Part shown: in pieces, positions 1 through 64,000 of the stretch
Layout of the letters: every line of letters begins with the position of its first letter
Position numbering within the stretch: position 1 is the first letter of the stretch
DNA from: Spirochaetales bacterium Spiro_10
GTDB taxonomy: Bacteria; Spirochaetota; Spirochaetia; Treponematales; Treponemataceae
DNA: 64,000 bases
Assembly: GCA_001604405.1 (NCBI GenBank)
Contig: LVBL01000017.1
Location: 3,364 to 67,363 of the forward strand
Direction of reading: 5' to 3'
The notes under the pieces: model-generated
Database searches by the model: none
What the model saw: only the letters and a program-made list of their open reading frames with translations
What the model was told of the DNA's origin: nothing
Translations under genes and position numbers: made by a program

Positions 1-274
1 CGGTATTCGTCGGGGTAATATACAGGTCGAGGGAATCCTGTTCCAGGGACTTGAGCATCCTTCCGATCGGCAAAAACTCGAAGGAGGCCGTATACCCGCC
101 CCGTCTCAGGGCCTCGGCGGCCACGAGGTTGATGATGCCGCCCTTCTCGGTTATGAGCGGGGGCTGGTCGCCCAGATAAATCCTGACTACCGGCCGCGCC
201 CCGTCGGGCTGACCGTACACGGAAACCAGACAGACGACACAGAGAATGGCGAATGCGCGCAGAGTCTTTCCCAT
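1..274 (-). CDS. solute-binding-like periplasmic protein, N-terminal fragment (gene runs off window start)
   Basis: Own translation of the minus strand from ATG at 272-274 gives MGKTLRAFAILCVVCLVSVYGQPDGARPVVRIYLGDQPPLITEKGG... This is a signal peptide followed by SBP family-3-like sequence. No stop occurs before position 1, so it is absent from the ORF track because it is open-ended. Confidence 0.5.
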   Translation of the reverse strand, partial: MGKTLRAFAILCVVCLVSVYGQPDGARPVVRIYLGDQPPLITEKGGIINLVAAEALRRGGYTASFEFLPIGRMLKSLEQDSLDLYITPTNT

Positions 275-329
275 ACCTCAAGTATAGGGCAGAAAAAACA
301 AATCTCAAGCCGTCGGATGCCGATATCCC

Positions 330-1547
330 CTATTGGGCCAAATCCACGGCCGGGTCGCCGGCGGCTTCGAGGAGGCGGTTGCCGAAAAAACGTATGCCGA
401 GAAGTCCGAGTGGAGCGGTAAAGAGGATCGCGACGACGGCGATCGCCAGGATTACGTCGCCCTCCGGAACGCCGCGGCTGAGGGCCACGCCGCCGAGGGC
501 CGCCTGTACCGTCGCCTTCGGGAGATAGGCGATGGCGCAGAAAAGGCGCTCGCTGAAGGTCAGGGGCGATGACGCGGTCGCGATGAACACGCCGATCGAG
601 CGGAAGGCGAGACCGCACGCGACGACGAGAAGGCCCTTTGCCCCGGCCCCGACCGCGACGGCGGGATCGAGCGAGAAGCCGATCATCACGAAAAGGACGA
701 TCTCGGCGAATACCCAGATCTTCGAGAGCTTCGCCGAAAGCTCGTGCGCGACGCGTTCGTGCCGCTCGAGCATCACGAAGCCCGCCGTCATGATGCCGAG
801 CAGGGCCGCGAAATGCAGGCTGTCGCCGACCTCGACGAGAAGCGTCCCGCACACGAGAAGGATGAGGGCCTTCTCCGTCGCGCGGATCCGCGCGTAGTGC
901 CTTTTGAAGAAAAAGGAAAGCGCGAGCCCGACCGCTATTCCGGCGACGATTCCCAACACGATCGATACCGGAACGGAAAGCGCCGCCGCGAGGACATTGG
1001 TCTGGCCTCCGGTCGCGAGGGCGAGAAAAACGGAAAACAGCGTGATCGCGAACACGTCGTCGATCGAGGCGCCGGCCATGATTATCGTCGGGACGTCGTT
1101 CTTCTCGCCGCGCCGCCGGGCTTTCAGGTCGAGCATGGACGGCACGACGACGGCGGGGGATACGGCGGCGAGCATGAAGGCGGTGAGACCCGAAACGGCC
1201 CATCCGAATCCGAAGACATAATGAAACAGGACGGTGAGCGAGCCCCCCTCGATGACGCACGGTACCCATGACATCAGGAAGGCCGTAAGTCCGACCTTCT
1301 TGAGGGTGACGCGGCTTATTCCCAGGCCGGCCCGCAGGAGGATGACGATGAGGGCGAAGGATTTCAAGAAGGGATTGAGTTCCCACAAAACCGGCGAGGC
1401 GACGGGCTTGAGGAAGACCGCGCAGACCACGCCGAAGACGACCATCCCGAGGATGGCCGGCAACCCAAGCCGCGAAAACAGCTTTCCCGCCAACCAGCCG
1501 CCGGAAAGCACGACCGCCAAGGTTACGCTGAAACTCAACTGATCCAT
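330..1547 (-). CDS. cation:proton antiporter (Na+/H+ exchanger family)
   Basis: 405-aa polytopic membrane protein (MDQLSFSVTLAVVLSGGWLAGKLFSRLGLPAILGMVVFG...) typical of the CPA family. Confidence 0.85.
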   Translation of the reverse strand: MDQLSFSVTLAVVLSGGWLAGKLFSRLGLPAILGMVVFGVVCAVFLKPVASPVLWELNPFLKSFALIVILLRAGLGISRVTLKKVGLTAFLMSWVPCVIEGGSLTVLFHYVFGFGWAVSGLTAFMLAAVSPAVVVPSMLDLKARRRGEKNDVPTIIMAGASIDDVFAITLFSVFLALATGGQTNVLAAALSVPVSIVLGIVAGIAVGLALSFFFKRHYARIRATEKALILLVCGTLLVEVGDSLHFAALLGIMTAGFVMLERHERVAHELSAKLSKIWVFAEIVLFVMIGFSLDPAVAVGAGAKGLLVVACGLAFRSIGVFIATASSPLTFSERLFCAIAYLPKATVQAALGGVALSRGVPEGDVILAIAVVAILFTAPLGLLGIRFFGNRLLEAAGDPAVDLAQ

Positions 1548-1618
1548 GATGCCCCCCGAAACCGCGCTACGGCATGGTCAGCTCATGGTATCGGATGAAA
1601 GAAAGTGGCTCAAGAGCC

Positions 1619-1996
1619 CTATCGCTCGAGGACGAACGGCCAGTCGCTGATAGCCCCGAGATCGCGCACGTTCGAATAGCCCAGATCGCGCAGGGTTTTG
1701 GCAGCTATCTCCGAACGCCGTCCGCTCCGGCAGTATACGATGACCTTCGAATCCTTCGCGGGGATTACCCCGGCCGCCGAGGCCTTCGTTATCTCGTCGA
1801 AGGGAAGCAGGACCGCCCCGGGAATCCGCGCGGAACGGTACTCCCCCTCCGTGCGCACGTCTATCAAAATGGCGGGAGGCCTGCCCGCGAGCTGCTGGCG
1901 GGCCTCGGCCGGCGTGATCCGCGCGTCAGGGGATCGCGCGAAGATTCCAAAAAGCGAAACGGCAAGTAATGATACCGTCGACAGCATTCTTTTCAT
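1619..1996 (-). CDS. rhodanese-domain sulfurtransferase, secreted or lipoprotein-like
   Basis: ILIDVRTEGEYRSARIPGAVLLP...VIVYCRSGRRS contains the active-site loop CRSGRRS. Start placed at the internal MKRMLSTVSLLAV signal peptide. Confidence 0.8.
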   Translation of the reverse strand: MKRMLSTVSLLAVSLFGIFARSPDARITPAEARQQLAGRPPAILIDVRTEGEYRSARIPGAVLLPFDEITKASAAGVIPAKDSKVIVYCRSGRRSEIAAKTLRDLGYSNVRDLGAISDWPFVLER

Positions 1997-2053
1997 ACAC
2001 GCCTCCGTATACTGAAAGTATACGCCATGCAAACACCTGAGTCGGTGATTAGG

Positions 2054-2365
2054 TCACGTACCGACAAGGGCGCAAAACGCGGGATCATGCGGTATCCGGT
2101 TGTTATCGAGGTAGTTTCGTATAATCGCGTCCGCCCCCGGCGCGAGCGAGACGAACCGCGTTCCGAAATCCTCGCGTACCGACACGAGGCCGGCGGAACA
2201 AAGCACCCTGATATGCCCGTCCGTCTCGGAAGCGGCGGCGGGCACGCGCCTGGCCAGGGCCTCGGCCGTATACTCGCCGCAAGCAAGAACGCGAAGTATA
2301 AACGCGCGAACGGGATCGGACACGGCCTCTACAAGCTTTTGCCCCTCATGAAAGGTTATCGTCAT
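2054..2365 (-). CDS. ArsR/SmtB-family transcriptional regulator
   Basis: 103 aa with a winged-HTH pattern (VSDPVRAFILRVLACGEYTAEALARRV...HIRVLCSAGLVSV). Adjacent to the rhodanese gene. Confidence 0.7.
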   Translation of the reverse strand: MTITFHEGQKLVEAVSDPVRAFILRVLACGEYTAEALARRVPAAASETDGHIRVLCSAGLVSVREDFGTRFVSLAPGADAIIRNYLDNNRIPHDPAFCALVGT

Positions 2366-2548
2366 ACCGCACCTCCTCTACTCCGGACTTACTATCACCG
2401 ACACAATAATACGGCCGAAAACGGGCCTGAACAATCGCCCGATTGTTAGAATTTCATGAGTTATACGCAGGAGGATTTTGCCTGAAGGCGTGATATCATG
2501 AGTATGGCGACCCGGTCACCAAATCACGTTTCAAAAAGGAAGGGAACC

Positions 2549-3847
2549 ATGAAGACGCTATTCCCGGGCAGAACGCTCGCCACGCTGTGCATCATCATGC
2601 AACTGACGGCTCTTTCCGCGTTCGCCCAGACGGGTGCCGCCGGGGAACCGGACATCGACTCGCTGATCCGTCTGGGAGAGGAGGCGACGGAGTCCCTCCG
2701 CGAGTTCGCCTCCGTCATGGAGGAGGAGGGCCGCAAGACGGACCTCCGGGTCGCCCTCGTGGAGGCGGTCAAACAGGACGATCTCGCCGCATTACGGGCG
2801 GCTGAGGCCAGGGGCGCCGACCTGAAATACGTACAGCCCATGACGGGAGAGACGATCCTCATGATCGCCTCCTATTGGGGTGCACTCGACTGCGTCAAAT
2901 ACCTCGTCCGGTCCGGACTCGATCCCCGCAAAAAGACGGTGACGGGATCCACGAGCCTTCACGCCGCGTGCATGCTCGACCGCGAACATGTCGGGCCGGA
3001 ATACGCGCGGCTCCGGAAAAAGAAGGCGGAGGTAATCCGCCATTACGTCTCGGCCGGATACGGCAAGCCGAAGGACATCGCGTGGAACGTCGTGTGGAAC
3101 GTGGCGCACCTCGCGGCGAGCATGGACAACCCCGAGGCCCTCGAGGCCCTCAAGCAGTCGGGTATCGACACCGACGCGCCGATGGAGCCGCTACAGATCA
3201 GGCCGCTCGCGATGATCGCCGGCAACGCGAAACTCGAGACCGTCAAGGCCCTTGTCAGGCTCGGCGCACAGGTCTCGGCGGAAACCGGATACGGCACGAC
3301 GGCTCTCGACGCGGCGATATCCGGGGAAAACGGGCCGGTCGCGGAATACCTCGCGTCCGTCGGAGCGAAACGGGGAACGCTCGCGGGCATCGTCGACGAA
3401 GCCATGGCGGAGGCAGAGCGCGAGGAACGGGAGGAACGCGAATCACTCGAGGCAAGCGGCTTTTCAAACGAGGGGATGCCGCTACTGCTCGCGTGCATGG
3501 AGGGAAACCTCGCGCGCGCGCGGGAGCTCGTCGCCGGGGGAATGAGTCCGAACTTCACCCTCCTCGAGACGACCCCGCTCATCTCTTCAATATCCGCCGA
3601 CAAGTCGCCCGAGATCGCCAGATTTCTTCTGTCAAAAGGCGCCGATCCGAACCTCGCGACCGATGGCGGGCTTACCCCGCTCATAGCCGCATGCATGATT
3701 CCCAGCCCCGCGTTCGTCAAGGTCCTGCTTGCCTCGGGTGCCGATCCGAACCTCGGCATGGGGGGACTGACTCCGATCGAGTTTGCCCGCATGTCGGAAA
3801 GCGCCGAGGTCGAGTCGCTCCTTAAAAAAGCCGGAGCAAAGAGATGA
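2549..3847 (+). CDS. secreted ankyrin-repeat protein
   Basis: Signal peptide MKTLFPGRTLATLCIIMQLTALSAFAQ preceded by AAGGAAGGGA. Multiple ANK-like units (GETILMIASYWGALDCVKYLVRSGLDP, TPLISSISADKSPEIARFLLSKGADPN, LTPLIAACMIPSPAFVKVLLASGADPN). Acidic EREEREERE linker. Confidence 0.8.
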   Translation: MKTLFPGRTLATLCIIMQLTALSAFAQTGAAGEPDIDSLIRLGEEATESLREFASVMEEEGRKTDLRVALVEAVKQDDLAALRAAEARGADLKYVQPMTGETILMIASYWGALDCVKYLVRSGLDPRKKTVTGSTSLHAACMLDREHVGPEYARLRKKKAEVIRHYVSAGYGKPKDIAWNVVWNVAHLAASMDNPEALEALKQSGIDTDAPMEPLQIRPLAMIAGNAKLETVKALVRLGAQVSAETGYGTTALDAAISGENGPVAEYLASVGAKRGTLAGIVDEAMAEAEREEREERESLEASGFSNEGMPLLLACMEGNLARARELVAGGMSPNFTLLETTPLISSISADKSPEIARFLLSKGADPNLATDGGLTPLIAACMIPSPAFVKVLLASGADPNLGMGGLTPIEFARMSESAEVESLLKKAGAKR

Positions 3848-3886
3848 ACACGCCGTACAACCGCGCCTACGCGCGGAGGCTTCCGT

Positions 3887-3948
3887 CCTAACCGGCCGCT
3901 CACGGACACCTAACAATCCGGGCGGCCCTAACCGAATTCTAACAATCC
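3887..3948 (+). promoter_or_regulatory. direct repeats CCTAAC(C/A) upstream of pstS, candidate Pho-box-like PhoB sites
   Basis: CTAAC cores start at 3888, 3910, 3928 and 3939 (spacings 22, 18, 11 nt). CTAACAATCC occurs twice (3910-3919 and 3939-3948). About 100 nt upstream of the pstS ATG. Confidence 0.3.
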
Positions 3949-4044
3949 AATCACGCAATACTCACGGCCCTTGCCTATCCTTCGTATCGTGACGGAGAGG
4001 GATTTCCCGGATGGGGACTCCCCCCGGAACGCACGGAGGTAGAT

Positions 4045-5040
4045 ATGAAACGAATCGCAGCGGCCGCCCTCATCGCGCTCGCCGGAGCGCTCATCGCGAC
4101 TAACGTCGTAGCCGAGGACGCGAAACTCAAGTACGCATGGATCGACAAGGTTTCCGACGATCCCGACAAGATCCTTCCCGGCGTCGATCCGACGAAGGTA
4201 ACCGGGGCCATCGTGACCTCGGGCTCGTCGACGGTATTCCCGCTTTCCGAGGCGGTCACCGAACTTTTCGTGAAGGAAGGCTATACCGGACAGGTAAGCA
4301 TCGACTCGATCGGCTCGGGCGGCGGTTTCGAGCGTTTCGGCAAGGGCGAAATCGACATCGCCAACGCCTCGCGCGCCATCAAGAAGTCCGAGGCGGAAAA
4401 GGCCGCTGCCGCGTTCGGCAGCGCCCCGCTGGAAATCAGGGTCGGAACCGACGCCATCGCGGTATGCGTCTCGAAGAAGAACAAGTTCGCCAACGACCTT
4501 ACTATGGAAGAACTCGCCAAGCTCTTCTCCGACGCGACGTACTGGTCCGACGTGCGCGCTTCCTTCCCCAAGAAGGAAATCAAGCGCTACACCCCCGGAA
4601 CCGACTCGGGAACCTTCGACTTCTTCACCGAGGTCGTTCTCGCCAAGAAGAAGGAGCCCCTGCTTCTCGCCAAGAACCTGCAGATGTCCGAGGACGACAA
4701 CGTCCTCGTCCAGGGAATCCAGGGTTCCGAATACGCGGTCGGTTTCTTCGGTTACGCGTACTTCGTCGAGAACAAGTCGAAACTGAACGCCGTCTCCCTC
4801 AAGGGGATCGCCCCGAACCAGGAGAGCGTGGACAAGGGTACCTATCCCCTCGCGCGGCCCCTGTTCATCTACACCACGCCCGCCACACTCGCCGCGAAAC
4901 CCCAGGTAGCGGCCTATGTCGACTTCTATCTCTCGAACGTGAACCGGGTCATCAAGAAGGTCGGATACTTCCCGGCCCCCCAGAATGATCTTCTGGCAGC
5001 CAAGAAGGCCTTCCTCGCGGCGATCGCCGGCAGGTACTGA
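4045..5040 (+). CDS. pstS: phosphate ABC transporter substrate-binding protein
   Basis: Signal peptide plus GSSTVFPLSEAVTELF and IDSIGSGGGFERF motifs. SD GGAGG upstream. First gene of the pst operon. Confidence 0.92.
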   Translation: MKRIAAAALIALAGALIATNVVAEDAKLKYAWIDKVSDDPDKILPGVDPTKVTGAIVTSGSSTVFPLSEAVTELFVKEGYTGQVSIDSIGSGGGFERFGKGEIDIANASRAIKKSEAEKAAAAFGSAPLEIRVGTDAIAVCVSKKNKFANDLTMEELAKLFSDATYWSDVRASFPKKEIKRYTPGTDSGTFDFFTEVVLAKKKEPLLLAKNLQMSEDDNVLVQGIQGSEYAVGFFGYAYFVENKSKLNAVSLKGIAPNQESVDKGTYPLARPLFIYTTPATLAAKPQVAAYVDFYLSNVNRVIKKVGYFPAPQNDLLAAKKAFLAAIAGRY

Positions 5041-5043
5041 TCC

Positions 5044-5970
5044 ATGGAGGGCAGGGTGAACAAAACGCTCGGCGCGAAGGACCTCGCGAGCGGGAAACGG
5101 CCCGCGGAGGCCGCGATACGGGGATTCCTCTTTTTCGCGGCGACGGTGTCCGTGCTCACGACGGCAGGAATCGTGCTGACGCTCGGCAAGGAATCCCTGC
5201 CCTTCTTCCGCGAGGTACGCCTCGCGGAGTTCTTTCTCGAAACGAGGTGGCAGCCCCAGATAGATTCCTTCGGGATACTGCCCCTCTTCACCGCGACGCT
5301 CGTAACGAGTCTCGTCGCGATGGCGGTGGCCCTGCCCGCGGGGCTTTTTTCGGCGATTTATCTTTCCGAATACGCGAGGCCCCGCGTTCGCAACGCGCTG
5401 AAACCCGTTCTCGAGGTGCTCGCGGGGATTCCCTCGGTAGTGTACGGATTCTTCGCCCTTCAGACGGTCACGCCCATCCTGCAGGGACTCTTCGGCAGGG
5501 ACGGCGTGGACGTCTACAACACGCTCTCGGCGGGCCTTGTGATGGGAGTGCTGATCCTGCCGCTCATATCCTCGATGTGCGAGGACGCCCTCTCGTCGGT
5601 TCCCGGAGCCCTTCGCGAGGGGGCCTATGCCCTCGGGGCGACCAAACTCGAGGTCTCGTTGAAAATCGTTTTGCCCGCGGCCTTCTCGGGCGTGTCGGCG
5701 GCCTTCATAGTCGGCCTTTCGCGCGCGGTCGGCGAGACGATGATCGTCGCTCTCGCGGCCGGAGCGGGACCGAACCTTACGCTGAATCCCTTCCGGGCGG
5801 CCGAAACGATGACCGGACACATCGTCCGCATCTCCGGCGGGGATCTCTCGTACGATTCCATCGACTACAACTCGCTGTTCGCGATCGGCCTCGTGCTCTT
5901 CGCGATCACCCTGGCGCTCAACATATTGTCGAACCACCTCGTGCGGAAATACCAGGAGGTATACGAATGA
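5044..5970 (+). CDS. pstC: phosphate ABC transporter permease PstC
   Basis: 308-aa permease with an EAA-type loop (EGAYALGATKLE). Confidence 0.92.
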   Translation: MEGRVNKTLGAKDLASGKRPAEAAIRGFLFFAATVSVLTTAGIVLTLGKESLPFFREVRLAEFFLETRWQPQIDSFGILPLFTATLVTSLVAMAVALPAGLFSAIYLSEYARPRVRNALKPVLEVLAGIPSVVYGFFALQTVTPILQGLFGRDGVDVYNTLSAGLVMGVLILPLISSMCEDALSSVPGALREGAYALGATKLEVSLKIVLPAAFSGVSAAFIVGLSRAVGETMIVALAAGAGPNLTLNPFRAAETMTGHIVRISGGDLSYDSIDYNSLFAIGLVLFAITLALNILSNHLVRKYQEVYE

Positions 5971-7223
5971 ACGATATCGCGCGGCGGCACCGCGACGGAA
6001 AAATAATGGCGACGATATTCGTCGCGGCGACCGGGTTCGCCATCCTGTGCCTCGCCATACTCATCGTATCGGTCCTGGACCAGACCGCCGGCTACGTGCT
6101 CGTAGAGTACGAAACCCTTCCCGAGTACGTCCTTCCGTCGGTAGACGGCGGCGAACCCACCGGGGACCCGGCAACGACGGCGAAACTCGATTCGCTCGAC
6201 TCGGCCGCGCTCGTCTCGGTGCTGGAGGAAAACGTCAGTTCCCGGCGGCTCAAGGCGCTCGACATCGAGCGGCCGCTCGCCGAACGCGGGCGAAACGGCC
6301 TTGCCGCCCTCGTCCTCGCGGAGGTCCTCGAGCCGACAGTCGTCCGAAGCTGGTCCTTTTTCGATTCGATGACCAAGCGAAGCAAGATATTCGAGTGGGT
6401 CGAGGAGAACGGAGAGGGCGGAAACCTCTCCTTCAGGTACTGGATGAACCCCTCTTTTCTCGGCGCTTCCCAGTCGTCGAACGCCCTCTTTGCCGGCATC
6501 CGGAGCGCGATTCTCGGATCCCTCATGACGATAGTCCTGACCATAGTCGTCGCCTTCCCGATCGCACTGGGGGCGGCCGTGTATCTCGAGGAATACGCCA
6601 AGGACAACCTGTTCAACCGGATAATCAAGACGAACATCTACAACCTTGCCGGAGTCCCGTCCATCATCTACGGAATGCTCGGGCTCGGCATCTTCGTGCG
6701 CGTCCTCTCGCCCCTCACCTCCGGCGCGATATTCGGGGTGACGGGAGGCAATTCCTCGGGCGACGGCCGCACGGTCCTCTCCGCCGCGCTCACGCTCGCG
6801 CTTCTGCTGCTGCCGACCATCATCATCAACGCCGAGGAGGCCATACGGGCGGTGCCCCGCACCCTCCGGGAATCCGGCTACGCCTTGGGCGCCACGAGAT
6901 GGCAGGTGGTCGCGCACCACGTGCTCCCGGCATCGATGGACCGCATCCTGACCGGAACGGTTCTCGCCGTCTCGCGCGGCATCGGAGAAACGGCGCCGCT
7001 CGTGCTCGTCGGCGCCGCGACCTTCCTCACGAAGGACCCGACCGGCGCCTTTTCCCGTTTCACCACGCTTCCGATACAGATATACCAGTGGACGGCGCGG
7101 CCCCAGGCGGAATTCAGGAATCTCGCCGCGGCGGCCATCGTCATCCTCCTGCTTCTCTCGTTATCGATCAACGCCACGGCCATTGCGCTCCGCAACAAGT
7201 TGCGCGCGGAGAAGAGGGGGTAA
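5967..7223 (+). CDS. pstA: phosphate ABC transporter permease PstA (long periplasmic insert)
   Basis: Start ATG at 5967 overlaps the pstC stop (ATGA). Sequence MNDIARRHRDGKIMATIFVAATGF..., with C-terminal ESGYALGATRWQ and GIGETAPL motifs. Confidence 0.9.
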   Translation: MNDIARRHRDGKIMATIFVAATGFAILCLAILIVSVLDQTAGYVLVEYETLPEYVLPSVDGGEPTGDPATTAKLDSLDSAALVSVLEENVSSRRLKALDIERPLAERGRNGLAALVLAEVLEPTVVRSWSFFDSMTKRSKIFEWVEENGEGGNLSFRYWMNPSFLGASQSSNALFAGIRSAILGSLMTIVLTIVVAFPIALGAAVYLEEYAKDNLFNRIIKTNIYNLAGVPSIIYGMLGLGIFVRVLSPLTSGAIFGVTGGNSSGDGRTVLSAALTLALLLLPTIIINAEEAIRAVPRTLRESGYALGATRWQVVAHHVLPASMDRILTGTVLAVSRGIGETAPLVLVGAATFLTKDPTGAFSRFTTLPIQIYQWTARPQAEFRNLAAAAIVILLLLSLSINATAIALRNKLRAEKRG

Positions 7224-7226
7224 GCA

Positions 7227-7991
7227 ATGAACGACTCTAACGCGTCCTTCGCCATAGAGACGAAGGGAATGAATTTCTTTTACGAGTCCTTTCACGCGGT
7301 CATAGACCTTGACATGAGGATCGCCAAAAACCGGGTGACGGCCATTATCGGTCCGTCGGGCTGCGGCAAATCGACCGCGCTCAGGTCGTTCAACCGGATG
7401 AACGACCTCATCCCGGGCACGCGCGTGGAGGGAGAAATCCTCTTCAACGGAATGGACATCTACGATCCGTCCGTCGATCCCGTCCGCCTGCGTCGCTGGA
7501 TCGGCATGGTATTCCAGAAGCCGAACCCCTTCCCGAAAAGCGTGCGCGAGAACATCGCCTGGGGGGCGCGCATCAACGGATTCAAGGGCGACCTCGACGA
7601 GCTGGTGGAAACGAGCCTGAAAAAGGTCTACCTCTGGGACGAGGTCAAGGACAAGCTCAAGAAGAGCGCCTACGACCTTTCCGGCGGTCAGCAGCAGCGG
7701 CTGTGCATCGCGCGGGCCATCGCCGTCGAGCCGGAGATCCTCCTCATGGACGAGCCGACGAGCGCGCTTGACCCGATTTCCTCGGGCAAGATCGAGGACC
7801 TGATGACGGAGCTCAAGGAGCGCTATACTATAATCGTCGTGACGCACAACATGCAGCAGGCGGGACGCGTATCCGACGATACCGCGTTCTTCCTGAACGG
7901 CGTGCTCGTCGAGATGGGAGAGACATCGGACATCTTCTTCAACCCGAAGGACAAGCGTACCGAGAACTATATCTCTGGCCGCTTCGGCTGA
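7227..7991 (+). CDS. pstB: phosphate ABC transporter ATP-binding protein
   Basis: Walker [10 protein letters not shown], signature LSGGQQQRL, Walker [13 protein letters not shown]. Confidence 0.95.
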
Positions 7992-8069
7992 GAAAGGAAA
8001 CGGAATCCGCCTTCAAAAAAACCGGACGATGACGTATACTGGGACGAGAGGTCCCGAAGGAGTGCCACG

Positions 8070-8732
8070 GTGACGATGTCAAGAACGAATCTGGACGAGA
8101 AGATGGACCGCGTCAGGTCCGATATATTGCAGATGTCCTCGCGCGTCGAGGAGGATCTCAGAAAGGCGATCGAGGCGCTTCGCGAACGCGACGCCGAGCT
8201 CGCGGCCTGGGTGCGGGACGACGACGGAACGGTAAACGCCATGCAGGCGCGCGTTCAGGACATGGCCGGCACGCTCATGGCGACCCAGGGGCCCGTGGCG
8301 CAGGATCTCCGCGAGCTCGTCTCCTCCATCCGCCTCGCCGACAATCTCGAGCGGATGGGCGACTACGCCGTCCACCTCGCCAAGACGGCGATCAAGCTCA
8401 AGGATTCCGAATGGCCCAGGCAGTTCGCCCTTCTCGCCGAGATGGGCGAGCGCGGCTGCGAGATGATCCGCCTCATGACCGAGGCCTACCTGAGCCGCAA
8501 CGTCGAGGCCGCCGCCGCATGCGCAGCCATGGACGGCCGCGTCGACGAGATACACCACGAGATCATGGAGATCACCCTGAAGGACCTCAAGGCCTCGGCC
8601 GGCCAGGCAGAGGAGGCGATCAAGCTGATCCGCACCTCCGCCTTTCTGGAACGGCTCGCGGATCACGTCACCAATTCGTGCGAACTCGTCGCGTACATAG
8701 TGACGGGATCCCACGCCGAGTTCAACGACTAG
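8070..8732 (+). CDS. phoU: phosphate signalling accessory protein PhoU
   Basis: 220 aa with two PhoU repeats (ADNLERMGDYAVHLAK and FLERLADHVTNSCE). GTG at 8070 or ATG at 8076. Confidence 0.9.
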   Translation: MTMSRTNLDEKMDRVRSDILQMSSRVEEDLRKAIEALRERDAELAAWVRDDDGTVNAMQARVQDMAGTLMATQGPVAQDLRELVSSIRLADNLERMGDYAVHLAKTAIKLKDSEWPRQFALLAEMGERGCEMIRLMTEAYLSRNVEAAAACAAMDGRVDEIHHEIMEITLKDLKASAGQAEEAIKLIRTSAFLERLADHVTNSCELVAYIVTGSHAEFND

Positions 8733-8740
8733 GAAGGCCC

Positions 8741-9451
8741 ATGACGACCAAGGCATCCATACTGGTAATCGAGGACGAGCGCGACATCAGGGACCTCATC
8801 AGCTACAATCTCACGCGCGAGGGTTACTCGGTACGCGAGGCGGACACGGCCGAAAAGGGCCTCGAATACCTCAAGGCTCACAAGGCCGACATCGTCCTTC
8901 TCGACATGATGCTCCCGGGCATCGACGGTATCGAGGCCCTCAGGCGCATCCGCGCCGACAAGTCCACGGCCGTACTGCCGGTCATCATGGTAACCGCACG
9001 AAGCGAGGACGCCGACGTGGTCGCGTGCCTCGAACTCGGCGCCGACGACTACGTCTCCAAGCCCTTCTCGCCGCGCGTGCTGGTCGCCCGCGTACGGGCG
9101 CGCCTCAGGGAAACCGGTCGCGAGCGCGAGGGCGACGAGACCTTGCCCGAGTCGATCACGTCGGGCAACGTGGAGCTCGACGGCGCCCGTCACGAGGTTC
9201 GCGTGGACGGGAAGGACGTATTCCTCTCGGCTACCGAATTCGCGCTGCTCGCCTTTCTCATGAAGAATCCCTCCCACGTGTTCTCCCGCCAGAGGCTTAT
9301 CGACGCGCTTCACGGACCCGGATATCCCGTCACGGACCGTTCGATCGACGTTCAGGTGCTCGGGCTCAGGAAAAAGCTCCTCTCCGCCGGCGACTCGGTG
9401 GAGACCGTACGCGGCGTCGGCTACCGCTGGAAAGAAGGAAGGAACGCATGA
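8741..9451 (+). CDS. phoB: OmpR/PhoB-family response regulator
   Basis: MTTKASILVIEDERDIRDLI..., DIVLLDMMLPGIDG, and a winged-helix C-terminus ending VRGVGYRW. Follows phoU. Confidence 0.88.
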   Translation: MTTKASILVIEDERDIRDLISYNLTREGYSVREADTAEKGLEYLKAHKADIVLLDMMLPGIDGIEALRRIRADKSTAVLPVIMVTARSEDADVVACLELGADDYVSKPFSPRVLVARVRARLRETGREREGDETLPESITSGNVELDGARHEVRVDGKDVFLSATEFALLAFLMKNPSHVFSRQRLIDALHGPGYPVTDRSIDVQVLGLRKKLLSAGDSVETVRGVGYRWKEGRNA

Positions 9452-11199
9452 GACGAAGCCTGTTTCTCTGGATCTTTCCCCCCTACATCATAACCGTCAT
9501 TCTTACGGCACTGGCCTTCACGGCCTTCGCCGCGCAGGGCGCGACGGACTTCTTCTACGACCTCTCCTCGATCAAGCTGCGCGAGACCGCGCTCATCGCC
9601 AGGAACGCCCTCGCCGAATCGTTCGCGACCCCGCTCGACGGCGATCACGCGGGGCTCCGGAAGAAGGCGCTCGCCCTTACGGCAGGAACCGACATCCGCC
9701 TCACGATTATCGCGCCGAGCGGAAGGGTAATCGTCGACACGGCTGCGAGTCCCGACGCGATGGACCTGCACCTCGACCGGGAGGAGGTCCGCAAGGCGCT
9801 CGCCTCGGGCGCGGGCTCGGCGATGCGCAAGTCGGTATCGACCGGCGTCACCACGACCTACGAGGCGGTCTCCGTCCCGACGTCCGACGGCTCCCTTGCC
9901 GTCATTCGCGTGGCCACCCCGCTGAGCATCATCGACGACAGGAAAACCGCGCTCGTCTTCGAGGTCGCCTTTTTCGGCCTGTGCCTCTCCGTGATCGTGT
10001 CCTTACTCGCCGTATGGCTAACCCGGCGCCTCTCCGCTCCCATACTCCGCATCGACGCGGGCGCGCGCGCCTTTTCCGCGGGACGCCTCGAGGAGCGCAT
10101 ACCGGAGGAAGGCCCCTACGAGGTCGCGAACCTCGCCGGCGTGCTGAACCGGATGGCGGTCCTGCTCGACGAGCGCATCAAGACGGTGGCTGAACAGAAC
10201 GGCAGGCTCGCGGCCATCCTGAACGGGATGTCCGAGGCGGTCGCGGTCGTCGACGGACGTCTCGCGGTACTCAGCTCGAATCCCGCGTTCTGCTCCCTCT
10301 TTCCCGGAAAACAGGCGGGCAACCTGCTTTCCGTGACGCGCAGCACGGAACTCTGCGAGTTCATGGAGACGGCGCTCAAGACGGAAGGCCCGCTCGAGAC
10401 CGACATCACCCTCTACGGCGAGCGTCCACGGCAGCTCAGGATAGCATCGGCACCCATCGACGGCGGCAAGGCGGTTCTCGTCATCACCGATCTCACGCGA
10501 CTGTACCGGCTCGAGACGGTCCGGCGAGACTTCACCTCGAACGTCTCGCACGAGCTCAAGACGCCCATAACCACCGTCAAGGCCGCGATAGAGACGCTGA
10601 GGGAATCGGATCTCGACGACAGGGCCGCGTGCTCGCGATTCCTCGATATCGCCTCCCGGGGCGCGGAGCGGCTCGAGGCCATACTGGCGGACCTCCTTTC
10701 GCTCGCGAGAATCGAGGAGGAAGAGGGAAAGACGGGGATCGAGAAGGCGGAGGTACGGCTCGACGACGTCATCGCGGCCGCGATTGCCGAGGCGGCGCGG
10801 CGCGCCTCGTCGCCAAACTTCGCCTTCAGGCAGGACGGCGAGGCGGGCATCGTCATACGCGCGAACGAGGGACTGATCCGCCAGGCGCTCGTGAACCTTC
10901 TCGACAACGCGCGCAAATACGCCTCCGAGGGAGGACTCGCCACCGTTCGCGTCTCCGTGGAGAGCGGGCACGCCGTGGTGTCGGTCATCGATCGCGGGCA
11001 AGGCATACCGGAACGCGACCGCTCGCGGATCTTCGAGCGCTTCTACCGCATAGACAAGGCGCGGTCGCGCGATACCGGCGGAACCGGACTCGGGCTCTCG
11101 ATCGTCAAGCACATAGCGCTCGCGCACTCGGGATCGGTCCGTCTGGAAAGCGCCGAGGGGAAGGGCTCGACGTTCAGCCTGCTCCTGCCGCTCAGCTGA
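9448..11199 (+). CDS. phoR: phosphate-regulon sensor histidine kinase
   Basis: Start overlaps the phoB stop. Two TM segments, PAS-like region, H-box FTSNVSHELKTPIT, and HATPase region NLLDNARKY...GGTGLGLSIVKH. Confidence 0.85.
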   Translation: MRRSLFLWIFPPYIITVILTALAFTAFAAQGATDFFYDLSSIKLRETALIARNALAESFATPLDGDHAGLRKKALALTAGTDIRLTIIAPSGRVIVDTAASPDAMDLHLDREEVRKALASGAGSAMRKSVSTGVTTTYEAVSVPTSDGSLAVIRVATPLSIIDDRKTALVFEVAFFGLCLSVIVSLLAVWLTRRLSAPILRIDAGARAFSAGRLEERIPEEGPYEVANLAGVLNRMAVLLDERIKTVAEQNGRLAAILNGMSEAVAVVDGRLAVLSSNPAFCSLFPGKQAGNLLSVTRSTELCEFMETALKTEGPLETDITLYGERPRQLRIASAPIDGGKAVLVITDLTRLYRLETVRRDFTSNVSHELKTPITTVKAAIETLRESDLDDRAACSRFLDIASRGAERLEAILADLLSLARIEEEEGKTGIEKAEVRLDDVIAAAIAEAARRASSPNFAFRQDGEAGIVIRANEGLIRQALVNLLDNARKYASEGGLATVRVSVESGHAVVSVIDRGQGIPERDRSRIFERFYRIDKARSRDTGGTGLGLSIVKHIALAHSGSVRLESAEGKGSTFSLLLPLS

Positions 11200-11230
11200 C
11201 GGTCACGGCGTCCGTAAGGCGGAGCCGCGA

Positions 11231-13486
11231 TTATCGGATCACGCCGATATCGAGCGCGATAAAGGGTATGTAGTCGCGGGTTATGTTCCGCGAAACGCCT
11301 CCCCGAAGCGCGACGGCGAATCCGTCGTTGAACCTGAGTCCGGCGCCGAGGGTCGAGTTCCAGTGAAAGATACCGCCCGGCTCGCGCAAGTCGGCCCTGT
11401 CCTGGGCCGTTACGCCGCAGGCCGCGTTGACCAGAACGAACACGGGAAGGTTTATGAACGACGAGGCGAGATTCCACCGCCGTTTCGCGCCTATGCCGAC
11501 GCCCGCGACGTGGCACCCGGTCCGCTCGTCGATGGTCATCGGATTCGGAAACAGCAGGCGATCCCCAAGCGTGGGCCGGTAGTACAAGGGCGAGGCGTTC
11601 GCGTGCGAGGAGGCCTCGCTGAAGTCGGTTCCCGCCATCCAGCGCACCGTGACCGAATAGGGCGAGTCGAACGAAAGGGAGAACTCGCCTGACGTCTCCA
11701 GAATGGAGAAGTCCCGCGAGGATCCCGCCTTGACGGACGACGTCGTGTATTGCGCGCGTAGCGCGAAACCGCCGGTGCTGAAAAGCGCCGAGTCGAGCGT
11801 GCTCACGTCGAAACGGGCGCGCGTCAGGAAATACCGCTCGTATCCCTCGGTCGTCTCGACGCTCGGCAAGGCCGAGGAGTCGATCCAGTTCGCGCTCCAT
11901 CCGACCGAAAGTTCCGCGTATCTCGAGAGGAACAAACCGACGGTCCCGCCCATCGACAGGGACGTCGTCTCGAACTGAAGCCCGACCGATGAGTCGTACC
12001 GGTACGTGTCGAGTTCCCGCATGTACGAAACCGCCGGCTCCACGAAAAAAAGGCCTCCGAAGGGCTGAAGGTATGTCGCCTCCGCGGTGAGGGCGCCGTT
12101 GAAACCCACGTCGAACGTGCAGCGCGAACCGGCTCCGGTAAGGTTTCTCAGCGTCACCCCCTGGGTAACCACGGAGAAATTCGAGAGCGAGTCCGAGTAG
12201 GTTCCGCGATGCGTGAACCCGGCGTGCGCCTCGTGAACGGGCTTCTTCGTCGGCTCGAGCGTCACCAGGAGCGTCGGGCCCTCGCTCTCGCGCGTCATGC
12301 GGACGGTCCTGAACCGGCCGGTCGACGAGAGGGCCGCGTAGGCCTCGGACAGGGTCTTGTCGTCGGCGGCCAACTCGCCGTTTTTCTCGAGCAGTCGCCT
12401 GACAAGGGCCCTGTCCCGCTCGGTACCGCCAAGCACGCGCAGTCGTTCGAGGGGAGCCGCAAGCGCCGGGATGTACACGGGAACGGGGGGGAGCGTGACG
12501 TCCGGGGGGGCGTCGCCCGCGTAGGACGGTCCCTTCATGAAGGCGGTAAGGCGGGGAACCTCGGCGCGAGCGGAGGACTCCCCCCGCTCGATGATCACCG
12601 AGGCGGAATCGAAGCTGTACGGGCCGAAGCCCGAGATGTCCACGTCGATCACGAAGTCGGCGTTCTCAAGCTGGGAACGCACGGTTATCTCGGTCAGGAC
12701 GTCCAGGGTCCTCGAGAGGGTCTCGACGACGCTCGAGCCGATTTCGCCGGGCTCGCGCGGTGTGTTGTCGACCAGATTGACCGCGATGACGGTTTTCGCG
12801 CCAAGGGAGCGCGCGACGTTTATCGGAAGGTTGTCGAGAACCCCGCCGTCCACGTAGTAGCGCTCGCCGATCCGGTACGGCTCGAACACGCCGGGTATGC
12901 TCATGCTCGCGCGCATGGCGTCGGAGATAGACCCCCCGGAAAGGACTACCGACTCGCGCGAGGACAAGTCCGAGGCAACCGCCCGGAAGCGCCTCGGAAG
13001 GGTGTCGAAATCGGCGGGCATCGCGTGCGGCAGCGAAAGGCGGTCGAATATGGCAAGGGCGTTCCTGCCGGAAAGGATTCCGGAGCCGAGCGAGAATCCG
13101 TCGCGCGTGAAGGCGAACCGGAGCGCGTACTTCGACCGGTCCTGCCGCTCACGAAAGGAGCTTGCGGCGAGGGATTCCGGCTCGGAGAAAACGTCCGTCC
13201 AGCGTATCCCGCGCACTATCGAGTCGAGTTCGGCGGCCGAATAGCCCATGGAATAGAGGCCTCCGACTATCGAGCCCATGCTCGTTCCCACGACAAGGTC
13301 GGGGGATATCCCGAGTTCCTCGAGCACCTTGATGACGCCCACATGGGCGATGCCGAGGGCCCCGCCGCCCTTCAGCACGAGGGCCACGCGCGGCGGTTCG
13401 CGTCCGGGCGCGCTCTCGGCCGAAACGCCGTAAAAAACCGACATGAAAAGCGCGAGGAGGAGACACGTACGAGCGGACTTCATCAT
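11231..13486 (-). CDS. patatin-like phospholipase fused to a POTRA/Omp85-type beta-barrel (PlpD-like, type Vd secretion architecture)
   Basis: Signal peptide. Patatin motifs [17 protein letters not shown] and [10 protein letters not shown]-terminal half is rich in alternating beta-strand sequence typical of the bacterial surface antigen (Omp85) barrel. Confidence 0.8.
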
Positions 13487-13552
13487 GTCTCCCAGAATAG
13501 CCCCCGCATATCGCAAAGTCAACATTTACGTCGTGTCAGATGCCTAAAGGCT

Positions 13553-13581
13553 TTGCTCAACGGTCCCATTCATGATATACT
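13553..13581 (+). promoter_or_regulatory. sigma70-type promoter of hup
   Basis: TTGCTC (13553-13558), 17 nt spacer, TATACT (13576-13581). About 43 nt upstream of the hup ATG, which has an AAGGAGA SD. Confidence 0.5.
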
Positions 13582-13624
13582 CGCCGACAAGCACTGCGCT
13601 TATAGTATCAAGGAGAAAACAACA

Positions 13625-13903
13625 ATGAACAAAGCGGAACTTATTGACGCGATCGCCGACGATGCCGGCCTGAGCAAGAAAGACGCCGGTAACGCCCTCA
13701 AGGCCCTCATCGACACCGTATCGAAGGAACTCAAGAAGGGCGGTTCCGTCCAGCTGGTGGGTTTCGGAACCTTCGAGGTCGGAAAACGCGCCGCGCGCAC
13801 CGGTCGCAATCCCAAAACCGGCGAGGCGATCAAGATCAAGGCCGCCAAGACCCCGAAGTTCAAGGCCGGCAAGGCCCTGAAAGACCTCGTCAACAAGAAG
13901 TAA
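13625..13903 (+). CDS. hup: HU-family DNA-binding protein
   Basis: [73 protein letters not shown]... Confidence 0.95.
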
Positions 13904-14039
13904 ACCTTCCACAACGGAACGCCGCCTGCCGCCAACGGCCGACGGCGGCTCCCGCTCTCGCTCGCCCCCGGACAGCCTGCAAACCCTTTGCGCAACCCGC
14001 CTTATATGGAGTACAATCAGCCTTCGGGAGGAACCTTCC

Positions 14040-14456
14040 ATGTGGTTTGTATTCGCCTTGCTGTCGGCGCTCTTCGCGGCGCTCACGTCGATTCTCGCCA
14101 AAATCGGCATAGCCGGTATCAATTCGAATCTCGCGACCGCCATCCGGACGGGCGTCGTGCTCGTCATGGCGTGGCTCGTCGTTCTCGTCTCCGGGTCGGT
14201 CGGGGGAATCAAGAACATCTCGGGCAAAAGCCTGCTCTTCCTCGTTCTGTCCGGCATCGCGACGGGGCTGTCCTGGCTCTGTTACTTTCGTGCCCTGCAA
14301 ATCGGCGAGGCGTCGAAGGTGGTTCCCGTCGACAAATTCAGCCTCGTCATCACCATCGTCTTCGCCTTCATATTTCTCCACGAGGCGGTTACGCTCAAGA
14401 CGGTGGTCGGGTGCGTTCTCATCGCGGGGGGAACCTTCGTGATGCTCCTCAAGTAG
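14040..14456 (+). CDS. small EamA/DMT-family membrane protein
   Basis: 138 aa, four or five TM segments. MWFVFALLSALFAALTSILAKIGIAGINSNLATAIRT resembles single EamA-domain proteins. Confidence 0.7.
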   Translation: MWFVFALLSALFAALTSILAKIGIAGINSNLATAIRTGVVLVMAWLVVLVSGSVGGIKNISGKSLLFLVLSGIATGLSWLCYFRALQIGEASKVVPVDKFSLVITIVFAFIFLHEAVTLKTVVGCVLIAGGTFVMLLK

Positions 14457-14463
14457 GCATAAG

Positions 14464-15600
14464 ATGAAAGACCACGCCAAGTCCACCGTGAACTACCGCC
14501 GGGCGAGTCTCTTTTTGCTCGGGCTCATCGCCCTCATACTCACCGGCGGCGCTCTGAAGCTCACGACCCCCGTCGTGCTCCCCTTCGTCATCGCCGTTCT
14601 TCTCACCTTCGTTCTCGAGCCGCTCGTCGCGGTCCTGACGAAAATCAGGATCCCTCGCGCGATCGCGTCCGTGCTCATCGTGCTCATGATCGGCATGGCC
14701 GTTTACGCCGCGGGCTTCATCCTTTTCAAGAGCGTGGGCTCCATCGCCACCCTCTACCCGAAGTACGAGGCGCGCTTCACGGAGATCTACCGGAAGATAG
14801 CGGAGACCTTCGACTTCGCGTACGACGAGCATCTTTCCCTCTTCGACAACCTCTGGAGCCACCTGAACGTGCGCACGAAGGTACAGAGCCTCGCCTTCCG
14901 CTTCTCCGAGTCGTTCGTCTATTTGCTGAAGGACTCCGTCATGGTGACGCTCTTTATCGTGTTCCTTCTTCTGGAGATCGGCCACTTCAGGGATCGCGCC
15001 GAGATCGCCTTCGCGAGGACCTTCCCCGGAGGTCTCTCGTCGATCATGGAATCCGTCGTTCACCAGATCACGAGGTATCTCAGCATAAAGTTTTTCCTCA
15101 GTCTCGCCACGGGCGTTTTGGTCGGCTTGTCCCTCTCGCTCGTCGGCATGGACTTCCCCGTCGTGTGGGGCATCGTCTCGTTCATACTCAATTTCATCCC
15201 CACCATCGGGTCCATCGCGGCGGGCGGCGGGATCGCGGTATTCTCGATCGTCCAGTTCTACCCGGACCCGACGCCGATCGGGCTTTCGATAGGGTCCGTA
15301 CTGGCGATAAACCTGATAATCGGCAACGTGTTCGAGCCGAAGATCCAGGGCGACAACCTCGGCCTCTCGCCGTTCATCATACTCGCCTCCCTGCTGGCGT
15401 GGGGATGGCTATGGGGCTTCGTGGGACTCGTGCTCGCGGTCCCGATGACGGTCATCGTCAAGATATTCTGCGAGAACATACCCGGCCTCGAGGCCGTCTC
15501 GATCATGATCGGTTCCTACAAGGCGGCGCGGGAGGCACGGGAACAGGACGTCCAGTCCCCCGGCGCCGCGGCCGGCGCGGCGTCAAGCCCGGACGAATAA
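14464..15600 (+). CDS. AI-2E family transporter (PerM/UPF0118)
   Basis: 378-aa polytopic protein with FILNFIPTIGSIAAG and AVPMTVIVK motifs. Confidence 0.8.
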   Translation: MKDHAKSTVNYRRASLFLLGLIALILTGGALKLTTPVVLPFVIAVLLTFVLEPLVAVLTKIRIPRAIASVLIVLMIGMAVYAAGFILFKSVGSIATLYPKYEARFTEIYRKIAETFDFAYDEHLSLFDNLWSHLNVRTKVQSLAFRFSESFVYLLKDSVMVTLFIVFLLLEIGHFRDRAEIAFARTFPGGLSSIMESVVHQITRYLSIKFFLSLATGVLVGLSLSLVGMDFPVVWGIVSFILNFIPTIGSIAAGGGIAVFSIVQFYPDPTPIGLSIGSVLAINLIIGNVFEPKIQGDNLGLSPFIILASLLAWGWLWGFVGLVLAVPMTVIVKIFCENIPGLEAVSIMIGSYKAAREAREQDVQSPGAAAGAASSPDE

Positions 15601-15604
15601 AAAA

Positions 15605-15630
15605 GAAGGCCCTCCGCGAGGAGGGCCTTC
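15605..15630. terminator. bidirectional terminator hairpin between convergent genes
   Basis: GAAGGCCCTCC-GCGA-GGAGGGCCTTC: 11-bp perfect stem with a tetraloop, and an A-run on the 5' side. Confidence 0.65.
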
Positions 15631-15648
15631 CCGTATCATACTCGATAC

Positions 15649-16164
15649 TCAGAACTTGAATCCGATGGCCACGCCGATCTCCACGTCGATGATGGAAAGG
15701 CTGTCGATCGCATCCAACGCATCCGATGAAACCTGATATCCGACGATCGCTGTGGGGCGGATATAGAGATTCTCCATGAAATCGATATCGGCGCCGACAC
15801 CGGCCTTTACCGAAATCGCGTTCGCTCCGCTGTTACTTGGATTCATCAGATACCCGACTCCGACCATCGGAAAGAGCTTGAAGGACGACATGTCAAAGGG
15901 GTACTTGAACAAAAGGCTAAGGTCCAGAACGTTATCCATACCTTCTTCAGTGATAAGGTAGGCGACGCTGACCTGAGCATAGGTCACGTCGAAGAAACCC
16001 TTCACGCCGAAGGCGGTAGACGTGTCATCCCCAAAGTCGCTGGAGATGGAGGAATAATCGAACACGGCTCCCACGCCGGCGCTCATGTCGAAATCCAGGG
16101 CGAAAGTCGCGGAAACCGCGACAACCAGTACGAGAGCGATTGCGATACACTTTTTCATGGGCAT
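15649..16164 (-). CDS. small outer-membrane beta-barrel protein
   Basis: Signal peptide MKKCIAIALVLVVAVSATFA, alternating hydrophobic pattern, C-terminal ...AIGFKF. Visibly lower GC than neighbouring genes. Confidence 0.65.
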   Translation of the reverse strand: MPMKKCIAIALVLVVAVSATFALDFDMSAGVGAVFDYSSISSDFGDDTSTAFGVKGFFDVTYAQVSVAYLITEEGMDNVLDLSLLFKYPFDMSSFKLFPMVGVGYLMNPSNSGANAISVKAGVGADIDFMENLYIRPTAIVGYQVSSDALDAIDSLSIIDVEIGVAIGFKF

Positions 16165-16270
16165 TCTCCTCTACGGCAAGTCTAGGACCGCGGAGGCAGA
16201 ATGCAAGAGAGAGGCGTGACTTATGCCACGCTTCGGCGCCATTGATGGCCAAAAGCCCTTCGGCCGGTTC

Positions 16271-18271
16271 CTACGCCGTCTGTCCCACCTCGCGGGACGC
16301 CCGTTCGGCGGGGAGCGTGACGCGGAAGGTCGTTCCCTTCCCGTCCTCGGACTGTATGCGGATGGAGCCCTTCATCTCGCGGACGCGGTCGCGCACGTAC
16401 GAAAGGCCGACCCCGCGGCCCGCGTGCATGGAAGCCGACTTCGCGGTGCTGAAGCCCGGCGAGAACAATACCTGCAACAGCGCGTTGCGGTCCGAAAGGA
16501 GTGCCGGTTCGGAGATCAGCCCGAGATCGCGGGCCTTCGCGCCGATCGCGTGGAAATCGAGCCCCTTTCCGTCGTCGGCAAGGGCGATCTCTATCCTGTC
16601 GCCCGTAATCCCTATCGAAAGGGACACGGAGCCCTCCTCCTCCTTGCCGGACGAGGCCCGGTCAAGGGGCGACTCGATCCCGTGATACATGGCGTTCCGC
16701 ACGAGCTGCACGAGCACGTCCTTCACGACGCGGCGCGGTGCGCGCTCTATGGCGCGCGGGTCGATCGAGCGGATCGTGAGCCGCGCCTTCTTTCCGAGGT
16801 CCGCCGAGGCCTTGTCGATCACGCGCTGAAGCGACTGGACGATGACGTGCTCCTCCTGCATGCGGCTCTCGCCGGTATTGAAGGAGAGGATCTTGTGTAT
16901 GAGGCCCTTGAAGCCGTCCTTGATGGTCATAAGCTTGTCCAGCTCGACGGTTATGTGGAGAATCTCCTGGAACGAAACGTCGGCATGCTCGCGAAGGTCG
17001 CGTATCTCGTCCTCGAGCTGGTGCAGCTTCGTGGAAAAGCTCGAAAGCCCGAGGATGACCGCGTTCGACTTGATGGCGTGCACGCCCTGGTAGATCTCCG
17101 AAACGACGTCGGGTGCCGCCTTCGTCTTGTCCTTCATGGCCGCGTTTATGCGGTCAAACTCGTATTCCGCGTCGGAGATGAAGTCGTTGAGGACGCGGGG
17201 CTCGACGTGGATGACCTCGAAGAGGGCCTTCATCTCCTCCTGCCGCTTGCCCTCCTCCTCGGAGAGCTGCTGCCGCAGTTCCGTCTCGCGCGTCTGGTCG
17301 TCGATCGTGCCGAGGATGTACGAGAGCCCGTCGTCGCGGTCTATCGGCGCGAACGTGCACCTGAGCGTCTTGGTCTCGCCAGAGGCGATGCCGACGTACG
17401 TGAACTCGTGCAGCGGGTTGATGTCTTCCAGCATCTGCGCGTCGTACGACTTGTTGAACACCATCTCGAAATAGTCGCGAAGCGTCTCGCGCTCCTTTTC
17501 CTGGACGGAGTTCTTCAACAGGTCGAGGAAATTCCTGCCGCTCAGGGCCGCCTCCCCGACGATCCCCTCGAGCGCGCGCGAGTACTGGGGCTGGATCACG
17601 TAGTCGCGGTCCATGAGAAAGAGGCCCGTCTTGAGGTTGTCCTTCATCGCGGCGATCTCGTCGCGCTCGGACTTCAGCTCGCGCGTCAGGCGCGCGACCC
17701 ACTGGTCCTTCGCGATCTTCGTGCGCTCGTAGACCATCGTGCACACGAGCACGAGCACGTACACGCCGACCGTCCGGTGCGCGAACGAGGGATGGAACGT
17801 CATCGGCGAGACGCCGGGCACGTAGACGGCGGCCACGACGCCCGCGAGAAGCACGATCGCGAGGGCGGTGCCGGCCTTCATTCCCAGAAGGAAGATGGCC
17901 AGCAGCGGAAAGGAGAATATCCACAGGACGCCGGACCCCTGAACGCCTCCGCTCACGGCGAGGAAGCCGCAGAGCATCATGTAGGGGATGACGGTGAGCA
18001 GGCCGGAGATGACGAAGGGGGCATTGGTCCTGAGAACGACGAAGGCGACGAGCGTCATGAAGCCCATCGCGAGGTCGAAGGTGCCCTGGGCGTGGGCTCC
18101 CGAACGCAGGCTCTCGAAGCCGAAGAGAAAGAGGAGCGTGCCCCCGAGGAAGATCATCGAGTTGAGGAGGATGTACCGGACCATCGTGTCCATCGTCGCC
18201 TCGTCGCGCGAGCCGAAGTTCCTTCCGCTCGTCATGACGTTCATGAACGGGTTAAATCTGACTTTATTCAT
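16271..18271 (-). CDS. membrane-anchored CheA-type histidine kinase (multi-TM N-terminus, PAS-like region, HPt, HATPase; no CheW-like domain)
   Basis: Start placed at MNKVRFNPF (ATG at 18271, GGAGA SD). HPt-like IYQGVHAIKSNAVILGL...LHQLEDEI. CheA-like ATPase LVQLVRNAMYHGIE...DDGKGLD...GRGVGLSYV. Protein ends directly after the ATPase domain. Confidence 0.75.
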   Translation of the reverse strand: MNKVRFNPFMNVMTSGRNFGSRDEATMDTMVRYILLNSMIFLGGTLLFLFGFESLRSGAHAQGTFDLAMGFMTLVAFVVLRTNAPFVISGLLTVIPYMMLCGFLAVSGGVQGSGVLWIFSFPLLAIFLLGMKAGTALAIVLLAGVVAAVYVPGVSPMTFHPSFAHRTVGVYVLVLVCTMVYERTKIAKDQWVARLTRELKSERDEIAAMKDNLKTGLFLMDRDYVIQPQYSRALEGIVGEAALSGRNFLDLLKNSVQEKERETLRDYFEMVFNKSYDAQMLEDINPLHEFTYVGIASGETKTLRCTFAPIDRDDGLSYILGTIDDQTRETELRQQLSEEEGKRQEEMKALFEVIHVEPRVLNDFISDAEYEFDRINAAMKDKTKAAPDVVSEIYQGVHAIKSNAVILGLSSFSTKLHQLEDEIRDLREHADVSFQEILHITVELDKLMTIKDGFKGLIHKILSFNTGESRMQEEHVIVQSLQRVIDKASADLGKKARLTIRSIDPRAIERAPRRVVKDVLVQLVRNAMYHGIESPLDRASSGKEEEGSVSLSIGITGDRIEIALADDGKGLDFHAIGAKARDLGLISEPALLSDRNALLQVLFSPGFSTAKSASMHAGRGVGLSYVRDRVREMKGSIRIQSEDGKGTTFRVTLPAERASREVGQTA

Positions 18272-18291
18272 ACGTTTGTCTCCATGAAAGG

Positions 18292-18768
18292 CTATGCGCC
18301 GGAAGAGGCCTCTATCGCCACGGAGAGGCAAAAGACCTCGTTCTCGAAAATATGGAAGGGTATGCAGATGATGCGCGCCTGGTCGTTCGGCCACTGGATC
18401 GAATGCCCCGCGCCCCGGACGATGGTGGGGAGCGAGATGACGAGACGGAAGGACTCCTCGAGACCGCGCTTCGCGTTTCCGGCGATGATGTTGATGATCT
18501 CGCCGATGGCGTCGATAACCTCGTCGTCAAGCTCGTCGTGCGTCGAGCCGGTCAGCGCGCCGGTCAGCTTTCGCGCGAGCGCCTGCTTCATCGATATGAC
18601 GACCGCGCCCCGGGCCTCGCCCGTCAGCCCTATGACGGCGGAGACGTCCCATTCGTGCGGGTCTTCCTTGTTGGCGAAATGCGGCCGCTCGGTCTCGAGC
18701 TCGACGCCGATAAAATCCCGGAACACGTTTACGCAAACGTCGACGAAAGGCTGTATGTACTTTTCCAC
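18292..18768 (-). CDS. cheX: CheX-family CheY-P phosphatase
   Basis: GTG start with an AGGAG SD. ...AVIGLTGEARGAVVISM...DAIGEIINIIAGNAK... is typical CheX/CheC-like sequence. Confidence 0.8.
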   Translation of the reverse strand: MEKYIQPFVDVCVNVFRDFIGVELETERPHFANKEDPHEWDVSAVIGLTGEARGAVVISMKQALARKLTGALTGSTHDELDDEVIDAIGEIINIIAGNAKRGLEESFRLVISLPTIVRGAGHSIQWPNDQARIICIPFHIFENEVFCLSVAIEASSGA

Positions 18769-18777
18769 CTTGAACTC

Positions 18778-19152
18778 CTACAGGGTAATCTTGGAGAGCT
18801 TCTCGTGAAAGCTCTTTTCGTTTACGGGCTTGATGATATAGTCCGTCGCGCCGTTCTTGAGCGCCTCGATGACGTTATACCGGGCCGCCTCGCTCGTGAC
18901 CATGATGATCGGCAAGTCCTTGTACTTCTCCATGACCCTGACCTTCTTGAGGAAATCGAGCCCGGAAAGCTCCGGCATGTTCCAGTCGAGAAGAACGAGA
19001 TGCACGTCGCGTTCCTCGAGCCGCGCGAGCGCCTCTTTGCCGTTTCCGGCCTCGACGAATTCGCACGGGATCCCCATCGTGGAAAAGGTGTTTTTTACGA
19101 TGTTTCGCATAATCCGGGAATCGTCCACAACAAGCACGGTACGAACGTCCAT
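18778..19152 (-). CDS. cheY: CheY-like single-domain response regulator
   Basis: MDVRTVLVVDDSRIMRNIV...LVLLDWNMPELSGLDFLKKVR...IIMVTSEA...YIIKP. Start at the second ATG, which has a GGGGG SD. Confidence 0.88.
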   Translation of the reverse strand: MDVRTVLVVDDSRIMRNIVKNTFSTMGIPCEFVEAGNGKEALARLEERDVHLVLLDWNMPELSGLDFLKKVRVMEKYKDLPIIMVTSEAARYNVIEALKNGATDYIIKPVNEKSFHEKLSKITL

Positions 19153-19258
19153 GATACCCCCATACATTTAGTCATATATCGAATATCGTAATTATATCCG
19201 TTTTCCCCGGCATTTCAACGTATTTATGACAAGACACACGCGTTTCGTCGGGAACGCC

Positions 19259-19288
19259 TTGCCTCGCGAGTCCGCGCGTGGGTATATT
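19259..19288 (+). promoter_or_regulatory. sigma70-type promoter placed for a leaderless HD-domain gene
   Basis: TTGCCT (19259-19264), 18 nt spacer, TATATT (19283-19288), then 6 nt to the ATG at 19295. No SD in between. Confidence 0.4.
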
Positions 19289-19294
19289 TCAGTC

Positions 19295-20101
19295 ATGAAA
19301 TCGCCAAAAGAGCTTTCTATAGAGAAAAAAATACTCGAACGACTGACGCCGGGGAGCGCCCCGTACCGGATAGCCGAGATTCTGACCCAGGACCCCGAGG
19401 TGGAGCAGATGCAGGAATACGCCAACACCGTTTCCATCCTGCGCCTCGGATATAACGATCACGGCCCCGTTCACATGCGGACGGTTACCCGGAACGCCGT
19501 GCAGATGATGGACCTGTTGCGAAGCGCGGGGATACGCACGAGCATCGAAGCGGAAAACTCGGGTTCCTACGAGGACAGCCTCAGCGCGGTGATCCTCGCC
19601 GCCTTCCTGCACGACCTCGGGATGGCCATGGGGCGGCAGGACCACGAACTCCACAGCGCCACGCTCGCCACCCCGCTCATAGACCGGGCGCTCGCCGCCG
19701 TGTATCCGGACAGCCTTGAAAAGCGGGTCGTGGTCAGGTCGGTGGCCCTCGAGGGGATCATCGGCCACATGGCGAACCGGCGGATCAACTCCCTTGAGGC
19801 GGGGATCATCCTGATAGCGGACGGATGCGACATGGAAAAGGGACGGGCGAGGATACCGCTCGTGCTCAACACGGAGCCACGGGCAGGCGACATACACAAG
19901 TACTCGGCCAATTCTATAGAGAAGGTGCGGATCGCGGCGGGAGACCCGAAACCCATACGCGTGTCCGTGGAGATGTCGAGCGACGTGGGTTTTTTCCAGA
20001 TAGAGGAAGTGCTTCTGCCAAAGGTGAACGCGAGCCCGGCCAAGCAGTACATCGAGCTCTACGCGGGGATTCAGGGCCAGGAGCTGAAGAAGTACCTCTA
20101 G
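19295..20101 (+). CDS. HD-domain phosphohydrolase
   Basis: NDHGPVHMRTV...AAFLHDLGMAMGRQDHELHS contains H...HD motifs. Start chosen at MKSPKEL. Confidence 0.7.
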   Translation: MKSPKELSIEKKILERLTPGSAPYRIAEILTQDPEVEQMQEYANTVSILRLGYNDHGPVHMRTVTRNAVQMMDLLRSAGIRTSIEAENSGSYEDSLSAVILAAFLHDLGMAMGRQDHELHSATLATPLIDRALAAVYPDSLEKRVVVRSVALEGIIGHMANRRINSLEAGIILIADGCDMEKGRARIPLVLNTEPRAGDIHKYSANSIEKVRIAAGDPKPIRVSVEMSSDVGFFQIEEVLLPKVNASPAKQYIELYAGIQGQELKKYL

Positions 20102-20686
20102 CTAGAGGAACGCGACGCCATACGCCGCCCCGATCAGAACGAAGAACACGGGGTGCCAGTCGAGCTTGCGGCTGAGAACGAAGGTGCCGGCGAAGAGGGC
20201 GAGCGCGGGCCAGCTGAAAAGCGCCAGCAGGGATCCCTCACCGAGGGCAGTCAGGCCCCCGGCGGAACGGAATGCCGCGAATCTGAAGACGGTGACCGTC
20301 AGAACGTTCCAGGCGGCGACGGCGACCATGCCGGTCGTGCCGGCGCGCAGGGTATAGAACGCGGACTTCACGCCGGGACGATCCTGAAACTTGCCGAAAT
20401 ACCGGGCAATGACGATTATGCACACGAGCGAGGGGATTACCGTGCCGATCGTGGTCACGAGACCCCCGACGGGACCGAACATCCGGTAACCGATATACGT
20501 CGCCATGTTGATCCCGATGGGCCCGGGCGTCGACTCGGATATGGCGACCATAGTGAAAAAATCGTCGGGAGAGAGCAACCCCTTCCCGACGATCTCCTGC
20601 TGCATGAAGGTAATGGCGACGAGCCCCCCGCCTATCGTAAACGCCCCCACGTAGAGAAACGTCAAAAACAGGGAGAAGAGGCTCAT
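20102..20686 (-). CDS. short chromate-transporter-family (CHR) protein, half-size
   Basis: MSLFSLFLTFLYVGAFTIGGGLVAITFMQQEIV...ISESTPGPIGINMATYIG. Starts 14 nt after the glyA stop. Confidence 0.8.
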   Translation of the reverse strand: MSLFSLFLTFLYVGAFTIGGGLVAITFMQQEIVGKGLLSPDDFFTMVAISESTPGPIGINMATYIGYRMFGPVGGLVTTIGTVIPSLVCIIVIARYFGKFQDRPGVKSAFYTLRAGTTGMVAVAAWNVLTVTVFRFAAFRSAGGLTALGEGSLLALFSWPALALFAGTFVLSRKLDWHPVFFVLIGAAYGVAFL

Positions 20687-20699
20687 CCGGGAATTACCG

Positions 20700-21941
20700 T
20701 CAGTCGATGCCCGGCACGGGGAAGGACGAGCACAGGGCCTCGACTTCCTTCGCGGTCGCGGCGAGGAAGGCCTCGTCGCCGGTCTTTCCGGCGACGGCAT
20801 CCATCCAGGCAGCGATCTTCTTCATCTCGGGGACGCCGAAGCCGCGGCTCGTCACCGACGGGGTGCCGAGTCGGATACCCGAGGGATCCGAGGCCTTGCG
20901 GGTCTCGCCGGGGACGGTGTTGTAGTTGAGCACGATCCCCGCCTTCTCGAGGGCCACGGCCATCTCCTTGCCAGTCACGCCCTTGTTCGAAAGGTCAATG
21001 AGCATGAGGTGGTTGTCCGTGCCGCCCGACACGAGGTTGAACCCGCGCGCGACGAGCTCGGCGGCGAGCGCCTTGGCGTTCTCGCAGGTCTTCGCGGCGT
21101 AGTCCCTGAAAGACGGCAGCATCGCCTCGCCGAGGGCGACGGCGATTCCGGCGGTCGTGGCGTTGTGCGGCCCTCCCTGGAGTCCGGGGAAGACGGCCTT
21201 GTCGATCGCCTTGGCGTGGATCTCCTTGCAGAGGATGAGGGCGCCGCGCGGGCCCCGGAGGGTCTTGTGCGTGGTCGTCGTGACGACGTCGGCGTAGGAT
21301 ACGGGGTTCGGGTGGGCCCCTCCGGCGACGAGGCCGGCGAAGTGGGCCATGTCGACGAAGAGGATGCATCCGGCCTCGTCGGCGATCGCGCGGAACTTCG
21401 CGAAGTCGAGCTGGCGCGGATAGGCCGAGTGCCCGGCGATCAGGATCTTCGGCTTGTGCTCGAGGGCGAGCTTGCGGATCTCGTCGTAGTCGAGGAGGCC
21501 CGTTTCGGGATTGAGGCTGTAGTGGACGGCGTTGAACCATTTGCCGGTCGCGCTCGCCTTGGAGCCGTGGGTCAGGTGCCCGCCGTGCGAGAGGTTGAGC
21601 CCGAGGACGGTGTCGCCGGGCTTCGCGAAGGCGAGGTAGACCGCGAGGTTCGCGGGCGAGCCGGAATAGGGCTGGACGTTCGCGTGTTCGGCGCCGAAAA
21701 GCCGCTTTGCCCGCTCGATGGCGACCGTCTCGAGGGCGTCGCAGTTTACCTGGCCCTGGTAGAAGCGGGCGCCGGGATAGCCCTCCGAATACTTGTTCTG
21801 GAATACCGTGCCGCAGGCCTCGAGGACCGCCTTCGAGGTGTAGTTCTCGCTCGCTATCAGGCGGATCGTCGCCTTCTGGTAGGCCTCCTCGGCCTTTACG
21901 AGCTTGTAGATCTCGGGATCGTTCTTCTCAAGTGCGCTCAT
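20700..21941 (-). CDS. glyA: serine hydroxymethyltransferase
   Basis: 413 aa: IASENYTSKAVLEACGTVFQNKYSEGYPGARFYQG..., TTTTHKTLRGPRG (PLP-binding lysine). Confidence 0.97.
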   Translation of the reverse strand: MSALEKNDPEIYKLVKAEEAYQKATIRLIASENYTSKAVLEACGTVFQNKYSEGYPGARFYQGQVNCDALETVAIERAKRLFGAEHANVQPYSGSPANLAVYLAFAKPGDTVLGLNLSHGGHLTHGSKASATGKWFNAVHYSLNPETGLLDYDEIRKLALEHKPKILIAGHSAYPRQLDFAKFRAIADEAGCILFVDMAHFAGLVAGGAHPNPVSYADVVTTTTHKTLRGPRGALILCKEIHAKAIDKAVFPGLQGGPHNATTAGIAVALGEAMLPSFRDYAAKTCENAKALAAELVARGFNLVSGGTDNHLMLIDLSNKGVTGKEMAVALEKAGIVLNYNTVPGETRKASDPSGIRLGTPSVTSRGFGVPEMKKIAAWMDAVAGKTGDEAFLAATAKEVEALCSSFPVPGID

Positions 21942-22040
21942 GTCTTCGCTCCTTCTGTTCCGGTCGCGCGCGGCACCCGGGCGTCGGACGAGAAGTCCTG
22001 CGTCGCGGGAGATCGTGGCTTCGAAACGTATCGTGGAATA

Positions 22041-22117
22041 TGCCCAGACGCGCGGCAGGCAACGGTCCGCACTTCCCCGGGGTACTCCCCGTTCGCGTCA
22101 GTCATGCGGACACGCCC
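22041..22117 (-). ncRNA. ZTP (pfl-motif) riboswitch candidate in the glyA leader
   Basis: Minus-strand RNA: GGGCGU-GUCCGCA-UGACUGACGCGAAC-GGGGAGUACCCC-GGGGAAG-UGCGGAC-CGUUGCCUG-CCGCGCGUCUGGGCA. P1 is GUCCGCA/UGCGGAC. It has the UGACUG...CGAAC junction, a P2 hairpin, GGGGA, and a distal CGUCUGGGCA box. GACGCG can pair with CGCGUC where the consensus has GGCG/CGCC. Confidence 0.65.
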
Positions 22118-22163
22118 ATAATACCTTCGGGCGCGAAAAAAGACCAGCCCTCGGGAGGGAATT

Positions 22164-22784
22164 TTACGGACTAATCGGGGCGTCGGGCGGCCGGGGACCC
22201 CGGGGCCGCCAGTCGCGGAATTTGACGAGAAGGCCGAGTACGGCCGAGATGAGGACGACGAAGAGGGCGGGAACGTCAAAGACGGCGATGGCGACAAAGG
22301 CCCCGCAGGCCACGGCCGCGGTTATCCGGTCGTACACCGTCTTTTTGCCGATTCCCCACACGGCCGACACGAGCAGGACGGCGACGACGACGTTGATCCC
22401 GCGGAGGGCCCGCTGTACCCACAGTATCTCGGCGAAGTTCTCCAGAAACATGGCGAGGGCCGTGATGACGATGACCGACGGCGCCACGACCCCGGCGGTC
22501 GTCAGGAACGCTCCGGGGATGCCCTTCCGCTTGTGTCCGATGAAGGTCGCCACGTTCACCGCGACGATGCCGGGGGTCACCTGGCCGATGGCGAAGTAGT
22601 CGACCAGCTCCTCGCTCGTCATCCATCCCCGTTTCTTGATAAGCTCGCGCTCCAGGATCGGAAGCATGGCGAGGCCGCCCCCGAAGGTCACGGAACCTAT
22701 GAAAAAAAACACGGAGAACAGCTGCAGACACTCGCGAAACGCGCCCATGACGGTGAGTATAGGGACTTTCCGCGTCGCGGGCAA
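22164..22784 (-). CDS. short chromate-transporter-family (CHR) protein, half-size
   Basis: ...FFFIGSVTFGGGLAMLPILERELIKKRGWMTSEELVDYFAIGQVTPGIVAVNVATFIG. Start may be the internal MGAFREC at 22748. Confidence 0.8.
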   Translation of the reverse strand: MPATRKVPILTVMGAFRECLQLFSVFFFIGSVTFGGGLAMLPILERELIKKRGWMTSEELVDYFAIGQVTPGIVAVNVATFIGHKRKGIPGAFLTTAGVVAPSVIVITALAMFLENFAEILWVQRALRGINVVVAVLLVSAVWGIGKKTVYDRITAAVACGAFVAIAVFDVPALFVVLISAVLGLLVKFRDWRPRGPRPPDAPISP

Positions 22785-22925
22785 GCGGACGCCCTGCCAG
22801 CCTGATGGCCCGGCGGCGGACGCGGACGCGCCGGGGCGCCGATTCCCCGTTCTTGTAACGATGAGCCCCTTTACTATAGAATGGACCCATTATATTCCGT
22901 GTGTAACGGCTCAGGAGCGGCAATC

Positions 22926-25508
22926 ATGGCAAAATATCCCTTCGAGACCATCGAGCCCAAGTGGCAGAAGTTCTGGGACGAAAACAAAACATTCAGGGCG
23001 ACCGAGAACGCGTCCGTGCCGAAGGACAAGCGCCGGTACGTGCTCGACATGTTCCCCTACCCTTCCGCCGCAGGACTCCACGTCGGACATCCCGAGGGCT
23101 ATACGGCCACCGACATCTGGTGCCGCTACCTCCGCATGAACGGCTATTCGGTGCTTCACCCCATGGGCTTCGACTCTTTCGGCCTTCCGGCCGAAAACTA
23201 CGCGATCAAGACGGGCACGCACCCCCGCGCGACGACGGTCGCGAACATCGACAAATTCCGCCAGCAGATCAAGGCCTTCGGCTTCAGCTACGACTGGGAC
23301 CGGGAGCTCTCGACCTGCGAGGCCGACTACTACCACTGGACCCAGTGGATCTTCCTCCAGCTGTTCAAGCGCGGTCTCGCGTACGAGTCCGAGACGCCGA
23401 TCAACTGGTGCCCCTCGTGCAAGACGGGCCTCGCGAACGAGGAAGTCAAGGAAGGCAAGTGCGACCGGTGCGGCACGCAGACGACGCGAAAGAACATCCG
23501 CCAATGGATACTCAGGATAACCGAGTACGCCGAGCGCCTGCTCGCCGACCTTGACGGACTCGACTGGCCGGAGTCGGTCAAGTCGATGCAGCGGAACTGG
23601 ATCGGCAAGAGCGAGGGCGCGGAAGTCGTCTTCAGGATCGACGGGCATGACGACGAACTGCTGATCTACACGACGCGCGCCGACACCCTCTTCGGCGCGA
23701 CCTACATGGTGCTCTCGCCCGAGCATCCGCTCGTGCCGAAAATTACCTCGGCCGAAAACGCGGCGGCGGTCCGGGCATACGCCGAATCCGCGGCAAAAAA
23801 AAGCGACCTCGAGCGGACCGACCTCGCGAAGGAGAAGACGGGAGTCTTCACCGGCGCCTACGCGGTCAATCCCGTCAACGGGAAAAAGATACCGATATGG
23901 GTCTCCGACTACGTCCTCATCTCGTACGGCACGGGCGCCATCATGGCGGTTCCCGCGCACGACGAGCGCGACTGGGACTTCGCGAAGCGGTTCGATCTCC
24001 CGGTCGTCCAGGTCGTCGCGAGCGAGGCCGAATGGGCGGCCAAGGGACCTGACGGCGATTACTCGGCCCGGCCCGCGGAGTGCACGCCGGCGGACGGCAA
24101 GAGCGTGAACTCGCCCGGCTTCAACGGCCTCGGCACGCAGGAATGCATCGAAAGGATGATCGCCTGGCTCGGCGAGAAAAAGATCGGTCGCAAGGCCGTG
24201 AACTACAAGCTCCGCGACTGGGTCTTCAGCCGCCAGCGCTACTGGGGAGAGCCGATTCCGCTCGTCCACTGCCCATCGTGCGGCACCGTGCCGCTTAACG
24301 ACTCGGACCTTCCCCTCCGCCTTCCGGAGGTCGAAAGCTACCAGCCCACCGGAACGGGGGAAAGCCCGCTCGCCGGCATCGACTCCTGGGTGAACTGCGC
24401 GTGCCCGAAGTGCGGCGGCAAGGCCAAGCGAGAGACGAACACGATGCCCCAATGGGCCGGCTCGTGCTGGTACTACATCCGCTACCTCGACCCGAAGAAC
24501 GCGAACGCGTTCGCGGACAAGTCGAAGATCGACTACTGGCTTCCCGTCGACCTCTACGTCGGCGGCGCCGAGCACGCGGTGCTCCACCTCCTGTATTCGC
24601 GCTTCTGGCACAAGGTCCTCTTCGACATCGGGCTCGTCCAGACCGACGAACCGTTCCGCAGGCTCATCAACCAGGGGATGATCACGAGCTTCGCATACCA
24701 GCGTAAGAACAAGACCCTCGTGCCGGTCGACGAGGTCCGCCCCGTCGCGGGGGAGACGGACCAGTTCGAGGAGATCGCCACGGGCGAGCGGCTCGAGCGC
24801 GTCATCGCCAAGATGTCGAAGTCGCTCAAGAACGTCATCAACCCCGACGACGTGATCCGCGACTACGGCGCCGACAGCTGCCGCATGTACGAGATGTTCA
24901 TGGGCCCGCTCGAGGTCTCGAAGCCCTGGAGCACGCAGGGCCTCGTCGGCGTGAGCCGCTTCCTCGAGCGCGTGTGGTCCCTTTCCGACCGCCCCATGAC
25001 GGGAGCCGCGGGAGACCCGTATTCCGACGCGTCGAGCCCCGAGGCCCTCGCGCTGACCCGCGCCCTCCACAAGACGATCAAGAAGGTCACCGACGACACG
25101 GCGAGCCTCGACTTCAACACCGCCATCAGCCAGATGATGATCTTCGTGAACGAGCTGTCGAAGCGCGAGAGCTTTCCCGCGTCAGTCTGGATGGCCTTCG
25201 TCAAGATCCTCTCGCCCTACGCGCCGCATCTCGGCGAGGAGCTCTGGCAAAAGCTCGGGTTCGCGAAAACGATAGCCTACGAGAGCTGGCCCGGATACGA
25301 CGCGGCCTACTGCGTCGACGATTCCTGCACGGTCGTCGTGCAGGTCAACGGCAAGATCCGCGACAAGCTCGAGACAGCCGTCGGGACCGGAAAGGACGAG
25401 CTCGAGCGCATGGCGCTCGCGAGCGCGGGCGCGGTGAAGTTCATGGAAGGCAAGGCGCCCAAGAAGGTGATCGTCGTCCAGGACAAGCTCGTCAACATCG
25501 TCGTGTAA
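22926..25508 (+). CDS. leuS: leucine--tRNA ligase
   Basis: [19 protein letters not shown]...[17 protein letters not shown] (HIGH) ...KMSKSLKN (KMSKS). Confidence 0.97.
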
Positions 25509-25518
25509 CGGAGGCGGC

Positions 25519-26793
25519 ATGATCGAGATACGTCGCGGAATCCGGGCGGACGTTGCCCTGGCCGTCCCTCCGTCAAAGGCGCACACCCTCAGGGCGCTCG
25601 TGCTCGGCGCGCTCGCCGAGGGAACGACGCGCGTCAGGAACCCCCTTCTCGGCGAGGACCAGATCCATCTCATCGAGTGCCTCAGGGGGCTCGGCGTCGC
25701 CGTGCGAGTCGACGGAAACGCCGTCGGGATCGACGGCTGCGGCGGTGCCTTCGAGCCGGCCGCCGACTCGCTCGACTGCGGCGAATCCGGCGTCGCGATG
25801 AACTTCCTCGCCTCGCTCGCCTGCCTGTCGTCGAGACCCGTCACGCTCACCGGCAAGGAAGGCCTCCTCCGGCGGCCCGTCGCCGAGATCGTCTCGGGCG
25901 TGCGCCAGCTCGGGGGGGACGTCTCCTTCGTCTCGGCCGACGGCTACCCGCCCCTTCTCGCGCGTCCCTCAGGGCTCGCGGGGGGACTGGCCCGCATGAG
26001 CGGCTCAAAGACCTCGCAGTATTTCAGCTCGCTCGCGGTGGCCGCGGCCCTCGCGAAAGCCGACTCTCTCGTCGTCTGTACCGACGACATGGCGGAAAAA
26101 CCGTACTTCGACATCACGGTCGAGATGATGCGCCGCTTCGGCGGGACGATCTCCGGCGGAGAATACCGCGAGATCGCGATACCCGGCCGCCAACGGTACC
26201 GCGCGACGGACGTCGACGTCGAGTCCGACTACTCGAGCGCCTCCTACTTCATCGCGGCGGCCGCCATCATGAAATCCCGCGTCGCGCTCTCGGGCCTCTC
26301 GCGCGACTCCGTGCAGGGAGACCGAAAGATCGTCGACTACGCGCGCGCCATGGGATGCAAGGCGGAGTTCTCGGAAGAAGGGCTCGTCGTGACGGGGTGC
26401 GGCATGACGCCCGTCGACGAGAGCTTCCGCGACACGCCGGACCTCGTGCCGACGGTCGCCGTCATGGCGGCGTTCGCCCCCGGAGAGAGCCGGATCAGGG
26501 ACGTCGCCCACCTCAAGTTCAAGGAATGCGACCGCGTCGGCGCGATTCGCGAAGGGCTGTCGAACATGGGAATCGGCACGCGCGTCGAGGGGGAGGATCT
26601 CGTCATCGAGGGAGACCCGTCGCGCGTCAGGGGCGCCGCGATAGCCTCGCACAACGACCATCGCATCGCCATGAGTTTCGCCGTCGCGGGCCTCGCCCTC
26701 GACGGCCAGACGATCGACGACGGCGACTGCGTCAGAAAATCCTTTCCCGACTTCTGGAAGGCGTTCTCGGCGTTCGAGGCTCGCGAGAGTTAG
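25519..26793 (+). CDS. aroA: 3-phosphoshikimate 1-carboxyvinyltransferase
   Basis: 424 aa: PPSKAHTLRALVLGALAEGTTRVRNPL, ...NDHRIAMSFAVAGL... Confidence 0.92.
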   Translation: MIEIRRGIRADVALAVPPSKAHTLRALVLGALAEGTTRVRNPLLGEDQIHLIECLRGLGVAVRVDGNAVGIDGCGGAFEPAADSLDCGESGVAMNFLASLACLSSRPVTLTGKEGLLRRPVAEIVSGVRQLGGDVSFVSADGYPPLLARPSGLAGGLARMSGSKTSQYFSSLAVAAALAKADSLVVCTDDMAEKPYFDITVEMMRRFGGTISGGEYREIAIPGRQRYRATDVDVESDYSSASYFIAAAAIMKSRVALSGLSRDSVQGDRKIVDYARAMGCKAEFSEEGLVVTGCGMTPVDESFRDTPDLVPTVAVMAAFAPGESRIRDVAHLKFKECDRVGAIREGLSNMGIGTRVEGEDLVIEGDPSRVRGAAIASHNDHRIAMSFAVAGLALDGQTIDDGDCVRKSFPDFWKAFSAFEARES

Positions 26794-26860
26794 CCTGGTG
26801 CGCACGTCGGGGTTACGCCCCTTGCCCGTTTTCACGCTTTGTACTACTGTGCTTCACACC

Positions 26861-27901
26861 ATGAACATCATCGATTTGCGAAGCGACACGGTAACCTGGC
26901 CTACCGAGGCCATGAGGGCGGCGATGGCATCGGCGTCCGTCGGCGACGACGTATACGGGGACGACCCGACGGTACGGGAACTTGAGGCGTATTCCGCAAG
27001 CCTCGTCGGCAAGGAAGCGGCGCTGTTCGTTCCCTCGGGAACCTTCGGAAACCAGCTGGCCCTTTTTTCGCATTGCCCCCGGGGAAGCGAGGTCATACTC
27101 GACGAGTCCTGCCATATCGTCCAGCACGAGGCGGGAGCCGCCGCCGTAATCGCGGGAGTGCAGCTTCGCGCCATCGACACGGGCAACCGGTTTCTCGACG
27201 GCACCGCCGTTGCCGCGCGCGTCCGTTCGGGCGACGACATCCACGAGCCCAAAACCTCGCTTATCGCGATCGAGAACGCGCACTCGAAGGGCACCGTCAT
27301 GACGCTCGCCGAGATGGAGGACGTGCGTCGCGCGGCCAACAGGTTCCGCGTCCCGATACACCTTGACGGGGCGCGCGTGTTCAACGCCGCTGCCGCGCTC
27401 GGCGTGCAGGCCCAGGAGATCGCCCAGTTCTCCGACTCCGTGATGTTCTGCCTTTCGAAGGGGCTGTGCGCCCCCGTGGGCTCCGTGCTCGCGGGAACGA
27501 GGAAATTCGTGGACGACGCGAGAAAAAAGCGCAAGCTCATGGGCGGGGGACTCCGCCAGGCGGGCATCCTCGCCGCGGCGGGCCTCGTCGCGCTCAAGGA
27601 CACGAGACTCAGGATCGCGGACGATCACGAGAACGCGCGCCTTCTCGAGCAGGGGCTCGGCACGATACCGGGCCTCTTGGTGGAGACCGGCGGCGCAAGG
27701 ATAAACATGGTATTCTTCTCGCACGAGGAAGGCTCGCGCATAGACGGCGAGGCGCTCGTCGACTTCCTGAAAGAACGGGGAATACTCGTCAACATGCATG
27801 ACGGCGCGGGCCGCTTCCGGCTCGTGACCCATTACTGGATTAACCGGGAGCGCGTCGAGCGGACGGTCGACGCGATACGGGAATTCCACGCGCGGGGGTA
27901 A
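26861..27901 (+). CDS. ltaE: low-specificity L-threonine aldolase
   Basis: MNIIDLRSDTVTWPTEAMRAAMASASVGDDVYGDDPTV...FCLSKGLCAPVGS (PLP-binding lysine). Confidence 0.88.
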   Translation: MNIIDLRSDTVTWPTEAMRAAMASASVGDDVYGDDPTVRELEAYSASLVGKEAALFVPSGTFGNQLALFSHCPRGSEVILDESCHIVQHEAGAAAVIAGVQLRAIDTGNRFLDGTAVAARVRSGDDIHEPKTSLIAIENAHSKGTVMTLAEMEDVRRAANRFRVPIHLDGARVFNAAAALGVQAQEIAQFSDSVMFCLSKGLCAPVGSVLAGTRKFVDDARKKRKLMGGGLRQAGILAAAGLVALKDTRLRIADDHENARLLEQGLGTIPGLLVETGGARINMVFFSHEEGSRIDGEALVDFLKERGILVNMHDGAGRFRLVTHYWINRERVERTVDAIREFHARG

Positions 27902-27907
27902 GGAACA

Positions 27908-28849
27908 GTGGCGGTTGACTGCGGCGACGACAAGGGAAAACACGTGCGCAAGGCGGCGGTCATCGCGATCGCCGGAAACTTCGCCCTCGCGGCGGCGAAG
28001 ATCACGATCGGCCTTTTGGCCGGCAGCCTCGCGGTGCTCGGCGACGGAATCGACTCCTCGACCGACGTCGTGATCGCCGCGATGTCTCTCGTCGTCGCCT
28101 CGGTCATCAGCCAGCCGTCCGACAAGGAACACCCCTGGGGTCACGGACGGGCCGAGACGGTCGCCACGGTACTGATCGCCTTCATCATCCTTCTCGCGGG
28201 CTTTCAGCTGTCCGCCTCGGCGGTGGCGCGCCTTACCTCGGGCGCGGCCCTCGTGCCACCGTCCGCGGCCGCCCTCTGGGTAACCTCGCTTTCGATTCTC
28301 GGCAAGGCAGGACTCGCCGCGAGCCAGTACCGGATCGCGAGAAAATCGGGAAGCGCCATCGTGCTCGCGAACGCCAAGAACATGGCGAGCGACATCGTCA
28401 TATCGTCGTCCGTGCTCGCGGGGCTCGCCGCGTCCATCGCGTTCTCCCTGCCCGTGCTCGATACCGTCATCGCCCTGCTCGTCGGCATATGGGTCATGAA
28501 AACGGCGCTCGGAATCTTTCTCGAGCAGAACATGGAGCTGATGGACGGGACGACGGACGAAGGCCTGTACCGGGCGCTCTTCGACGCGGTTCGCTCGGTT
28601 CCCGGCGCGGGCAACCCCCACAAGGCGCGAATCAGGAAGATGGCCTCGAGCTGGGACATCGATCTCGACATAGAAGTCGACGGCGACCTGACGGTTCGCG
28701 AGGCGCACGACATAGCGGAAGGGGTCGAGCGCGCGGTCAAGTGCCAGATCGCCGACGTGTACGATATCATGGTGCACGTGGAGCCGGAGGGTTCCGTCAG
28801 GCACGGCGAGCAGTTCGGGCTGTCGGCGTCAGACGTCGAGGAGCGCTGA
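27908..28849 (+). CDS. cation diffusion facilitator family transporter
   Basis: GTG start. AIAGNFALAAAKITIGLLAGSLAVLGDGIDSSTDV..., with a C-terminal cytoplasmic domain. Confidence 0.88.
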   Translation: MAVDCGDDKGKHVRKAAVIAIAGNFALAAAKITIGLLAGSLAVLGDGIDSSTDVVIAAMSLVVASVISQPSDKEHPWGHGRAETVATVLIAFIILLAGFQLSASAVARLTSGAALVPPSAAALWVTSLSILGKAGLAASQYRIARKSGSAIVLANAKNMASDIVISSSVLAGLAASIAFSLPVLDTVIALLVGIWVMKTALGIFLEQNMELMDGTTDEGLYRALFDAVRSVPGAGNPHKARIRKMASSWDIDLDIEVDGDLTVREAHDIAEGVERAVKCQIADVYDIMVHVEPEGSVRHGEQFGLSASDVEER

Positions 28850-28879
28850 GGGCGGGATTCCTTCGGAGCGTGAACGCGG

Positions 28880-29695
28880 CTATCGGCGCTTCCAGGCGTC
28901 CACGAACTCGATCATGTATTGCTGGACGTCGCCGAACCATTCCCGCTGCAGGGCGGCGGCCTCGACGCCGACGTAGCGGTAGTGCCAGCTTTCCCAGCGA
29001 AACCCGGTAACGGCCTCATATCCGTCGGGAAAGGAAAGCGACCAACCGAACTTGTACGCGTTCTCCGCGAGCCACTTCCCGGCTTTCGTCCCGGCGAAGG
29101 CGTCGGTTATCGAGCCGAAGTCCGCCGCGGCGCCCAGCTGGTGCTGGCTCGCCCCCGGCATGGCCGACTCCCTGTCGGCCGCCTCGCGGCCGAGCTCGCG
29201 GACGTTTCTCTCGTATACCTTTTTCTGATACTCCCAGGAGCGATACGTCGAGCTGACGACGAGGGTGACGCCGTCCGCGCGCGCGGCCGCGGCCATCCGC
29301 TCGAGGGCGGCCTCCGCCTCCCGCCTCAGCGACAGGCCCTCCCTGCCGGGAACGTATGACCGCCCGGCGCCGACGGGCACGAGGTCGGCCGGGACGTAGT
29401 CGGCGGGAAGGAGGCGCTTCTTGTCGACGAGCGCGAGAAACCCGCCGGAGTCGGCGGCTATCACGCGTTCGAGGGCCGGAACGAAGGACTCGCGCCCGTC
29501 ATTCAGGGCGCGCGTGATCTCGGCCGGTATGACGGCCGGCGCCAGGAAGGTTTCGCTCCGGTCCGCCGGGGCTGCAGGGGCTGCCGGGGCGGGAGCCGCC
29601 GCGGACGGCGTCGGGGCGGGAGTCGCGTCGCGTTGGGCGAAGCACGCCGACAGGGAAAGCGCGCCGAAGGCGAGCAGGAAGGTCCGTCTTTTCAT
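28880..29695 (-). CDS. VanY/M15B-family D-alanyl-D-alanine carboxypeptidase, lipoprotein
   Basis: Lipobox MKRRTFLLAFGALSLSAC. SSTYRSWEYQ, SQHQLGAAADF and ESWHYRYVG motifs. Start overlaps the upstream gene stop by 4 nt. Confidence 0.85.
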   Translation of the reverse strand: MKRRTFLLAFGALSLSACFAQRDATPAPTPSAAAPAPAAPAAPADRSETFLAPAVIPAEITRALNDGRESFVPALERVIAADSGGFLALVDKKRLLPADYVPADLVPVGAGRSYVPGREGLSLRREAEAALERMAAAARADGVTLVVSSTYRSWEYQKKVYERNVRELGREAADRESAMPGASQHQLGAAADFGSITDAFAGTKAGKWLAENAYKFGWSLSFPDGYEAVTGFRWESWHYRYVGVEAAALQREWFGDVQQYMIEFVDAWKRR

Positions 29696-30357
29696 GAGAA
29701 ATCCTTTATGGTCCACCCGCGGCGCCGGGCGACGGCCCTGAGCCTGAAATCGGGATTTGCCGCGACGGGGCGCCCGATGATCTCGAGCAGGGGCAGGTCA
29801 TGCACGCTGTCCGAATAGAACGAACAGAGGCGGATGTCGACGCCGCTTCTGGAAAGAAAATCCCGGATGATCCGCCCCTTGAAACGGGAGAACACCGGAG
29901 CGCCGACAAGCTTGCCTTCGAAAACGCCGTCGGCGTACGAGAACTGCGTGGCGATGACGTCGGAGGGACTGAATCCGCAATGCCGCGCGAGCGGATACAC
30001 GGCCTCGAAAGGCGCCGAGGTCGCCATGATGACCCGGATGCCCTCGCTCCGCAATTGCTCGATCTCGCGCATCGCGCCGGGATAGATCCTTTTTTTGAGC
30101 CACTTCTCGAAGGCCGCGTCCGCTATGTCCTCGAGCGTCGCGCGGGATATCCCCCTCAGCTTCGGAAGGCTCACGCGGAACAGGCGCTCGACGCTGACGT
30201 TGGAGAGGCGGTAGAGCACGTACAGGACGGGGGCGGCCGCGAGATACCACCAGGCGATAATCCCGCGGCGGACGCATTCCAGCATGAAGAAGAGGCTCGT
30301 CGATACGCGCGAGATGGTGTGATCAACGTCGAAAAAGGCTATCGCCTCGCGTCTCAT
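29692..30357 (-). CDS. HAD-IB (SerB-like) hydrolase
   Basis: Start at MRREAIAFFDVDHTIS (DxDxT). ...IMATSAP..., ...YSDSVHDLPLL. Begins 2 nt after the kinase stop. Confidence 0.75.
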   Translation of the reverse strand: MRREAIAFFDVDHTISRVSTSLFFMLECVRRGIIAWWYLAAAPVLYVLYRLSNVSVERLFRVSLPKLRGISRATLEDIADAAFEKWLKKRIYPGAMREIEQLRSEGIRVIMATSAPFEAVYPLARHCGFSPSDVIATQFSYADGVFEGKLVGAPVFSRFKGRIIRDFLSRSGVDIRLCSFYSDSVHDLPLLEIIGRPVAANPDFRLRAVARRRGWTIKDFS

Positions 30358-30359
30358 GC

Positions 30360-30776
30360 TCACAGGATAATGCGAATGGAGCCCTTGAACAAGCCCTTTT
30401 TGTACGTCACGTTCCGGGCGATGTTGCGGCACATCAACAGGCCGAGGCCGCGGTATCTTCGGGAACCGCGGTCGTAGTACGGCCTCGCGGAACCGTGCGC
30501 CTCCACCATGCGGCCGAAGGTTTCCGAACGGTAGGAAATCAGTATCCTCACCTGACCCGCGTCGCCGCGCGCGCGGCCGCGCGATATCCTGACCGACACG
30601 AGTGAGCCGGGCGGGCACTTCCCGTGCATGACGATGTTGTCGAAGTATTCGGTTACGACGATAAGAGCGCGGTTCCTCTCTCCTCCTTCCAGCAACGGAC
30701 AGGACAGGACGAACCGCTCGAGGGCATCAAGGCTGGCGAAGTCCGGCGCGACGCGCGCTCGACAGGGCCGAGGCAT
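30360..30776 (-). CDS. RsbW/SpoIIAB-like anti-sigma-type serine kinase (HATPase_c_2-like)
   Basis: 138 aa. N-box-like TEYFDNIVMHG and G2-like YRGLGLLMCRNIA. The expected DxGxG (G1) position reads ISYRSETFG. Confidence 0.6.
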   Translation of the reverse strand: MPRPCRARVAPDFASLDALERFVLSCPLLEGGERNRALIVVTEYFDNIVMHGKCPPGSLVSVRISRGRARGDAGQVRILISYRSETFGRMVEAHGSARPYYDRGSRRYRGLGLLMCRNIARNVTYKKGLFKGSIRIIL

Positions 30777-30782
30777 GCGGGT

Positions 30783-31109
30783 TTATACGACTTCGGTAAG
30801 CGAGTAAATGACGGTAAACATCTCGTTGAAGCCCGTGGACTCGATCGCGAGACGCACCACCTCGGAAGGCTTCATCACGTAGAGTTTGTTGCCGACCGAC
30901 TCGCCGTCGTCGAGGGCCGCCATCAGGACGCCGAGACCGGAGGAAGAAAGGTTCACGACGCGCGAAAGGTCCAGTACGAGGTTCGTCTCCTTGATTAACG
31001 AGTAGACCTTCTCCTGGAATTCCGTGTAGGTGTAGGAGTTGATCGTTCCGGACACCTCGAGGAGCGCGTAGTTGGGGCCGCTCTTTTCGACGATCGATAT
31101 GCTTTCCAT
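30783..31109 (-). CDS. STAS-domain anti-anti-sigma-type protein
   Basis: 108 aa. LDLSRVVNLSSSGLGVLMAAL carries the conserved phosphorylatable Ser context (DLS...SSGLG). Confidence 0.8.
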   Translation of the reverse strand: MESISIVEKSGPNYALLEVSGTINSYTYTEFQEKVYSLIKETNLVLDLSRVVNLSSSGLGVLMAALDDGESVGNKLYVMKPSEVVRLAIESTGFNEMFTVIYSLTEVV

Positions 31110-31121
31110 GAAATCTTCCCC

Positions 31122-33257
31122 TTATTTGCCCAGATATTTTACGACGAGCACCGTTATGTCGTCTTCAAGCTCGCGCGAGACGAACTCCCCGAGGTTGTCG
31201 CACAGGAATTTCGCCATGCGCGACGCCGGGTACGAGCGGTTGTCCATCAGATGCCGCTGTACGCGGTCCTTGCCGAACCGCTCCCCGCGGAGGTTCGTTG
31301 CGTCAATGAGTCCGTCTGTCGTCATGAGGAGGATGTCCTGCGGGTTCAGCGCGATCTTTTTCACCTTGAGATACTTGCCGACGTCGCGCACGAAGCCGAG
31401 CACGCGCCCGTCGCCCTGGATCTCTATCGCGTTGTTGTACGCCGCCGTATAGAGGAACATCGCGGGGACGCCGCAGTTGAGGTAATACATGACGTTGGAA
31501 GAGAAATCGAGGAGGCCGAACACGCCGGCGAAGAAGGTTCCCTTGGGAAGGTTGTTCTTGATGAAAAGGTTGACCTTGACGACGAGCTGCTTGAAGTCCT
31601 TCGTCTCGGTCAGGAAGGTCCGGAGAACCGACTTGAGGATGACCATGGACATGCTCGCGTTCAGGCCCTTGCCCGAAACGTCGCCCATGACGTACAGGTA
31701 TTTGTCCTCGCCGAGCTTGATGAAGTCGATGAAGTCGCCGCCGAGCTTTCTCGCGGAACGCGTGATGAAGTCGACGTCGATCTTCTCGTGCTCGATCCGG
31801 TCGATGTTCTCCTGTATTGAGGTGATTATCTGTCCCGAGAACTCGATCTCCCGGTCGACCGTAAGCACGACCGACTCGTTCGCGATGTTCTTCAGGTAGT
31901 ACATGACGAGGAAGAAGTTGGAGTACAGCTTCGAGAGAACGGTGTAGTCGTAGTCGGTGAAGTCGGCGCCGCGCTTCTTCGCCCCGAGCAGGATGATGCC
32001 GACGACGCGGTGGCCTTCCCGAAGGAGGATGAACGCGTCCGAGTGGCCGATGTCGAAGATCTTGAGGAGGTTCGCCTTCACGTCCGCGTAAATGTGGTTC
32101 GTGATTGCCTGGGTCTTGAGCACGATTGACTCGCTGTGCCCGAGGAGGAAATCGATCGCCTTGTTCTCGGCGATGACAAGCTCGTTCTTCGCTCCCAGCG
32201 AGGAGAACACGGTAACGAGCTTTCCCTTGTCGTCGGAAACCATGATCTCCACGGAGGAGCACTCGACGTACTGCTCGAGCAGCGTGACGGTTTTCTGGAT
32301 GACGACGTCGCCCCCCGAGGCGTAATCGATGGAATCCAGCCCGGCCTCGAGTTCCGTCTCGTAGTCGCTTCCGACCCGCACGTAGCGCCGCAGGCGCTTC
32401 CGCGCGATCTCGCGAAGGAAAAGCATGGCGACCGCGAGAAGGACCAGCGAGGCGACGAGCAGGGGCCGCGACTTGACGACGGCGATAAGCGCCGCGGCCG
32501 CGAAACCCGTTGCCATGCTGAACACGAGGTTGAGGACGGTGAAGTTGATGGCGGTCGCCGTAGCGAGGGCGCGGTCGAAGAGGGTCGTGACCGATTCCGA
32601 CTGGTAAACCATGACGAGCATGACCGCGAGCCCGAACGGCACGAGCGGCAGGGCCCAGACGTACGCAAGGGAGAGGGTGTACAGGGCGTAGGAAACGGCG
32701 AGACCGGAACACACCGACACCGCGACGAAGACGAGACGTTGCCGGAAGATGCGGCTCCGTATGCCCACCGCGCGGGAAAGGAGCGTCAGGACGGTAAGCC
32801 CCGGCAGGCCGAGCACGAACACGGCCGCATACAGGAAGAGACCGTCGCCGAGCGCGTAAAAATCGGTTGACGTTATGAAATAGCGCCCGTCGACGGTCCC
32901 GAGCGTCACGCCCTCGATCGACACGAACGAAAGATAGGCCGCGAACAGAACAAGAAGGACGCCGAAGAACCTCGCGAGCGAGTGCTTGGCGAAATACGGC
33001 ACGGTAAGGGAGTAGCGGAAGAGCGCCACCGACGACATAGAGAAGGCGATGAGGCACAGCCTGAACGAAAGGAGGCTGAGCGTGGGGTTCCTCGTGTACA
33101 GGAGCGTCGCGGAGACGCCCGCGAAGAAGGCGGTAAACGCTGACGTCATCGAGAGCGCCGTCAGCAGGTTGTTCTGCTTCTCGGACCGCGAGTCGAGGTA
33201 GTACGAGAAGGCGAACAGGAAGGCCGCAAGGATATAGCTGAAAATGAGCATGCTCAT
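31122..33257 (-). CDS. membrane PP2C (SpoIIE/RsbU-family) phosphatase with multi-TM N-terminus and GAF-like middle region
   Basis: 711 aa, about 8 predicted TM segments. C-terminal motifs YVMGDVSGKGLNASMSM and LLMTTDGLIDA. Confidence 0.8.
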   Translation of the reverse strand: MSMLIFSYILAAFLFAFSYYLDSRSEKQNNLLTALSMTSAFTAFFAGVSATLLYTRNPTLSLLSFRLCLIAFSMSSVALFRYSLTVPYFAKHSLARFFGVLLVLFAAYLSFVSIEGVTLGTVDGRYFITSTDFYALGDGLFLYAAVFVLGLPGLTVLTLLSRAVGIRSRIFRQRLVFVAVSVCSGLAVSYALYTLSLAYVWALPLVPFGLAVMLVMVYQSESVTTLFDRALATATAINFTVLNLVFSMATGFAAAALIAVVKSRPLLVASLVLLAVAMLFLREIARKRLRRYVRVGSDYETELEAGLDSIDYASGGDVVIQKTVTLLEQYVECSSVEIMVSDDKGKLVTVFSSLGAKNELVIAENKAIDFLLGHSESIVLKTQAITNHIYADVKANLLKIFDIGHSDAFILLREGHRVVGIILLGAKKRGADFTDYDYTVLSKLYSNFFLVMYYLKNIANESVVLTVDREIEFSGQIITSIQENIDRIEHEKIDVDFITRSARKLGGDFIDFIKLGEDKYLYVMGDVSGKGLNASMSMVILKSVLRTFLTETKDFKQLVVKVNLFIKNNLPKGTFFAGVFGLLDFSSNVMYYLNCGVPAMFLYTAAYNNAIEIQGDGRVLGFVRDVGKYLKVKKIALNPQDILLMTTDGLIDATNLRGERFGKDRVQRHLMDNRSYPASRMAKFLCDNLGEFVSRELEDDITVLVVKYLGK

Positions 33258-33259
33258 GA

Positions 33260-34642
33260 TTACTCCTCGATCTTTGCGACGAGCATCGTCACGTCGTCGC
33301 GAAGTTTCTTGTCGCCGTTATACTCAAGGACCAGGTCCGCGATGTCGCCGATAAAATGCTTGGCGCTCTTGTGCGCGCTGTTCTTCACGGTATTCATGTA
33401 CAGTTCGGTGTCCCCGAGTTCGACGCCCGTCTCGTCCATGACCTCCGACACGCCGTCCGAGGCCATGAGCACCACGTCGCCGCGGTACAGGGGCGCTTCC
33501 TCCTGCGTTATGTCGTCGAGGTCGATGATGCCGACGAGACTGCAGTTCGACTGGAGCGGCTTGATCTTGTAACCGCCGGGCGCGCGGGTGATGATGATGG
33601 GATCGGCCATGGAGGCGTTTACGTAGCGGATCTTCATCACCTTCGTGTCGACGATTCCTATGAACAGGACGGCGTACTTGTCCTGGAGACGCATCGACTT
33701 GATAGCGGTGTCGATCGCCCGTACGACTCCGGGAAGGTCTTCCTTGTTCTCGATGATCTTGACCGTGTTCATGATGACGCCCATGATGAGCGCCGAGGCG
33801 AGACCCTTGCCGGAAACGTCGCCGAGAAGGAAGAACGTCCGGTGCTCGTCGAGCGGTATGACGTCGTAGAAGTCGCCCGAGACGTTGACGAGCGGCCTGA
33901 AATACGCGGCGATGTCGAGCTTCGGTATCTCCGGCATCTTCTGGGGCAAGAAGGAAACCTGCGTCTCAGCGACCATGTCCCATTCCTTCGAAAGTTCGGA
34001 TATGGCGGTGAGCTGGGTAATAGTCTTGGTGCGTTTCTGGAAGTTCGCGAATTCGTACAGCATGTTCTGGAACACGCTCTTCTCGAATACCTTCATGTAC
34101 CTGCACAGGACGTAGAAGTGCAACTTCTCGTATACGAGGAAAAAACCGCGCGCGCGCGAAAAGTCGGACACGAGGCCGAGCTCCTCGTCGATGAGGTAGA
34201 ATCCCTCGGGCCAGGTGTCCGAGAAGTTCCGTGAAAGGACCTCCAGGGTCTCGGGATCGGTGGCAACCCGCGTGGGGCTGTTGTACACGACGTAGGAATT
34301 CTCCGCGTTGACGTACAGGACCGAGCAGTCGGCCTCGTGCTCGAGAACGGTCTGCACGGCGTCGATCAGGTCTTCCACCGTGTACGAAAACCTGAGCCGG
34401 TCGGTGAAATTGACCATGAGCCGGCTGTCGCGGACCTTGAAGGCGCGAAACTCGAGCCTGCCCCACACCTCGCGGGTCACGAGCGACGAGGAGGTCGCCG
34501 CCACGAAAAACATGATGGCGGCCGTGATCATGCGCCCGCCGAACGCGAATTGCGGGATTATTATGAACATGAAAAAGGAAAACACGAGCCCGACACCGGT
34601 ATCGATAGCCAGTTTCGCGAGTCGCTTTCTGGATTGAATCAT
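33260..34642 (-). CDS. membrane PP2C (SpoIIE-family) phosphatase
   Basis: 460 aa, two N-terminal TM segments and an unassigned middle domain. FLLGDVSGKGLASALIMG and VLMASDGVSE motifs. Confidence 0.8.
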   Translation of the reverse strand: MIQSRKRLAKLAIDTGVGLVFSFFMFIIIPQFAFGGRMITAAIMFFVAATSSSLVTREVWGRLEFRAFKVRDSRLMVNFTDRLRFSYTVEDLIDAVQTVLEHEADCSVLYVNAENSYVVYNSPTRVATDPETLEVLSRNFSDTWPEGFYLIDEELGLVSDFSRARGFFLVYEKLHFYVLCRYMKVFEKSVFQNMLYEFANFQKRTKTITQLTAISELSKEWDMVAETQVSFLPQKMPEIPKLDIAAYFRPLVNVSGDFYDVIPLDEHRTFFLLGDVSGKGLASALIMGVIMNTVKIIENKEDLPGVVRAIDTAIKSMRLQDKYAVLFIGIVDTKVMKIRYVNASMADPIIITRAPGGYKIKPLQSNCSLVGIIDLDDITQEEAPLYRGDVVLMASDGVSEVMDETGVELGDTELYMNTVKNSAHKSAKHFIGDIADLVLEYNGDKKLRDDVTMLVAKIEE

Positions 34643-34784
34643 CCTGCTGCACCTCTTCGGAGAATCAAATTAATCACACCTCGGGAAAAACCCGCCGGGT
34701 CCGTCCCGACACGCGCCTGAAGGCTCGTGTCCAGCACTAAATTGTACCACATTTGGAGAGATTTGGGGTAAGAAAACGAATGGC

Positions 34785-35927
34785 CTAGCCCTGGAGGTCG
34801 GCGAGTGGCACGGGATTCGGGTTCGCGTTCTCGCCCTCGAGGCGGGAAACCTCCTCAAGGAGGCTTTTTGCCTTGGCGGAGAGCTTCGTGGGAACCTGGA
34901 CGAGCAGTTTGATATAGAGGTCGCCCTTCTTCCCGTTCGCCACCGGAACGCCCTCGTCCCGGACCCGAAGAAGCTTCCCGCTTTGCGCGCCCGAGGGGAT
35001 CTTGATCCTCAGCTGTTTCTCGTCGAGGGAGGTTACGGTAATCTCCGCGCCGAGCGCGGCCTGGGTGATGGATATGGGGATCGCGCAATACAGGTCCGCG
35101 CCGGCGCGCTCGAACCAGGGGTGGCCCTTGACGCGCAGGAATACCACGAGGTCCCCGTACGGGCCGCCGTTGGGGCCGGCGTCGCCCTGCCTCGGGATGG
35201 TTATGCGTTTTCCGTCCTCGACGCCCGCGGGTATCGTGACGAGAATCTTCTGCCTCTTCTTCTGCACGCCCGACCCCCCGCACTCGCGGCAGGGATTCTC
35301 GATGATCGTGCCCTCGCCGTGGCAGGAGGGACACGGCGACGCGATGGAAAAGAAGCCGGAACTGTGGCGTACCTGACCCGCGCCCTGGCATGTCGGGCAC
35401 GTCTTGCGTCCCGAACCGCCCGAGGCCCCGGAACCCTTGCACGCGGCGCAGGATTCGTTTCTGGAATACTGGACTTCCGACTTGGAGCCGTACACGGCGT
35501 CCTTGAAATTGATCTGAAGGTCGTACCGGAGGCTCGCGCCCTGCGCCGGGCCGCCGCGGCCGCCGGACCTGCGCCGCGATCCGCCGCCTCCTCCGCCGAA
35601 GAGATTCTCGAATATGCCGGAGAAATCGCCGAAGATGTCCTCAAAGCCCTGGAAGGCGCTCGGATCGAAGCCGCCCGGACCGCCGGGTCCGCCCATGCCC
35701 TCGAGGCCCGCATGGCCGTACTGATCGTAAATCTGGCGCTTCTGGTCGTCCGAAAGGACCTCGTAGGCCTCGGTCGCTTCCTTGAATTTTTCCTCGGCCG
35801 CGTGATCCCCGGGATTCTTGTCCGGATGGTATTGTATCGCGAGTTTTCGGTAGCCCTTTTTGATGTCGTCTTTCGACGCGTTTTTCTGAACGCCGAGAAC
35901 TTCGTAATAATCTCTTTTCGCTGCCAC
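34785..35927 (-). CDS. dnaJ: molecular chaperone DnaJ
   Basis: J-domain DYYEVLGV...[11 protein letters not shown] region, four CxxCxGxG zinc motifs. Confidence 0.97.
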
Positions 35928-35962
35928 GGGGAACTCCAGACACTTGGGGATATGCCGAACTA

Positions 35963-36038
35963 TACGCTAAAAAATCCGGAACGTCGAGAACGCCGGGGAC
36001 CGAAGTCCCCGCATGCGCGTTCCCCGCCCCGGATTTTT
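35963..36038 (-). terminator. long imperfect hairpin with flanking T/A runs between dnaK and dnaJ (partial terminator or processing site)
   Basis: AAAAATCCGG...GAACGC-C-GGGGAC-CGAA-GTCCCC...GCGTTC...CCGGATTTTT. On the coding (minus) strand the stem is followed by TTTTTT. Confidence 0.5.
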
Positions 36039-36059
36039 GCGTCGGTCGTCCGGCGTTGA

Positions 36060-38015
36060 TTACTTCTTGTCGTCGTCGTTCACGACCTCGTAGTCGACGT
36101 CGTCGGCCGAACCCTTGTTCGGGCCGCTCGCGCCCGCGCCGGCAAAGCCGCCCGCGTTCGCGCCGCCCATATCGGGGCCCGCTCCCGCGGAGGCGTCGCC
36201 GCCTTGCTGGGCGCCCTGCTGCTTGTACATCTCCTCGGCGATCTTGTACGAGGCCTGCTTGAGTTCCTCGGTCTTTGCCCTGATCTGGGCGACGTCGCCC
36301 GACTCGAGCTCCTTCCTGAGGGCCGCGACGGCCGACTCGATGTTCTGCTTGTCGGACGCGCCCACCTTGTCGCCCATGTCCTTGAGCGCCTTTTCGGTCG
36401 AGTAGATCATGGAGTCGGCCTCGTTCCGGGCCTCTACCTTCTCGCGCTCGGCCTTGTCGGCGGCCGCGTTCGCCTCGGCTTCCTTGACCATGCGGTCTAT
36501 CTCGCTCTCGGATAGCCCCGAGGAGCTCTCGATGCGGATCTTCTGTTCCTTGCCGGTGCCGAGGTCCTTGGCCGCGACGTGCACGATGCCGTTCGCGTCG
36601 ATGTCGAAGGTTACCTCGATCTGGGGCACGCCGCGCGGCGCGGGGGGAATGCCGACGAGGTCGAACTTCCCGAGGGTCCGGTTCTGTCCAGCCATCTCGC
36701 GCTCTCCCTGGAGAACGTGGATCGACACGGCGGTCTGGCCGTCCGCGGCCGTGGAGAACACCTGGCTCTTGCGGGTCGGGATGGTCGTATTGCGGTTGAT
36801 GAGGCGCGTGAACACGCCGCCCATCGTCTCGATACCGAGCGAGAGCGGGGTAACGTCGAGAAGGAGCACGTCCTTGACGTCGCCGCCGAGGATTCCGCCC
36901 TGGATGGCCGCGCCCACGGCAACGGCCTCGTCGGGGTTGACGCCCTTCGATCCTTCCTTGCCGAAGAGCTCCTTGACGATCTGCAACACCTTGGGCATGC
37001 GGGTCGAGCCGCCGACGAGGAGCACCTCGTCGATCTGGTCGACGGTGATCCCGGCGTCCTTGACCGCCTTGCGGCACGGTTCCTTGGTGCGCTCGAAGAG
37101 GTCGTCGGTCATCTGCTCGAACTTGGCGCGCGAAAGGCTCTTCTGGAGATGCTTGGGTCCGGAGGCGTCAGCGGTGATGAACGGGAGGTTGATCTCGGCA
37201 TTCGCGACGGCGGAAAGCTCGATCTTCGCCTTCTCGGCGGCCTCGCGGAGGCGCTGGAGGGCCATGCGGTCCTGGGAAAGGTCGATGCCGGTGTCGCCCT
37301 TGAATTCGTCGACGAGCCAGTTCATGATGCGCCTGTCCCAGTCGTCGCCTCCGAGGTGGGTGTCGCCGTTGGTCGACTTGACCTCGAAGACGCCGTCTCC
37401 GAGCTCGAGTATCGAGATATCGAAGGTACCGCCGCCGAGGTCGTACACGGCGATGGTCTTTTCCTTCTTGGAGTCCTTGTTGAAACCGAAGGCGAGCGAG
37501 GCCGCGGTCGGCTCGTTGATGATGCGCTTCACCTCGAGGCCGGCGATCTTGCCGGCGTCCTTGGTGGCCTGCCTCTGGGCGTCGTTGAAGTACGCGGGCA
37601 CGGTGATGACGGCCTCGGTGACCTCCTCGCCGAGGTAGTCCTCCGCGGTCTTCTTCATTTTCTGGAGGATGAAGGCGCTGATCTCCTGGGCGGAATAGAG
37701 CTTGCCGTCGATGTCCACGCGGACGTCGTCTCCCTGCGGGACGACCTTGTAGGGCACGAGCTTCGCCTCGCCGGTGAGCTCCCCGTAGCGGTGACCGATA
37801 AACCGCTTGATCGAGTAGACGGTCTTGTCGGGGTTGGTGATCATCTGGTTCTTGGCGGGCTGGCCGACGACGCGCTCGCCCTTGGCGGTGAATCCCACGA
37901 TTGACGGGGTGGTCCGTCCGCCTTCCGCGTTCTGGATTACGACGGGTTCCCCGCCTTCCATGACCGCGACGCACGAATTAGTCGTTCCAAGGTCGATTCC
38001 GATTATTTTTCCCAT
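36060..38015 (-). CDS. dnaK: molecular chaperone DnaK
   Basis: [22 protein letters not shown]...[12 protein letters not shown]..., 651 aa. Confidence 0.98.
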
Positions 38016-38040
38016 AGTATCAAGTCTCCTTTATCGTCTG

Positions 38041-38727
38041 TCACTGCCCGTTCGCGGCAGGGGTATGCACCATAACCTTCGAGTGCCGGATGATCCGGTC
38101 ACGAAGCTTGTAGCCCTTCACGTACTCCTCGGCTACGGTCGCCTCGGTCACGTCGGGCGAGGGGGCGGTCGCTATCGCCTCGTGGAAGTTCGGGTCGAAG
38201 GCCGCTCCCTTGGCCGGATAATACGTCAGCGAATACTTGCTCTCGAGCATGCTCGCCATCTGGTTTCGTATCATGACGACGCCGTTGGCCAAGGCCGCCG
38301 CGGGAGACCCCTCCTCGTGCGCGCCGCCGGCGTCGATCGCCCGGTCAAAATCGTCCAAAACCTGGACGAGATCCGCCAAAAGGGAGGCATTGGCGTAGTC
38401 TATCGCCTCCTGCTTCTCGCGAATCATCCGCTTGCGGTAATTGTCAAAATCCGCGGCCTTTCGGAGATACTGGTCCTGAAGGTCCGCGTTAAGCCGTTCC
38501 AGCTCGGAAATCCGGTCGGACATGCTGGCCATTCCCGGTTCGGAGGCGGTGTCCTTGCCCGGTTCCGCGGCGGTTTTTCCCTCTTCCGCTCCCTGTTTCC
38601 CCGAATCGGCCGCCGAGGCCGTCCGTTCCGCCGCGTCCTGGGCGGTTTCTTTCCCGGAATCCGATCCCGAAGTAGTCGAATCCGATGCCGCTTCGTGTTG
38701 TGATTCCTGTTCGGCGTGCTTTTTCAT
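38041..38727 (-). CDS. grpE: nucleotide exchange factor GrpE
   Basis: Acidic and Ser-rich N-terminus, then LQDQYLRKAADFDNYRKR..., C-terminal GYKLRDRIIRHSKVMV. Confidence 0.92.
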   Translation of the reverse strand: MKKHAEQESQHEAASDSTTSGSDSGKETAQDAAERTASAADSGKQGAEEGKTAAEPGKDTASEPGMASMSDRISELERLNADLQDQYLRKAADFDNYRKRMIREKQEAIDYANASLLADLVQVLDDFDRAIDAGGAHEEGSPAAALANGVVMIRNQMASMLESKYSLTYYPAKGAAFDPNFHEAIATAPSPDVTEATVAEEYVKGYKLRDRIIRHSKVMVHTPAANGQ

Positions 38728-38792
38728 CGTTTATCCTCAAAAAAAAGATACTGATTTGGCCTACCGGCGGTCAACTGAAAAACCGATCCGGT

Positions 38793-39611
38793 TCATTTCG
38801 CGTCGTTGGCGCCAAAAATGAGGTTCCAGGCGACCGTCCCCGGCCGCGGAACGTTTGGCAGCGCGTCACGGGGAAACCACCGGGCTTCCAGGATCTCGAC
38901 CGGATCCACCCGGATCTCGCCCGAGTCCCAGTCCGCCCGGAAGGCGACCATCAACTGGTCGGGATACGGCCACCCCTGGCTTCCCGCGTACCGGACGTTT
39001 TTCACGCGAAGCGAGGTTTCTTCATATACTTCGCGCGCGACGCATTCCTCGAGGGTTTCACCGTGCTCGACGTAGCCCGCGATGCAGGAAAAGACGTCCT
39101 GGTTCCGGTCCGTATGGCGGGCCAGCAGCAGCTCGTCACCCTTCGTCACGAGCACGATGACGCAGGGCGATATCCGCGGGTATACGGAAACCCCGCACGC
39201 GCCGCACGTTCTGGCGCAGTCGGTTGTATGGTCCGAAAGCGGCCCCCCGCACCTGCCGCAAAACCGCGTCGCGGAGTGCCAGTTGACGAGACCGAGCGCG
39301 CGCGTCGCGGGCGCGGCAAGCCGTCGAAGCGCGGGGTCGTCGGAGGCGAGGATCTCGCGGAGCCGCATCCACGTTCCGCGGCCCCCGGCGTTGACCGGGA
39401 TTTCGCCGCTCACCGAGGCCGAAACGACCGAGGAGACGGGCGCGGAGCCCTCAAGCAGGACCACCCGGGCATTCTCGTCCGCCAGGCGCGCGTCGAGGGT
39501 ATCAAGAACCGTCGAGCCCGGGATTTCGGGAAATTGCCGGGGCAACGTGGTATCATCAAGGAGAAAGAGCTCTCCCGACCTGAAAACGTAATAGACTTGC
39601 GGGGTTTGCAT
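38793..39611 (-). CDS. nudC: NAD+ diphosphatase (NudC-type NUDIX hydrolase)
   Basis: Zinc ribbon CGRCGG...CGACG. NUDIX box GYVEHGETLEECVAREVYEETSL. SQGWPYP motif. Start at MQTPQVYYVF. Confidence 0.8.
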   Translation of the reverse strand: MQTPQVYYVFRSGELFLLDDTTLPRQFPEIPGSTVLDTLDARLADENARVVLLEGSAPVSSVVSASVSGEIPVNAGGRGTWMRLREILASDDPALRRLAAPATRALGLVNWHSATRFCGRCGGPLSDHTTDCARTCGACGVSVYPRISPCVIVLVTKGDELLLARHTDRNQDVFSCIAGYVEHGETLEECVAREVYEETSLRVKNVRYAGSQGWPYPDQLMVAFRADWDSGEIRVDPVEILEARWFPRDALPNVPRPGTVAWNLIFGANDAK

Positions 39612-39693
39612 GGCGATCTCGCTACAATATATTGAATTCCCGGGCAGGATACAACAGGTCGGGAATGCGGGGCTCGATAATAAAGGAGCAAAC

Positions 39694-40206
39694 ATGAAAA
39701 AACTTGTCGCGTCGCTCGTTATGGCAGCCCTCTGCGTCATGGCACTCGCGGCGGAGGACGCCGCCCTCGGCTTATGGAAGAGCATCGACGAAAAAACGGG
39801 GAAGGTCACCGCCTACTGGCGCGTGTACGAAGCGGACGGGGTCCTGCTCGGGGAGATACTCACCGTGCCGAACCAGTCGGACGAGACGATCGCGAAGGAT
39901 TGCAAGGCCTCCTACAAGGACTTCCCCGTCCCGGGAGAGGTCAACAAGATGACGGTCGTCAAGACGCCGTTTATCTTCGGCCTCAGGAAAAAGGCACCGG
40001 GTCAGTGGGCGAACGGCTCGATCATCGACCCGAAGGACGGCAAGATCTACAAATGCAAGATCACCTTCCACGCGGCCGACGGCAAGGACTACGCCGAGGA
40101 CACCCTCGAGATGCGCGGCGAAATCGGCCTTGGCATCGGACGGAGCCAATACTGGAAACGCACGACCGAGGAAGAAATCCGGGAAAACCGGTTTACGGGC
40201 GCCTGA
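39694..40206 (+). CDS. DUF2147-like secreted protein
   Basis: Signal peptide MKKLVASLVMAALCVMALAA. GLWKSIDEKTGKV...IIDPKDGKIYKCKI...LEMRGEIGLGIGRSQYWKR. AAGGAG SD. Confidence 0.65.
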   Translation: MKKLVASLVMAALCVMALAAEDAALGLWKSIDEKTGKVTAYWRVYEADGVLLGEILTVPNQSDETIAKDCKASYKDFPVPGEVNKMTVVKTPFIFGLRKKAPGQWANGSIIDPKDGKIYKCKITFHAADGKDYAEDTLEMRGEIGLGIGRSQYWKRTTEEEIRENRFTGA

Positions 40207-40256
40207 TCTTCGGATCGCCTACGCGTCGGATCGCCCGGGCTACCCGGGCAACGGCC

Positions 40257-41099
40257 TCATTCTTTTAGCGAACCCATCGTCAGCCCGGAGATGATGAATC
40301 TCGACGCGAAGGCGTACGCGCATATGGCGGGGATGAACGACACGGCTATCCCGAGGTAGATACCGCCGAAATCCACGTTATGGATGTCTGCCTGCAAAAG
40401 CGCGGCTATCATGGGCACGGTAAACAGCTCGCGGTCGCTCAGAAGCATGTACGGCAACATGAAATTGTTCCATGCCCCGAGGAATATGAAAAAAGCCTGC
40501 GTCGCGAGCGCGGGGCCCATGATCGGAAGGATGATCAAGTTGAACGTCCAGAACTCCCCGGCCCCGTCTATCCGGGAGACGTCGGCGAGTTCGCGCACGG
40601 GCAGCGACAGAAGGTATTGCCGTAAAAAGAAGACGACGGCCGGGGACGCGATGGCGGGCACGATAAGCGGGATATACGAGTCAAGCAGGCGCAGGGAGAA
40701 CACCATCCGGAAAAAACCGATGTAGGCCACGGACGTCGGAAGCAGCATGACGAACATGATCAGCCCCCAAAAGGCCCGTCTGCCGCGGAATTGGTACATG
40801 TACACGCCGTACGCCGCCATGGCCGAGGAATAGGTCGCGCACAACGAGGTCAGTGAGGATATGAAAAAACTGTTGAAAAAACCCCGCGGCAGGGAAAACC
40901 CCGTGGAATTGAGAACGCGCCAGTTGTCTCCAAGATGAACGGAGGGAAGGAGGGAAAGGCCCGAGTTGATCTCGGCCGTCGAGCGGGTGATGTTGACCAG
41001 AACCAGGTACACCGGAAGGGCCGCGAGCAGGCCCAGGAAGACCATCACGGCATGAATGACTATCGTTTTTACAGATATATGCCTTTTTTCGCGCGTCAT
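40257..41099 (-). CDS. carbohydrate ABC transporter permease (MalG/BPD inner-membrane component), orphan
   Basis: 280 aa, six TM segments, EAA-like loop DVSRIDGAGEFWTFNLIILP. No partner permease, SBP or ATPase gene adjacent. Confidence 0.8.
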   Translation of the reverse strand: MTREKRHISVKTIVIHAVMVFLGLLAALPVYLVLVNITRSTAEINSGLSLLPSVHLGDNWRVLNSTGFSLPRGFFNSFFISSLTSLCATYSSAMAAYGVYMYQFRGRRAFWGLIMFVMLLPTSVAYIGFFRMVFSLRLLDSYIPLIVPAIASPAVVFFLRQYLLSLPVRELADVSRIDGAGEFWTFNLIILPIMGPALATQAFFIFLGAWNNFMLPYMLLSDRELFTVPMIAALLQADIHNVDFGGIYLGIAVSFIPAICAYAFASRFIISGLTMGSLKE

Positions 41100-41168
41100 A
41101 CCCGGATCCTATCATCATTTATCGTGGTACACTATGCTATATTCGACTTTTTCCTGTACTATACGTTC

Positions 41169-42116
41169 ATGGGCCACGAGGTAGACACTTCGGGTATTTA
41201 CCCAATCCATTCGGCGAACGGGGCTACGGAGACACCGCCCCTCAGTCCCGCCCTCATCACGGCATACTACTTTCGTCCCCTTGACTCCTGGCCCCGCGGC
41301 ATGGCGCTTCAGGAAAGGACGGTGGCCGACTACGAGATCGAGTTCATCATAGATTCGGACGGAGGCGTTCAATCTTTCGACGGAGAACCCGAGCGCGTCG
41401 GCCCGGGAGACGTTATTTTCAGACGTCCGGGAGAAACCACGCGGGGAACCATGAGATACGAATGCATCTGTCTCATTTTCAGCCCGTCGGGGGCGTTGCC
41501 GCGCATGCGGCACTACGACATCAACGGGCCCAAACCGATTCAGAAAACCTTTCCGCACGAGCTGTTCGAGACCTTGCCGCACGTGGTGCCCGACGCGGGA
41601 GACCCCGCTTTTCGCTCGCTCTTCGACCGCCTGTTCCGCTCGTTCGTCAGTCCCCGCCCCCGCGCCGATATCCTTGAACAGGCATTGCTCCTTGAGCTGC
41701 TGTACCGATCGGCCCTTGCCGCGCGGCCGATCGCCCGAAACGGGAGGCGTATCCCCCTTGACGCGAGCGGGAGGACGGGCCGTACGAGCGAACGTCTTTC
41801 GGAAGCGCGCGTCTGGATGGAGACACACTACGCCGATAAAATCACCGTAGCGGATATCGCCGCTCGCGCGGGTCTTTCGGAAAGCCATTTCCGGAGGGCC
41901 TACGAACGGGACTTCTCCCAAACCCCGCTCGAGGCGCTTACGGAAATCAGACTCGAAAAGGCAAAGGACGCGCTTATCATGACAGACAAACCGATCAAGG
42001 CAATCGGTCATGAATGCGGCTACCCCGGCGAACGGTATTTCTACGCCCGGTTCGCGCAATTGACCGGCATGTCTCCCGGTGAATTCCGGAACGCCCACCG
42101 TTTTCCCCTTGCCTGA
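41169..42116 (+). CDS. AraC-family transcriptional regulator (cupin N-terminus plus HTH)
   Basis: C-terminal ITVADIAARAGLSESHFRRAYERDF...IGHECGYPGERYFYARFAQLTGMSPGEFR. Confidence 0.85.
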   Translation: MGHEVDTSGIYPIHSANGATETPPLSPALITAYYFRPLDSWPRGMALQERTVADYEIEFIIDSDGGVQSFDGEPERVGPGDVIFRRPGETTRGTMRYECICLIFSPSGALPRMRHYDINGPKPIQKTFPHELFETLPHVVPDAGDPAFRSLFDRLFRSFVSPRPRADILEQALLLELLYRSALAARPIARNGRRIPLDASGRTGRTSERLSEARVWMETHYADKITVADIAARAGLSESHFRRAYERDFSQTPLEALTEIRLEKAKDALIMTDKPIKAIGHECGYPGERYFYARFAQLTGMSPGEFRNAHRFPLA

Positions 42117-42134
42117 CCGGGACCGGCCGGCGTC

Positions 42135-42163
42135 TTGAAACTGAGGCCCCTCTATGCTATATT
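42135..42163 (+). promoter_or_regulatory. sigma70-type promoter positioned for a leaderless purE transcript
   Basis: TTGAAA (42135-42140), 17 nt spacer, TATATT (42158-42163), then 5 nt to the ATG at 42169. Confidence 0.45.
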
Positions 42164-42168
42164 CAGGC

Positions 42169-42651
42169 ATGAAAGTCGCCATCTTTTTCGGATCCACATC
42201 AGATACAGCAGTAATGAAGAAGGCCGCCGACGTCCTCAGGGATTTCGGAGTGGACTTTTCCGCGTATGCCATATCGGCGCACCGCGCCGGAGAACTTCTC
42301 GCCGAGACGATACGCCTCGTCGAGAAAGAAGGCGCCGAGGTCATCATTGCCGGCGCCGGTCTCGCGGCGCACCTCCCGGGAGTCATCGCCTCCATGACCG
42401 TCCTTCCGGTCATCGGGGTCCCGCTCGACGGCGGCAAGGTCGGGGGCCTCGATTCGCTCCTGTCGATCGTCCAAATGCCGAAGCAGATTCCCGTCGCGAC
42501 CGTCGGGCTCGACAACGCCGCGAACGCGGGATACCTCGCCTGCCAAATTCTCGCCATCAAATATCCCGCGCTCAAGGAAAAGCTCGTTTCGTTCAGGGCG
42601 CGACTGAAGCAGGAAATCGCCGCGGGCGGCGGCATGGGCGTCGCCCTCTAG
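42169..42651 (+). CDS. purE: 5-(carboxyamino)imidazole ribonucleotide mutase
   Basis: MKVAIFFGSTSDTAVMKKAADVL...IIAGAGLAAHLPGVIAS.TVLPVIGVP. The start at MKVAIFF matches the usual PurE N-terminus. Confidence 0.92.
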   Translation: MKVAIFFGSTSDTAVMKKAADVLRDFGVDFSAYAISAHRAGELLAETIRLVEKEGAEVIIAGAGLAAHLPGVIASMTVLPVIGVPLDGGKVGGLDSLLSIVQMPKQIPVATVGLDNAANAGYLACQILAIKYPALKEKLVSFRARLKQEIAAGGGMGVAL

Positions 42652-42711
42652 GCGCATCGGCTACGGAATGGCCGAGCGACCGGGTTTCCGGAACGGCGGC
42701 CATGGGCATAC

Positions 42712-44217
42712 ATGACGAACGGGGAGACCATGGACAGTCATTCGGAAATCGGTGAAGACGACAAGCTTCGGGAATATTGCGGCGTAATCGGGGTGTACCT
42801 TTCGGACCATGAGCCGATCGCGGCCCGCCTCGGGTACTACGGCCTCCAGTCATTGCAGCACCGGGGCCAGGAAAGCACGGGACTCGCGGTCGCGGACGGC
42901 GAGAAGGTCGACCACTTCCGCGAGATGGGCCTCGTCTCCGAGGTCTACAACAAGGAAAACATCGCGGCACTTCGCGGGCATATCGCCATCGGGCACGTCC
43001 TGTACTCGACCTCGGGAAAGGCGACGATAGAGAACGCCCAGCCGTTCGTGTCGCGCTCGAGGCTCGGCACGGTCGCGATCGCCCACAACGGAAGCCTCGT
43101 CAACACGGAGCCGATGAAGGAGTTCCTCGAGGAGACGGGCTCGACCTTCACCTCGTCGAGCGACACCGAGGTCATCATCAAGCTCATCGCGAAGAACTAC
43201 AAGAAGGGCCTCGAGCGGGCCCTGACAGACACCATCCAGCTCATCAAGGGATCCTTCGCCCTCGTCGTCATGACGGAAAAGACGCTCATCGGGGCGCGCG
43301 ACCCGAACGGCATCAGGCCCCTGTGCCTGGGCAAGCTCCAGAACGGATGGGTGCTCGCGAGCGAGTCGTGCGCCATCGACGCTATGGGCGGCGACCTCGT
43401 GCGGGACATCGCGCCCGGGGAGATCGTCATCATCAACGACGACGGCGTGCTCTCCTTCAACTTCGGCGAGAAGACCGCGAAGAAAACGTGCATCTTCGAA
43501 TACGTGTACTTCGCGCGGCCCGACTCCATCATCGACGGCATCGGAGTGCTCGAGGCCAGGCACAAGATGGGCGAGGTGCTCGCGCGCGAATCGGGGATCG
43601 CGGCCGACGTCGTCATCGGCGTGCCGGACTCCGGCCTCGGCGCCGCCATGGGCTACTCGAAGGCCTCGGGCATCCCCTACGCTATGGGCATCGTGAAAAA
43701 CAAGTACATCGGGCGCACCTTCATCGCGCCGAGCCAGGAGGAGCGCGAGGCGATGGTCTTCGTCAAGCTGAACGCCCTCAAGAGCGACGTCGCGGGAAAG
43801 CGGGTCGTCATCATCGACGACTCCATCGTGCGCGGCACGACGAGCCGGCGGCTCATCCAGATACTCAGGAAGGCCGGCGCCCGCGAGGTCCACTTCCGCA
43901 TCTCGAGCCCGCCGGTGAAGTTTCCCTGCTATTTCGGAATCGACACGCCGGCGCGGGCCGAGCTCATATCGGCCCAGCACGAGATCGACGAGATACGCGA
44001 CGCCATCGGCGCCGACTCGCTCGCCTTCATCTCGATGGAAGGGATGATCGACGCCCTCCAGTCCTGCGAGTGGGAAGAAGACGTCCGGCTGGGCGTCGAC
44101 CGCAGCGGCAAGACCGAGAAATCGCACGGCGAGGGAGCGACGAACTGCGGCTACTGCCAGGGCTGCTTCCTCGGCGAATACCCGATGCCGATGATTGGCG
44201 AATTGGGCAAGCGGTAG
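42712..44217 (+). CDS. purF: amidophosphoribosyltransferase
   Basis: Propeptide then CGVIGVY (N-terminal nucleophile Cys). ...DDSIVRGTTS (PRPP loop). C-terminal Cys cluster. Confidence 0.95.
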   Translation: MTNGETMDSHSEIGEDDKLREYCGVIGVYLSDHEPIAARLGYYGLQSLQHRGQESTGLAVADGEKVDHFREMGLVSEVYNKENIAALRGHIAIGHVLYSTSGKATIENAQPFVSRSRLGTVAIAHNGSLVNTEPMKEFLEETGSTFTSSSDTEVIIKLIAKNYKKGLERALTDTIQLIKGSFALVVMTEKTLIGARDPNGIRPLCLGKLQNGWVLASESCAIDAMGGDLVRDIAPGEIVIINDDGVLSFNFGEKTAKKTCIFEYVYFARPDSIIDGIGVLEARHKMGEVLARESGIAADVVIGVPDSGLGAAMGYSKASGIPYAMGIVKNKYIGRTFIAPSQEEREAMVFVKLNALKSDVAGKRVVIIDDSIVRGTTSRRLIQILRKAGAREVHFRISSPPVKFPCYFGIDTPARAELISAQHEIDEIRDAIGADSLAFISMEGMIDALQSCEWEEDVRLGVDRSGKTEKSHGEGATNCGYCQGCFLGEYPMPMIGELGKR

Positions 44218-44233
44218 CTTGCTCAATTCGCTC

Positions 44234-44262
44234 GGAGAATTTCGCGCACCGCGAAATTCTCC
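44234..44262. repeat. perfect 13-bp inverted repeat in the purF-purM gap
   Basis: GGAGAATTTCGCG-CAC-CGCGAAATTCTCC. No T-run follows. Confidence 0.8.
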
Positions 44263-44311
44263 ACGGCTCATTGACCTCACGGCGACAAATGCGGAAAACG
44301 GCAAGGAGAAC

Positions 44312-45343
44312 ATGATGATCGATTACAGGCAATCCGGGGTAGACGTCGAGGAAGGCTACCGCGCGGTGGACAACTATAAGGAAAGCGCGCGGCGCACGAT
44401 GATCCCGGGCGTGCTCAACGGCCTGGGGAGTTTCGCCGGGATGTTCCAGGTTCCGGCGGGATACACGGAGCCGGTCATCGTGTCCGGCACCGACGGCGTC
44501 GGCACCAAGCTCGACGTCGCCTTCGCGCTCAGGAAGTACGACACCGTCGGCATCGACTGCGTCGCGATGTGCGTCAACGACATCCTGTGCCACGGCGCGA
44601 AGCCCCTGTTCTTCCTCGACTACGTCGCGTGCGGCAAGCTCGACGCGAACGTGGCGGGCGATCTCGTCCGCGGCGTATCCGACGGATGCTTACTTTCGGG
44701 CGCGGCGCTCATGGGCGGGGAAACCGCGGAGATGCCCGGCTTCTACGACGCGGGCAAATACGACATCGCCGGCTTCGCGGTCGGCATCGTGGAAAAATCG
44801 AGAATAATCGACGGATCGAAAATACGCGAGGGGGACGTCCTCGTCGGCGTCGCCTCGAGCGGCGTCCACTCGAACGGCTTCAGCCTCGTGCGCAAGCTCG
44901 TCACCGACTACTCCGAGCCCTTCGGCGGAAAGACGATCGGCGAGGTCCTGCTCGAACCGACTAAGATATACGTGAAACCCGTGCTCTCCATTCTCGAGAA
45001 GGTAGACGTCCACGGAATGGTGCATATCACCGGCGGCGGCTTTTACGAGAACGTGCCCCGCATGTATCCGTCCGGCGGCGTTCATGGCGGCGGAAAGGAC
45101 GCGCGGCTCGTGTCGGTAATCAAAAACGGCAGCTGGCCCGTCCCCCCGATCTTCGGCGAGCTCGTCAGGCGGGGCGCCGACCCGTCACGGATGTTCAACA
45201 CCTTCAACATGGGAATCGGTTTCGTGATCGCCCTCGCCAAGGAGGACGCGCCCGCGGCCATCGCCTCGCTCGGGGCCGACGGCTTCCCCGCCTACGCGAT
45301 AGGCCGCGTCGCCTCGGGAACCGAGGATGTCGTCTTTGAGTGA
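44312..45343 (+). CDS. purM: phosphoribosylformylglycinamidine cyclo-ligase
   Basis: MMIDYRQSGVDVEEGYRAV...GTDGVGTKL...FLDY.A. AAGGAGA SD. Confidence 0.95.
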   Translation: MMIDYRQSGVDVEEGYRAVDNYKESARRTMIPGVLNGLGSFAGMFQVPAGYTEPVIVSGTDGVGTKLDVAFALRKYDTVGIDCVAMCVNDILCHGAKPLFFLDYVACGKLDANVAGDLVRGVSDGCLLSGAALMGGETAEMPGFYDAGKYDIAGFAVGIVEKSRIIDGSKIREGDVLVGVASSGVHSNGFSLVRKLVTDYSEPFGGKTIGEVLLEPTKIYVKPVLSILEKVDVHGMVHITGGGFYENVPRMYPSGGVHGGGKDARLVSVIKNGSWPVPPIFGELVRRGADPSRMFNTFNMGIGFVIALAKEDAPAAIASLGADGFPAYAIGRVASGTEDVVFE

Positions 45344-46292
45344 GCCCGAAGGAATGGCTGAGCGACTCGTAAGCGAGCCGGTAACTGCCGTCCCGGGCAC
45401 GCACAACGCCTCTTCAATGGCGTCGGGCGAACCGGGAGTCCCGATGGCCTTCGTCTGGCGCGGACGCGAGTATCGCGTGTCGCGCGTCCTTTCGTCCGAC
45501 AAGACCCTCAGGCCCTGCAGAAACGGCTCCGGGGAGTCCTACGTCGACAAACACCTGCATACGGTCGAGACCGAATCGGGCGAGATCATGACGCTCTACC
45601 GGAAGCGGACGGGTTCCGCCTCCGACTCGTGGATACTCTATACGACGCGCATGACGAAAGCCCGCGCTCCCATCAGGATCGCCGTGCTCGTCTCGGGCGG
45701 CGGCAGCAACCTCCAGGCGCTTATCGACGCCGCCGAACGCGACAGAGAGGCGGCCCGCTACGAGATCGCGCTCGTCGTGGCGGACCGCGAGGGAACCGGG
45801 GCGGTAGAGCGCGCCGGGCGCCACGGGATACCGACGGCCCTCGCCCTGCCTCCCGCGGGAATGCCGCGGCCCCAGGCGCGCGAAGCGGTCTCGAACGAAG
45901 TGCTCCGTCTCGCGCGGCAGGCCGACGTCGAGGCGCTCGTTCTCGCGGGCTTTCTCACGATCTTCTCGGGCGAGCTGATCGACGCCTTCTCCGGCCGGAT
46001 CGTCAACATCCACCCCGCGCTCCTGCCGAAATTCGGCGGGAAGGGAATGTGGGGACATCACGTGCACGAGGCGGTGCTCGCGGCCGGCGAGAGCGAATCC
46101 GGCTGTACCGTCCACCTCGTCGATGCAGGCTGCGACACGGGACCCGTCCTCCTGCAAAAACGGGTTCCGGTCCTTCCCGGGGACACGGCCGACTCGCTCG
46201 CCGCGCGCGTCCTGCTCGCCGAGCACCGGGCCATCGTGGAGGGGGTAAACGCCCTCCATGACCTGCTCCGCGCCGAGAGGCCGGCGGACTAG
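45327..46292 (+). CDS. purN: phosphoribosylglycinamide formyltransferase with an in-frame ~107-aa N-terminal extension (start codon uncertain)
   Basis: The PurN core starts near MTKARAPIRIAVLVSGGGSNLQALID (45648) and includes NIHPALLPKFGG. There is no stop between 45327 and 45648 in this frame. The extension contains FVWRGREYRVSRVL... Confidence 0.85.
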   Translation: MSSLSEPEGMAERLVSEPVTAVPGTHNASSMASGEPGVPMAFVWRGREYRVSRVLSSDKTLRPCRNGSGESYVDKHLHTVETESGEIMTLYRKRTGSASDSWILYTTRMTKARAPIRIAVLVSGGGSNLQALIDAAERDREAARYEIALVVADREGTGAVERAGRHGIPTALALPPAGMPRPQAREAVSNEVLRLARQADVEALVLAGFLTIFSGELIDAFSGRIVNIHPALLPKFGGKGMWGHHVHEAVLAAGESESGCTVHLVDAGCDTGPVLLQKRVPVLPGDTADSLAARVLLAEHRAIVEGVNALHDLLRAERPAD

Positions 46293-46294
46293 CC

Positions 46295-47119
46295 GTGCGG
46301 TTCGCGCTTTCCTTCCTGAAGGGGGTGCTCATCGGAGCCGGCGCCATCCTGCCCGGGCTTTCGGGGGCCTCGCTCGCCGTCGCGCTCGGCGTGTACGAGG
46401 ACCTCACGATCCTGGTCGGGCATCCGGTTACCGGACTCCGCTCGTTCGCCAAAAAAAATCCACTGCTGCTCGCCGGCGCCGCGGCCGGCTTCGTGGCGAT
46501 GTCCCGGGTCCTTTCCACGCTCTTTGCCGGCTACACGACGGAGATCCTCTACGCCTTCTCGGGGTTCATCGCCGGAACCGTTCCCGGGCTCTGGCGCCGG
46601 GCGCGCGCGAACGGGGCGGGCGCGCGGGAATACGCGGTCTTCGGACTGTCCTTCGCCGCCATATTCGCGCTCGCGCTCTGGACACGGTCGGCGGACCCGC
46701 TTCGGACCATGGCATCCGCCGGCGCGGACGGCACGGAAGGGATCCTGTCGCCCGTATGGGCCGTATCTGGGGCCATCGTCGGCGCGGGTTCCCTCCTTCC
46801 GGGAATCAGCGCGTCCTTTTTCCTCGTGTACCTCGGCTGGTACGACGATCTCATCGCCGCGGTAAGCAGGATATCGATACCGGCGCTCGCCCAGGTCGGC
46901 GCGGGCGCCGCCCTCACACTATTCGCGCTTTCGCGGGTAGCCTCCTGGCTCTACCGGAGGTTTTGCGGCGCGACCTCCTTCGCCGTGGCCGGAATCACCC
47001 TCGGATCCCTCGCCCTCGTCCTCCCCTCGCCGTTCGCGGCGCCCCGCCTCCTTCTCAGCTCGGCCCTTTTCGCGCTCGGCCTCGCGGCGGCCTTCGCGGC
47101 CGACGCGGCAAAGCTATAA
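46295..47119 (+). CDS. DUF368-family membrane protein (family recently linked to undecaprenyl-phosphate recycling)
   Basis: GTG start 2 nt after the purN stop. FLKGVLIGAGAILPGLSGASLAVALGVY and a second SLLPGISASFFLVYLG repeat. Confidence 0.75.
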   Translation: MRFALSFLKGVLIGAGAILPGLSGASLAVALGVYEDLTILVGHPVTGLRSFAKKNPLLLAGAAAGFVAMSRVLSTLFAGYTTEILYAFSGFIAGTVPGLWRRARANGAGAREYAVFGLSFAAIFALALWTRSADPLRTMASAGADGTEGILSPVWAVSGAIVGAGSLLPGISASFFLVYLGWYDDLIAAVSRISIPALAQVGAGAALTLFALSRVASWLYRRFCGATSFAVAGITLGSLALVLPSPFAAPRLLLSSALFALGLAAAFAADAAKL

Positions 47120-47137
47120 CGGACTGGCCCTTCCAGC

Positions 47138-47166
47138 TTGCAATTCCGATTTCCGTGTGCTATTGT
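47138..47166 (+). promoter_or_regulatory. sigma70-type promoter of corA
   Basis: TTGCAA (47138-47143), 17 nt spacer, TATTGT (47161-47166). Confidence 0.45.
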
Positions 47167-47172
47167 CGACCC

Positions 47173-47341
47173 ATACCCACCGAAGGAGGCAGTGTCCATG
47201 GATACGGAACCTGGCAGTAGTAGACCCGGCAGCCATACCCGACCAGCAAAGCCTCCGCGAACGACGCGTCGCCCCCGGTAACCGCAGGACGAAACGACAA
47301 ACCCGCCGAGGCCACCATGCCGCATTACGGAGGGCGTTTCG
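47173..47341 (+). promoter_or_regulatory. ~170-nt structured corA leader (possible metal-sensing RNA; class unresolved)
   Basis: GGAGGC...GCCUCC encloses CAUGGAUACGG and CUGGCAG...CCGGCAGCCAUACC. A distal CGAAACG...CGUUUCG stem abuts the GGAGGG SD and ATG. Confidence 0.3.
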
Positions 47342-48337
47342 ATGATAACGATCTGGAAACAGGAAAACAGGAAACTCGTCGAGGGTACGCGCGAGGACAG
47401 CCCCATCTGGGTCGACGCGCGCAACGTGACGCGCGAGGACATCCGGACGCTCGAGACGGAGTACCAGATAGAAACCGAGATCATCATGGACATCCTCGAC
47501 CAGGACGAGCTTTCGCGCATCGACCGAGAGGACGCCTATACCCTGATCATCGTCCGTCTGCCGATATTCATCGCTGCGAACGAGGTCAGCTACTTCACGA
47601 TACCGCTCGGCATCCTCATCTTCCCGAACATGATACTGACCATATGCTGGGCCGACTGCGAGGTCCTGCACGACATAACCAACAACCGCGTGCGGGGGAT
47701 CACCCTCGGAGACCTTCCCGCCTTCGTGATCCGGGTGCTCGCCCGGGCCGACCTCATCTACCTTCGGTACCTCAAGGAGATCAACCGCAGGTCGAACTCG
47801 ATCGAGCTCGAGCTCCAGAAGTCGGTCAAGAACCTCGAACTCATCCAGCTCCTGAACCTCGAGAAGTCGCTCGTGTACTTCACGACCTCCCTCAAGGGAA
47901 ACCAGCTCCTCTTCGAGAAGCTCATGAAAACGCGCCTCATCCAGCTCGACGAGGAGGACCGCGACTGGCTCGAGGACGTCGCGACCGACAACCGCCAGGC
48001 GATCGAGATGGCGGACATCTACAGCAACATCCTCTCGGGGATGATGGACGCCTTCGCCTCGGTCATTTCCAACAACCTCAGCATCGTGATGAAGCGGCTC
48101 ACGGTCATATCCCTCGTGCTCATGATCCCGACGATGATCACGAGCCTTTTCGGGATGAACATACCCCTGCCCTTCGGGAACCTTCCCGGCTATGCGGGCC
48201 TCTCGATCGTCCTCGGGGTCTGTCTCGTATCCTCCCTCGTCGCGATGGTCCTGCTCGGGGACAAGCGTCCCAAGCGGCCGCGCCTCGACCCCGTCGAGCG
48301 GAAAAAACTCAGGCGAAAAAACAGGGCGGTAGAGTAG
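47342..48337 (+). CDS. corA: CorA-family magnesium/cobalt transporter
   Basis: 331 aa with a C-terminal TM pair and the signature LFGMNIPLP (GMN). Confidence 0.92.
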   Translation: MITIWKQENRKLVEGTREDSPIWVDARNVTREDIRTLETEYQIETEIIMDILDQDELSRIDREDAYTLIIVRLPIFIAANEVSYFTIPLGILIFPNMILTICWADCEVLHDITNNRVRGITLGDLPAFVIRVLARADLIYLRYLKEINRRSNSIELELQKSVKNLELIQLLNLEKSLVYFTTSLKGNQLLFEKLMKTRLIQLDEEDRDWLEDVATDNRQAIEMADIYSNILSGMMDAFASVISNNLSIVMKRLTVISLVLMIPTMITSLFGMNIPLPFGNLPGYAGLSIVLGVCLVSSLVAMVLLGDKRPKRPRLDPVERKKLRRKNRAVE

Positions 48338-48379
48338 GACATTCGGCCGGACAAGTCGCGCTCGACGCGCCGGTCGCGC

Positions 48380-48408
48380 TTGACGGATGCCGAAAACCGG
48401 ACTATCAT
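48380..48408 (+). promoter_or_regulatory. sigma70-type promoter in the corA / ABC-F intergenic region
   Basis: TTGACG (48380-48385), 17 nt spacer, TATCAT (48403-48408), then 6 nt to the ATG at 48415. Confidence 0.5.
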
Positions 48409-48414
48409 TGCTCC

Positions 48415-48537
48415 ATGTACGACTCGGACACCATCCTAAAGATTCAATCCTTCAGATCCGCGGGCACGCTCGCCCCTGACGGGAGAGGTGTGTCCATCGC
48501 GGTAATCTGCGACCGGAAGGATTCTGTGGGCGTGTAA
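48415..48537 (+). CDS. 40-codon small ORF (candidate leader peptide)
   Basis: MYDSDTILKIQSFRSAGTLAPDGRGVSIAVICDRKDSVGV. G/C-rich third codon positions. Sits between the promoter and the terminator. No SD, which is consistent with leaderless initiation. Confidence 0.3.
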   Translation: MYDSDTILKIQSFRSAGTLAPDGRGVSIAVICDRKDSVGV

Positions 48538-48568
48538 GCGCGCGAAAGCGCGAAGGAACCCCCCGGCG

Positions 48569-48618
48569 AAAACCGCGGCACCCTCTTCGAAAGACGGGGG
48601 CGCCGCGGTTTTTTTTTT
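48569..48618 (+). terminator. strong intrinsic terminator or attenuator upstream of the ABC-F gene
   Basis: AAAACCGCGGC-A-CCC-TCTT-CGA-AAGA-C-GGG...GCCGCGGTTTT followed by a run of 10 T (48609-48618). Confidence 0.75.
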
Positions 48619-48672
48619 GCGCGATCCCGTCTCCATCACGGTGTCCGGCCGGCAATGACAAGGAGTAACGGG

Positions 48673-50562
48673 ATGATCGACGCAATCGGAATAACGAAAC
48701 ACTATGGCAGCGAGCCGGTGCTCAAGGGGGTCTCCTTGCGCATCGGGAAGACCGACAAGATAGGCATCGTGGGAAAGAACGGGGCCGGAAAAACCACGCT
48801 CGCCGGGATACTCGCGGGAGAGGACCGGGATTTCGAGGGCGACCTCAGGAAAACGGCCGAATGCCGCGTCGCGTACGTGCGCCAGTCCTTCGCGTCAAGC
48901 GGGGCCACCGCGGTGGAATACATGATCGAGCCCTTCATCGCCCGCCGGAGCGAACTCGCGCGACTTGAGGAGGAGATGTCGGCAGCGACGGGGAGGGAGC
49001 TCGAGTCGGTACTCGGGCGGTACGGCGAGCTTCGAAGCCGTTACGACGCGGAGGCGGGCGACGGGGCCGAGGACCGCGCCGTGCGGTACCTGGCCGGAAT
49101 CGGGCTCGGCGACCGCGCGGACACGCCCGTCTCCGTCCTGTCGGGCGGCGAGCGGAACGCGCTGGCGCTGGGTCGGGCCCTCGTCGCGCGGCCGGACGTC
49201 CTCATTCTCGACGAGCCGGGAAACCACCTCGACATATGGGGACTTGCCTGGCTCGAGGGGTTTATCCGGGAATACCCGGGCGCCGTCCTGGTGGTTTCCC
49301 ATAACCGCTATCTTCTGGACCGCGTCGCGAACCGCATCGTCGAGGTCGAAGACGGCGTCGCGACGGAGTACGCGGGGAACTACTCCGCGTACCGGCTCGA
49401 GCGGCTCCGCACGGCCGTTTCCGGGGAGATGGCATGGAAGGCCGACGAGAAGAAAATCGCAAGGCTCGAGGAGGTGGTAAGGCGGTTCGAGGAGATAGCC
49501 CGCCGCACCGCCGACCCCGCCTGGGGACGGAGGCTCAGGGCAAGGCGCACGCACCTCGAGAAGACGAGGGAAACCGCCGCGCGGCGTCCGGACGCGCCCG
49601 ACGCGTCCTTCTCGATATCGTTCGCGACGGATGCCTCCAAGGCCGACTTCGCCCTGCGCGCGACCGGACTTTCGCGCGCCTTCCCCGGAAAACCGCTGTT
49701 CGAGAACGTCTCGCTGACGATCCGAACGGGGGAGCGGGTCGCCCTCGTCGGCGAGAACGGCTCCGGAAAGACGACTCTTCTCGAGGAGATACTCGCGCGC
49801 GCGCGGACGGGCGACCGCTCGGTGATGATCGGGCCGAGCATGACGGTCTCGTACTGCTCCCAGCACGGCGACGGTTTCGCGAGAGGGGAGACGGTCTTCG
49901 GCGCGTGCCAGAAGGCCGGCGCCAAAACCGAGGACGAGGCATGGAAGGCCCTGTCGCGCTTTCTCTTCAGCAGGGAGGTCCTGCCGCGGGAGATCCGCAC
50001 CCTTTCGGGAGGAGAGACGAACCGGTTGCAGCTTTCGCTCGCGATTATCGCCCGCTCGAACTTCCTCATCCTCGACGAGCCGACGAACCACCTCGACATC
50101 GCCGCCTGCGAGGCGGTCGAGGACGCCCTCGCCGAATACGACGGAACGATTCTTGCCGTGTCCCACGACCGCTACTTCCTCGACAGGATCGCGACGCGCG
50201 TCGTCGAGATCGACAACGGATCGCTCGTCGAATGGGAGGGGAACTTCTCGGAATTCTGGCTGTCACGCTACGGCAGTTCGGTGAGAAGCCCCCGGAAGCC
50301 GGCGAAGAAGGAGGCGTCCGGAACTACGAGGGAAACGCCGAGGAAGGGAGCGGCGAGAACGCCGGCGAACGGTAACGGCGACAACCGGACGAGGGAGAAC
50401 ATCGAGGCGCGCATCATGGCGCTCGAGGCCGAACAGCGCGAGACGGAGGCCGCGATGAACGCGGCGTTCTCCAGGGGAGAACTCTCCAAGGCACGCTCGC
50501 TCGGTTCGCGGCTCGCGACGATAACGAGGGAGATCGAGCGCCTGTACGAGCGGTGGTCGTAA
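48673..50562 (+). CDS. ABC-F family ATPase (two ABC cassettes, inter-domain linker, C-terminal coiled coil)
   Basis: Walker A GKNGAGKTT and GENGSGKTT. Signatures LSGGERNAL and LSGGETNRL. No TM domain. Arg/Lys-rich tail plus a coiled coil. Confidence 0.9.
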   Translation: MIDAIGITKHYGSEPVLKGVSLRIGKTDKIGIVGKNGAGKTTLAGILAGEDRDFEGDLRKTAECRVAYVRQSFASSGATAVEYMIEPFIARRSELARLEEEMSAATGRELESVLGRYGELRSRYDAEAGDGAEDRAVRYLAGIGLGDRADTPVSVLSGGERNALALGRALVARPDVLILDEPGNHLDIWGLAWLEGFIREYPGAVLVVSHNRYLLDRVANRIVEVEDGVATEYAGNYSAYRLERLRTAVSGEMAWKADEKKIARLEEVVRRFEEIARRTADPAWGRRLRARRTHLEKTRETAARRPDAPDASFSISFATDASKADFALRATGLSRAFPGKPLFENVSLTIRTGERVALVGENGSGKTTLLEEILARARTGDRSVMIGPSMTVSYCSQHGDGFARGETVFGACQKAGAKTEDEAWKALSRFLFSREVLPREIRTLSGGETNRLQLSLAIIARSNFLILDEPTNHLDIAACEAVEDALAEYDGTILAVSHDRYFLDRIATRVVEIDNGSLVEWEGNFSEFWLSRYGSSVRSPRKPAKKEASGTTRETPRKGAARTPANGNGDNRTRENIEARIMALEAEQRETEAAMNAAFSRGELSKARSLGSRLATITREIERLYERWS

Positions 50563-50568
50563 GGCGGG

Positions 50569-51045
50569 CTAGGCCTTCTCCTTGCCCGTGAGCGATTCGA
50601 CGTCGAGGCGCAGAACCTCGGTAACGGCGAAGACCCGGTCGTCGTAGGCGAAACCGCGCGTTCCCGAGTAGTGTTCCATAAGGAGGTCGAGCCCGTGGCG
50701 CTTCTCGGCGTCGTCCCGCACGAAGGAGACGACGCCGCTTCCGGCCACGCTCCGGTATTTCATCCCCCAGTCGCAGCCCGTTTCCCCGCGGACGAGCTCG
50801 TGCGCCGCGTCGATGACGAAGGCGGCGCGGGGATCCTTGCGTATCGCGTCAAGCTTGCGGCCTTCGCGCGCGCAATGGAAATAGAGCACGAGAGATCCGC
50901 CGGCTACGCGCTCGAAGCCGTAGTTGAGCGTCACCGCGTAAGGCGCGCCCCCGTCGACAAGCGCGAGATGGCACGCGTCGGCCTCGCCCAGTATGGCGTC
51001 GATTTTCCCGGCGTCGACGACCTCACGATCGCTTCTTCTCATCAT
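50569..51045 (-). CDS. pyridoxamine 5'-phosphate oxidase-like (flavin-binding split barrel) protein
   Basis: MMRRSDREVVDAGKIDAILGEADACHLALVDGGAPYAVTLNYGF...; start overlaps the upstream stop (ATGA). Confidence 0.7.
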   Translation of the reverse strand: MMRRSDREVVDAGKIDAILGEADACHLALVDGGAPYAVTLNYGFERVAGGSLVLYFHCAREGRKLDAIRKDPRAAFVIDAAHELVRGETGCDWGMKYRSVAGSGVVSFVRDDAEKRHGLDLLMEHYSGTRGFAYDDRVFAVTEVLRLDVESLTGKEKA

Positions 51046-51488
51046 GGTCTCCTGAAATGGATTCGAAAATGGCAGCGCCCGCCGCCACCGAGAACCGTCG
51101 AGACGGTTTCCACACGGACGGAACCGGGGCCAAGTACCGCCTCCCAGTTTATCGCAAGGCTCGAGGCGGAACAAGCGCAGAGGCGTGGAGAGGCGATCCT
51201 GCCCGACAGCGCGAGCGGACAGCCGCACCGACCGTAAAAGACGTCGACGCGGTCCTCGTGCAGCTCGTAGGAGAAATCCTCGAAGGAGTTCCGCAATTCC
51301 TCGAGGGCCTCGGCGACTGACCGTCCGTGCGCGAATGCCCTGCGGTAGACGCCGAGCGGCCGGGATTCCGAACAGGAGCGCGCGGTCTCCCCGAGAAACT
51401 GCGAAAGAGACGCCTCTCCCGCCGTATCCAGAAACCGGTTCACACCCTCAAACCACAGGCGGTAGAATTCGCCGTCTTCGTCCATCAT
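51042..51488 (-). CDS. Cys-rich hypothetical protein
   Basis: 148 aa. YGRCGCPLA...LCACSAS...GGRCHFRIHF suggests a metal or ligand site. No confident family assignment. Confidence 0.55.
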   Translation of the reverse strand: MMDEDGEFYRLWFEGVNRFLDTAGEASLSQFLGETARSCSESRPLGVYRRAFAHGRSVAEALEELRNSFEDFSYELHEDRVDVFYGRCGCPLALSGRIASPRLCACSASSLAINWEAVLGPGSVRVETVSTVLGGGGRCHFRIHFRRP

Positions 51489-51518
51489 CGAACCTCCGTG
51501 CGACGCCCGACAGGCGCG

Positions 51519-51917
51519 TCAGCGAACGACCTCAAAGCCCGCCCCGGACAAGGCCGCGGCGGCCGCCCCGAGATCGCGCTCCCTCACGAGCACATAATCG
51601 GTGTCGTACGTCGAGACGGCAAAGATGCTGACGTCTGCCGCCGCGAGTGGCGCGCTTATGGAGGAAAGAATCCCCGTAAGCGCGAAATCGAGCGGCCCCT
51701 CTACCATCATGAGGCTCCAGCCCCGTTCCTCACGCGAGGCGGAAAGGAGGGGCACGAGGCCCGATTCGCACACGACGGAGAGTTCGTCCCCGGTTCTCGT
51801 GACGCTCAGGAACCTCCCCGCTCCAGGCGCTTCGGGACCGAAAAGGGCGGCCGCCGCCTGACTTGCCGCGTCAAACCGCGCGACCGAATAGGCGCCGGGA
51901 ATCTGTCGTACTTTCAT
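51519..51917 (-). CDS. ACT-domain protein
   Basis: MKVRQIPGAYSVARF...WSLMMVEGPLDFALTGILSSISAPLAAADVSIFAVSTYDTDYVLV. Confidence 0.7.
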   Translation of the reverse strand: MKVRQIPGAYSVARFDAASQAAAALFGPEAPGAGRFLSVTRTGDELSVVCESGLVPLLSASREERGWSLMMVEGPLDFALTGILSSISAPLAAADVSIFAVSTYDTDYVLVRERDLGAAAAALSGAGFEVVR

Positions 51918-51979
51918 TGTACCTTCCTTTTTCGCATGTACCAAGTATCGGCGTCGAAACGCGCGGCCGGTACGCGTCA

Positions 51980-52008
51980 TTGAAGAAGGACGCGTTTCTT
52001 GGTACTAT
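51980..52008 (+). promoter_or_regulatory. sigma70-type promoter of purH, overlapped by an inverted repeat
   Basis: TTGAAG (51980-51985), 17 nt spacer, TACTAT (52003-52008). The inverted repeat ACGCGTC-N10-GACGCGT (51972-51995) brackets the -35. Confidence 0.45.
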
Positions 52009-52047
52009 GTGCCATCTTACACGAATTTGCGGAAAAGGGAGCTACCG

Positions 52048-53703
52048 ATGAAAAAACGGGCGCTGATCAGCGTATTCTACAAGGACGGCGTGCTCGATTT
52101 GGCACGATATCTCGTGTCGCGTGACTGGGAGATCCTTTCTACGGGCGGGACGAAAAAACACCTTGCCGACGCGGGTCTTCCCGTGACCGACGTTTCCTCG
52201 GTTACCGGCTTCCCCGAATGCCTCGACGGCCGGGTCAAGACGCTGCATCCCAAGATTCACGCGGGCTTGCTCGCCATACGGGGCAACCCCGACCACATGA
52301 AGACGATGGCCGACCTTTCCGTCGACACGATCGACCTCGTCTGCGTCAACCTCTATCCCTTTTTCGAGAAAGTACAGGCGGGCCTCTCCTTCGACGAGAC
52401 CGTCGAGTTCATCGACATCGGCGGGCCGACCATGCTCCGCTCGGCGGCGAAGAACCACGCCGACGTGCTCGTTCTCACGGAGGCCGCCGACTACGCGGAG
52501 GTCATGCAGGCCCTCGACGGCGCCGCGCAGGACACATCCAAGGTGCCTATGGATCTCAAGCGGCGGCTTGCCGGCAAGGTGTTCAACCTGACGAGCGCGT
52601 ACGACGCGGCCGTTTCGCGCTTCCTTCTGGGCGAGGCGGCCCGGCCGGCGTCCGAGGCCTCCCCGCTGTGGCCCCAGTACCTCACAGTCCCCTACCGGCT
52701 CTCGCAGTCCCTCCGTTACGGCGAAAACGGCCATCAGCAGGCGGCGCTCTACCTCACGGCTGACTCGACAGGCGCGTTCGGCGGGATGAAGCAACTGCAG
52801 GGCAAGGAACTCTCCTACAACAACATGCGCGACCTCGACATCGCCTGGAAGGCCGCGTGCGCCTATGACGGTTTCGTCGCCCGCCTGCCGGCCGATTTCC
52901 CGGCAAGCGCGCGCGCGTCTCTCGCGGCCGATTCGGCCGTGTGCGTGGCGCTCAAGCACAACACGCCATGCGGGGCCGCGACGGGCAAGACCGTCCTCGA
53001 GGCGTATTCGAAGACCTTCCTCGTCGATCCGGTTTCCATTTTCGGCGGGATCGTTGGCTGCAACAAGACGGTAGACCGGGAGGCCGCCGCCGAGATGGTG
53101 AAGACCTTTCTCGAGGTCGTCGTCGCCCCGGACTTCGACGAGGGAGCCCTCGAGGTCTTTTCCGCCAAAAAGAACCTTCGCCTCGTGCGCGCCGAGATCG
53201 CCCCGAACGGCGCTACCGAGACGATCGGCGTCGACGGGGGAATCCTCGTGCAGGAACGCGACAACGTGCTCTTCAACGAATGGAAGGTCGTGACGGATAA
53301 ATCCCCGACGGCCGAGGAGGCGGCCGACATGGCCTTCGGCATGTCGATGGCCCTCTTCGTGAAGTCGAACGCGATCGTCGTCGTGCGGGACGGGGTCGCG
53401 ATCGGCGTCGCCGGCGGCCAGGTCAACCGGATATGGCCTACGGAACAGTCGCTCGCCCGCGCGAAGGCGCTCACCGACGCCGGCTTCCCCGCGGCCGACG
53501 GAACGTCGTCGACGAAGCCCGCCACGGTGATGGTCTCCGACGCGTTCTTCCCCTTTGCCGACTGCGTCGAGATGGCGTCGAAATACGGTATCAGGTCCAT
53601 CGTACAGCCCGGCGGCTCGATGCGGGACCAGGAATCGATCGACGCCGCGAACCGCCTCGGAATCGCCATGGTCTTTACCGGGGCGCGCCACTTCAAGCAC
53701 TGA
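52048..53703 (+). CDS. purH: bifunctional AICAR transformylase / IMP cyclohydrolase
   Basis: MKKRALISVFYKDGVLDLARYL...ILSTGGT...GRVKTLHPKIHAG. C-terminal ...VQPGGSMRDQESIDAAN...MVFTGARHFKH. Confidence 0.95.
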   Translation: MKKRALISVFYKDGVLDLARYLVSRDWEILSTGGTKKHLADAGLPVTDVSSVTGFPECLDGRVKTLHPKIHAGLLAIRGNPDHMKTMADLSVDTIDLVCVNLYPFFEKVQAGLSFDETVEFIDIGGPTMLRSAAKNHADVLVLTEAADYAEVMQALDGAAQDTSKVPMDLKRRLAGKVFNLTSAYDAAVSRFLLGEAARPASEASPLWPQYLTVPYRLSQSLRYGENGHQQAALYLTADSTGAFGGMKQLQGKELSYNNMRDLDIAWKAACAYDGFVARLPADFPASARASLAADSAVCVALKHNTPCGAATGKTVLEAYSKTFLVDPVSIFGGIVGCNKTVDREAAAEMVKTFLEVVVAPDFDEGALEVFSAKKNLRLVRAEIAPNGATETIGVDGGILVQERDNVLFNEWKVVTDKSPTAEEAADMAFGMSMALFVKSNAIVVVRDGVAIGVAGGQVNRIWPTEQSLARAKALTDAGFPAADGTSSTKPATVMVSDAFFPFADCVEMASKYGIRSIVQPGGSMRDQESIDAANRLGIAMVFTGARHFKH

Positions 53704-53725
53704 CCGCTCCCCCTGCCGAGGCGCC

Positions 53726-53754
53726 CCGCGTCCGTGACAAAATCACGGACGCGG
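53726..53754 (+). terminator. terminator-like hairpin after purH (no U-tract)
   Basis: CCGCGTCCGTGA-CAAAA-TCACGGACGCGG, a 12-bp stem. Confidence 0.45.
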
Positions 53755-53781
53755 ACGACCCGGACGGCGTACACTGGCAGC

Positions 53782-54414
53782 ATGAAAAGAACCGCGAAGA
53801 GCATGAAACTGGCATTACTCGTGTTGGCAATGGCCTTTGTATCCTCGTGCTTCTCGGGCAGGGCCGAGTCGCCCGGCTCCCGGACCGGAGGGGAAGGACA
53901 AGGTGCCGGTAAAAACGGCGGCGAAACGGGTACCCCGGCGGAACGGCAATCTCCCGCCGAAACACTGCGCCGGCTCGGCTTTCACGTGTTCGACGAACCC
54001 ATCCCCCTTCCCGACCGTTCTTTCGCGTCGCTTGACGGAACGCCCCAGCGGCTTGGCGCCTTGTCGGGCTCCGTGACCCTTCTCAATTTCTGGGCGACCT
54101 GGTGCCCGCCATGCAGAAAGGAGATGCCGTCTATAGAGCGGCTCAAAAAGGCCATGGACGGGGAAAACTTCCGGATAGTGGCGATATCGACCGGGGAGGA
54201 CGCGAAGACCGTACGCGCGTTTATCAAGCGCGAGGGATACACCTTCCCGATATACCTCGACGAATCAGGGGCCCTCGGCTCGGAATTCGCCTCGCAGGGA
54301 ATCCCGACCACCTACGTCGTGGACGCGCGGGGAAACATCATTGCCGGCGCCGTCGGCGCCCGCGAGTATGACGACCCCGCCCTGGTAGCCGCCTTCAAGG
54401 AGCTGTCCCGGTGA
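53782..54414 (+). CDS. TlpA/ResA-like thiol:disulfide oxidoreductase lipoprotein
   Basis: Lipobox LAMAFVSSC. Thioredoxin motif NFWATWCPPCRKEMP. Confidence 0.85.
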   Translation: MKRTAKSMKLALLVLAMAFVSSCFSGRAESPGSRTGGEGQGAGKNGGETGTPAERQSPAETLRRLGFHVFDEPIPLPDRSFASLDGTPQRLGALSGSVTLLNFWATWCPPCRKEMPSIERLKKAMDGENFRIVAISTGEDAKTVRAFIKREGYTFPIYLDESGALGSEFASQGIPTTYVVDARGNIIAGAVGAREYDDPALVAAFKELSR

Positions 54415-55262
54415 TTTCCGTCATGCCCGGCGTATCCGCCGCCTTCCTCGCGGGACTTCTTTCTTTCCTCAGTCCCTGCGTACTGCCGCTCATACCGGTT
54501 TACCTCTCGTACATATCGGGTGAATCCGCCTCGGCCCTGTACTCGGGGACCAAACGGCCCCGGTACCTGCTCGCGAGGAGCGCGCTTTTCGTGGCGGGGT
54601 TCACGCTCGTATTCGTGTCCCTCGCGATCGTTCTGAGCGGCGGAATGCGTCTCGTCGGCTCCTCGGGCGGAAGGCTGCTTACGACGGTATCGGGACTCCT
54701 CGTCATGCTCCTCGCGGCGAACATGGCCTTCGACTTTCTTCCGGCGCTCAGGTTCGAAAAGCGCGCGGCTTTCCTCGGCTCGCAGGCTCCCGCGGGCGAA
54801 TCCGGCGTGCCGCGGCAGGGCCGGCGGCGCGTCTTTCTCGGGTCGCTTCGCCCCGTTTTGCTCGGCATGGCCTTCGCCGCCGGATGGACGCCCTGCGTCG
54901 GCCCCATCCTCTCGGCGATCCTCCTCTACGCGAGCCGTTCGGGCGACACGGCCCGCACCGTCACGCTCCTTTCGGCCTACTCGGCGGGCCTCGGCCTGCC
55001 CTTTTTGCTGGCCGGGGTATTCCTCGACCGAGCGCGACCCCTGCTCGACTTTTTCAAACGAAGGGCCGTTGCCGTACGGATGGTTTCCGCCTTGCTCCTG
55101 GCGCTTCTGGGCCTTTCGATCCTGACCGGTTCGCTTTCGGCTCTGCCTTCGCTCGTCCTCAAGGCGGGTTATGCCCTGGAGGTCTACGCGGAAACGGCGC
55201 CTCCCTGGATTCGCCCGGTGGCGGAGGCGCTGTCGCGCTGGCTTTCGTTCCAGGGACTATAA
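54411..55262 (+). CDS. ccdA: cytochrome c biogenesis / thiol-reductant transfer protein CcdA (DsbD-beta family)
   Basis: GTG start overlapping the tlpA stop. LSFLSPCVLPLIPVYLSY and GWTPCVGPILSAIL (two conserved Cys). Confidence 0.85.
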   Translation: MISVMPGVSAAFLAGLLSFLSPCVLPLIPVYLSYISGESASALYSGTKRPRYLLARSALFVAGFTLVFVSLAIVLSGGMRLVGSSGGRLLTTVSGLLVMLLAANMAFDFLPALRFEKRAAFLGSQAPAGESGVPRQGRRRVFLGSLRPVLLGMAFAAGWTPCVGPILSAILLYASRSGDTARTVTLLSAYSAGLGLPFLLAGVFLDRARPLLDFFKRRAVAVRMVSALLLALLGLSILTGSLSALPSLVLKAGYALEVYAETAPPWIRPVAEALSRWLSFQGL

Positions 55263-55305
55263 ATCGGGGATTGTGCAATTCTCGGTATTGGCGTTACAAT
55301 AAATA

Positions 55306-56364
55306 ATGCTGTATTTGCTCGCGTCATTGCTCCAGCGGTATTTCGGACCGTTTCGCCTTCTGCAATCCTACACAATACTGATTATCGTCTCCCTCTACGC
55401 GGGTTTTTTCCTGACGGTATTCATTCTTCCCGCGGTGTACCGCTTTCTCCCCAAAGACCGCGGCAGGGAGTTTTCGGTAAACGCCGAGGCGGCGGTCGGC
55501 AAGCCCACCGGGGCCGGAGTCGTATTCGTCTCGATCTTCGTCGCCATCTCCTTCCTGTTCGCGCCCGTCAGCCTTCCCCACTCGATCGTCCTCTTCCTTA
55601 CCTGGCTCGTCATGCTCACCGGGTATCTCGACGACCGCTCGACGCATTCCTGGGGCGAGTACCGCAAGGGCGCGATGGATCTCGCCCTCTCGCTCGCCGC
55701 GTCCGTCTCCCTGCTCTACTGCTACTTCGGCGGCGAGGCGAGTTACTGGATACCCTTCGTAAGTTCCGTGATCGCCGTCCACCCCGCCGTCTTCCTCGTC
55801 GTCTCGACGATCGTGATTTGGGTTTCGATCAACACGACGAACTGCACCGACGGCGTCGACGGCCTTTCCGGCACGCTTGCGATGATAGCGCTCGTCTCGC
55901 TCGGGATCATCTTTTATTTCGTCCTCGGCCACAAGAACATAGCCGCGTACCTGCTCGTTCCCCACATGAAGGACGGCGCCCAATGGGCCGTGCTGGTATT
56001 CGCGCTGACGGGCGTGTTGATGGGGTACCTGTGGCACAACGCCTTCCCGAGCAAGGTTCTCATGGGGGACGCGGGCTCGCGCGCCCTCGGCTTCTTTATC
56101 GGGGTGTGCGTGATACTGTCGGGCAACCCCTTCCTGTTGCTCATGACGAGCACGATGATCCTGATCAACGGGGGAACGGGGCTTCTCAAGGTGGCCCTTC
56201 TCCGCTTCTTCAAGATCCGCATCCTTCACAACATCAGGTTTCCCCTGCACGACCACATGCGGAAGACGCGGGCATGGTCGCCCACGCAGATACTCCTCAA
56301 GTACATGATAATGCAGGTGCTTATCACGCTCGCCGTTCTCGGCATGTTCTTCAAGATCCGATAA
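55306..56364 (+). CDS. MraY-like polyprenyl-phosphate phospho-sugar transferase (divergent paralogue)
   Basis: 352 aa, about 10 TM segments. YLDDRS, NCTDGVDGLSG, MGDAGSRALG and FPLHDHMRK parallel the MraY DD, NxTDGxDGLA, GDxGS and HHH motifs. It has KPTGAG where MraY has TPTMGG. Confidence 0.7.
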   Translation: MLYLLASLLQRYFGPFRLLQSYTILIIVSLYAGFFLTVFILPAVYRFLPKDRGREFSVNAEAAVGKPTGAGVVFVSIFVAISFLFAPVSLPHSIVLFLTWLVMLTGYLDDRSTHSWGEYRKGAMDLALSLAASVSLLYCYFGGEASYWIPFVSSVIAVHPAVFLVVSTIVIWVSINTTNCTDGVDGLSGTLAMIALVSLGIIFYFVLGHKNIAAYLLVPHMKDGAQWAVLVFALTGVLMGYLWHNAFPSKVLMGDAGSRALGFFIGVCVILSGNPFLLLMTSTMILINGGTGLLKVALLRFFKIRILHNIRFPLHDHMRKTRAWSPTQILLKYMIMQVLITLAVLGMFFKIR

Positions 56365-56367
56365 AAA

Positions 56368-56385
56368 AGGCGCCTCGCGGCGCCT
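56368..56385. terminator. bidirectional terminator hairpin
   Basis: AGGCGCC-TCGC-GGCGCCT preceded by AAAAA, between convergent genes. Confidence 0.55.
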
Positions 56386-56393
56386 GTCGTCCT

Positions 56394-57521
56394 CTACTTT
56401 TTACCGCCAAGTCCCGTGACAAAGCCGGCAAAGGCCGTACCGAACTCCGATCGGATCTTCCGTTCGGCCGCGCGTATCGCGCGGTTGTCGGCCTCGCTCT
56501 GGCTCGTGTGCCCGTCCCTGCCGGACGCGGAGTACGGCAACAGGGCGTTCCCCGTCACCGCGTCCGCGAGGGTCGCGTCAACGGTGTACCGGGAGAATTT
56601 ATTCGGGTTCTCCGGCAGTTCGACCGGGGAAAGCGCGAGCGTGCCGGTCAGCGAGTAGCGGGTACCGGAGCCGCCCGTCATGAAGCCCGCGGAGGTAAGG
56701 ACGGCCGAGAAGGCGGCGGCTATCCGGCCGTCGCGGTCGTTTTTGATGGACACGGCGATCGGGATGCTCTGCGCGATCTTCAACGCCTCGACGCGAAGGT
56801 CCTCGGGGCGCGTCGTCGTTCCGCGCCGCGCCGCCGCCGCGCCTGGGCTGACGACGGAAAGCACGTTGAGGAACCGTCCGCTCGTCTCCGCGATCTCCGC
56901 GGCAAGGTCGTACCGCGCGTAGGCTTCCATGGTATTCCGCTCCGCGGCGGGTATGGCCGTAAGGGAACGGATGGACGACTCGTTGGTCTCTATGAGGTCC
57001 GCGTACAGCATGGCGGCCTTTTGCCGGTCCATGACCGCCACCGCGTAGGTCGTCGAGGAGCGGTCGGACCATACGCCCTTGATCTCCGCGCCGACCACGG
57101 TCTCGAGCGCGTACGAGCTCGTCACCGCGCGCCCGACGTCCGTGCTTTCCGAAACCTCGAGCGCGCCGCTTTTCACGGCCTCGAGGTAGCGAGAACTCAC
57201 GGTGGTCTCCCCCTTGATCGTCTGCCCGAACACGGCGACGAGAGCGCCCATCGCGCTCTTTTCCGCCGCCTCGCGGTTTTCGCCGTACCCGACGGCGGAG
57301 ACGTAGCGTTCCTCGGGGAAGGAAGCCCTCGGGTTCGCGACCCACGCGGGCTCGGGATCGTAGCCTCCCTTGGCGGCCGTGTCGGACGAGCCCTTCCGGG
57401 GGCCCGGAGAAGGCTGATTCGCGGAACCCGTGGCCGAGGACGCCGCGGTCGCGCAGCCTGATATCGATACGCAGAACGCGACGACCGTCGCGAGCAAAAG
57501 CATCCTGGTTATTTTACGCAT
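56394..57521 (-). CDS. LPP20-like lipoprotein
   Basis: Lipobox AFCVSISGC. ...ERYVSAVGYGENREAAEKSAMGALVAVFGQTIKGETTV resembles the LPP20/FlgP-type fold signature. Confidence 0.6.
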   Translation of the reverse strand: MRKITRMLLLATVVAFCVSISGCATAASSATGSANQPSPGPRKGSSDTAAKGGYDPEPAWVANPRASFPEERYVSAVGYGENREAAEKSAMGALVAVFGQTIKGETTVSSRYLEAVKSGALEVSESTDVGRAVTSSYALETVVGAEIKGVWSDRSSTTYAVAVMDRQKAAMLYADLIETNESSIRSLTAIPAAERNTMEAYARYDLAAEIAETSGRFLNVLSVVSPGAAAARRGTTTRPEDLRVEALKIAQSIPIAVSIKNDRDGRIAAAFSAVLTSAGFMTGGSGTRYSLTGTLALSPVELPENPNKFSRYTVDATLADAVTGNALLPYSASGRDGHTSQSEADNRAIRAAERKIRSEFGTAFAGFVTGLGGKK

Positions 57522-58828
57522 ACTGCCTCCGAAAGGCTCAGCCGTCCAGGCTGAACCTCGACGGAATCGAACCTCACGCTCTCGACAAGGCGATTCGCGC
57601 CGTTAAAATACCGTACGGTAAAGGAATACGTCCCGGGTTCCACGGTAAACCCGCCCACGTGCGCCTTTCCCGGAAAATAGCGGGATATCCGCAGATCCGC
57701 CTGCTCGCTCGCCTCGGCGTAAATCTGCGTCCCGAGGCTCAAAAGCCCGAGCAGGAAGGCCCCGTCGGAATCCTTCGTCTTCTTGGCGGATTTTTCCAGG
57801 GCCATCGAGGTAGTCGTCTTGGCGATCGAGCGGACGATCGTCTTGAAATAGATGAACCCGGCCTTCGCCTTGAACGTCTCCGCGGCGACGGCCGCCATGT
57901 CCTCGATCACCTCGAGGTCGAAGCGCCTGCCGTCGTCGAAAAGGACGTCCGCGCGCGCGACGGCGGAGGGGCGCTTGGTCATCACGGGAAGGGCGATCTT
58001 GACCCAGTTGTTTCCCTTCAGGAATATCCGGTCCACCTTCTCGGTCTTGACGGGGCCCTTGCCGCTGAAGGCGATGACGTTGATGCGTCCCATGTCACGC
58101 GGCACGGAAAGTTCCTCGTCGAGCGAGGACGGAACGGGAAAACCGTATACGTTCTTGTGGTTGGCGAACGCGAGCTTGACCTGGTCGCGGTCTATGCGCG
58201 CGTCGTCGTACAGCCCGTCGGCACGGTAGAACAGCATGCCGAGGTAGCGGGCAAGCGCCGAATTGGCGAACTTCGTGGTATGAGCCTCGGCGTCGTAGGG
58301 AACGTCGCGGTTCTTCTCCAGGGCCGCGCGCTGAGCGTTCGACGTCGCGACGCCGTATTTCGCGGAAAGGTACTTGAGCTTGTTGTCGATGCGCCTGATC
58401 TCGACGAGGGCCCCGTCAAGCGAGCCCGCGCGATAGTAATTCAGGGAATTGAAGACGTTCAGGTAGATGTCCTCGTAATCCTCGCCCGGGTATTCCTTCG
58501 TGGAATCGTTGACGAGATACGAGGAGACCTCCTGGGTCACGCTCTTGGTGAACGCCGCCTCGATCCCGCGCTCGGCGTCCCGCAGTCTCTTCGAGGATTC
58601 GGTCAGGTCGCCTGCGTAGTGCGAAAGCATCCCGACGTCGAGATTGAACAAAACCGCGTCCTTGTCCCGATACCCCTTCCCCTTCTGGGCGCGCACCTGT
58701 TTGAGGGCGGCCTGATAGTCGCCCGAGGCGAACGAGGCGTCGGGTCCCTTGCTGTGCTCGACGCTTGCGCAGGACGCGAGCGTCAGGACGCACAGGGCCG
58801 CAAGTACGGCGTAAAACGTTTTGTTCAT
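57509..58828 (-). CDS. large conserved lipoprotein (TPR-like N-terminus; COG3014-like)
   Basis: Lipobox VLTLASC. GDYQAALKQV...YPGEDYEDIYLNVFNSLNYY. 439 aa. Confidence 0.6.
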   Translation of the reverse strand: MNKTFYAVLAALCVLTLASCASVEHSKGPDASFASGDYQAALKQVRAQKGKGYRDKDAVLFNLDVGMLSHYAGDLTESSKRLRDAERGIEAAFTKSVTQEVSSYLVNDSTKEYPGEDYEDIYLNVFNSLNYYRAGSLDGALVEIRRIDNKLKYLSAKYGVATSNAQRAALEKNRDVPYDAEAHTTKFANSALARYLGMLFYRADGLYDDARIDRDQVKLAFANHKNVYGFPVPSSLDEELSVPRDMGRINVIAFSGKGPVKTEKVDRIFLKGNNWVKIALPVMTKRPSAVARADVLFDDGRRFDLEVIEDMAAVAAETFKAKAGFIYFKTIVRSIAKTTTSMALEKSAKKTKDSDGAFLLGLLSLGTQIYAEASEQADLRISRYFPGKAHVGGFTVEPGTYSFTVRYFNGANRLVESVRFDSVEVQPGRLSLSEAVCVK

Positions 58829-58859
58829 CGCTTGCCTGTATTCTCCGGGGCCGATCGCG

Positions 58860-59468
58860 TCAAAGCTTGATCAGCGGGGCCTTGATGACCTTCTTGATGG
58901 AATCGTTCTCGCCGATCCATATCTTCCGGTTCGACTCGAGATCGACGAGCTCGGCGTACACGAAATACGTCCTGGTCGAGGTCTTGCCCGCGCGGTCCAC
59001 TATCGTCTTCACGGACCCGATCATCATGAAGTCGGCCCCGGTTTCGTTGGCGAGCGCCTTGGCGGTCTCCTCGCTAGCCCAGGACTGCTGTTCCCGGCGC
59101 TCGTCGCGAAGTTCGCCCCGCTCGCCGCTCGAGGCGACGAATTCGGCCTTTCCGCTGTTCAGGATCGCGGTTTCCATCTTTTTGGTGATGATGGAGGTGT
59201 CGATATGCTCGTCGCTCTGGTTGCGGAAGGAACCGACGATTATGACGGGCTCCTTGCCGGTCTTTTTCTGGAACTGGGCGACGCGCGGCGACGACAGGCA
59301 GTCCTTCAGAAGGGTCTCGCATACGATCCGGACGTCCGTGTCGTTCCAGTACCCGCTCAGGTCAGTCTGGGTATCCGATGAAACCCGGGTTACCTTCGGG
59401 GCGGACGAACAGGAAGCGAGGGCGAGGGCGGCGACGCAAGCGACCGCAATGATTATTCGGTTTTTCAT
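58860..59468 (-). CDS. LpoB-like (penicillin-binding-protein activator family) lipoprotein
   Basis: Lipobox ALALASC. ...PVIIVGSFRNQSDEHIDTSIITKKMETAILNSGK...YFVYAELVDLESNRKIW. Confidence 0.7.
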   Translation of the reverse strand: MKNRIIIAVACVAALALASCSSAPKVTRVSSDTQTDLSGYWNDTDVRIVCETLLKDCLSSPRVAQFQKKTGKEPVIIVGSFRNQSDEHIDTSIITKKMETAILNSGKAEFVASSGERGELRDERREQQSWASEETAKALANETGADFMMIGSVKTIVDRAGKTSTRTYFVYAELVDLESNRKIWIGENDSIKKVIKAPLIKL

Positions 59469-59536
59469 CAATTTCCTCCATAAAGAACTATACACTCAGA
59501 TTCGGGTAAAAAACAACATTACCCGACAGGCGAACC

Positions 59537-59899
59537 CTATTCCTCGATAAAATCGAGCTCCACCCCGTTCGGGTCGACAGCGGTCAGTATCTTCTTTCCG
59601 TCCTTGATCGTCCGCGGCGGGGAGATGATCCTCACGCCGTTCGCGGCGAGGTATTTCTCGGTTTCCCCGATCTGGTCGACGCTGAACGTCAGGGATATGC
59701 TGCCGCAGGAGATCGATTTTCCGCGCTCGTTGTACAAAAGCTCGATGGATCCGCCGCCGTTCTTGTCGGACAGGAAGGCGATCTGCTTGCCCGGGGCCGC
59801 GGAGATCATCGAGTCGAAGGAAAAACCGAGTACCTTTTCGTAGAAGGCGATCGATTTCTGGATGTCGGTAGTCCTGATAACCACGCTTTTCATCTTCAC
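59537..59899 (-). CDS. VOC/glyoxalase-family protein
   Basis: MKMKSVVIRTTDIQKSIAFYEKVLGF...IELL...DPNGVELDFIE. Confidence 0.8.
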   Translation of the reverse strand: MKMKSVVIRTTDIQKSIAFYEKVLGFSFDSMISAAPGKQIAFLSDKNGGGSIELLYNERGKSISCGSISLTFSVDQIGETEKYLAANGVRIISPPRTIKDGKKILTAVDPNGVELDFIEE

Positions 59900-59982
59900 G
59901 GAAACACTCCTTGCATGAGGTAAAACTTATATGCCCTACCGTATGATACACTTATTTCAACACCCGGGGCAAATGGTTCGCG

Positions 59983-60390
59983 TCACTCCCTCGGGCGCCA
60001 GGGACCGCCCGAACGGATCTCCCGGCACTTGGAATTCCGGTTCAAGGGGGTTTTCTGCCCGTTCTCGTCAACGGCCACGAAGGTCACGTTGTTGGTGAAT
60101 ATGAGCCGTTCCTCGACGCTACCCGGCATGTCCGCGTAGACGTCCACGGAGTAGAGCACGGAGGTCACGCCCAGTCTCCGTTGCTCGACGCGGAAGCGGA
60201 GGATGGACCCGTTCGGGACGGCATACTTGAATTCGCTGTTGTCCATCGCCCGCGTCACGAGAACGGAGCCGCAGAAATCCCGGGCGGCGGCGAGCCAGGC
60301 GAACTCGTCCACCCATTTCAGGAGCTGTCCGCCGAAAAGCTTGCCGTTGTGGTTCAGATGCTCGGTCCTGACCAGGGTGAATGTATCCAT
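59983..60390 (-). CDS. hotdog-fold acyl-CoA thioesterase
   Basis: VRTEHLNHNGKLFGGQLLKWVDEFAWLAA... Confidence 0.8.
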   Translation of the reverse strand: MDTFTLVRTEHLNHNGKLFGGQLLKWVDEFAWLAAARDFCGSVLVTRAMDNSEFKYAVPNGSILRFRVEQRRLGVTSVLYSVDVYADMPGSVEERLIFTNNVTFVAVDENGQKTPLNRNSKCREIRSGGPWRPRE

Positions 60391-60422
60391 GTAAAAAGCT
60401 CCTCCCCGCGGTCCCGAAACAG

Positions 60423-62174
60423 TCAGCCGCGTTCCGGCCCAAACAGGCCCCGGAACACCTCGGGGTCGTACGGCTTCACGATGTAACCCGCGACGACGTC
60501 GCTGTTCTTCTCGAGCATCTCGGCGTTCTCGCTCGTGGCGGTCACGGCCAGGATGGGACAGGCGACGCGCAGTTCCGTTTTCAGGATCCTCGCGGAATCA
60601 TACCCGTTCATGCGCGGCATGTGAATATCCATCAGGACAAGATCGTAAAAATCGGGTGGCAGCGAGCGGCACAGCTCGACCGCCTCGAGTCCGTCCACGG
60701 CCCGGTCGACGACGCAACCGGCGTTCGAAAGAAGCGTCTCGGCGATCTCGCTGTTGATGTCGTTGTCCTCCACGAGAAGGACGCGCCCGGTCTTTCTCGG
60801 GATGCTGGGGAGGGCCGCGGACAGCTCGCCTCCCGAGACCTCGAGGGGTTTTTTCATGACGACGATGAAATAGAACGACGAGCCCTTGCCCGGCGAGCTG
60901 TCGACCCAGATCACCCCGTGCATGAGCTCCACGAGGCGCTTGCAGATGGCAAGCCCCAGCCCCGTGCCCTCGTGCGTCTTTACGAGAACCTGGCCGAACT
61001 GCTCGAAGTCGGTAAAGAGCTTGGTCATGTCCTCCTCCGAAAGCCCGCAGCCGGTGTCGCGGACGGCGCACCTGAGTATGATGTCCTGGCCGATCTGCTC
61101 GTGGTTGAGGGAAACGGAAACGAAGCCCTTGTCGGTGAACTTGATGGCGTTTCCGACGAGGTTGATGAAAATCTGGGTGAGGCGGAACTGGTCGCCGAAG
61201 ACGTAAAAACGCTCGGGGCAGTTGAACTCCACGAGAAAGGACAAGCCCTTCTGCTGTACCTTGAGGGCGAAGAGGTCCGTGATGATCTTCTTGAGGTCGA
61301 ACAGGTTGAAGTTTTCGGGGTTGAGCGAGAACTTGTGCTCCTGCATCTTGGAAAAGTCGAGGATGTCGTTGACGACGGACAGGAGGAGCTCCGAGGCGTT
61401 CTCTATCTTGCCGATATACTCGAGGCACTTCGGGTCCTTGCAGAGGTTCCGCGCGAAATACGTCATCCCGAGGATCGCGTTGATCGGCGTGCGTATCTCG
61501 TGGCTCATGTTCGCGAAAAAATTGTCCTTCGAGACGGCATACCGGTGGGTCTCCTCGAGCTGCTGGGAAAGCCTCTGCTTGATCTCGTCCTCGCGCGTCC
61601 TGTCCTCGAGGGACAGGATGCTCACGAGCCCGAGCCGGGCATCCCTGACCGTGTAAAAATCGCACTCGATGCAGCGGACGCCGCTCGGGAGGAACACGCG
61701 GTATTCCCGGGAAAAACGCTCGCCGCTCTCGAGCGAGGCGGCGAGGCGTTCCGCGACGGGAACGAGCAGGGGGTCCACGAGTTCTCCGTAGTGGACGAGC
61801 TGCGGCGGGGAGCCGCTCTCCCATCCGAGCAGGCGGCAACAGGCGGGATTGATGTACCTGACCCGCCCGTGCGAGTCAAGGACCATGAGACCGGTCGAAA
61901 GCCCGTGAAAGACGTATTGGTACAGCTGCGACAGGCCGTAATGGAGGGTCGCGCGCACGTTCGTCCTTCTCATTCCGATAAAAGCCACCAGGGTCATGAC
62001 GAGGGTTATGGCCGGAAGGGCTATGAGCGCGCACACGCGAATGAGCGGCCGATCCGCGACCAGGCAGACTCCTCTCGCGACGTTTCCGTGCGCAAACGAG
62101 AGCGCGCCGATACTCACCATGCCCGCCAGCATGGCGCAATACAGGATGAACAGCAGTTTCGTAATGGTTCTCAT
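60423..62174 (-). CDS. hybrid sensor histidine kinase / response regulator
   Basis: TM segments, PAS, H-box FFANMSHEIRTPINAI, HATPase NLVGNAIKFT...DTGCGL...GTGLGLAICK, and REC domain VLLVEDNDINS...LVLMDIHMPRMNG. Confidence 0.9.
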   Translation of the reverse strand: MRTITKLLFILYCAMLAGMVSIGALSFAHGNVARGVCLVADRPLIRVCALIALPAITLVMTLVAFIGMRRTNVRATLHYGLSQLYQYVFHGLSTGLMVLDSHGRVRYINPACCRLLGWESGSPPQLVHYGELVDPLLVPVAERLAASLESGERFSREYRVFLPSGVRCIECDFYTVRDARLGLVSILSLEDRTREDEIKQRLSQQLEETHRYAVSKDNFFANMSHEIRTPINAILGMTYFARNLCKDPKCLEYIGKIENASELLLSVVNDILDFSKMQEHKFSLNPENFNLFDLKKIITDLFALKVQQKGLSFLVEFNCPERFYVFGDQFRLTQIFINLVGNAIKFTDKGFVSVSLNHEQIGQDIILRCAVRDTGCGLSEEDMTKLFTDFEQFGQVLVKTHEGTGLGLAICKRLVELMHGVIWVDSSPGKGSSFYFIVVMKKPLEVSGGELSAALPSIPRKTGRVLLVEDNDINSEIAETLLSNAGCVVDRAVDGLEAVELCRSLPPDFYDLVLMDIHMPRMNGYDSARILKTELRVACPILAVTATSENAEMLEKNSDVVAGYIVKPYDPEVFRGLFGPERG

Positions 62175-62219
62175 CGCGTTCCCGGGGGCTTCCGGAGCCC
62201 ATGTTTATGGTTACCTACG

Positions 62220-62249
62220 ATTATAGTCCCATAAACCCCCGGATTGCAA
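62220..62249 (-). promoter_or_regulatory. sigma70-type promoter of the hybrid kinase gene
   Basis: Minus strand: TTGCAA (62249-62244), 18 nt spacer, TATAAT (62225-62220). Confidence 0.5.
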
Positions 62250-62251
62250 AT

Positions 62252-63073
62252 TCATACTCGCCGTTCGGGGCCCTGGGACCGTCCTCCCGTACCGGAACCG
62301 GCAAGCTCGCGGGCCTTTTTTTCGACCGCCAGCCGGACCGCGTCAGGACCGTCGGCCGCGCTCTCCGCGATGAGGGTGACGAACACGGAACCCGCCACGA
62401 CGGCGTGCACGTGCGGGGCCAATGCCCCCGACTGTTCGCCGGTACGAATCCCGAAGCCCCCCAATACGGGCGTTTCAGGCGCCCCGAGGCTCCGCAGGAA
62501 GGCGAGCGTGTCGTCGTCTATCACGGTCGCCTTCCCGGTTATCCCCGCGCGCAGGGCGGCGTAGACATACGGGAAACCGCGTCCCGAAAGCAGGGCGATG
62601 CGTCCGGGGGACATGGAGGGCGCCGCGACGGGAACCGATACGAGGGACCGGGCTTCGCATTCGGCCCGCAGGCCCTCGTCGGAGTCGAAGGGCAGGTCGG
62701 GGACGATGAGTCCAGCGACTCCCGCGTCGGCCGCCCGGGCGACAAAGTCGCGTATGCCCGGTTTCCACAGGAGATTCGCGTAGCTCATCAGGAACACCGG
62801 GATTTCGGGAAAGGCGGCCCTGAGGCGGCTCGCGAACGCGAAGCCGCCGGACACGCGGAACCCCCGTTCGAGCGACCGCGCGCACGCGGTCTGAATCGCG
62901 GGCCCGTCCGCGCTCGGGTCGCTGAAGGGAAGCTGGATCTCGAAGTACGAGACGCCGCCGGCGGCCAGACCCTCGGCGGCGGCGAACGCCACGTCGTCGG
63001 TGGTATATCCCGCGACAAGATGCGCCATAACCCTGATATCGGCCCGCGCGGGCCCGTTCGTCTGCGCGTTCAT
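62252..63073 (-). CDS. trpA: tryptophan synthase alpha chain
   Basis: Start at MNAQTNGP overlaps the trpB stop (ATGA). YFEIQLPFSDPSADGPAIQ and GFGIRTGEQ motifs. Confidence 0.92.
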   Translation of the reverse strand: MNAQTNGPARADIRVMAHLVAGYTTDDVAFAAAEGLAAGGVSYFEIQLPFSDPSADGPAIQTACARSLERGFRVSGGFAFASRLRAAFPEIPVFLMSYANLLWKPGIRDFVARAADAGVAGLIVPDLPFDSDEGLRAECEARSLVSVPVAAPSMSPGRIALLSGRGFPYVYAALRAGITGKATVIDDDTLAFLRSLGAPETPVLGGFGIRTGEQSGALAPHVHAVVAGSVFVTLIAESAADGPDAVRLAVEKKARELAGSGTGGRSQGPERRV

Positions 63074-64000
63074 CGCGACCCCCCGAATACGTGAATGTCG
63101 ACGCCGGACTCGAGCCGCTCGAGCTCCGCCCTGAGAAACCGGCGCCATTCCTCCGGCCTGAATACCGGGGAGGTTATGAAGATGTCCTTGTCGCCGCGTC
63201 CTGACATGTTGACGATGACGGCCTTGTCCTTCGGCGCGCGCCGCGCGACCTCGAGCGCCGCCGCGCCGGCGTGCGCGCTCTCGAGCGCGAAGAGCACGCC
63301 TTCGGTCCGCGCGAAAAACGCGAGCGCCTCGAGCGCGGCGGCGTCCGGCACGGAGGTGAACTCGATGCGTCCCGACTCGCCGAGGGCGGCGAGCTCCGGG
63401 CCTATGCCCGGATAGTCGAGACCCGCCGAGATCGACCGGGTCTCCGCGACCTGTCCGTCCGCGTCGACGAGAAACCGGCTCTTGTAGCCCTGCAATATGC
63501 CGTCGCTCGCGGCGGTCCCGGTCATGCGCACGGCGTTCTCGCCGACCCCGGGCCCGACGCCGCCGGCCTCGGCGCCTATGAGGCGCGGCGAGGAGAGCGT
63601 CGTGAACGGCGAGAAGAAGCCGATCGCGTTCGACCCCCCTCCCACGCAGGCCACGAGGGCCTCGACGTCAAGGCCGCGCGCGCGGATCTGCTCGGCCGTC
63701 TCCGTGCCGATGACGGACTGGAAGGTCCGGACGATGTCCGGGAACGGCGCGGGGCCGAGCGCGGAGCCGATGAGGTAATGGGTGTCCGCGAAGCTCGAGG
63801 CCCAGTCGCGCATCGCCTCGTTGATGGCGTCCTTGAGCACGCGCGAACCCGAGGTCACCGCGACGACGCGGGCGCCGTAGAGCTCCATGGAGGCCACGTT
63901 CGGCTGCTGCCGGCGCACGTCCACCTCGCCCATGTAGACGACGCACTCGAGGCCGAGCTTCGCGCAGGCCGAGGCGGTGGCGAGACCGTGCTGTCCGGCG
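63070..64000 (-). CDS. trpB: tryptophan synthase beta chain, C-terminal part (runs off window end)
   Basis: ...GQHGLATASACAKLGLECVVYMGEVDVRRQQPNVASMELYGARVV...GGGSNAIGFF... The frame stays open to position 64000. Confidence 0.93.
   Translation of the reverse strand, partial: AGQHGLATASACAKLGLECVVYMGEVDVRRQQPNVASMELYGARVVAVTSGSRVLKDAINEAMRDWASSFADTHYLIGSALGPAPFPDIVRTFQSVIGTETAEQIRARGLDVEALVACVGGGSNAIGFFSPFTTLSSPRLIGAEAGGVGPGVGENAVRMTGTAASDGILQGYKSRFLVDADGQVAETRSISAGLDYPGIGPELAALGESGRIEFTSVPDAAALEALAFFARTEGVLFALESAHAGAAALEVARRAPKDKAVIVNMSGRGDKDIFITSPVFRPEEWRRFLRAELERLESGVDIHVFGGSR

Follow-up and report, generated by a model that had tools for sequence, protein, structure and literature searches.

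A putative treponeme partner-switching operon with a linked VanY peptidase and a clade-specific insert

The conserved unit at the locus described here was a four-gene core encoding two PP2C phosphatases (PP2C-A and PP2C-B), a STAS protein, and a VanY peptidase, into which a kinase-like gene and a HAD gene were set as a clade-specific insert. The locus comprises six genes (34642..28880, minus strand) in a window of 64 kb, by which we mean the whole stretch of DNA that was analyzed. We consider it probable, with some reserve, that it is the local version of a four-gene operon and switch found throughout the Treponemataceae, carrying additions peculiar to one clade.

Gene content and layout of the operon

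The genes were ordered PP2C-A, PP2C-B, STAS, kinase-like gene, HAD, and VanY (Table 1), with intergenic gaps of 2, 12, 6, and 2 nt from PP2C-A to HAD and a 4-nt overlap (ATGA) of HAD and VanY, in exact agreement with the six packed minus-strand genes described in the earlier note. Both of the flanks named there were present, dnaJ lying on the same strand 142 nt upstream of PP2C-A and a convergent CDF transporter gene ending 30 nt from the VanY stop. The domain content proposed for the block was matched by all HMMs used (PF07228, PF01740/PF13466, PF13581, PF12710, and PF02557), marginally so in the case of PF13581 (28.4 bits; cut-off, 27.4), and its description as a compact operon with PP2C, STAS, and RsbW-fold parts was upheld. 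All six genes were under purifying selection (dN/dS, 0.03 to 0.22).

Table 1. Positions of genes and upstream elements in the 64-kb window
Feature	Coordinates	Strand	Match or remark
Extended −10 promoter element TGTGGTACAAT	34741..34751	−	Downstream of dnaJ stop and T-run; conserved in relatives
Terminator-like hairpin, possible attenuator	34693..34711	−	7 pairs, 5 of them G-C, then GGTTTTTCCC
Ribosome-binding site AAGAGGTG of PP2C-A	34650..34657	−	Intergenic alignment
PP2C-A, membrane-anchored PPM/SpoIIE-type phosphatase, 460 aa	34642..33260	−	PF07228, 1.4e-29
PP2C-B, polytopic PPM phosphatase, 711 aa	33257..31122	−	PF07228, 1.8e-39
STAS, single-domain, 108 aa	31109..30783	−	PF01740, 3.2e-15; PF13466, 6e-07
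Kinase-like RsbW/SpoIIAB-fold protein, atypical, 138 aa	30776..30360	−	PF13581, 1.8e-06
HAD-IB hydrolase, TIGR01490 subfamily, 221 aa from ATG	30357..29692	−	PF12710, 2.2e-27
VanY-type (M15B) zinc peptidase lipoprotein, 271 aa	29695..28880	−	PF02557, 8.5e-38

Aligned across 25 close relatives, the stretch between dnaJ and PP2C-A showed a conserved T-run followed by [TC][GA]TG.TA.A.T. This promoter element was missing from the output of a consensus scan because the scan requires a −35 match. Judged from the sequence, the operon is probably transcribed from this extended −10 promoter of its own, past the dnaJ terminator. From the promoter to the start of PP2C-A runs a leader of roughly 85 nt; hairpins were found in the leaders of some relatives, the leader itself was not conserved across the clade, and an Rfam search of it gave no match. 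GAGGT before PP2C-A was kept in at least 90% of 26 aligned sequences.

PP2C-A consisted of two TM helices, a small alpha/beta domain, a long helix, and the PP2C domain (dN/dS, 0.047), and the catalytic residues D257, D275, G278-K-G280, D396-G397, and D449-D450 showed no variation among 15 orthologues, the most distant at 54% identity. Orthologues included those of Treponema zuelzerae and Brucepastera parasyntrophica, and in the genome collection 489 candidate stretches encoded a relative. SiaA was the best structural match of the AF2 model, which also matched RssB, Rv1364c, and SpoIIE. About 8 to 9 hydrophobic segments lay inside residues 3 to 284 of PP2C-B, in line with the eight or so TM segments first counted for it; the GAF-like region assigned to the same protein gave no more than a sub-threshold GAF_3 match (E = 0.17). 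The metal-binding aspartate set was complete in PP2C-A and canonical in the PP2C-B of the window (DDDDDD pattern). Of 75 PP2C-B orthologues, 17 had A or S in place of the Asp of GDVSGKG, the TDG and DD motifs showed further losses, and 19 (about a quarter of lineages) had lost catalytic aspartates with the full length retained. On the SpoIIE equivalog model TIGR02865, PP2C-A scored 30 bits (cut-off, 490.8), over the PP2C domain only, and PP2C-B gave no match.

The STAS protein fell just below the cut-off of the anti-sigma-antagonist model TIGR00377 (2.6e-13; 49.8 against 53.45 bits). Its phosphorylatable S56 (..LSSSGLG..) did not vary among 76 orthologues, whether or not a kinase-like gene adjoined STAS, and the protein (dN/dS, 0.027) kept about 90% identity at a distance at which DnaK retains 91%. 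STAS and PP2C-A were about as constrained as DnaK, which argues for an important function.

The kinase-like protein did have the fold implied by its earlier description as an RsbW/SpoIIAB-like kinase: in Foldseek, its AF2 model (pLDDT, 87.5) matched SpoIIAB, RsbW, and an anti-SigF factor (probability, 1.0; TM, 0.60 to 0.66), and no PDB chain was matched by sequence. The kinase label fared less well. When the canonical ATP-binding motifs were considered (N box, ExxxN; G1 box, DxGxG; G2 box, GxG), the N box (E43, N47) and the G2 box (G110, G112) were invariant, and the G1-box Asp was absent throughout the family, the site reading [YF]x[ST]..F where canonical relatives in the same alignment show D[DQ]G..F or xDG; the complete motif set was not present. 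Because this aspartate is absent from the whole family, the protein may not be a kinase. The family was small (83 representative clusters matched among 1.84 billion [1.84e9]), and the gene evolved about five times faster than its neighbors (dN/dS, 0.22), the protein keeping 45 to 54% identity where STAS keeps about 90%.

The HAD protein carried FFDVDHT as motif I (DxDxT) and scored 112.3 on TIGR01490 (cut-off, 98.3), as expected of the DxDxT HAD-IB hydrolase first proposed. Relatives within TIGR01490 HAD-IB include SerB and HAD-type histidinol phosphatases. Equivalog-level identification as a histidinol phosphatase (NF052360, 92 against 280; NF052359, 79 against 400) or as SerB (18.3 against a cut-off of 144) was rejected. 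VanY started at the ATG that opens MKRRTFLL, and its N-terminus, MKRRTFLLAFGALSLSAC, carried the lipobox LSAC, which bears out the lipoprotein assignment. The protein scored 129.6 bits on PF02557 (cut-off, 25), and every complete orthologue among the 69 aligned had the motifs SxHxxGx[AV]xD and ExWH unchanged, two gapped rows in the alignment being cut by contig ends. Assignment to the LdcB equivalog (88.8 against a cut-off of 275) or to resistance-type VanY-B/G (76.6 against 400) was likewise rejected.

Conservation across the Treponemataceae

We compared 80 Treponemataceae loci, 66 of which were informative for STAS-VanY adjacency. The order PP2C-A, PP2C-B, STAS, VanY was found in 64 of the 66; L088 and L089 retained the PP2C genes and STAS with no VanY behind them. 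STAS directly adjoined VanY, with nothing between, in the 39 of 64 loci lacking the kinase-like gene, and the distance from the STAS stop to the VanY start was about −14 to +12 nt in nearly all of these. Two larger apparent overlaps of STAS and VanY look like start-call artefacts. The kinase-like gene stood between STAS and VanY at 25 of the 64 loci, all in one clade (at one of the 25 without HAD), and the family HMM found the protein only in the clade with PP2C-A identity of at least 63%, plus L047. Most treponeme loci had no kinase-like gene within ±10 kb. HAD was restricted to the clade having the kinase-like gene; its paralogues sit in operons of DAGK, a PlsC-like acyltransferase, and HAD near his genes, not beside STAS. 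The six-gene form was still present at 49% HAD identity, with another downstream flank, and the tight or overlapping junctions were kept around the kinase-like gene and HAD, which indicates that operon structure was preserved through rearrangement. The six-gene block was thus not the conserved unit. Of the linkage to HAD and VanY in relatives, which the earlier note had named as a test of its reading, the VanY half held and the HAD half failed outside one clade.

The surroundings of the operon varied more widely. dnaJ lay upstream in 56 of 69 loci, and loci without dnaKJ were flanked by unrelated transporter, UPF0102, and amylase genes. The downstream neighbor, recorded at 59 loci, was a CDF transporter gene in 27, a beta-eliminating lyase gene in 8, and another gene in 24.

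A sigma-70-family domain was found nowhere within ±10 kb in the syntenic loci, none of the 50-odd genes predicted in the window (40 further window genes included) was recognized as a sigma factor, and phmmer searches with approximate sigma query sequences matched no window ORF. Over this range, the claim of a sigma-less operon was supported. By itself, the lack of a co-encoded sigma factor is nothing unusual, as partner-switching modules with other or trans-encoded targets have been reviewed (PMC8256260) and shown (PMC13555669).

Proposed mechanism and alternative explanations

We propose that PP2C-A would be an always catalytically intact, membrane-anchored PPM phosphatase and PP2C-B its polytopic PPM paralogue, whose main role would be that of a sensor in the membrane or of a regulatory partner. 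PP2C-A activity would be set by a signal from the membrane or envelope, conceivably through a purely conjectural PP2C-A/PP2C-B dimer; PP2C-A would dephosphorylate Ser56 of STAS, and the unphosphorylated STAS would bind the RsbW-fold protein or another partner, altering a target encoded elsewhere. The RsbW-fold partner would be encoded in cis here and would be encoded elsewhere, or be absent, in other treponemes. Presumably the kinase-like gene and HAD either entered the STAS-VanY interval in the clade of the window or were kept there by that clade alone. VanY is probably translationally coupled to the preceding gene, and because peptidase and switch would be produced at a constant ratio, the switch would most likely report on or adjust the state of the cell wall and envelope. 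We infer an envelope-directed output from gene linkage only. The linkage of VanY to the switch is strongly conserved and may reflect a functional tie to peptidoglycan trimming. It could also be historical; STAS is cytoplasmic, the VanY lipoprotein is periplasmic, and the two cannot touch.

Other explanations place the output differently. STAS itself could be the output, in the style of SypA, SiaC, and All4160, binding a non-sigma effector such as an envelope, polysaccharide, or second-messenger enzyme, with the RsbW-fold protein merely a kinase or sequestering pseudokinase that is dispensable where another kinase serves. The far stronger constraint on STAS and PP2C-A than on the kinase-like protein, the lack of a kinase-like gene in the core operon at 39 of 64 loci, and the structural proximity of PP2C-A to SiaA favor this explanation. 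SiaA belongs to a switch with a diguanylate cyclase output. Envelope enzymes under STAS control are documented as well (PMC13555669 and PMC8256260), but the only effector candidates in the operon are VanY, which is periplasmic, and HAD, which is clade specific, and direct output through STAS is in our view a tentative possibility. Less can be said for a canonical anti-sigma switch, in which a sigma factor encoded elsewhere (for example, of sigma-28 type or ECF type) would be held by the RsbW-fold protein, or by a trans-encoded RsbW in other treponemes, and freed by dephosphorylated STAS, with VanY and HAD as regulon members or passengers. The closest structures to the kinase-like protein are partner-bound anti-sigma factors (SpoIIAB, RsbW, and anti-SigF), STAS resembles the anti-sigma antagonists despite its sub-cut-off score, and remote targets are known, sigma-66 in Chlamydia being encoded away from its module (PMC8256260). 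However, with no sigma-70-family gene found in the window, or in relatives over ±10 kb, with most treponeme operons lacking the RsbW-fold gene and yet keeping STAS and both phosphatases strongly constrained, and with a divergence of the RsbW-fold protein (in both dN/dS and identity) that would be odd for the holder of a conserved sigma factor, we consider such a switch unlikely.

The gene linkage might also carry no functional message, VanY and HAD being housekeeping genes that share a promoter in a mosaic operon and stay adjacent through operon inertia and overlapping stop and start codons. This would account for the confinement of the HAD link to one clade, for the different setting of the HAD paralogues (DAGK, acyltransferase, and HAD near his genes), for L088 and L089, and for the separate compartments of STAS and VanY. 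It sits poorly with the persistence of VanY beside STAS in 64 of 66 loci despite replaced genes on both sides, and with the finding that the kinase-like gene and HAD, where present, lie within the STAS-VanY interval with tight or overlapping junctions; we regard it as rather doubtful. The four-gene operon and switch that we favor could, in a bolder version, be a family-wide treponeme envelope-surveillance circuit, in which the membrane PPM pair would set STAS phosphorylation, PP2C-A being catalytic and PP2C-B drifting toward a pseudophosphatase sensor, and STAS would act directly on a non-sigma effector, with VanY as controlled arm or signal source and the G1-less RsbW-fold protein as a pseudokinase adaptor recruited by one clade together with a lipid-type HAD phosphatase. 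Taken jointly, these proposals are improbable.

Comparison with known partner-switching systems

Partner switching is a textbook signaling device, and non-sigma outputs are known in a handful of cases. The treponeme operon is probably an uncharacterized variant of it, and no published study of the operon was found in the literature searched. Dozens of genomes from a single spirochete family, animal-associated Treponema included, have kept the switch together with a peptidoglycan peptidase. If VanY activity and STAS phosphorylation are connected, cytoplasmic Ser-phosphate signaling would be tied to cell-wall trimming in bacteria that rely on the wall for their shape and movement. In most lineages no kinase gene neighbors those for the phosphatases and the phospho-serine protein, and the lone kinase-like protein has lost a universal ATP-binding residue; comparing loci that have the kinase-like gene with those that lack it should reveal what a working STAS switch requires.

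The operon resembles the RsbU/RsbP-RsbV-RsbW and SpoIIE-SpoIIAA-SpoIIAB modules of Bacillus in that genes for a PPM phosphatase, a phospho-serine STAS protein, and a small partner of GHKL fold adjoin one another; SpoIIAB and RsbW are the closest structures to the kinase-like protein, and PP2C-B resembles SpoIIE in layout (numerous TM segments, then a central region, with the PP2C domain at the C-terminus). Unlike those modules, the treponeme operon has no co-encoded sigma factor, has a tandem pair of membrane phosphatases where those have one, includes a VanY lipoprotein, and has a kinase-like protein without the G1 aspartate, whose gene is absent from most of the operons.

A PPM and STAS phospho-switch without an adjacent alternative sigma factor is shared with systems of non-sigma output (PMC8256260 and PMC13555669). 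Such outputs are found in Vibrio SypE/SypA, Bordetella BtrU/V/W, Chlamydia RsbU/V/W, Pseudomonas SiaA/B/C/D (SiaA being the closest structure to the PP2C-A model), and Anabaena HenR/All4160, and in several of them the output is envelope or polysaccharide. We know of no linked M15B peptidase or HAD-IB hydrolase in any of these. Each has an identified kinase, whereas the cis candidate in treponemes is atypical or absent, and genes for a diguanylate cyclase, a glycosyltransferase, or type III secretion were not found in the window or within ±10 kb in the syntenic loci. The HAD protein agrees with HAD-IB TIGR01490 in cut-off and DxDxT motif and departs from the histidinol phosphatase and SerB equivalogs. 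With the VanY/LdcB family (MEROPS M15B), the treponeme peptidase shares the VanY domain, the zinc motifs SxHxxGxAxD and ExxH, and a predicted export as a lipoprotein; its gene lies in a signaling operon, not in a van cluster.

Composition and conservation of the operon

An earlier note, made from the sequence alone, had described six minus-strand open reading frames with gaps of 2, 12, 6, and 2 nt and a 4-nt overlap (ATGA) between the HAD-IB hydrolase gene (HAD) and the gene for the M15B peptidase lipoprotein (VanY), and both their coordinates and their spacing were confirmed. All HMMs that it had named found their matches (PF07228 twice, PF01740, PF13466, PF13581, PF12710 [plus TIGR01490], and PF02557), the match of PF13581 to the RsbW/SpoIIAB-fold product of the fourth gene (the kinase-like protein) being marginal, at 28.4 bits versus a cut-off of 27.4. 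Hydrophobic segments were found in both SpoIIE-type PPM phosphatases, two at the N terminus of PP2C-A and about eight or nine, all in residues 1 to 284, in PP2C-B. The DxDxT motif was present in HAD, and the N terminus of VanY is a lipoprotein signal ending at LSAC. The flanks also agreed with the earlier description, with grpE-dnaK-dnaJ upstream on the same strand and a convergent CDF transporter gene downstream.

Features of the operon and its leader in the window
Feature	Coordinates	Strand	Remarks
Extended -10 element TGTGGTACAAT	34751..34741	minus	Conserved in spacer alignment
Terminator-like hairpin and T-run	34711..34693	minus	Inside the ~85-nt leader, downstream of the promoter, 50 nt before the PP2C-A start
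PP2C-A	34642..33260	minus	460 aa
PP2C-B	33257..31122	minus	711 aa
STAS	31109..30783	minus	108 aa
Kinase-like protein	30776..30360	minus	138 aa
HAD	30357..29692	minus	221 aa, counted from ATG
VanY	29695..28880	minus	271 aa, counted from ATG

Scanning a single genome for each species gave 489 candidate stretches encoding a relative; the window's proteins were mapped onto the best 80 loci among these, and gene order was counted where the sequence after STAS sufficed. The order PP2C-A, PP2C-B, STAS, VanY was found in 64 of the 66 loci with enough sequence past STAS. STAS and VanY were directly adjacent, with no gene between them, in 39 loci, and in kinase-less loci with cleanly called starts the VanY start codon lay -14 to +12 nt from the STAS stop. 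In 24 loci, all with a PP2C-A at least 63% identical to that of the window, STAS and VanY were separated by the kinase-like gene and HAD. This six-gene order was also present on independent contigs found through protein look-ups, and the six-gene form also occurred in a lineage with HAD at only 49% identity and another downstream flank. Because the order was kept in 64 of 66 loci and the kinase-like gene and HAD were confined to one clade, the conserved unit is a four-gene core (PP2C-A, PP2C-B, STAS, and VanY), and the kinase-like gene and HAD were either inserted or retained in that clade alone. Of the linkages whose conservation the earlier note had put up for test, that to VanY therefore stands, and that to HAD fails outside this clade.

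Protein searches returned thousands of relatives of PP2C-A, those of full length at 50 to 95% identity belonging to the Treponemataceae (Treponema zuelzerae, 81%; Brucepastera parasyntrophica, 73%), and only 12 word-sharing relatives of the kinase-like protein among 5.8 billion proteins. Gene order was identical on every contig with a relative of the kinase-like protein and was broken off only at contig ends. The upstream neighbor was dnaJ in 56 of 69 loci; where dnaKJ was missing, the flanks were unrelated transporters, UPF0102, and amylase genes. Downstream (n = 59) lay a CDF gene (27 loci), a beta-eliminating lyase gene (8 loci), or something else (24 loci).

Individual loci departed from these arrangements. 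In Candidatus Gallitreponema excrementavium (L047:5796-6185), the kinase-like gene lies between STAS and VanY without HAD, an arrangement that is intermediate; its product was missed by Pfam and matched the family HMM at 4e-10. Two Treponema loci, L088 (13948-15665) and L089, kept PP2C-A, PP2C-B, and STAS without VanY after STAS; in L088, STAS was followed by a reverse-strand open reading frame without assignment and by a gene that matched Big_5 weakly.

Elsewhere in the window, further envelope genes without an obvious connection to the operon lie ~25 kb away (56394-59495, minus strand, and 55306-56364, plus strand), encoding an LpoB-like lipoprotein (PF13036, 3e-35), an LPP20-domain protein, and a family-4 glycosyltransferase of the MraY/WecA type. 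Positions 2498-3847 (plus strand) encode a 449-aa ankyrin-repeat protein (Ank_2, 1.9e-32), a kind of protein that is uncommon in bacteria.

Conservation of the operon products

Ser56 of STAS, the counterpart of the phosphorylated serine in SpoIIAA and RsbV, was invariant in 76 orthologues, with or without an adjacent kinase-like gene. In the STAS alignment, Ser56 was preceded by Asp (DS[SA]G, the canonical form) in most lineages lacking the kinase-like gene and by Ser (SSSG) in the clade carrying it as well as in a single clade that does not; a C-terminal S[LV]TEV tail was common to all orthologues aligned. The zinc motifs of VanY were invariant in the complete orthologues among 69 aligned. 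All metal-binding residues of PP2C-A were likewise invariant, and degeneration of this protein was never seen among the orthologues compared.

PP2C-B is canonical in the window, and in 19 of 75 orthologues one to three of its catalytic aspartates were lost with full length kept (e.g., GDVSGKG to GA/S..GKG). Loss of the GDVSGKG aspartate, often together with the TDG/DD aspartates, was seen in L041, L046, L052, L057, L059, L065-L068, L070-L072, L076, L079, L082, L084, and L089. Such loss in a full-length protein points to a role of PP2C-B that does not need catalysis, and, judged from these alignments, the degenerate form, found in roughly one in four treponeme lineages, resembles a pseudophosphatase retained for sensing or scaffolding. 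Since known PPM phosphatases of this class work as dimers, PP2C-B may reasonably be regarded as a sensor partner of PP2C-A.

A PDB sequence search with the profile of the kinase-like family gave no match even at an E value of ≤10, and the fold was therefore assigned from an AF2 model (pLDDT, 87.5), whose best matches were SpoIIAB, RsbW, and an anti-SigF factor; given these matches, the RsbW-fold assignment is sound. With 83 clusters (50% identity) out of 1.84 billion representatives, the family is small, and an exact look-up of the window's own protein returned no record. Its N box (E43 and N47) and G2 box (RRYRGLGL) were invariant, whereas the G1 box read [YF]x[ST]..F, compared with D[DQ]G..F or xDG in canonical relatives picked up at the margin of the search. 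As the G1 aspartate contacts adenine in GHKL proteins, its absence from the family puts ATP binding in doubt. Thus, of the RsbW-like kinase claimed earlier, the fold was upheld but kinase activity is doubtful; we refer to the product as an RsbW-fold, kinase-like protein, for which phosphorylation of STAS is a possibility.

HAD is a member of subfamily TIGR01490; it was rejected as a histidinol phosphatase or SerB, as equivalog scores were far under the cut-offs. HAD orthologues were found only within this operon, and distant paralogues (37 to 47% identity) were placed after genes for a DAGK-type lipid kinase and a PlsC-like acyltransferase, so that a phosphoprotein is no more likely to be the substrate than a lipid phosphate or a small molecule. 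This trio was conserved in L090:4282-6654 and L092:4350-6654 (42 to 44% identity to the operon's HAD); in L090, from the same metagenome-assembled genome as L027, it lies among his genes (HisG, IGPD, HisIE, and histidinol dehydrogenase).

Promoter and leader of the operon

Alignment of the dnaJ-to-PP2C-A spacers from 25 close relatives revealed, in this order, a T-run after dnaJ, an extended -10 element, and a GAGGT ribosome-binding site, all three conserved. The promoter was visible only by aligning relatives; a consensus promoter scan found no minus-strand sigma-70 promoter. These conserved elements indicate that the operon has its own promoter and that its place after the chaperone genes is adjacency, not co-regulation. 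Membership in a heat-shock operon was rejected on the basis of the T-run, the separate promoter, and the 13 of 69 loci without upstream dnaJ. The hairpin in the leader could be an attenuator; comparable hairpins were found in some relatives but not all, and the leader was not conserved across the clade. An Rfam scan of positions 28000-39000 (E ≤ 1) gave one chance snoRNA-like match within dnaK and no known riboswitch or leader before PP2C-A.

Proposed mechanism and comparison with known systems

The locus encodes a phospho-serine switch of the partner-switching type whose input is embedded in the membrane; it is conserved across a spirochete family together with a linked peptidoglycan peptidase gene. 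Most likely, the membrane PPM pair would set the phosphorylation of STAS Ser56, and STAS would then bind the RsbW-fold protein or another partner, thereby regulating a target encoded elsewhere. Conservation and translational coupling of the VanY gene argue for a tie between the switch and the state of the cell wall or envelope; for the envelope-directed output proposed in the earlier note, the VanY linkage was found to be conserved, but this linkage is its only basis.

Alternatively, the target could be a sigma factor encoded in trans. The absence of a sigma factor from the neighborhood, as claimed before, was borne out: no sigma-70-family domain was found within ±10 kb in two syntenic loci, in 40 further predicted window genes, or in the known genes around the operon, and phmmer searches of the window with RpoE and SigB, a soft test with approximate query sequences, returned nothing. 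Nor was a second STAS, RsbW-like, or PP2C gene found in the window. STAS itself might also be the direct output, like SypA, SiaC, or All4160 (PMC8256260, PMC13555669). Another alternative is a mosaic operon with passenger genes.

Compared with a relative whose DnaK was 91% identical, identity was 88% for PP2C-A and 92% for STAS, and 54%, 67%, and 64% for the kinase-like protein, HAD, and VanY, respectively. Versus the closest relative, dN/dS was 0.027 for STAS, 0.047 for PP2C-A, 0.057 for HAD, 0.093 for VanY, and 0.22 for the kinase-like protein. Decay of the kinase-like gene to a pseudogene was rejected on the basis of this ratio, its intactness in 27 loci, and the invariant N and G2 boxes. 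The observation is real, better defined than first proposed, and experimentally approachable.

TP0218-TP0220 of Treponema pallidum, adjoining dnaK, may be the same cluster. Literature searches for TP0218-TP0220 and for partner switching, anti-sigma factor antagonist, or SpoIIE in Treponema found no functional study of the cluster; in Treponema paraluiscuniculi, a frameshift is present in TPCCA_0220, a possible STAS orthologue that carries the annotation anti-sigma factor antagonist (PMC3105029). As partner switches without a sigma factor are already known, this one is not the first of its kind. Its new features are two tandem membrane PPMs, one of them decaying to a pseudophosphatase in some lineages; their union with an M15B lipoprotein gene in a single conserved operon; a kinase-like gene in part of the family only; and, where that gene exists, a G1-less RsbW-fold product.
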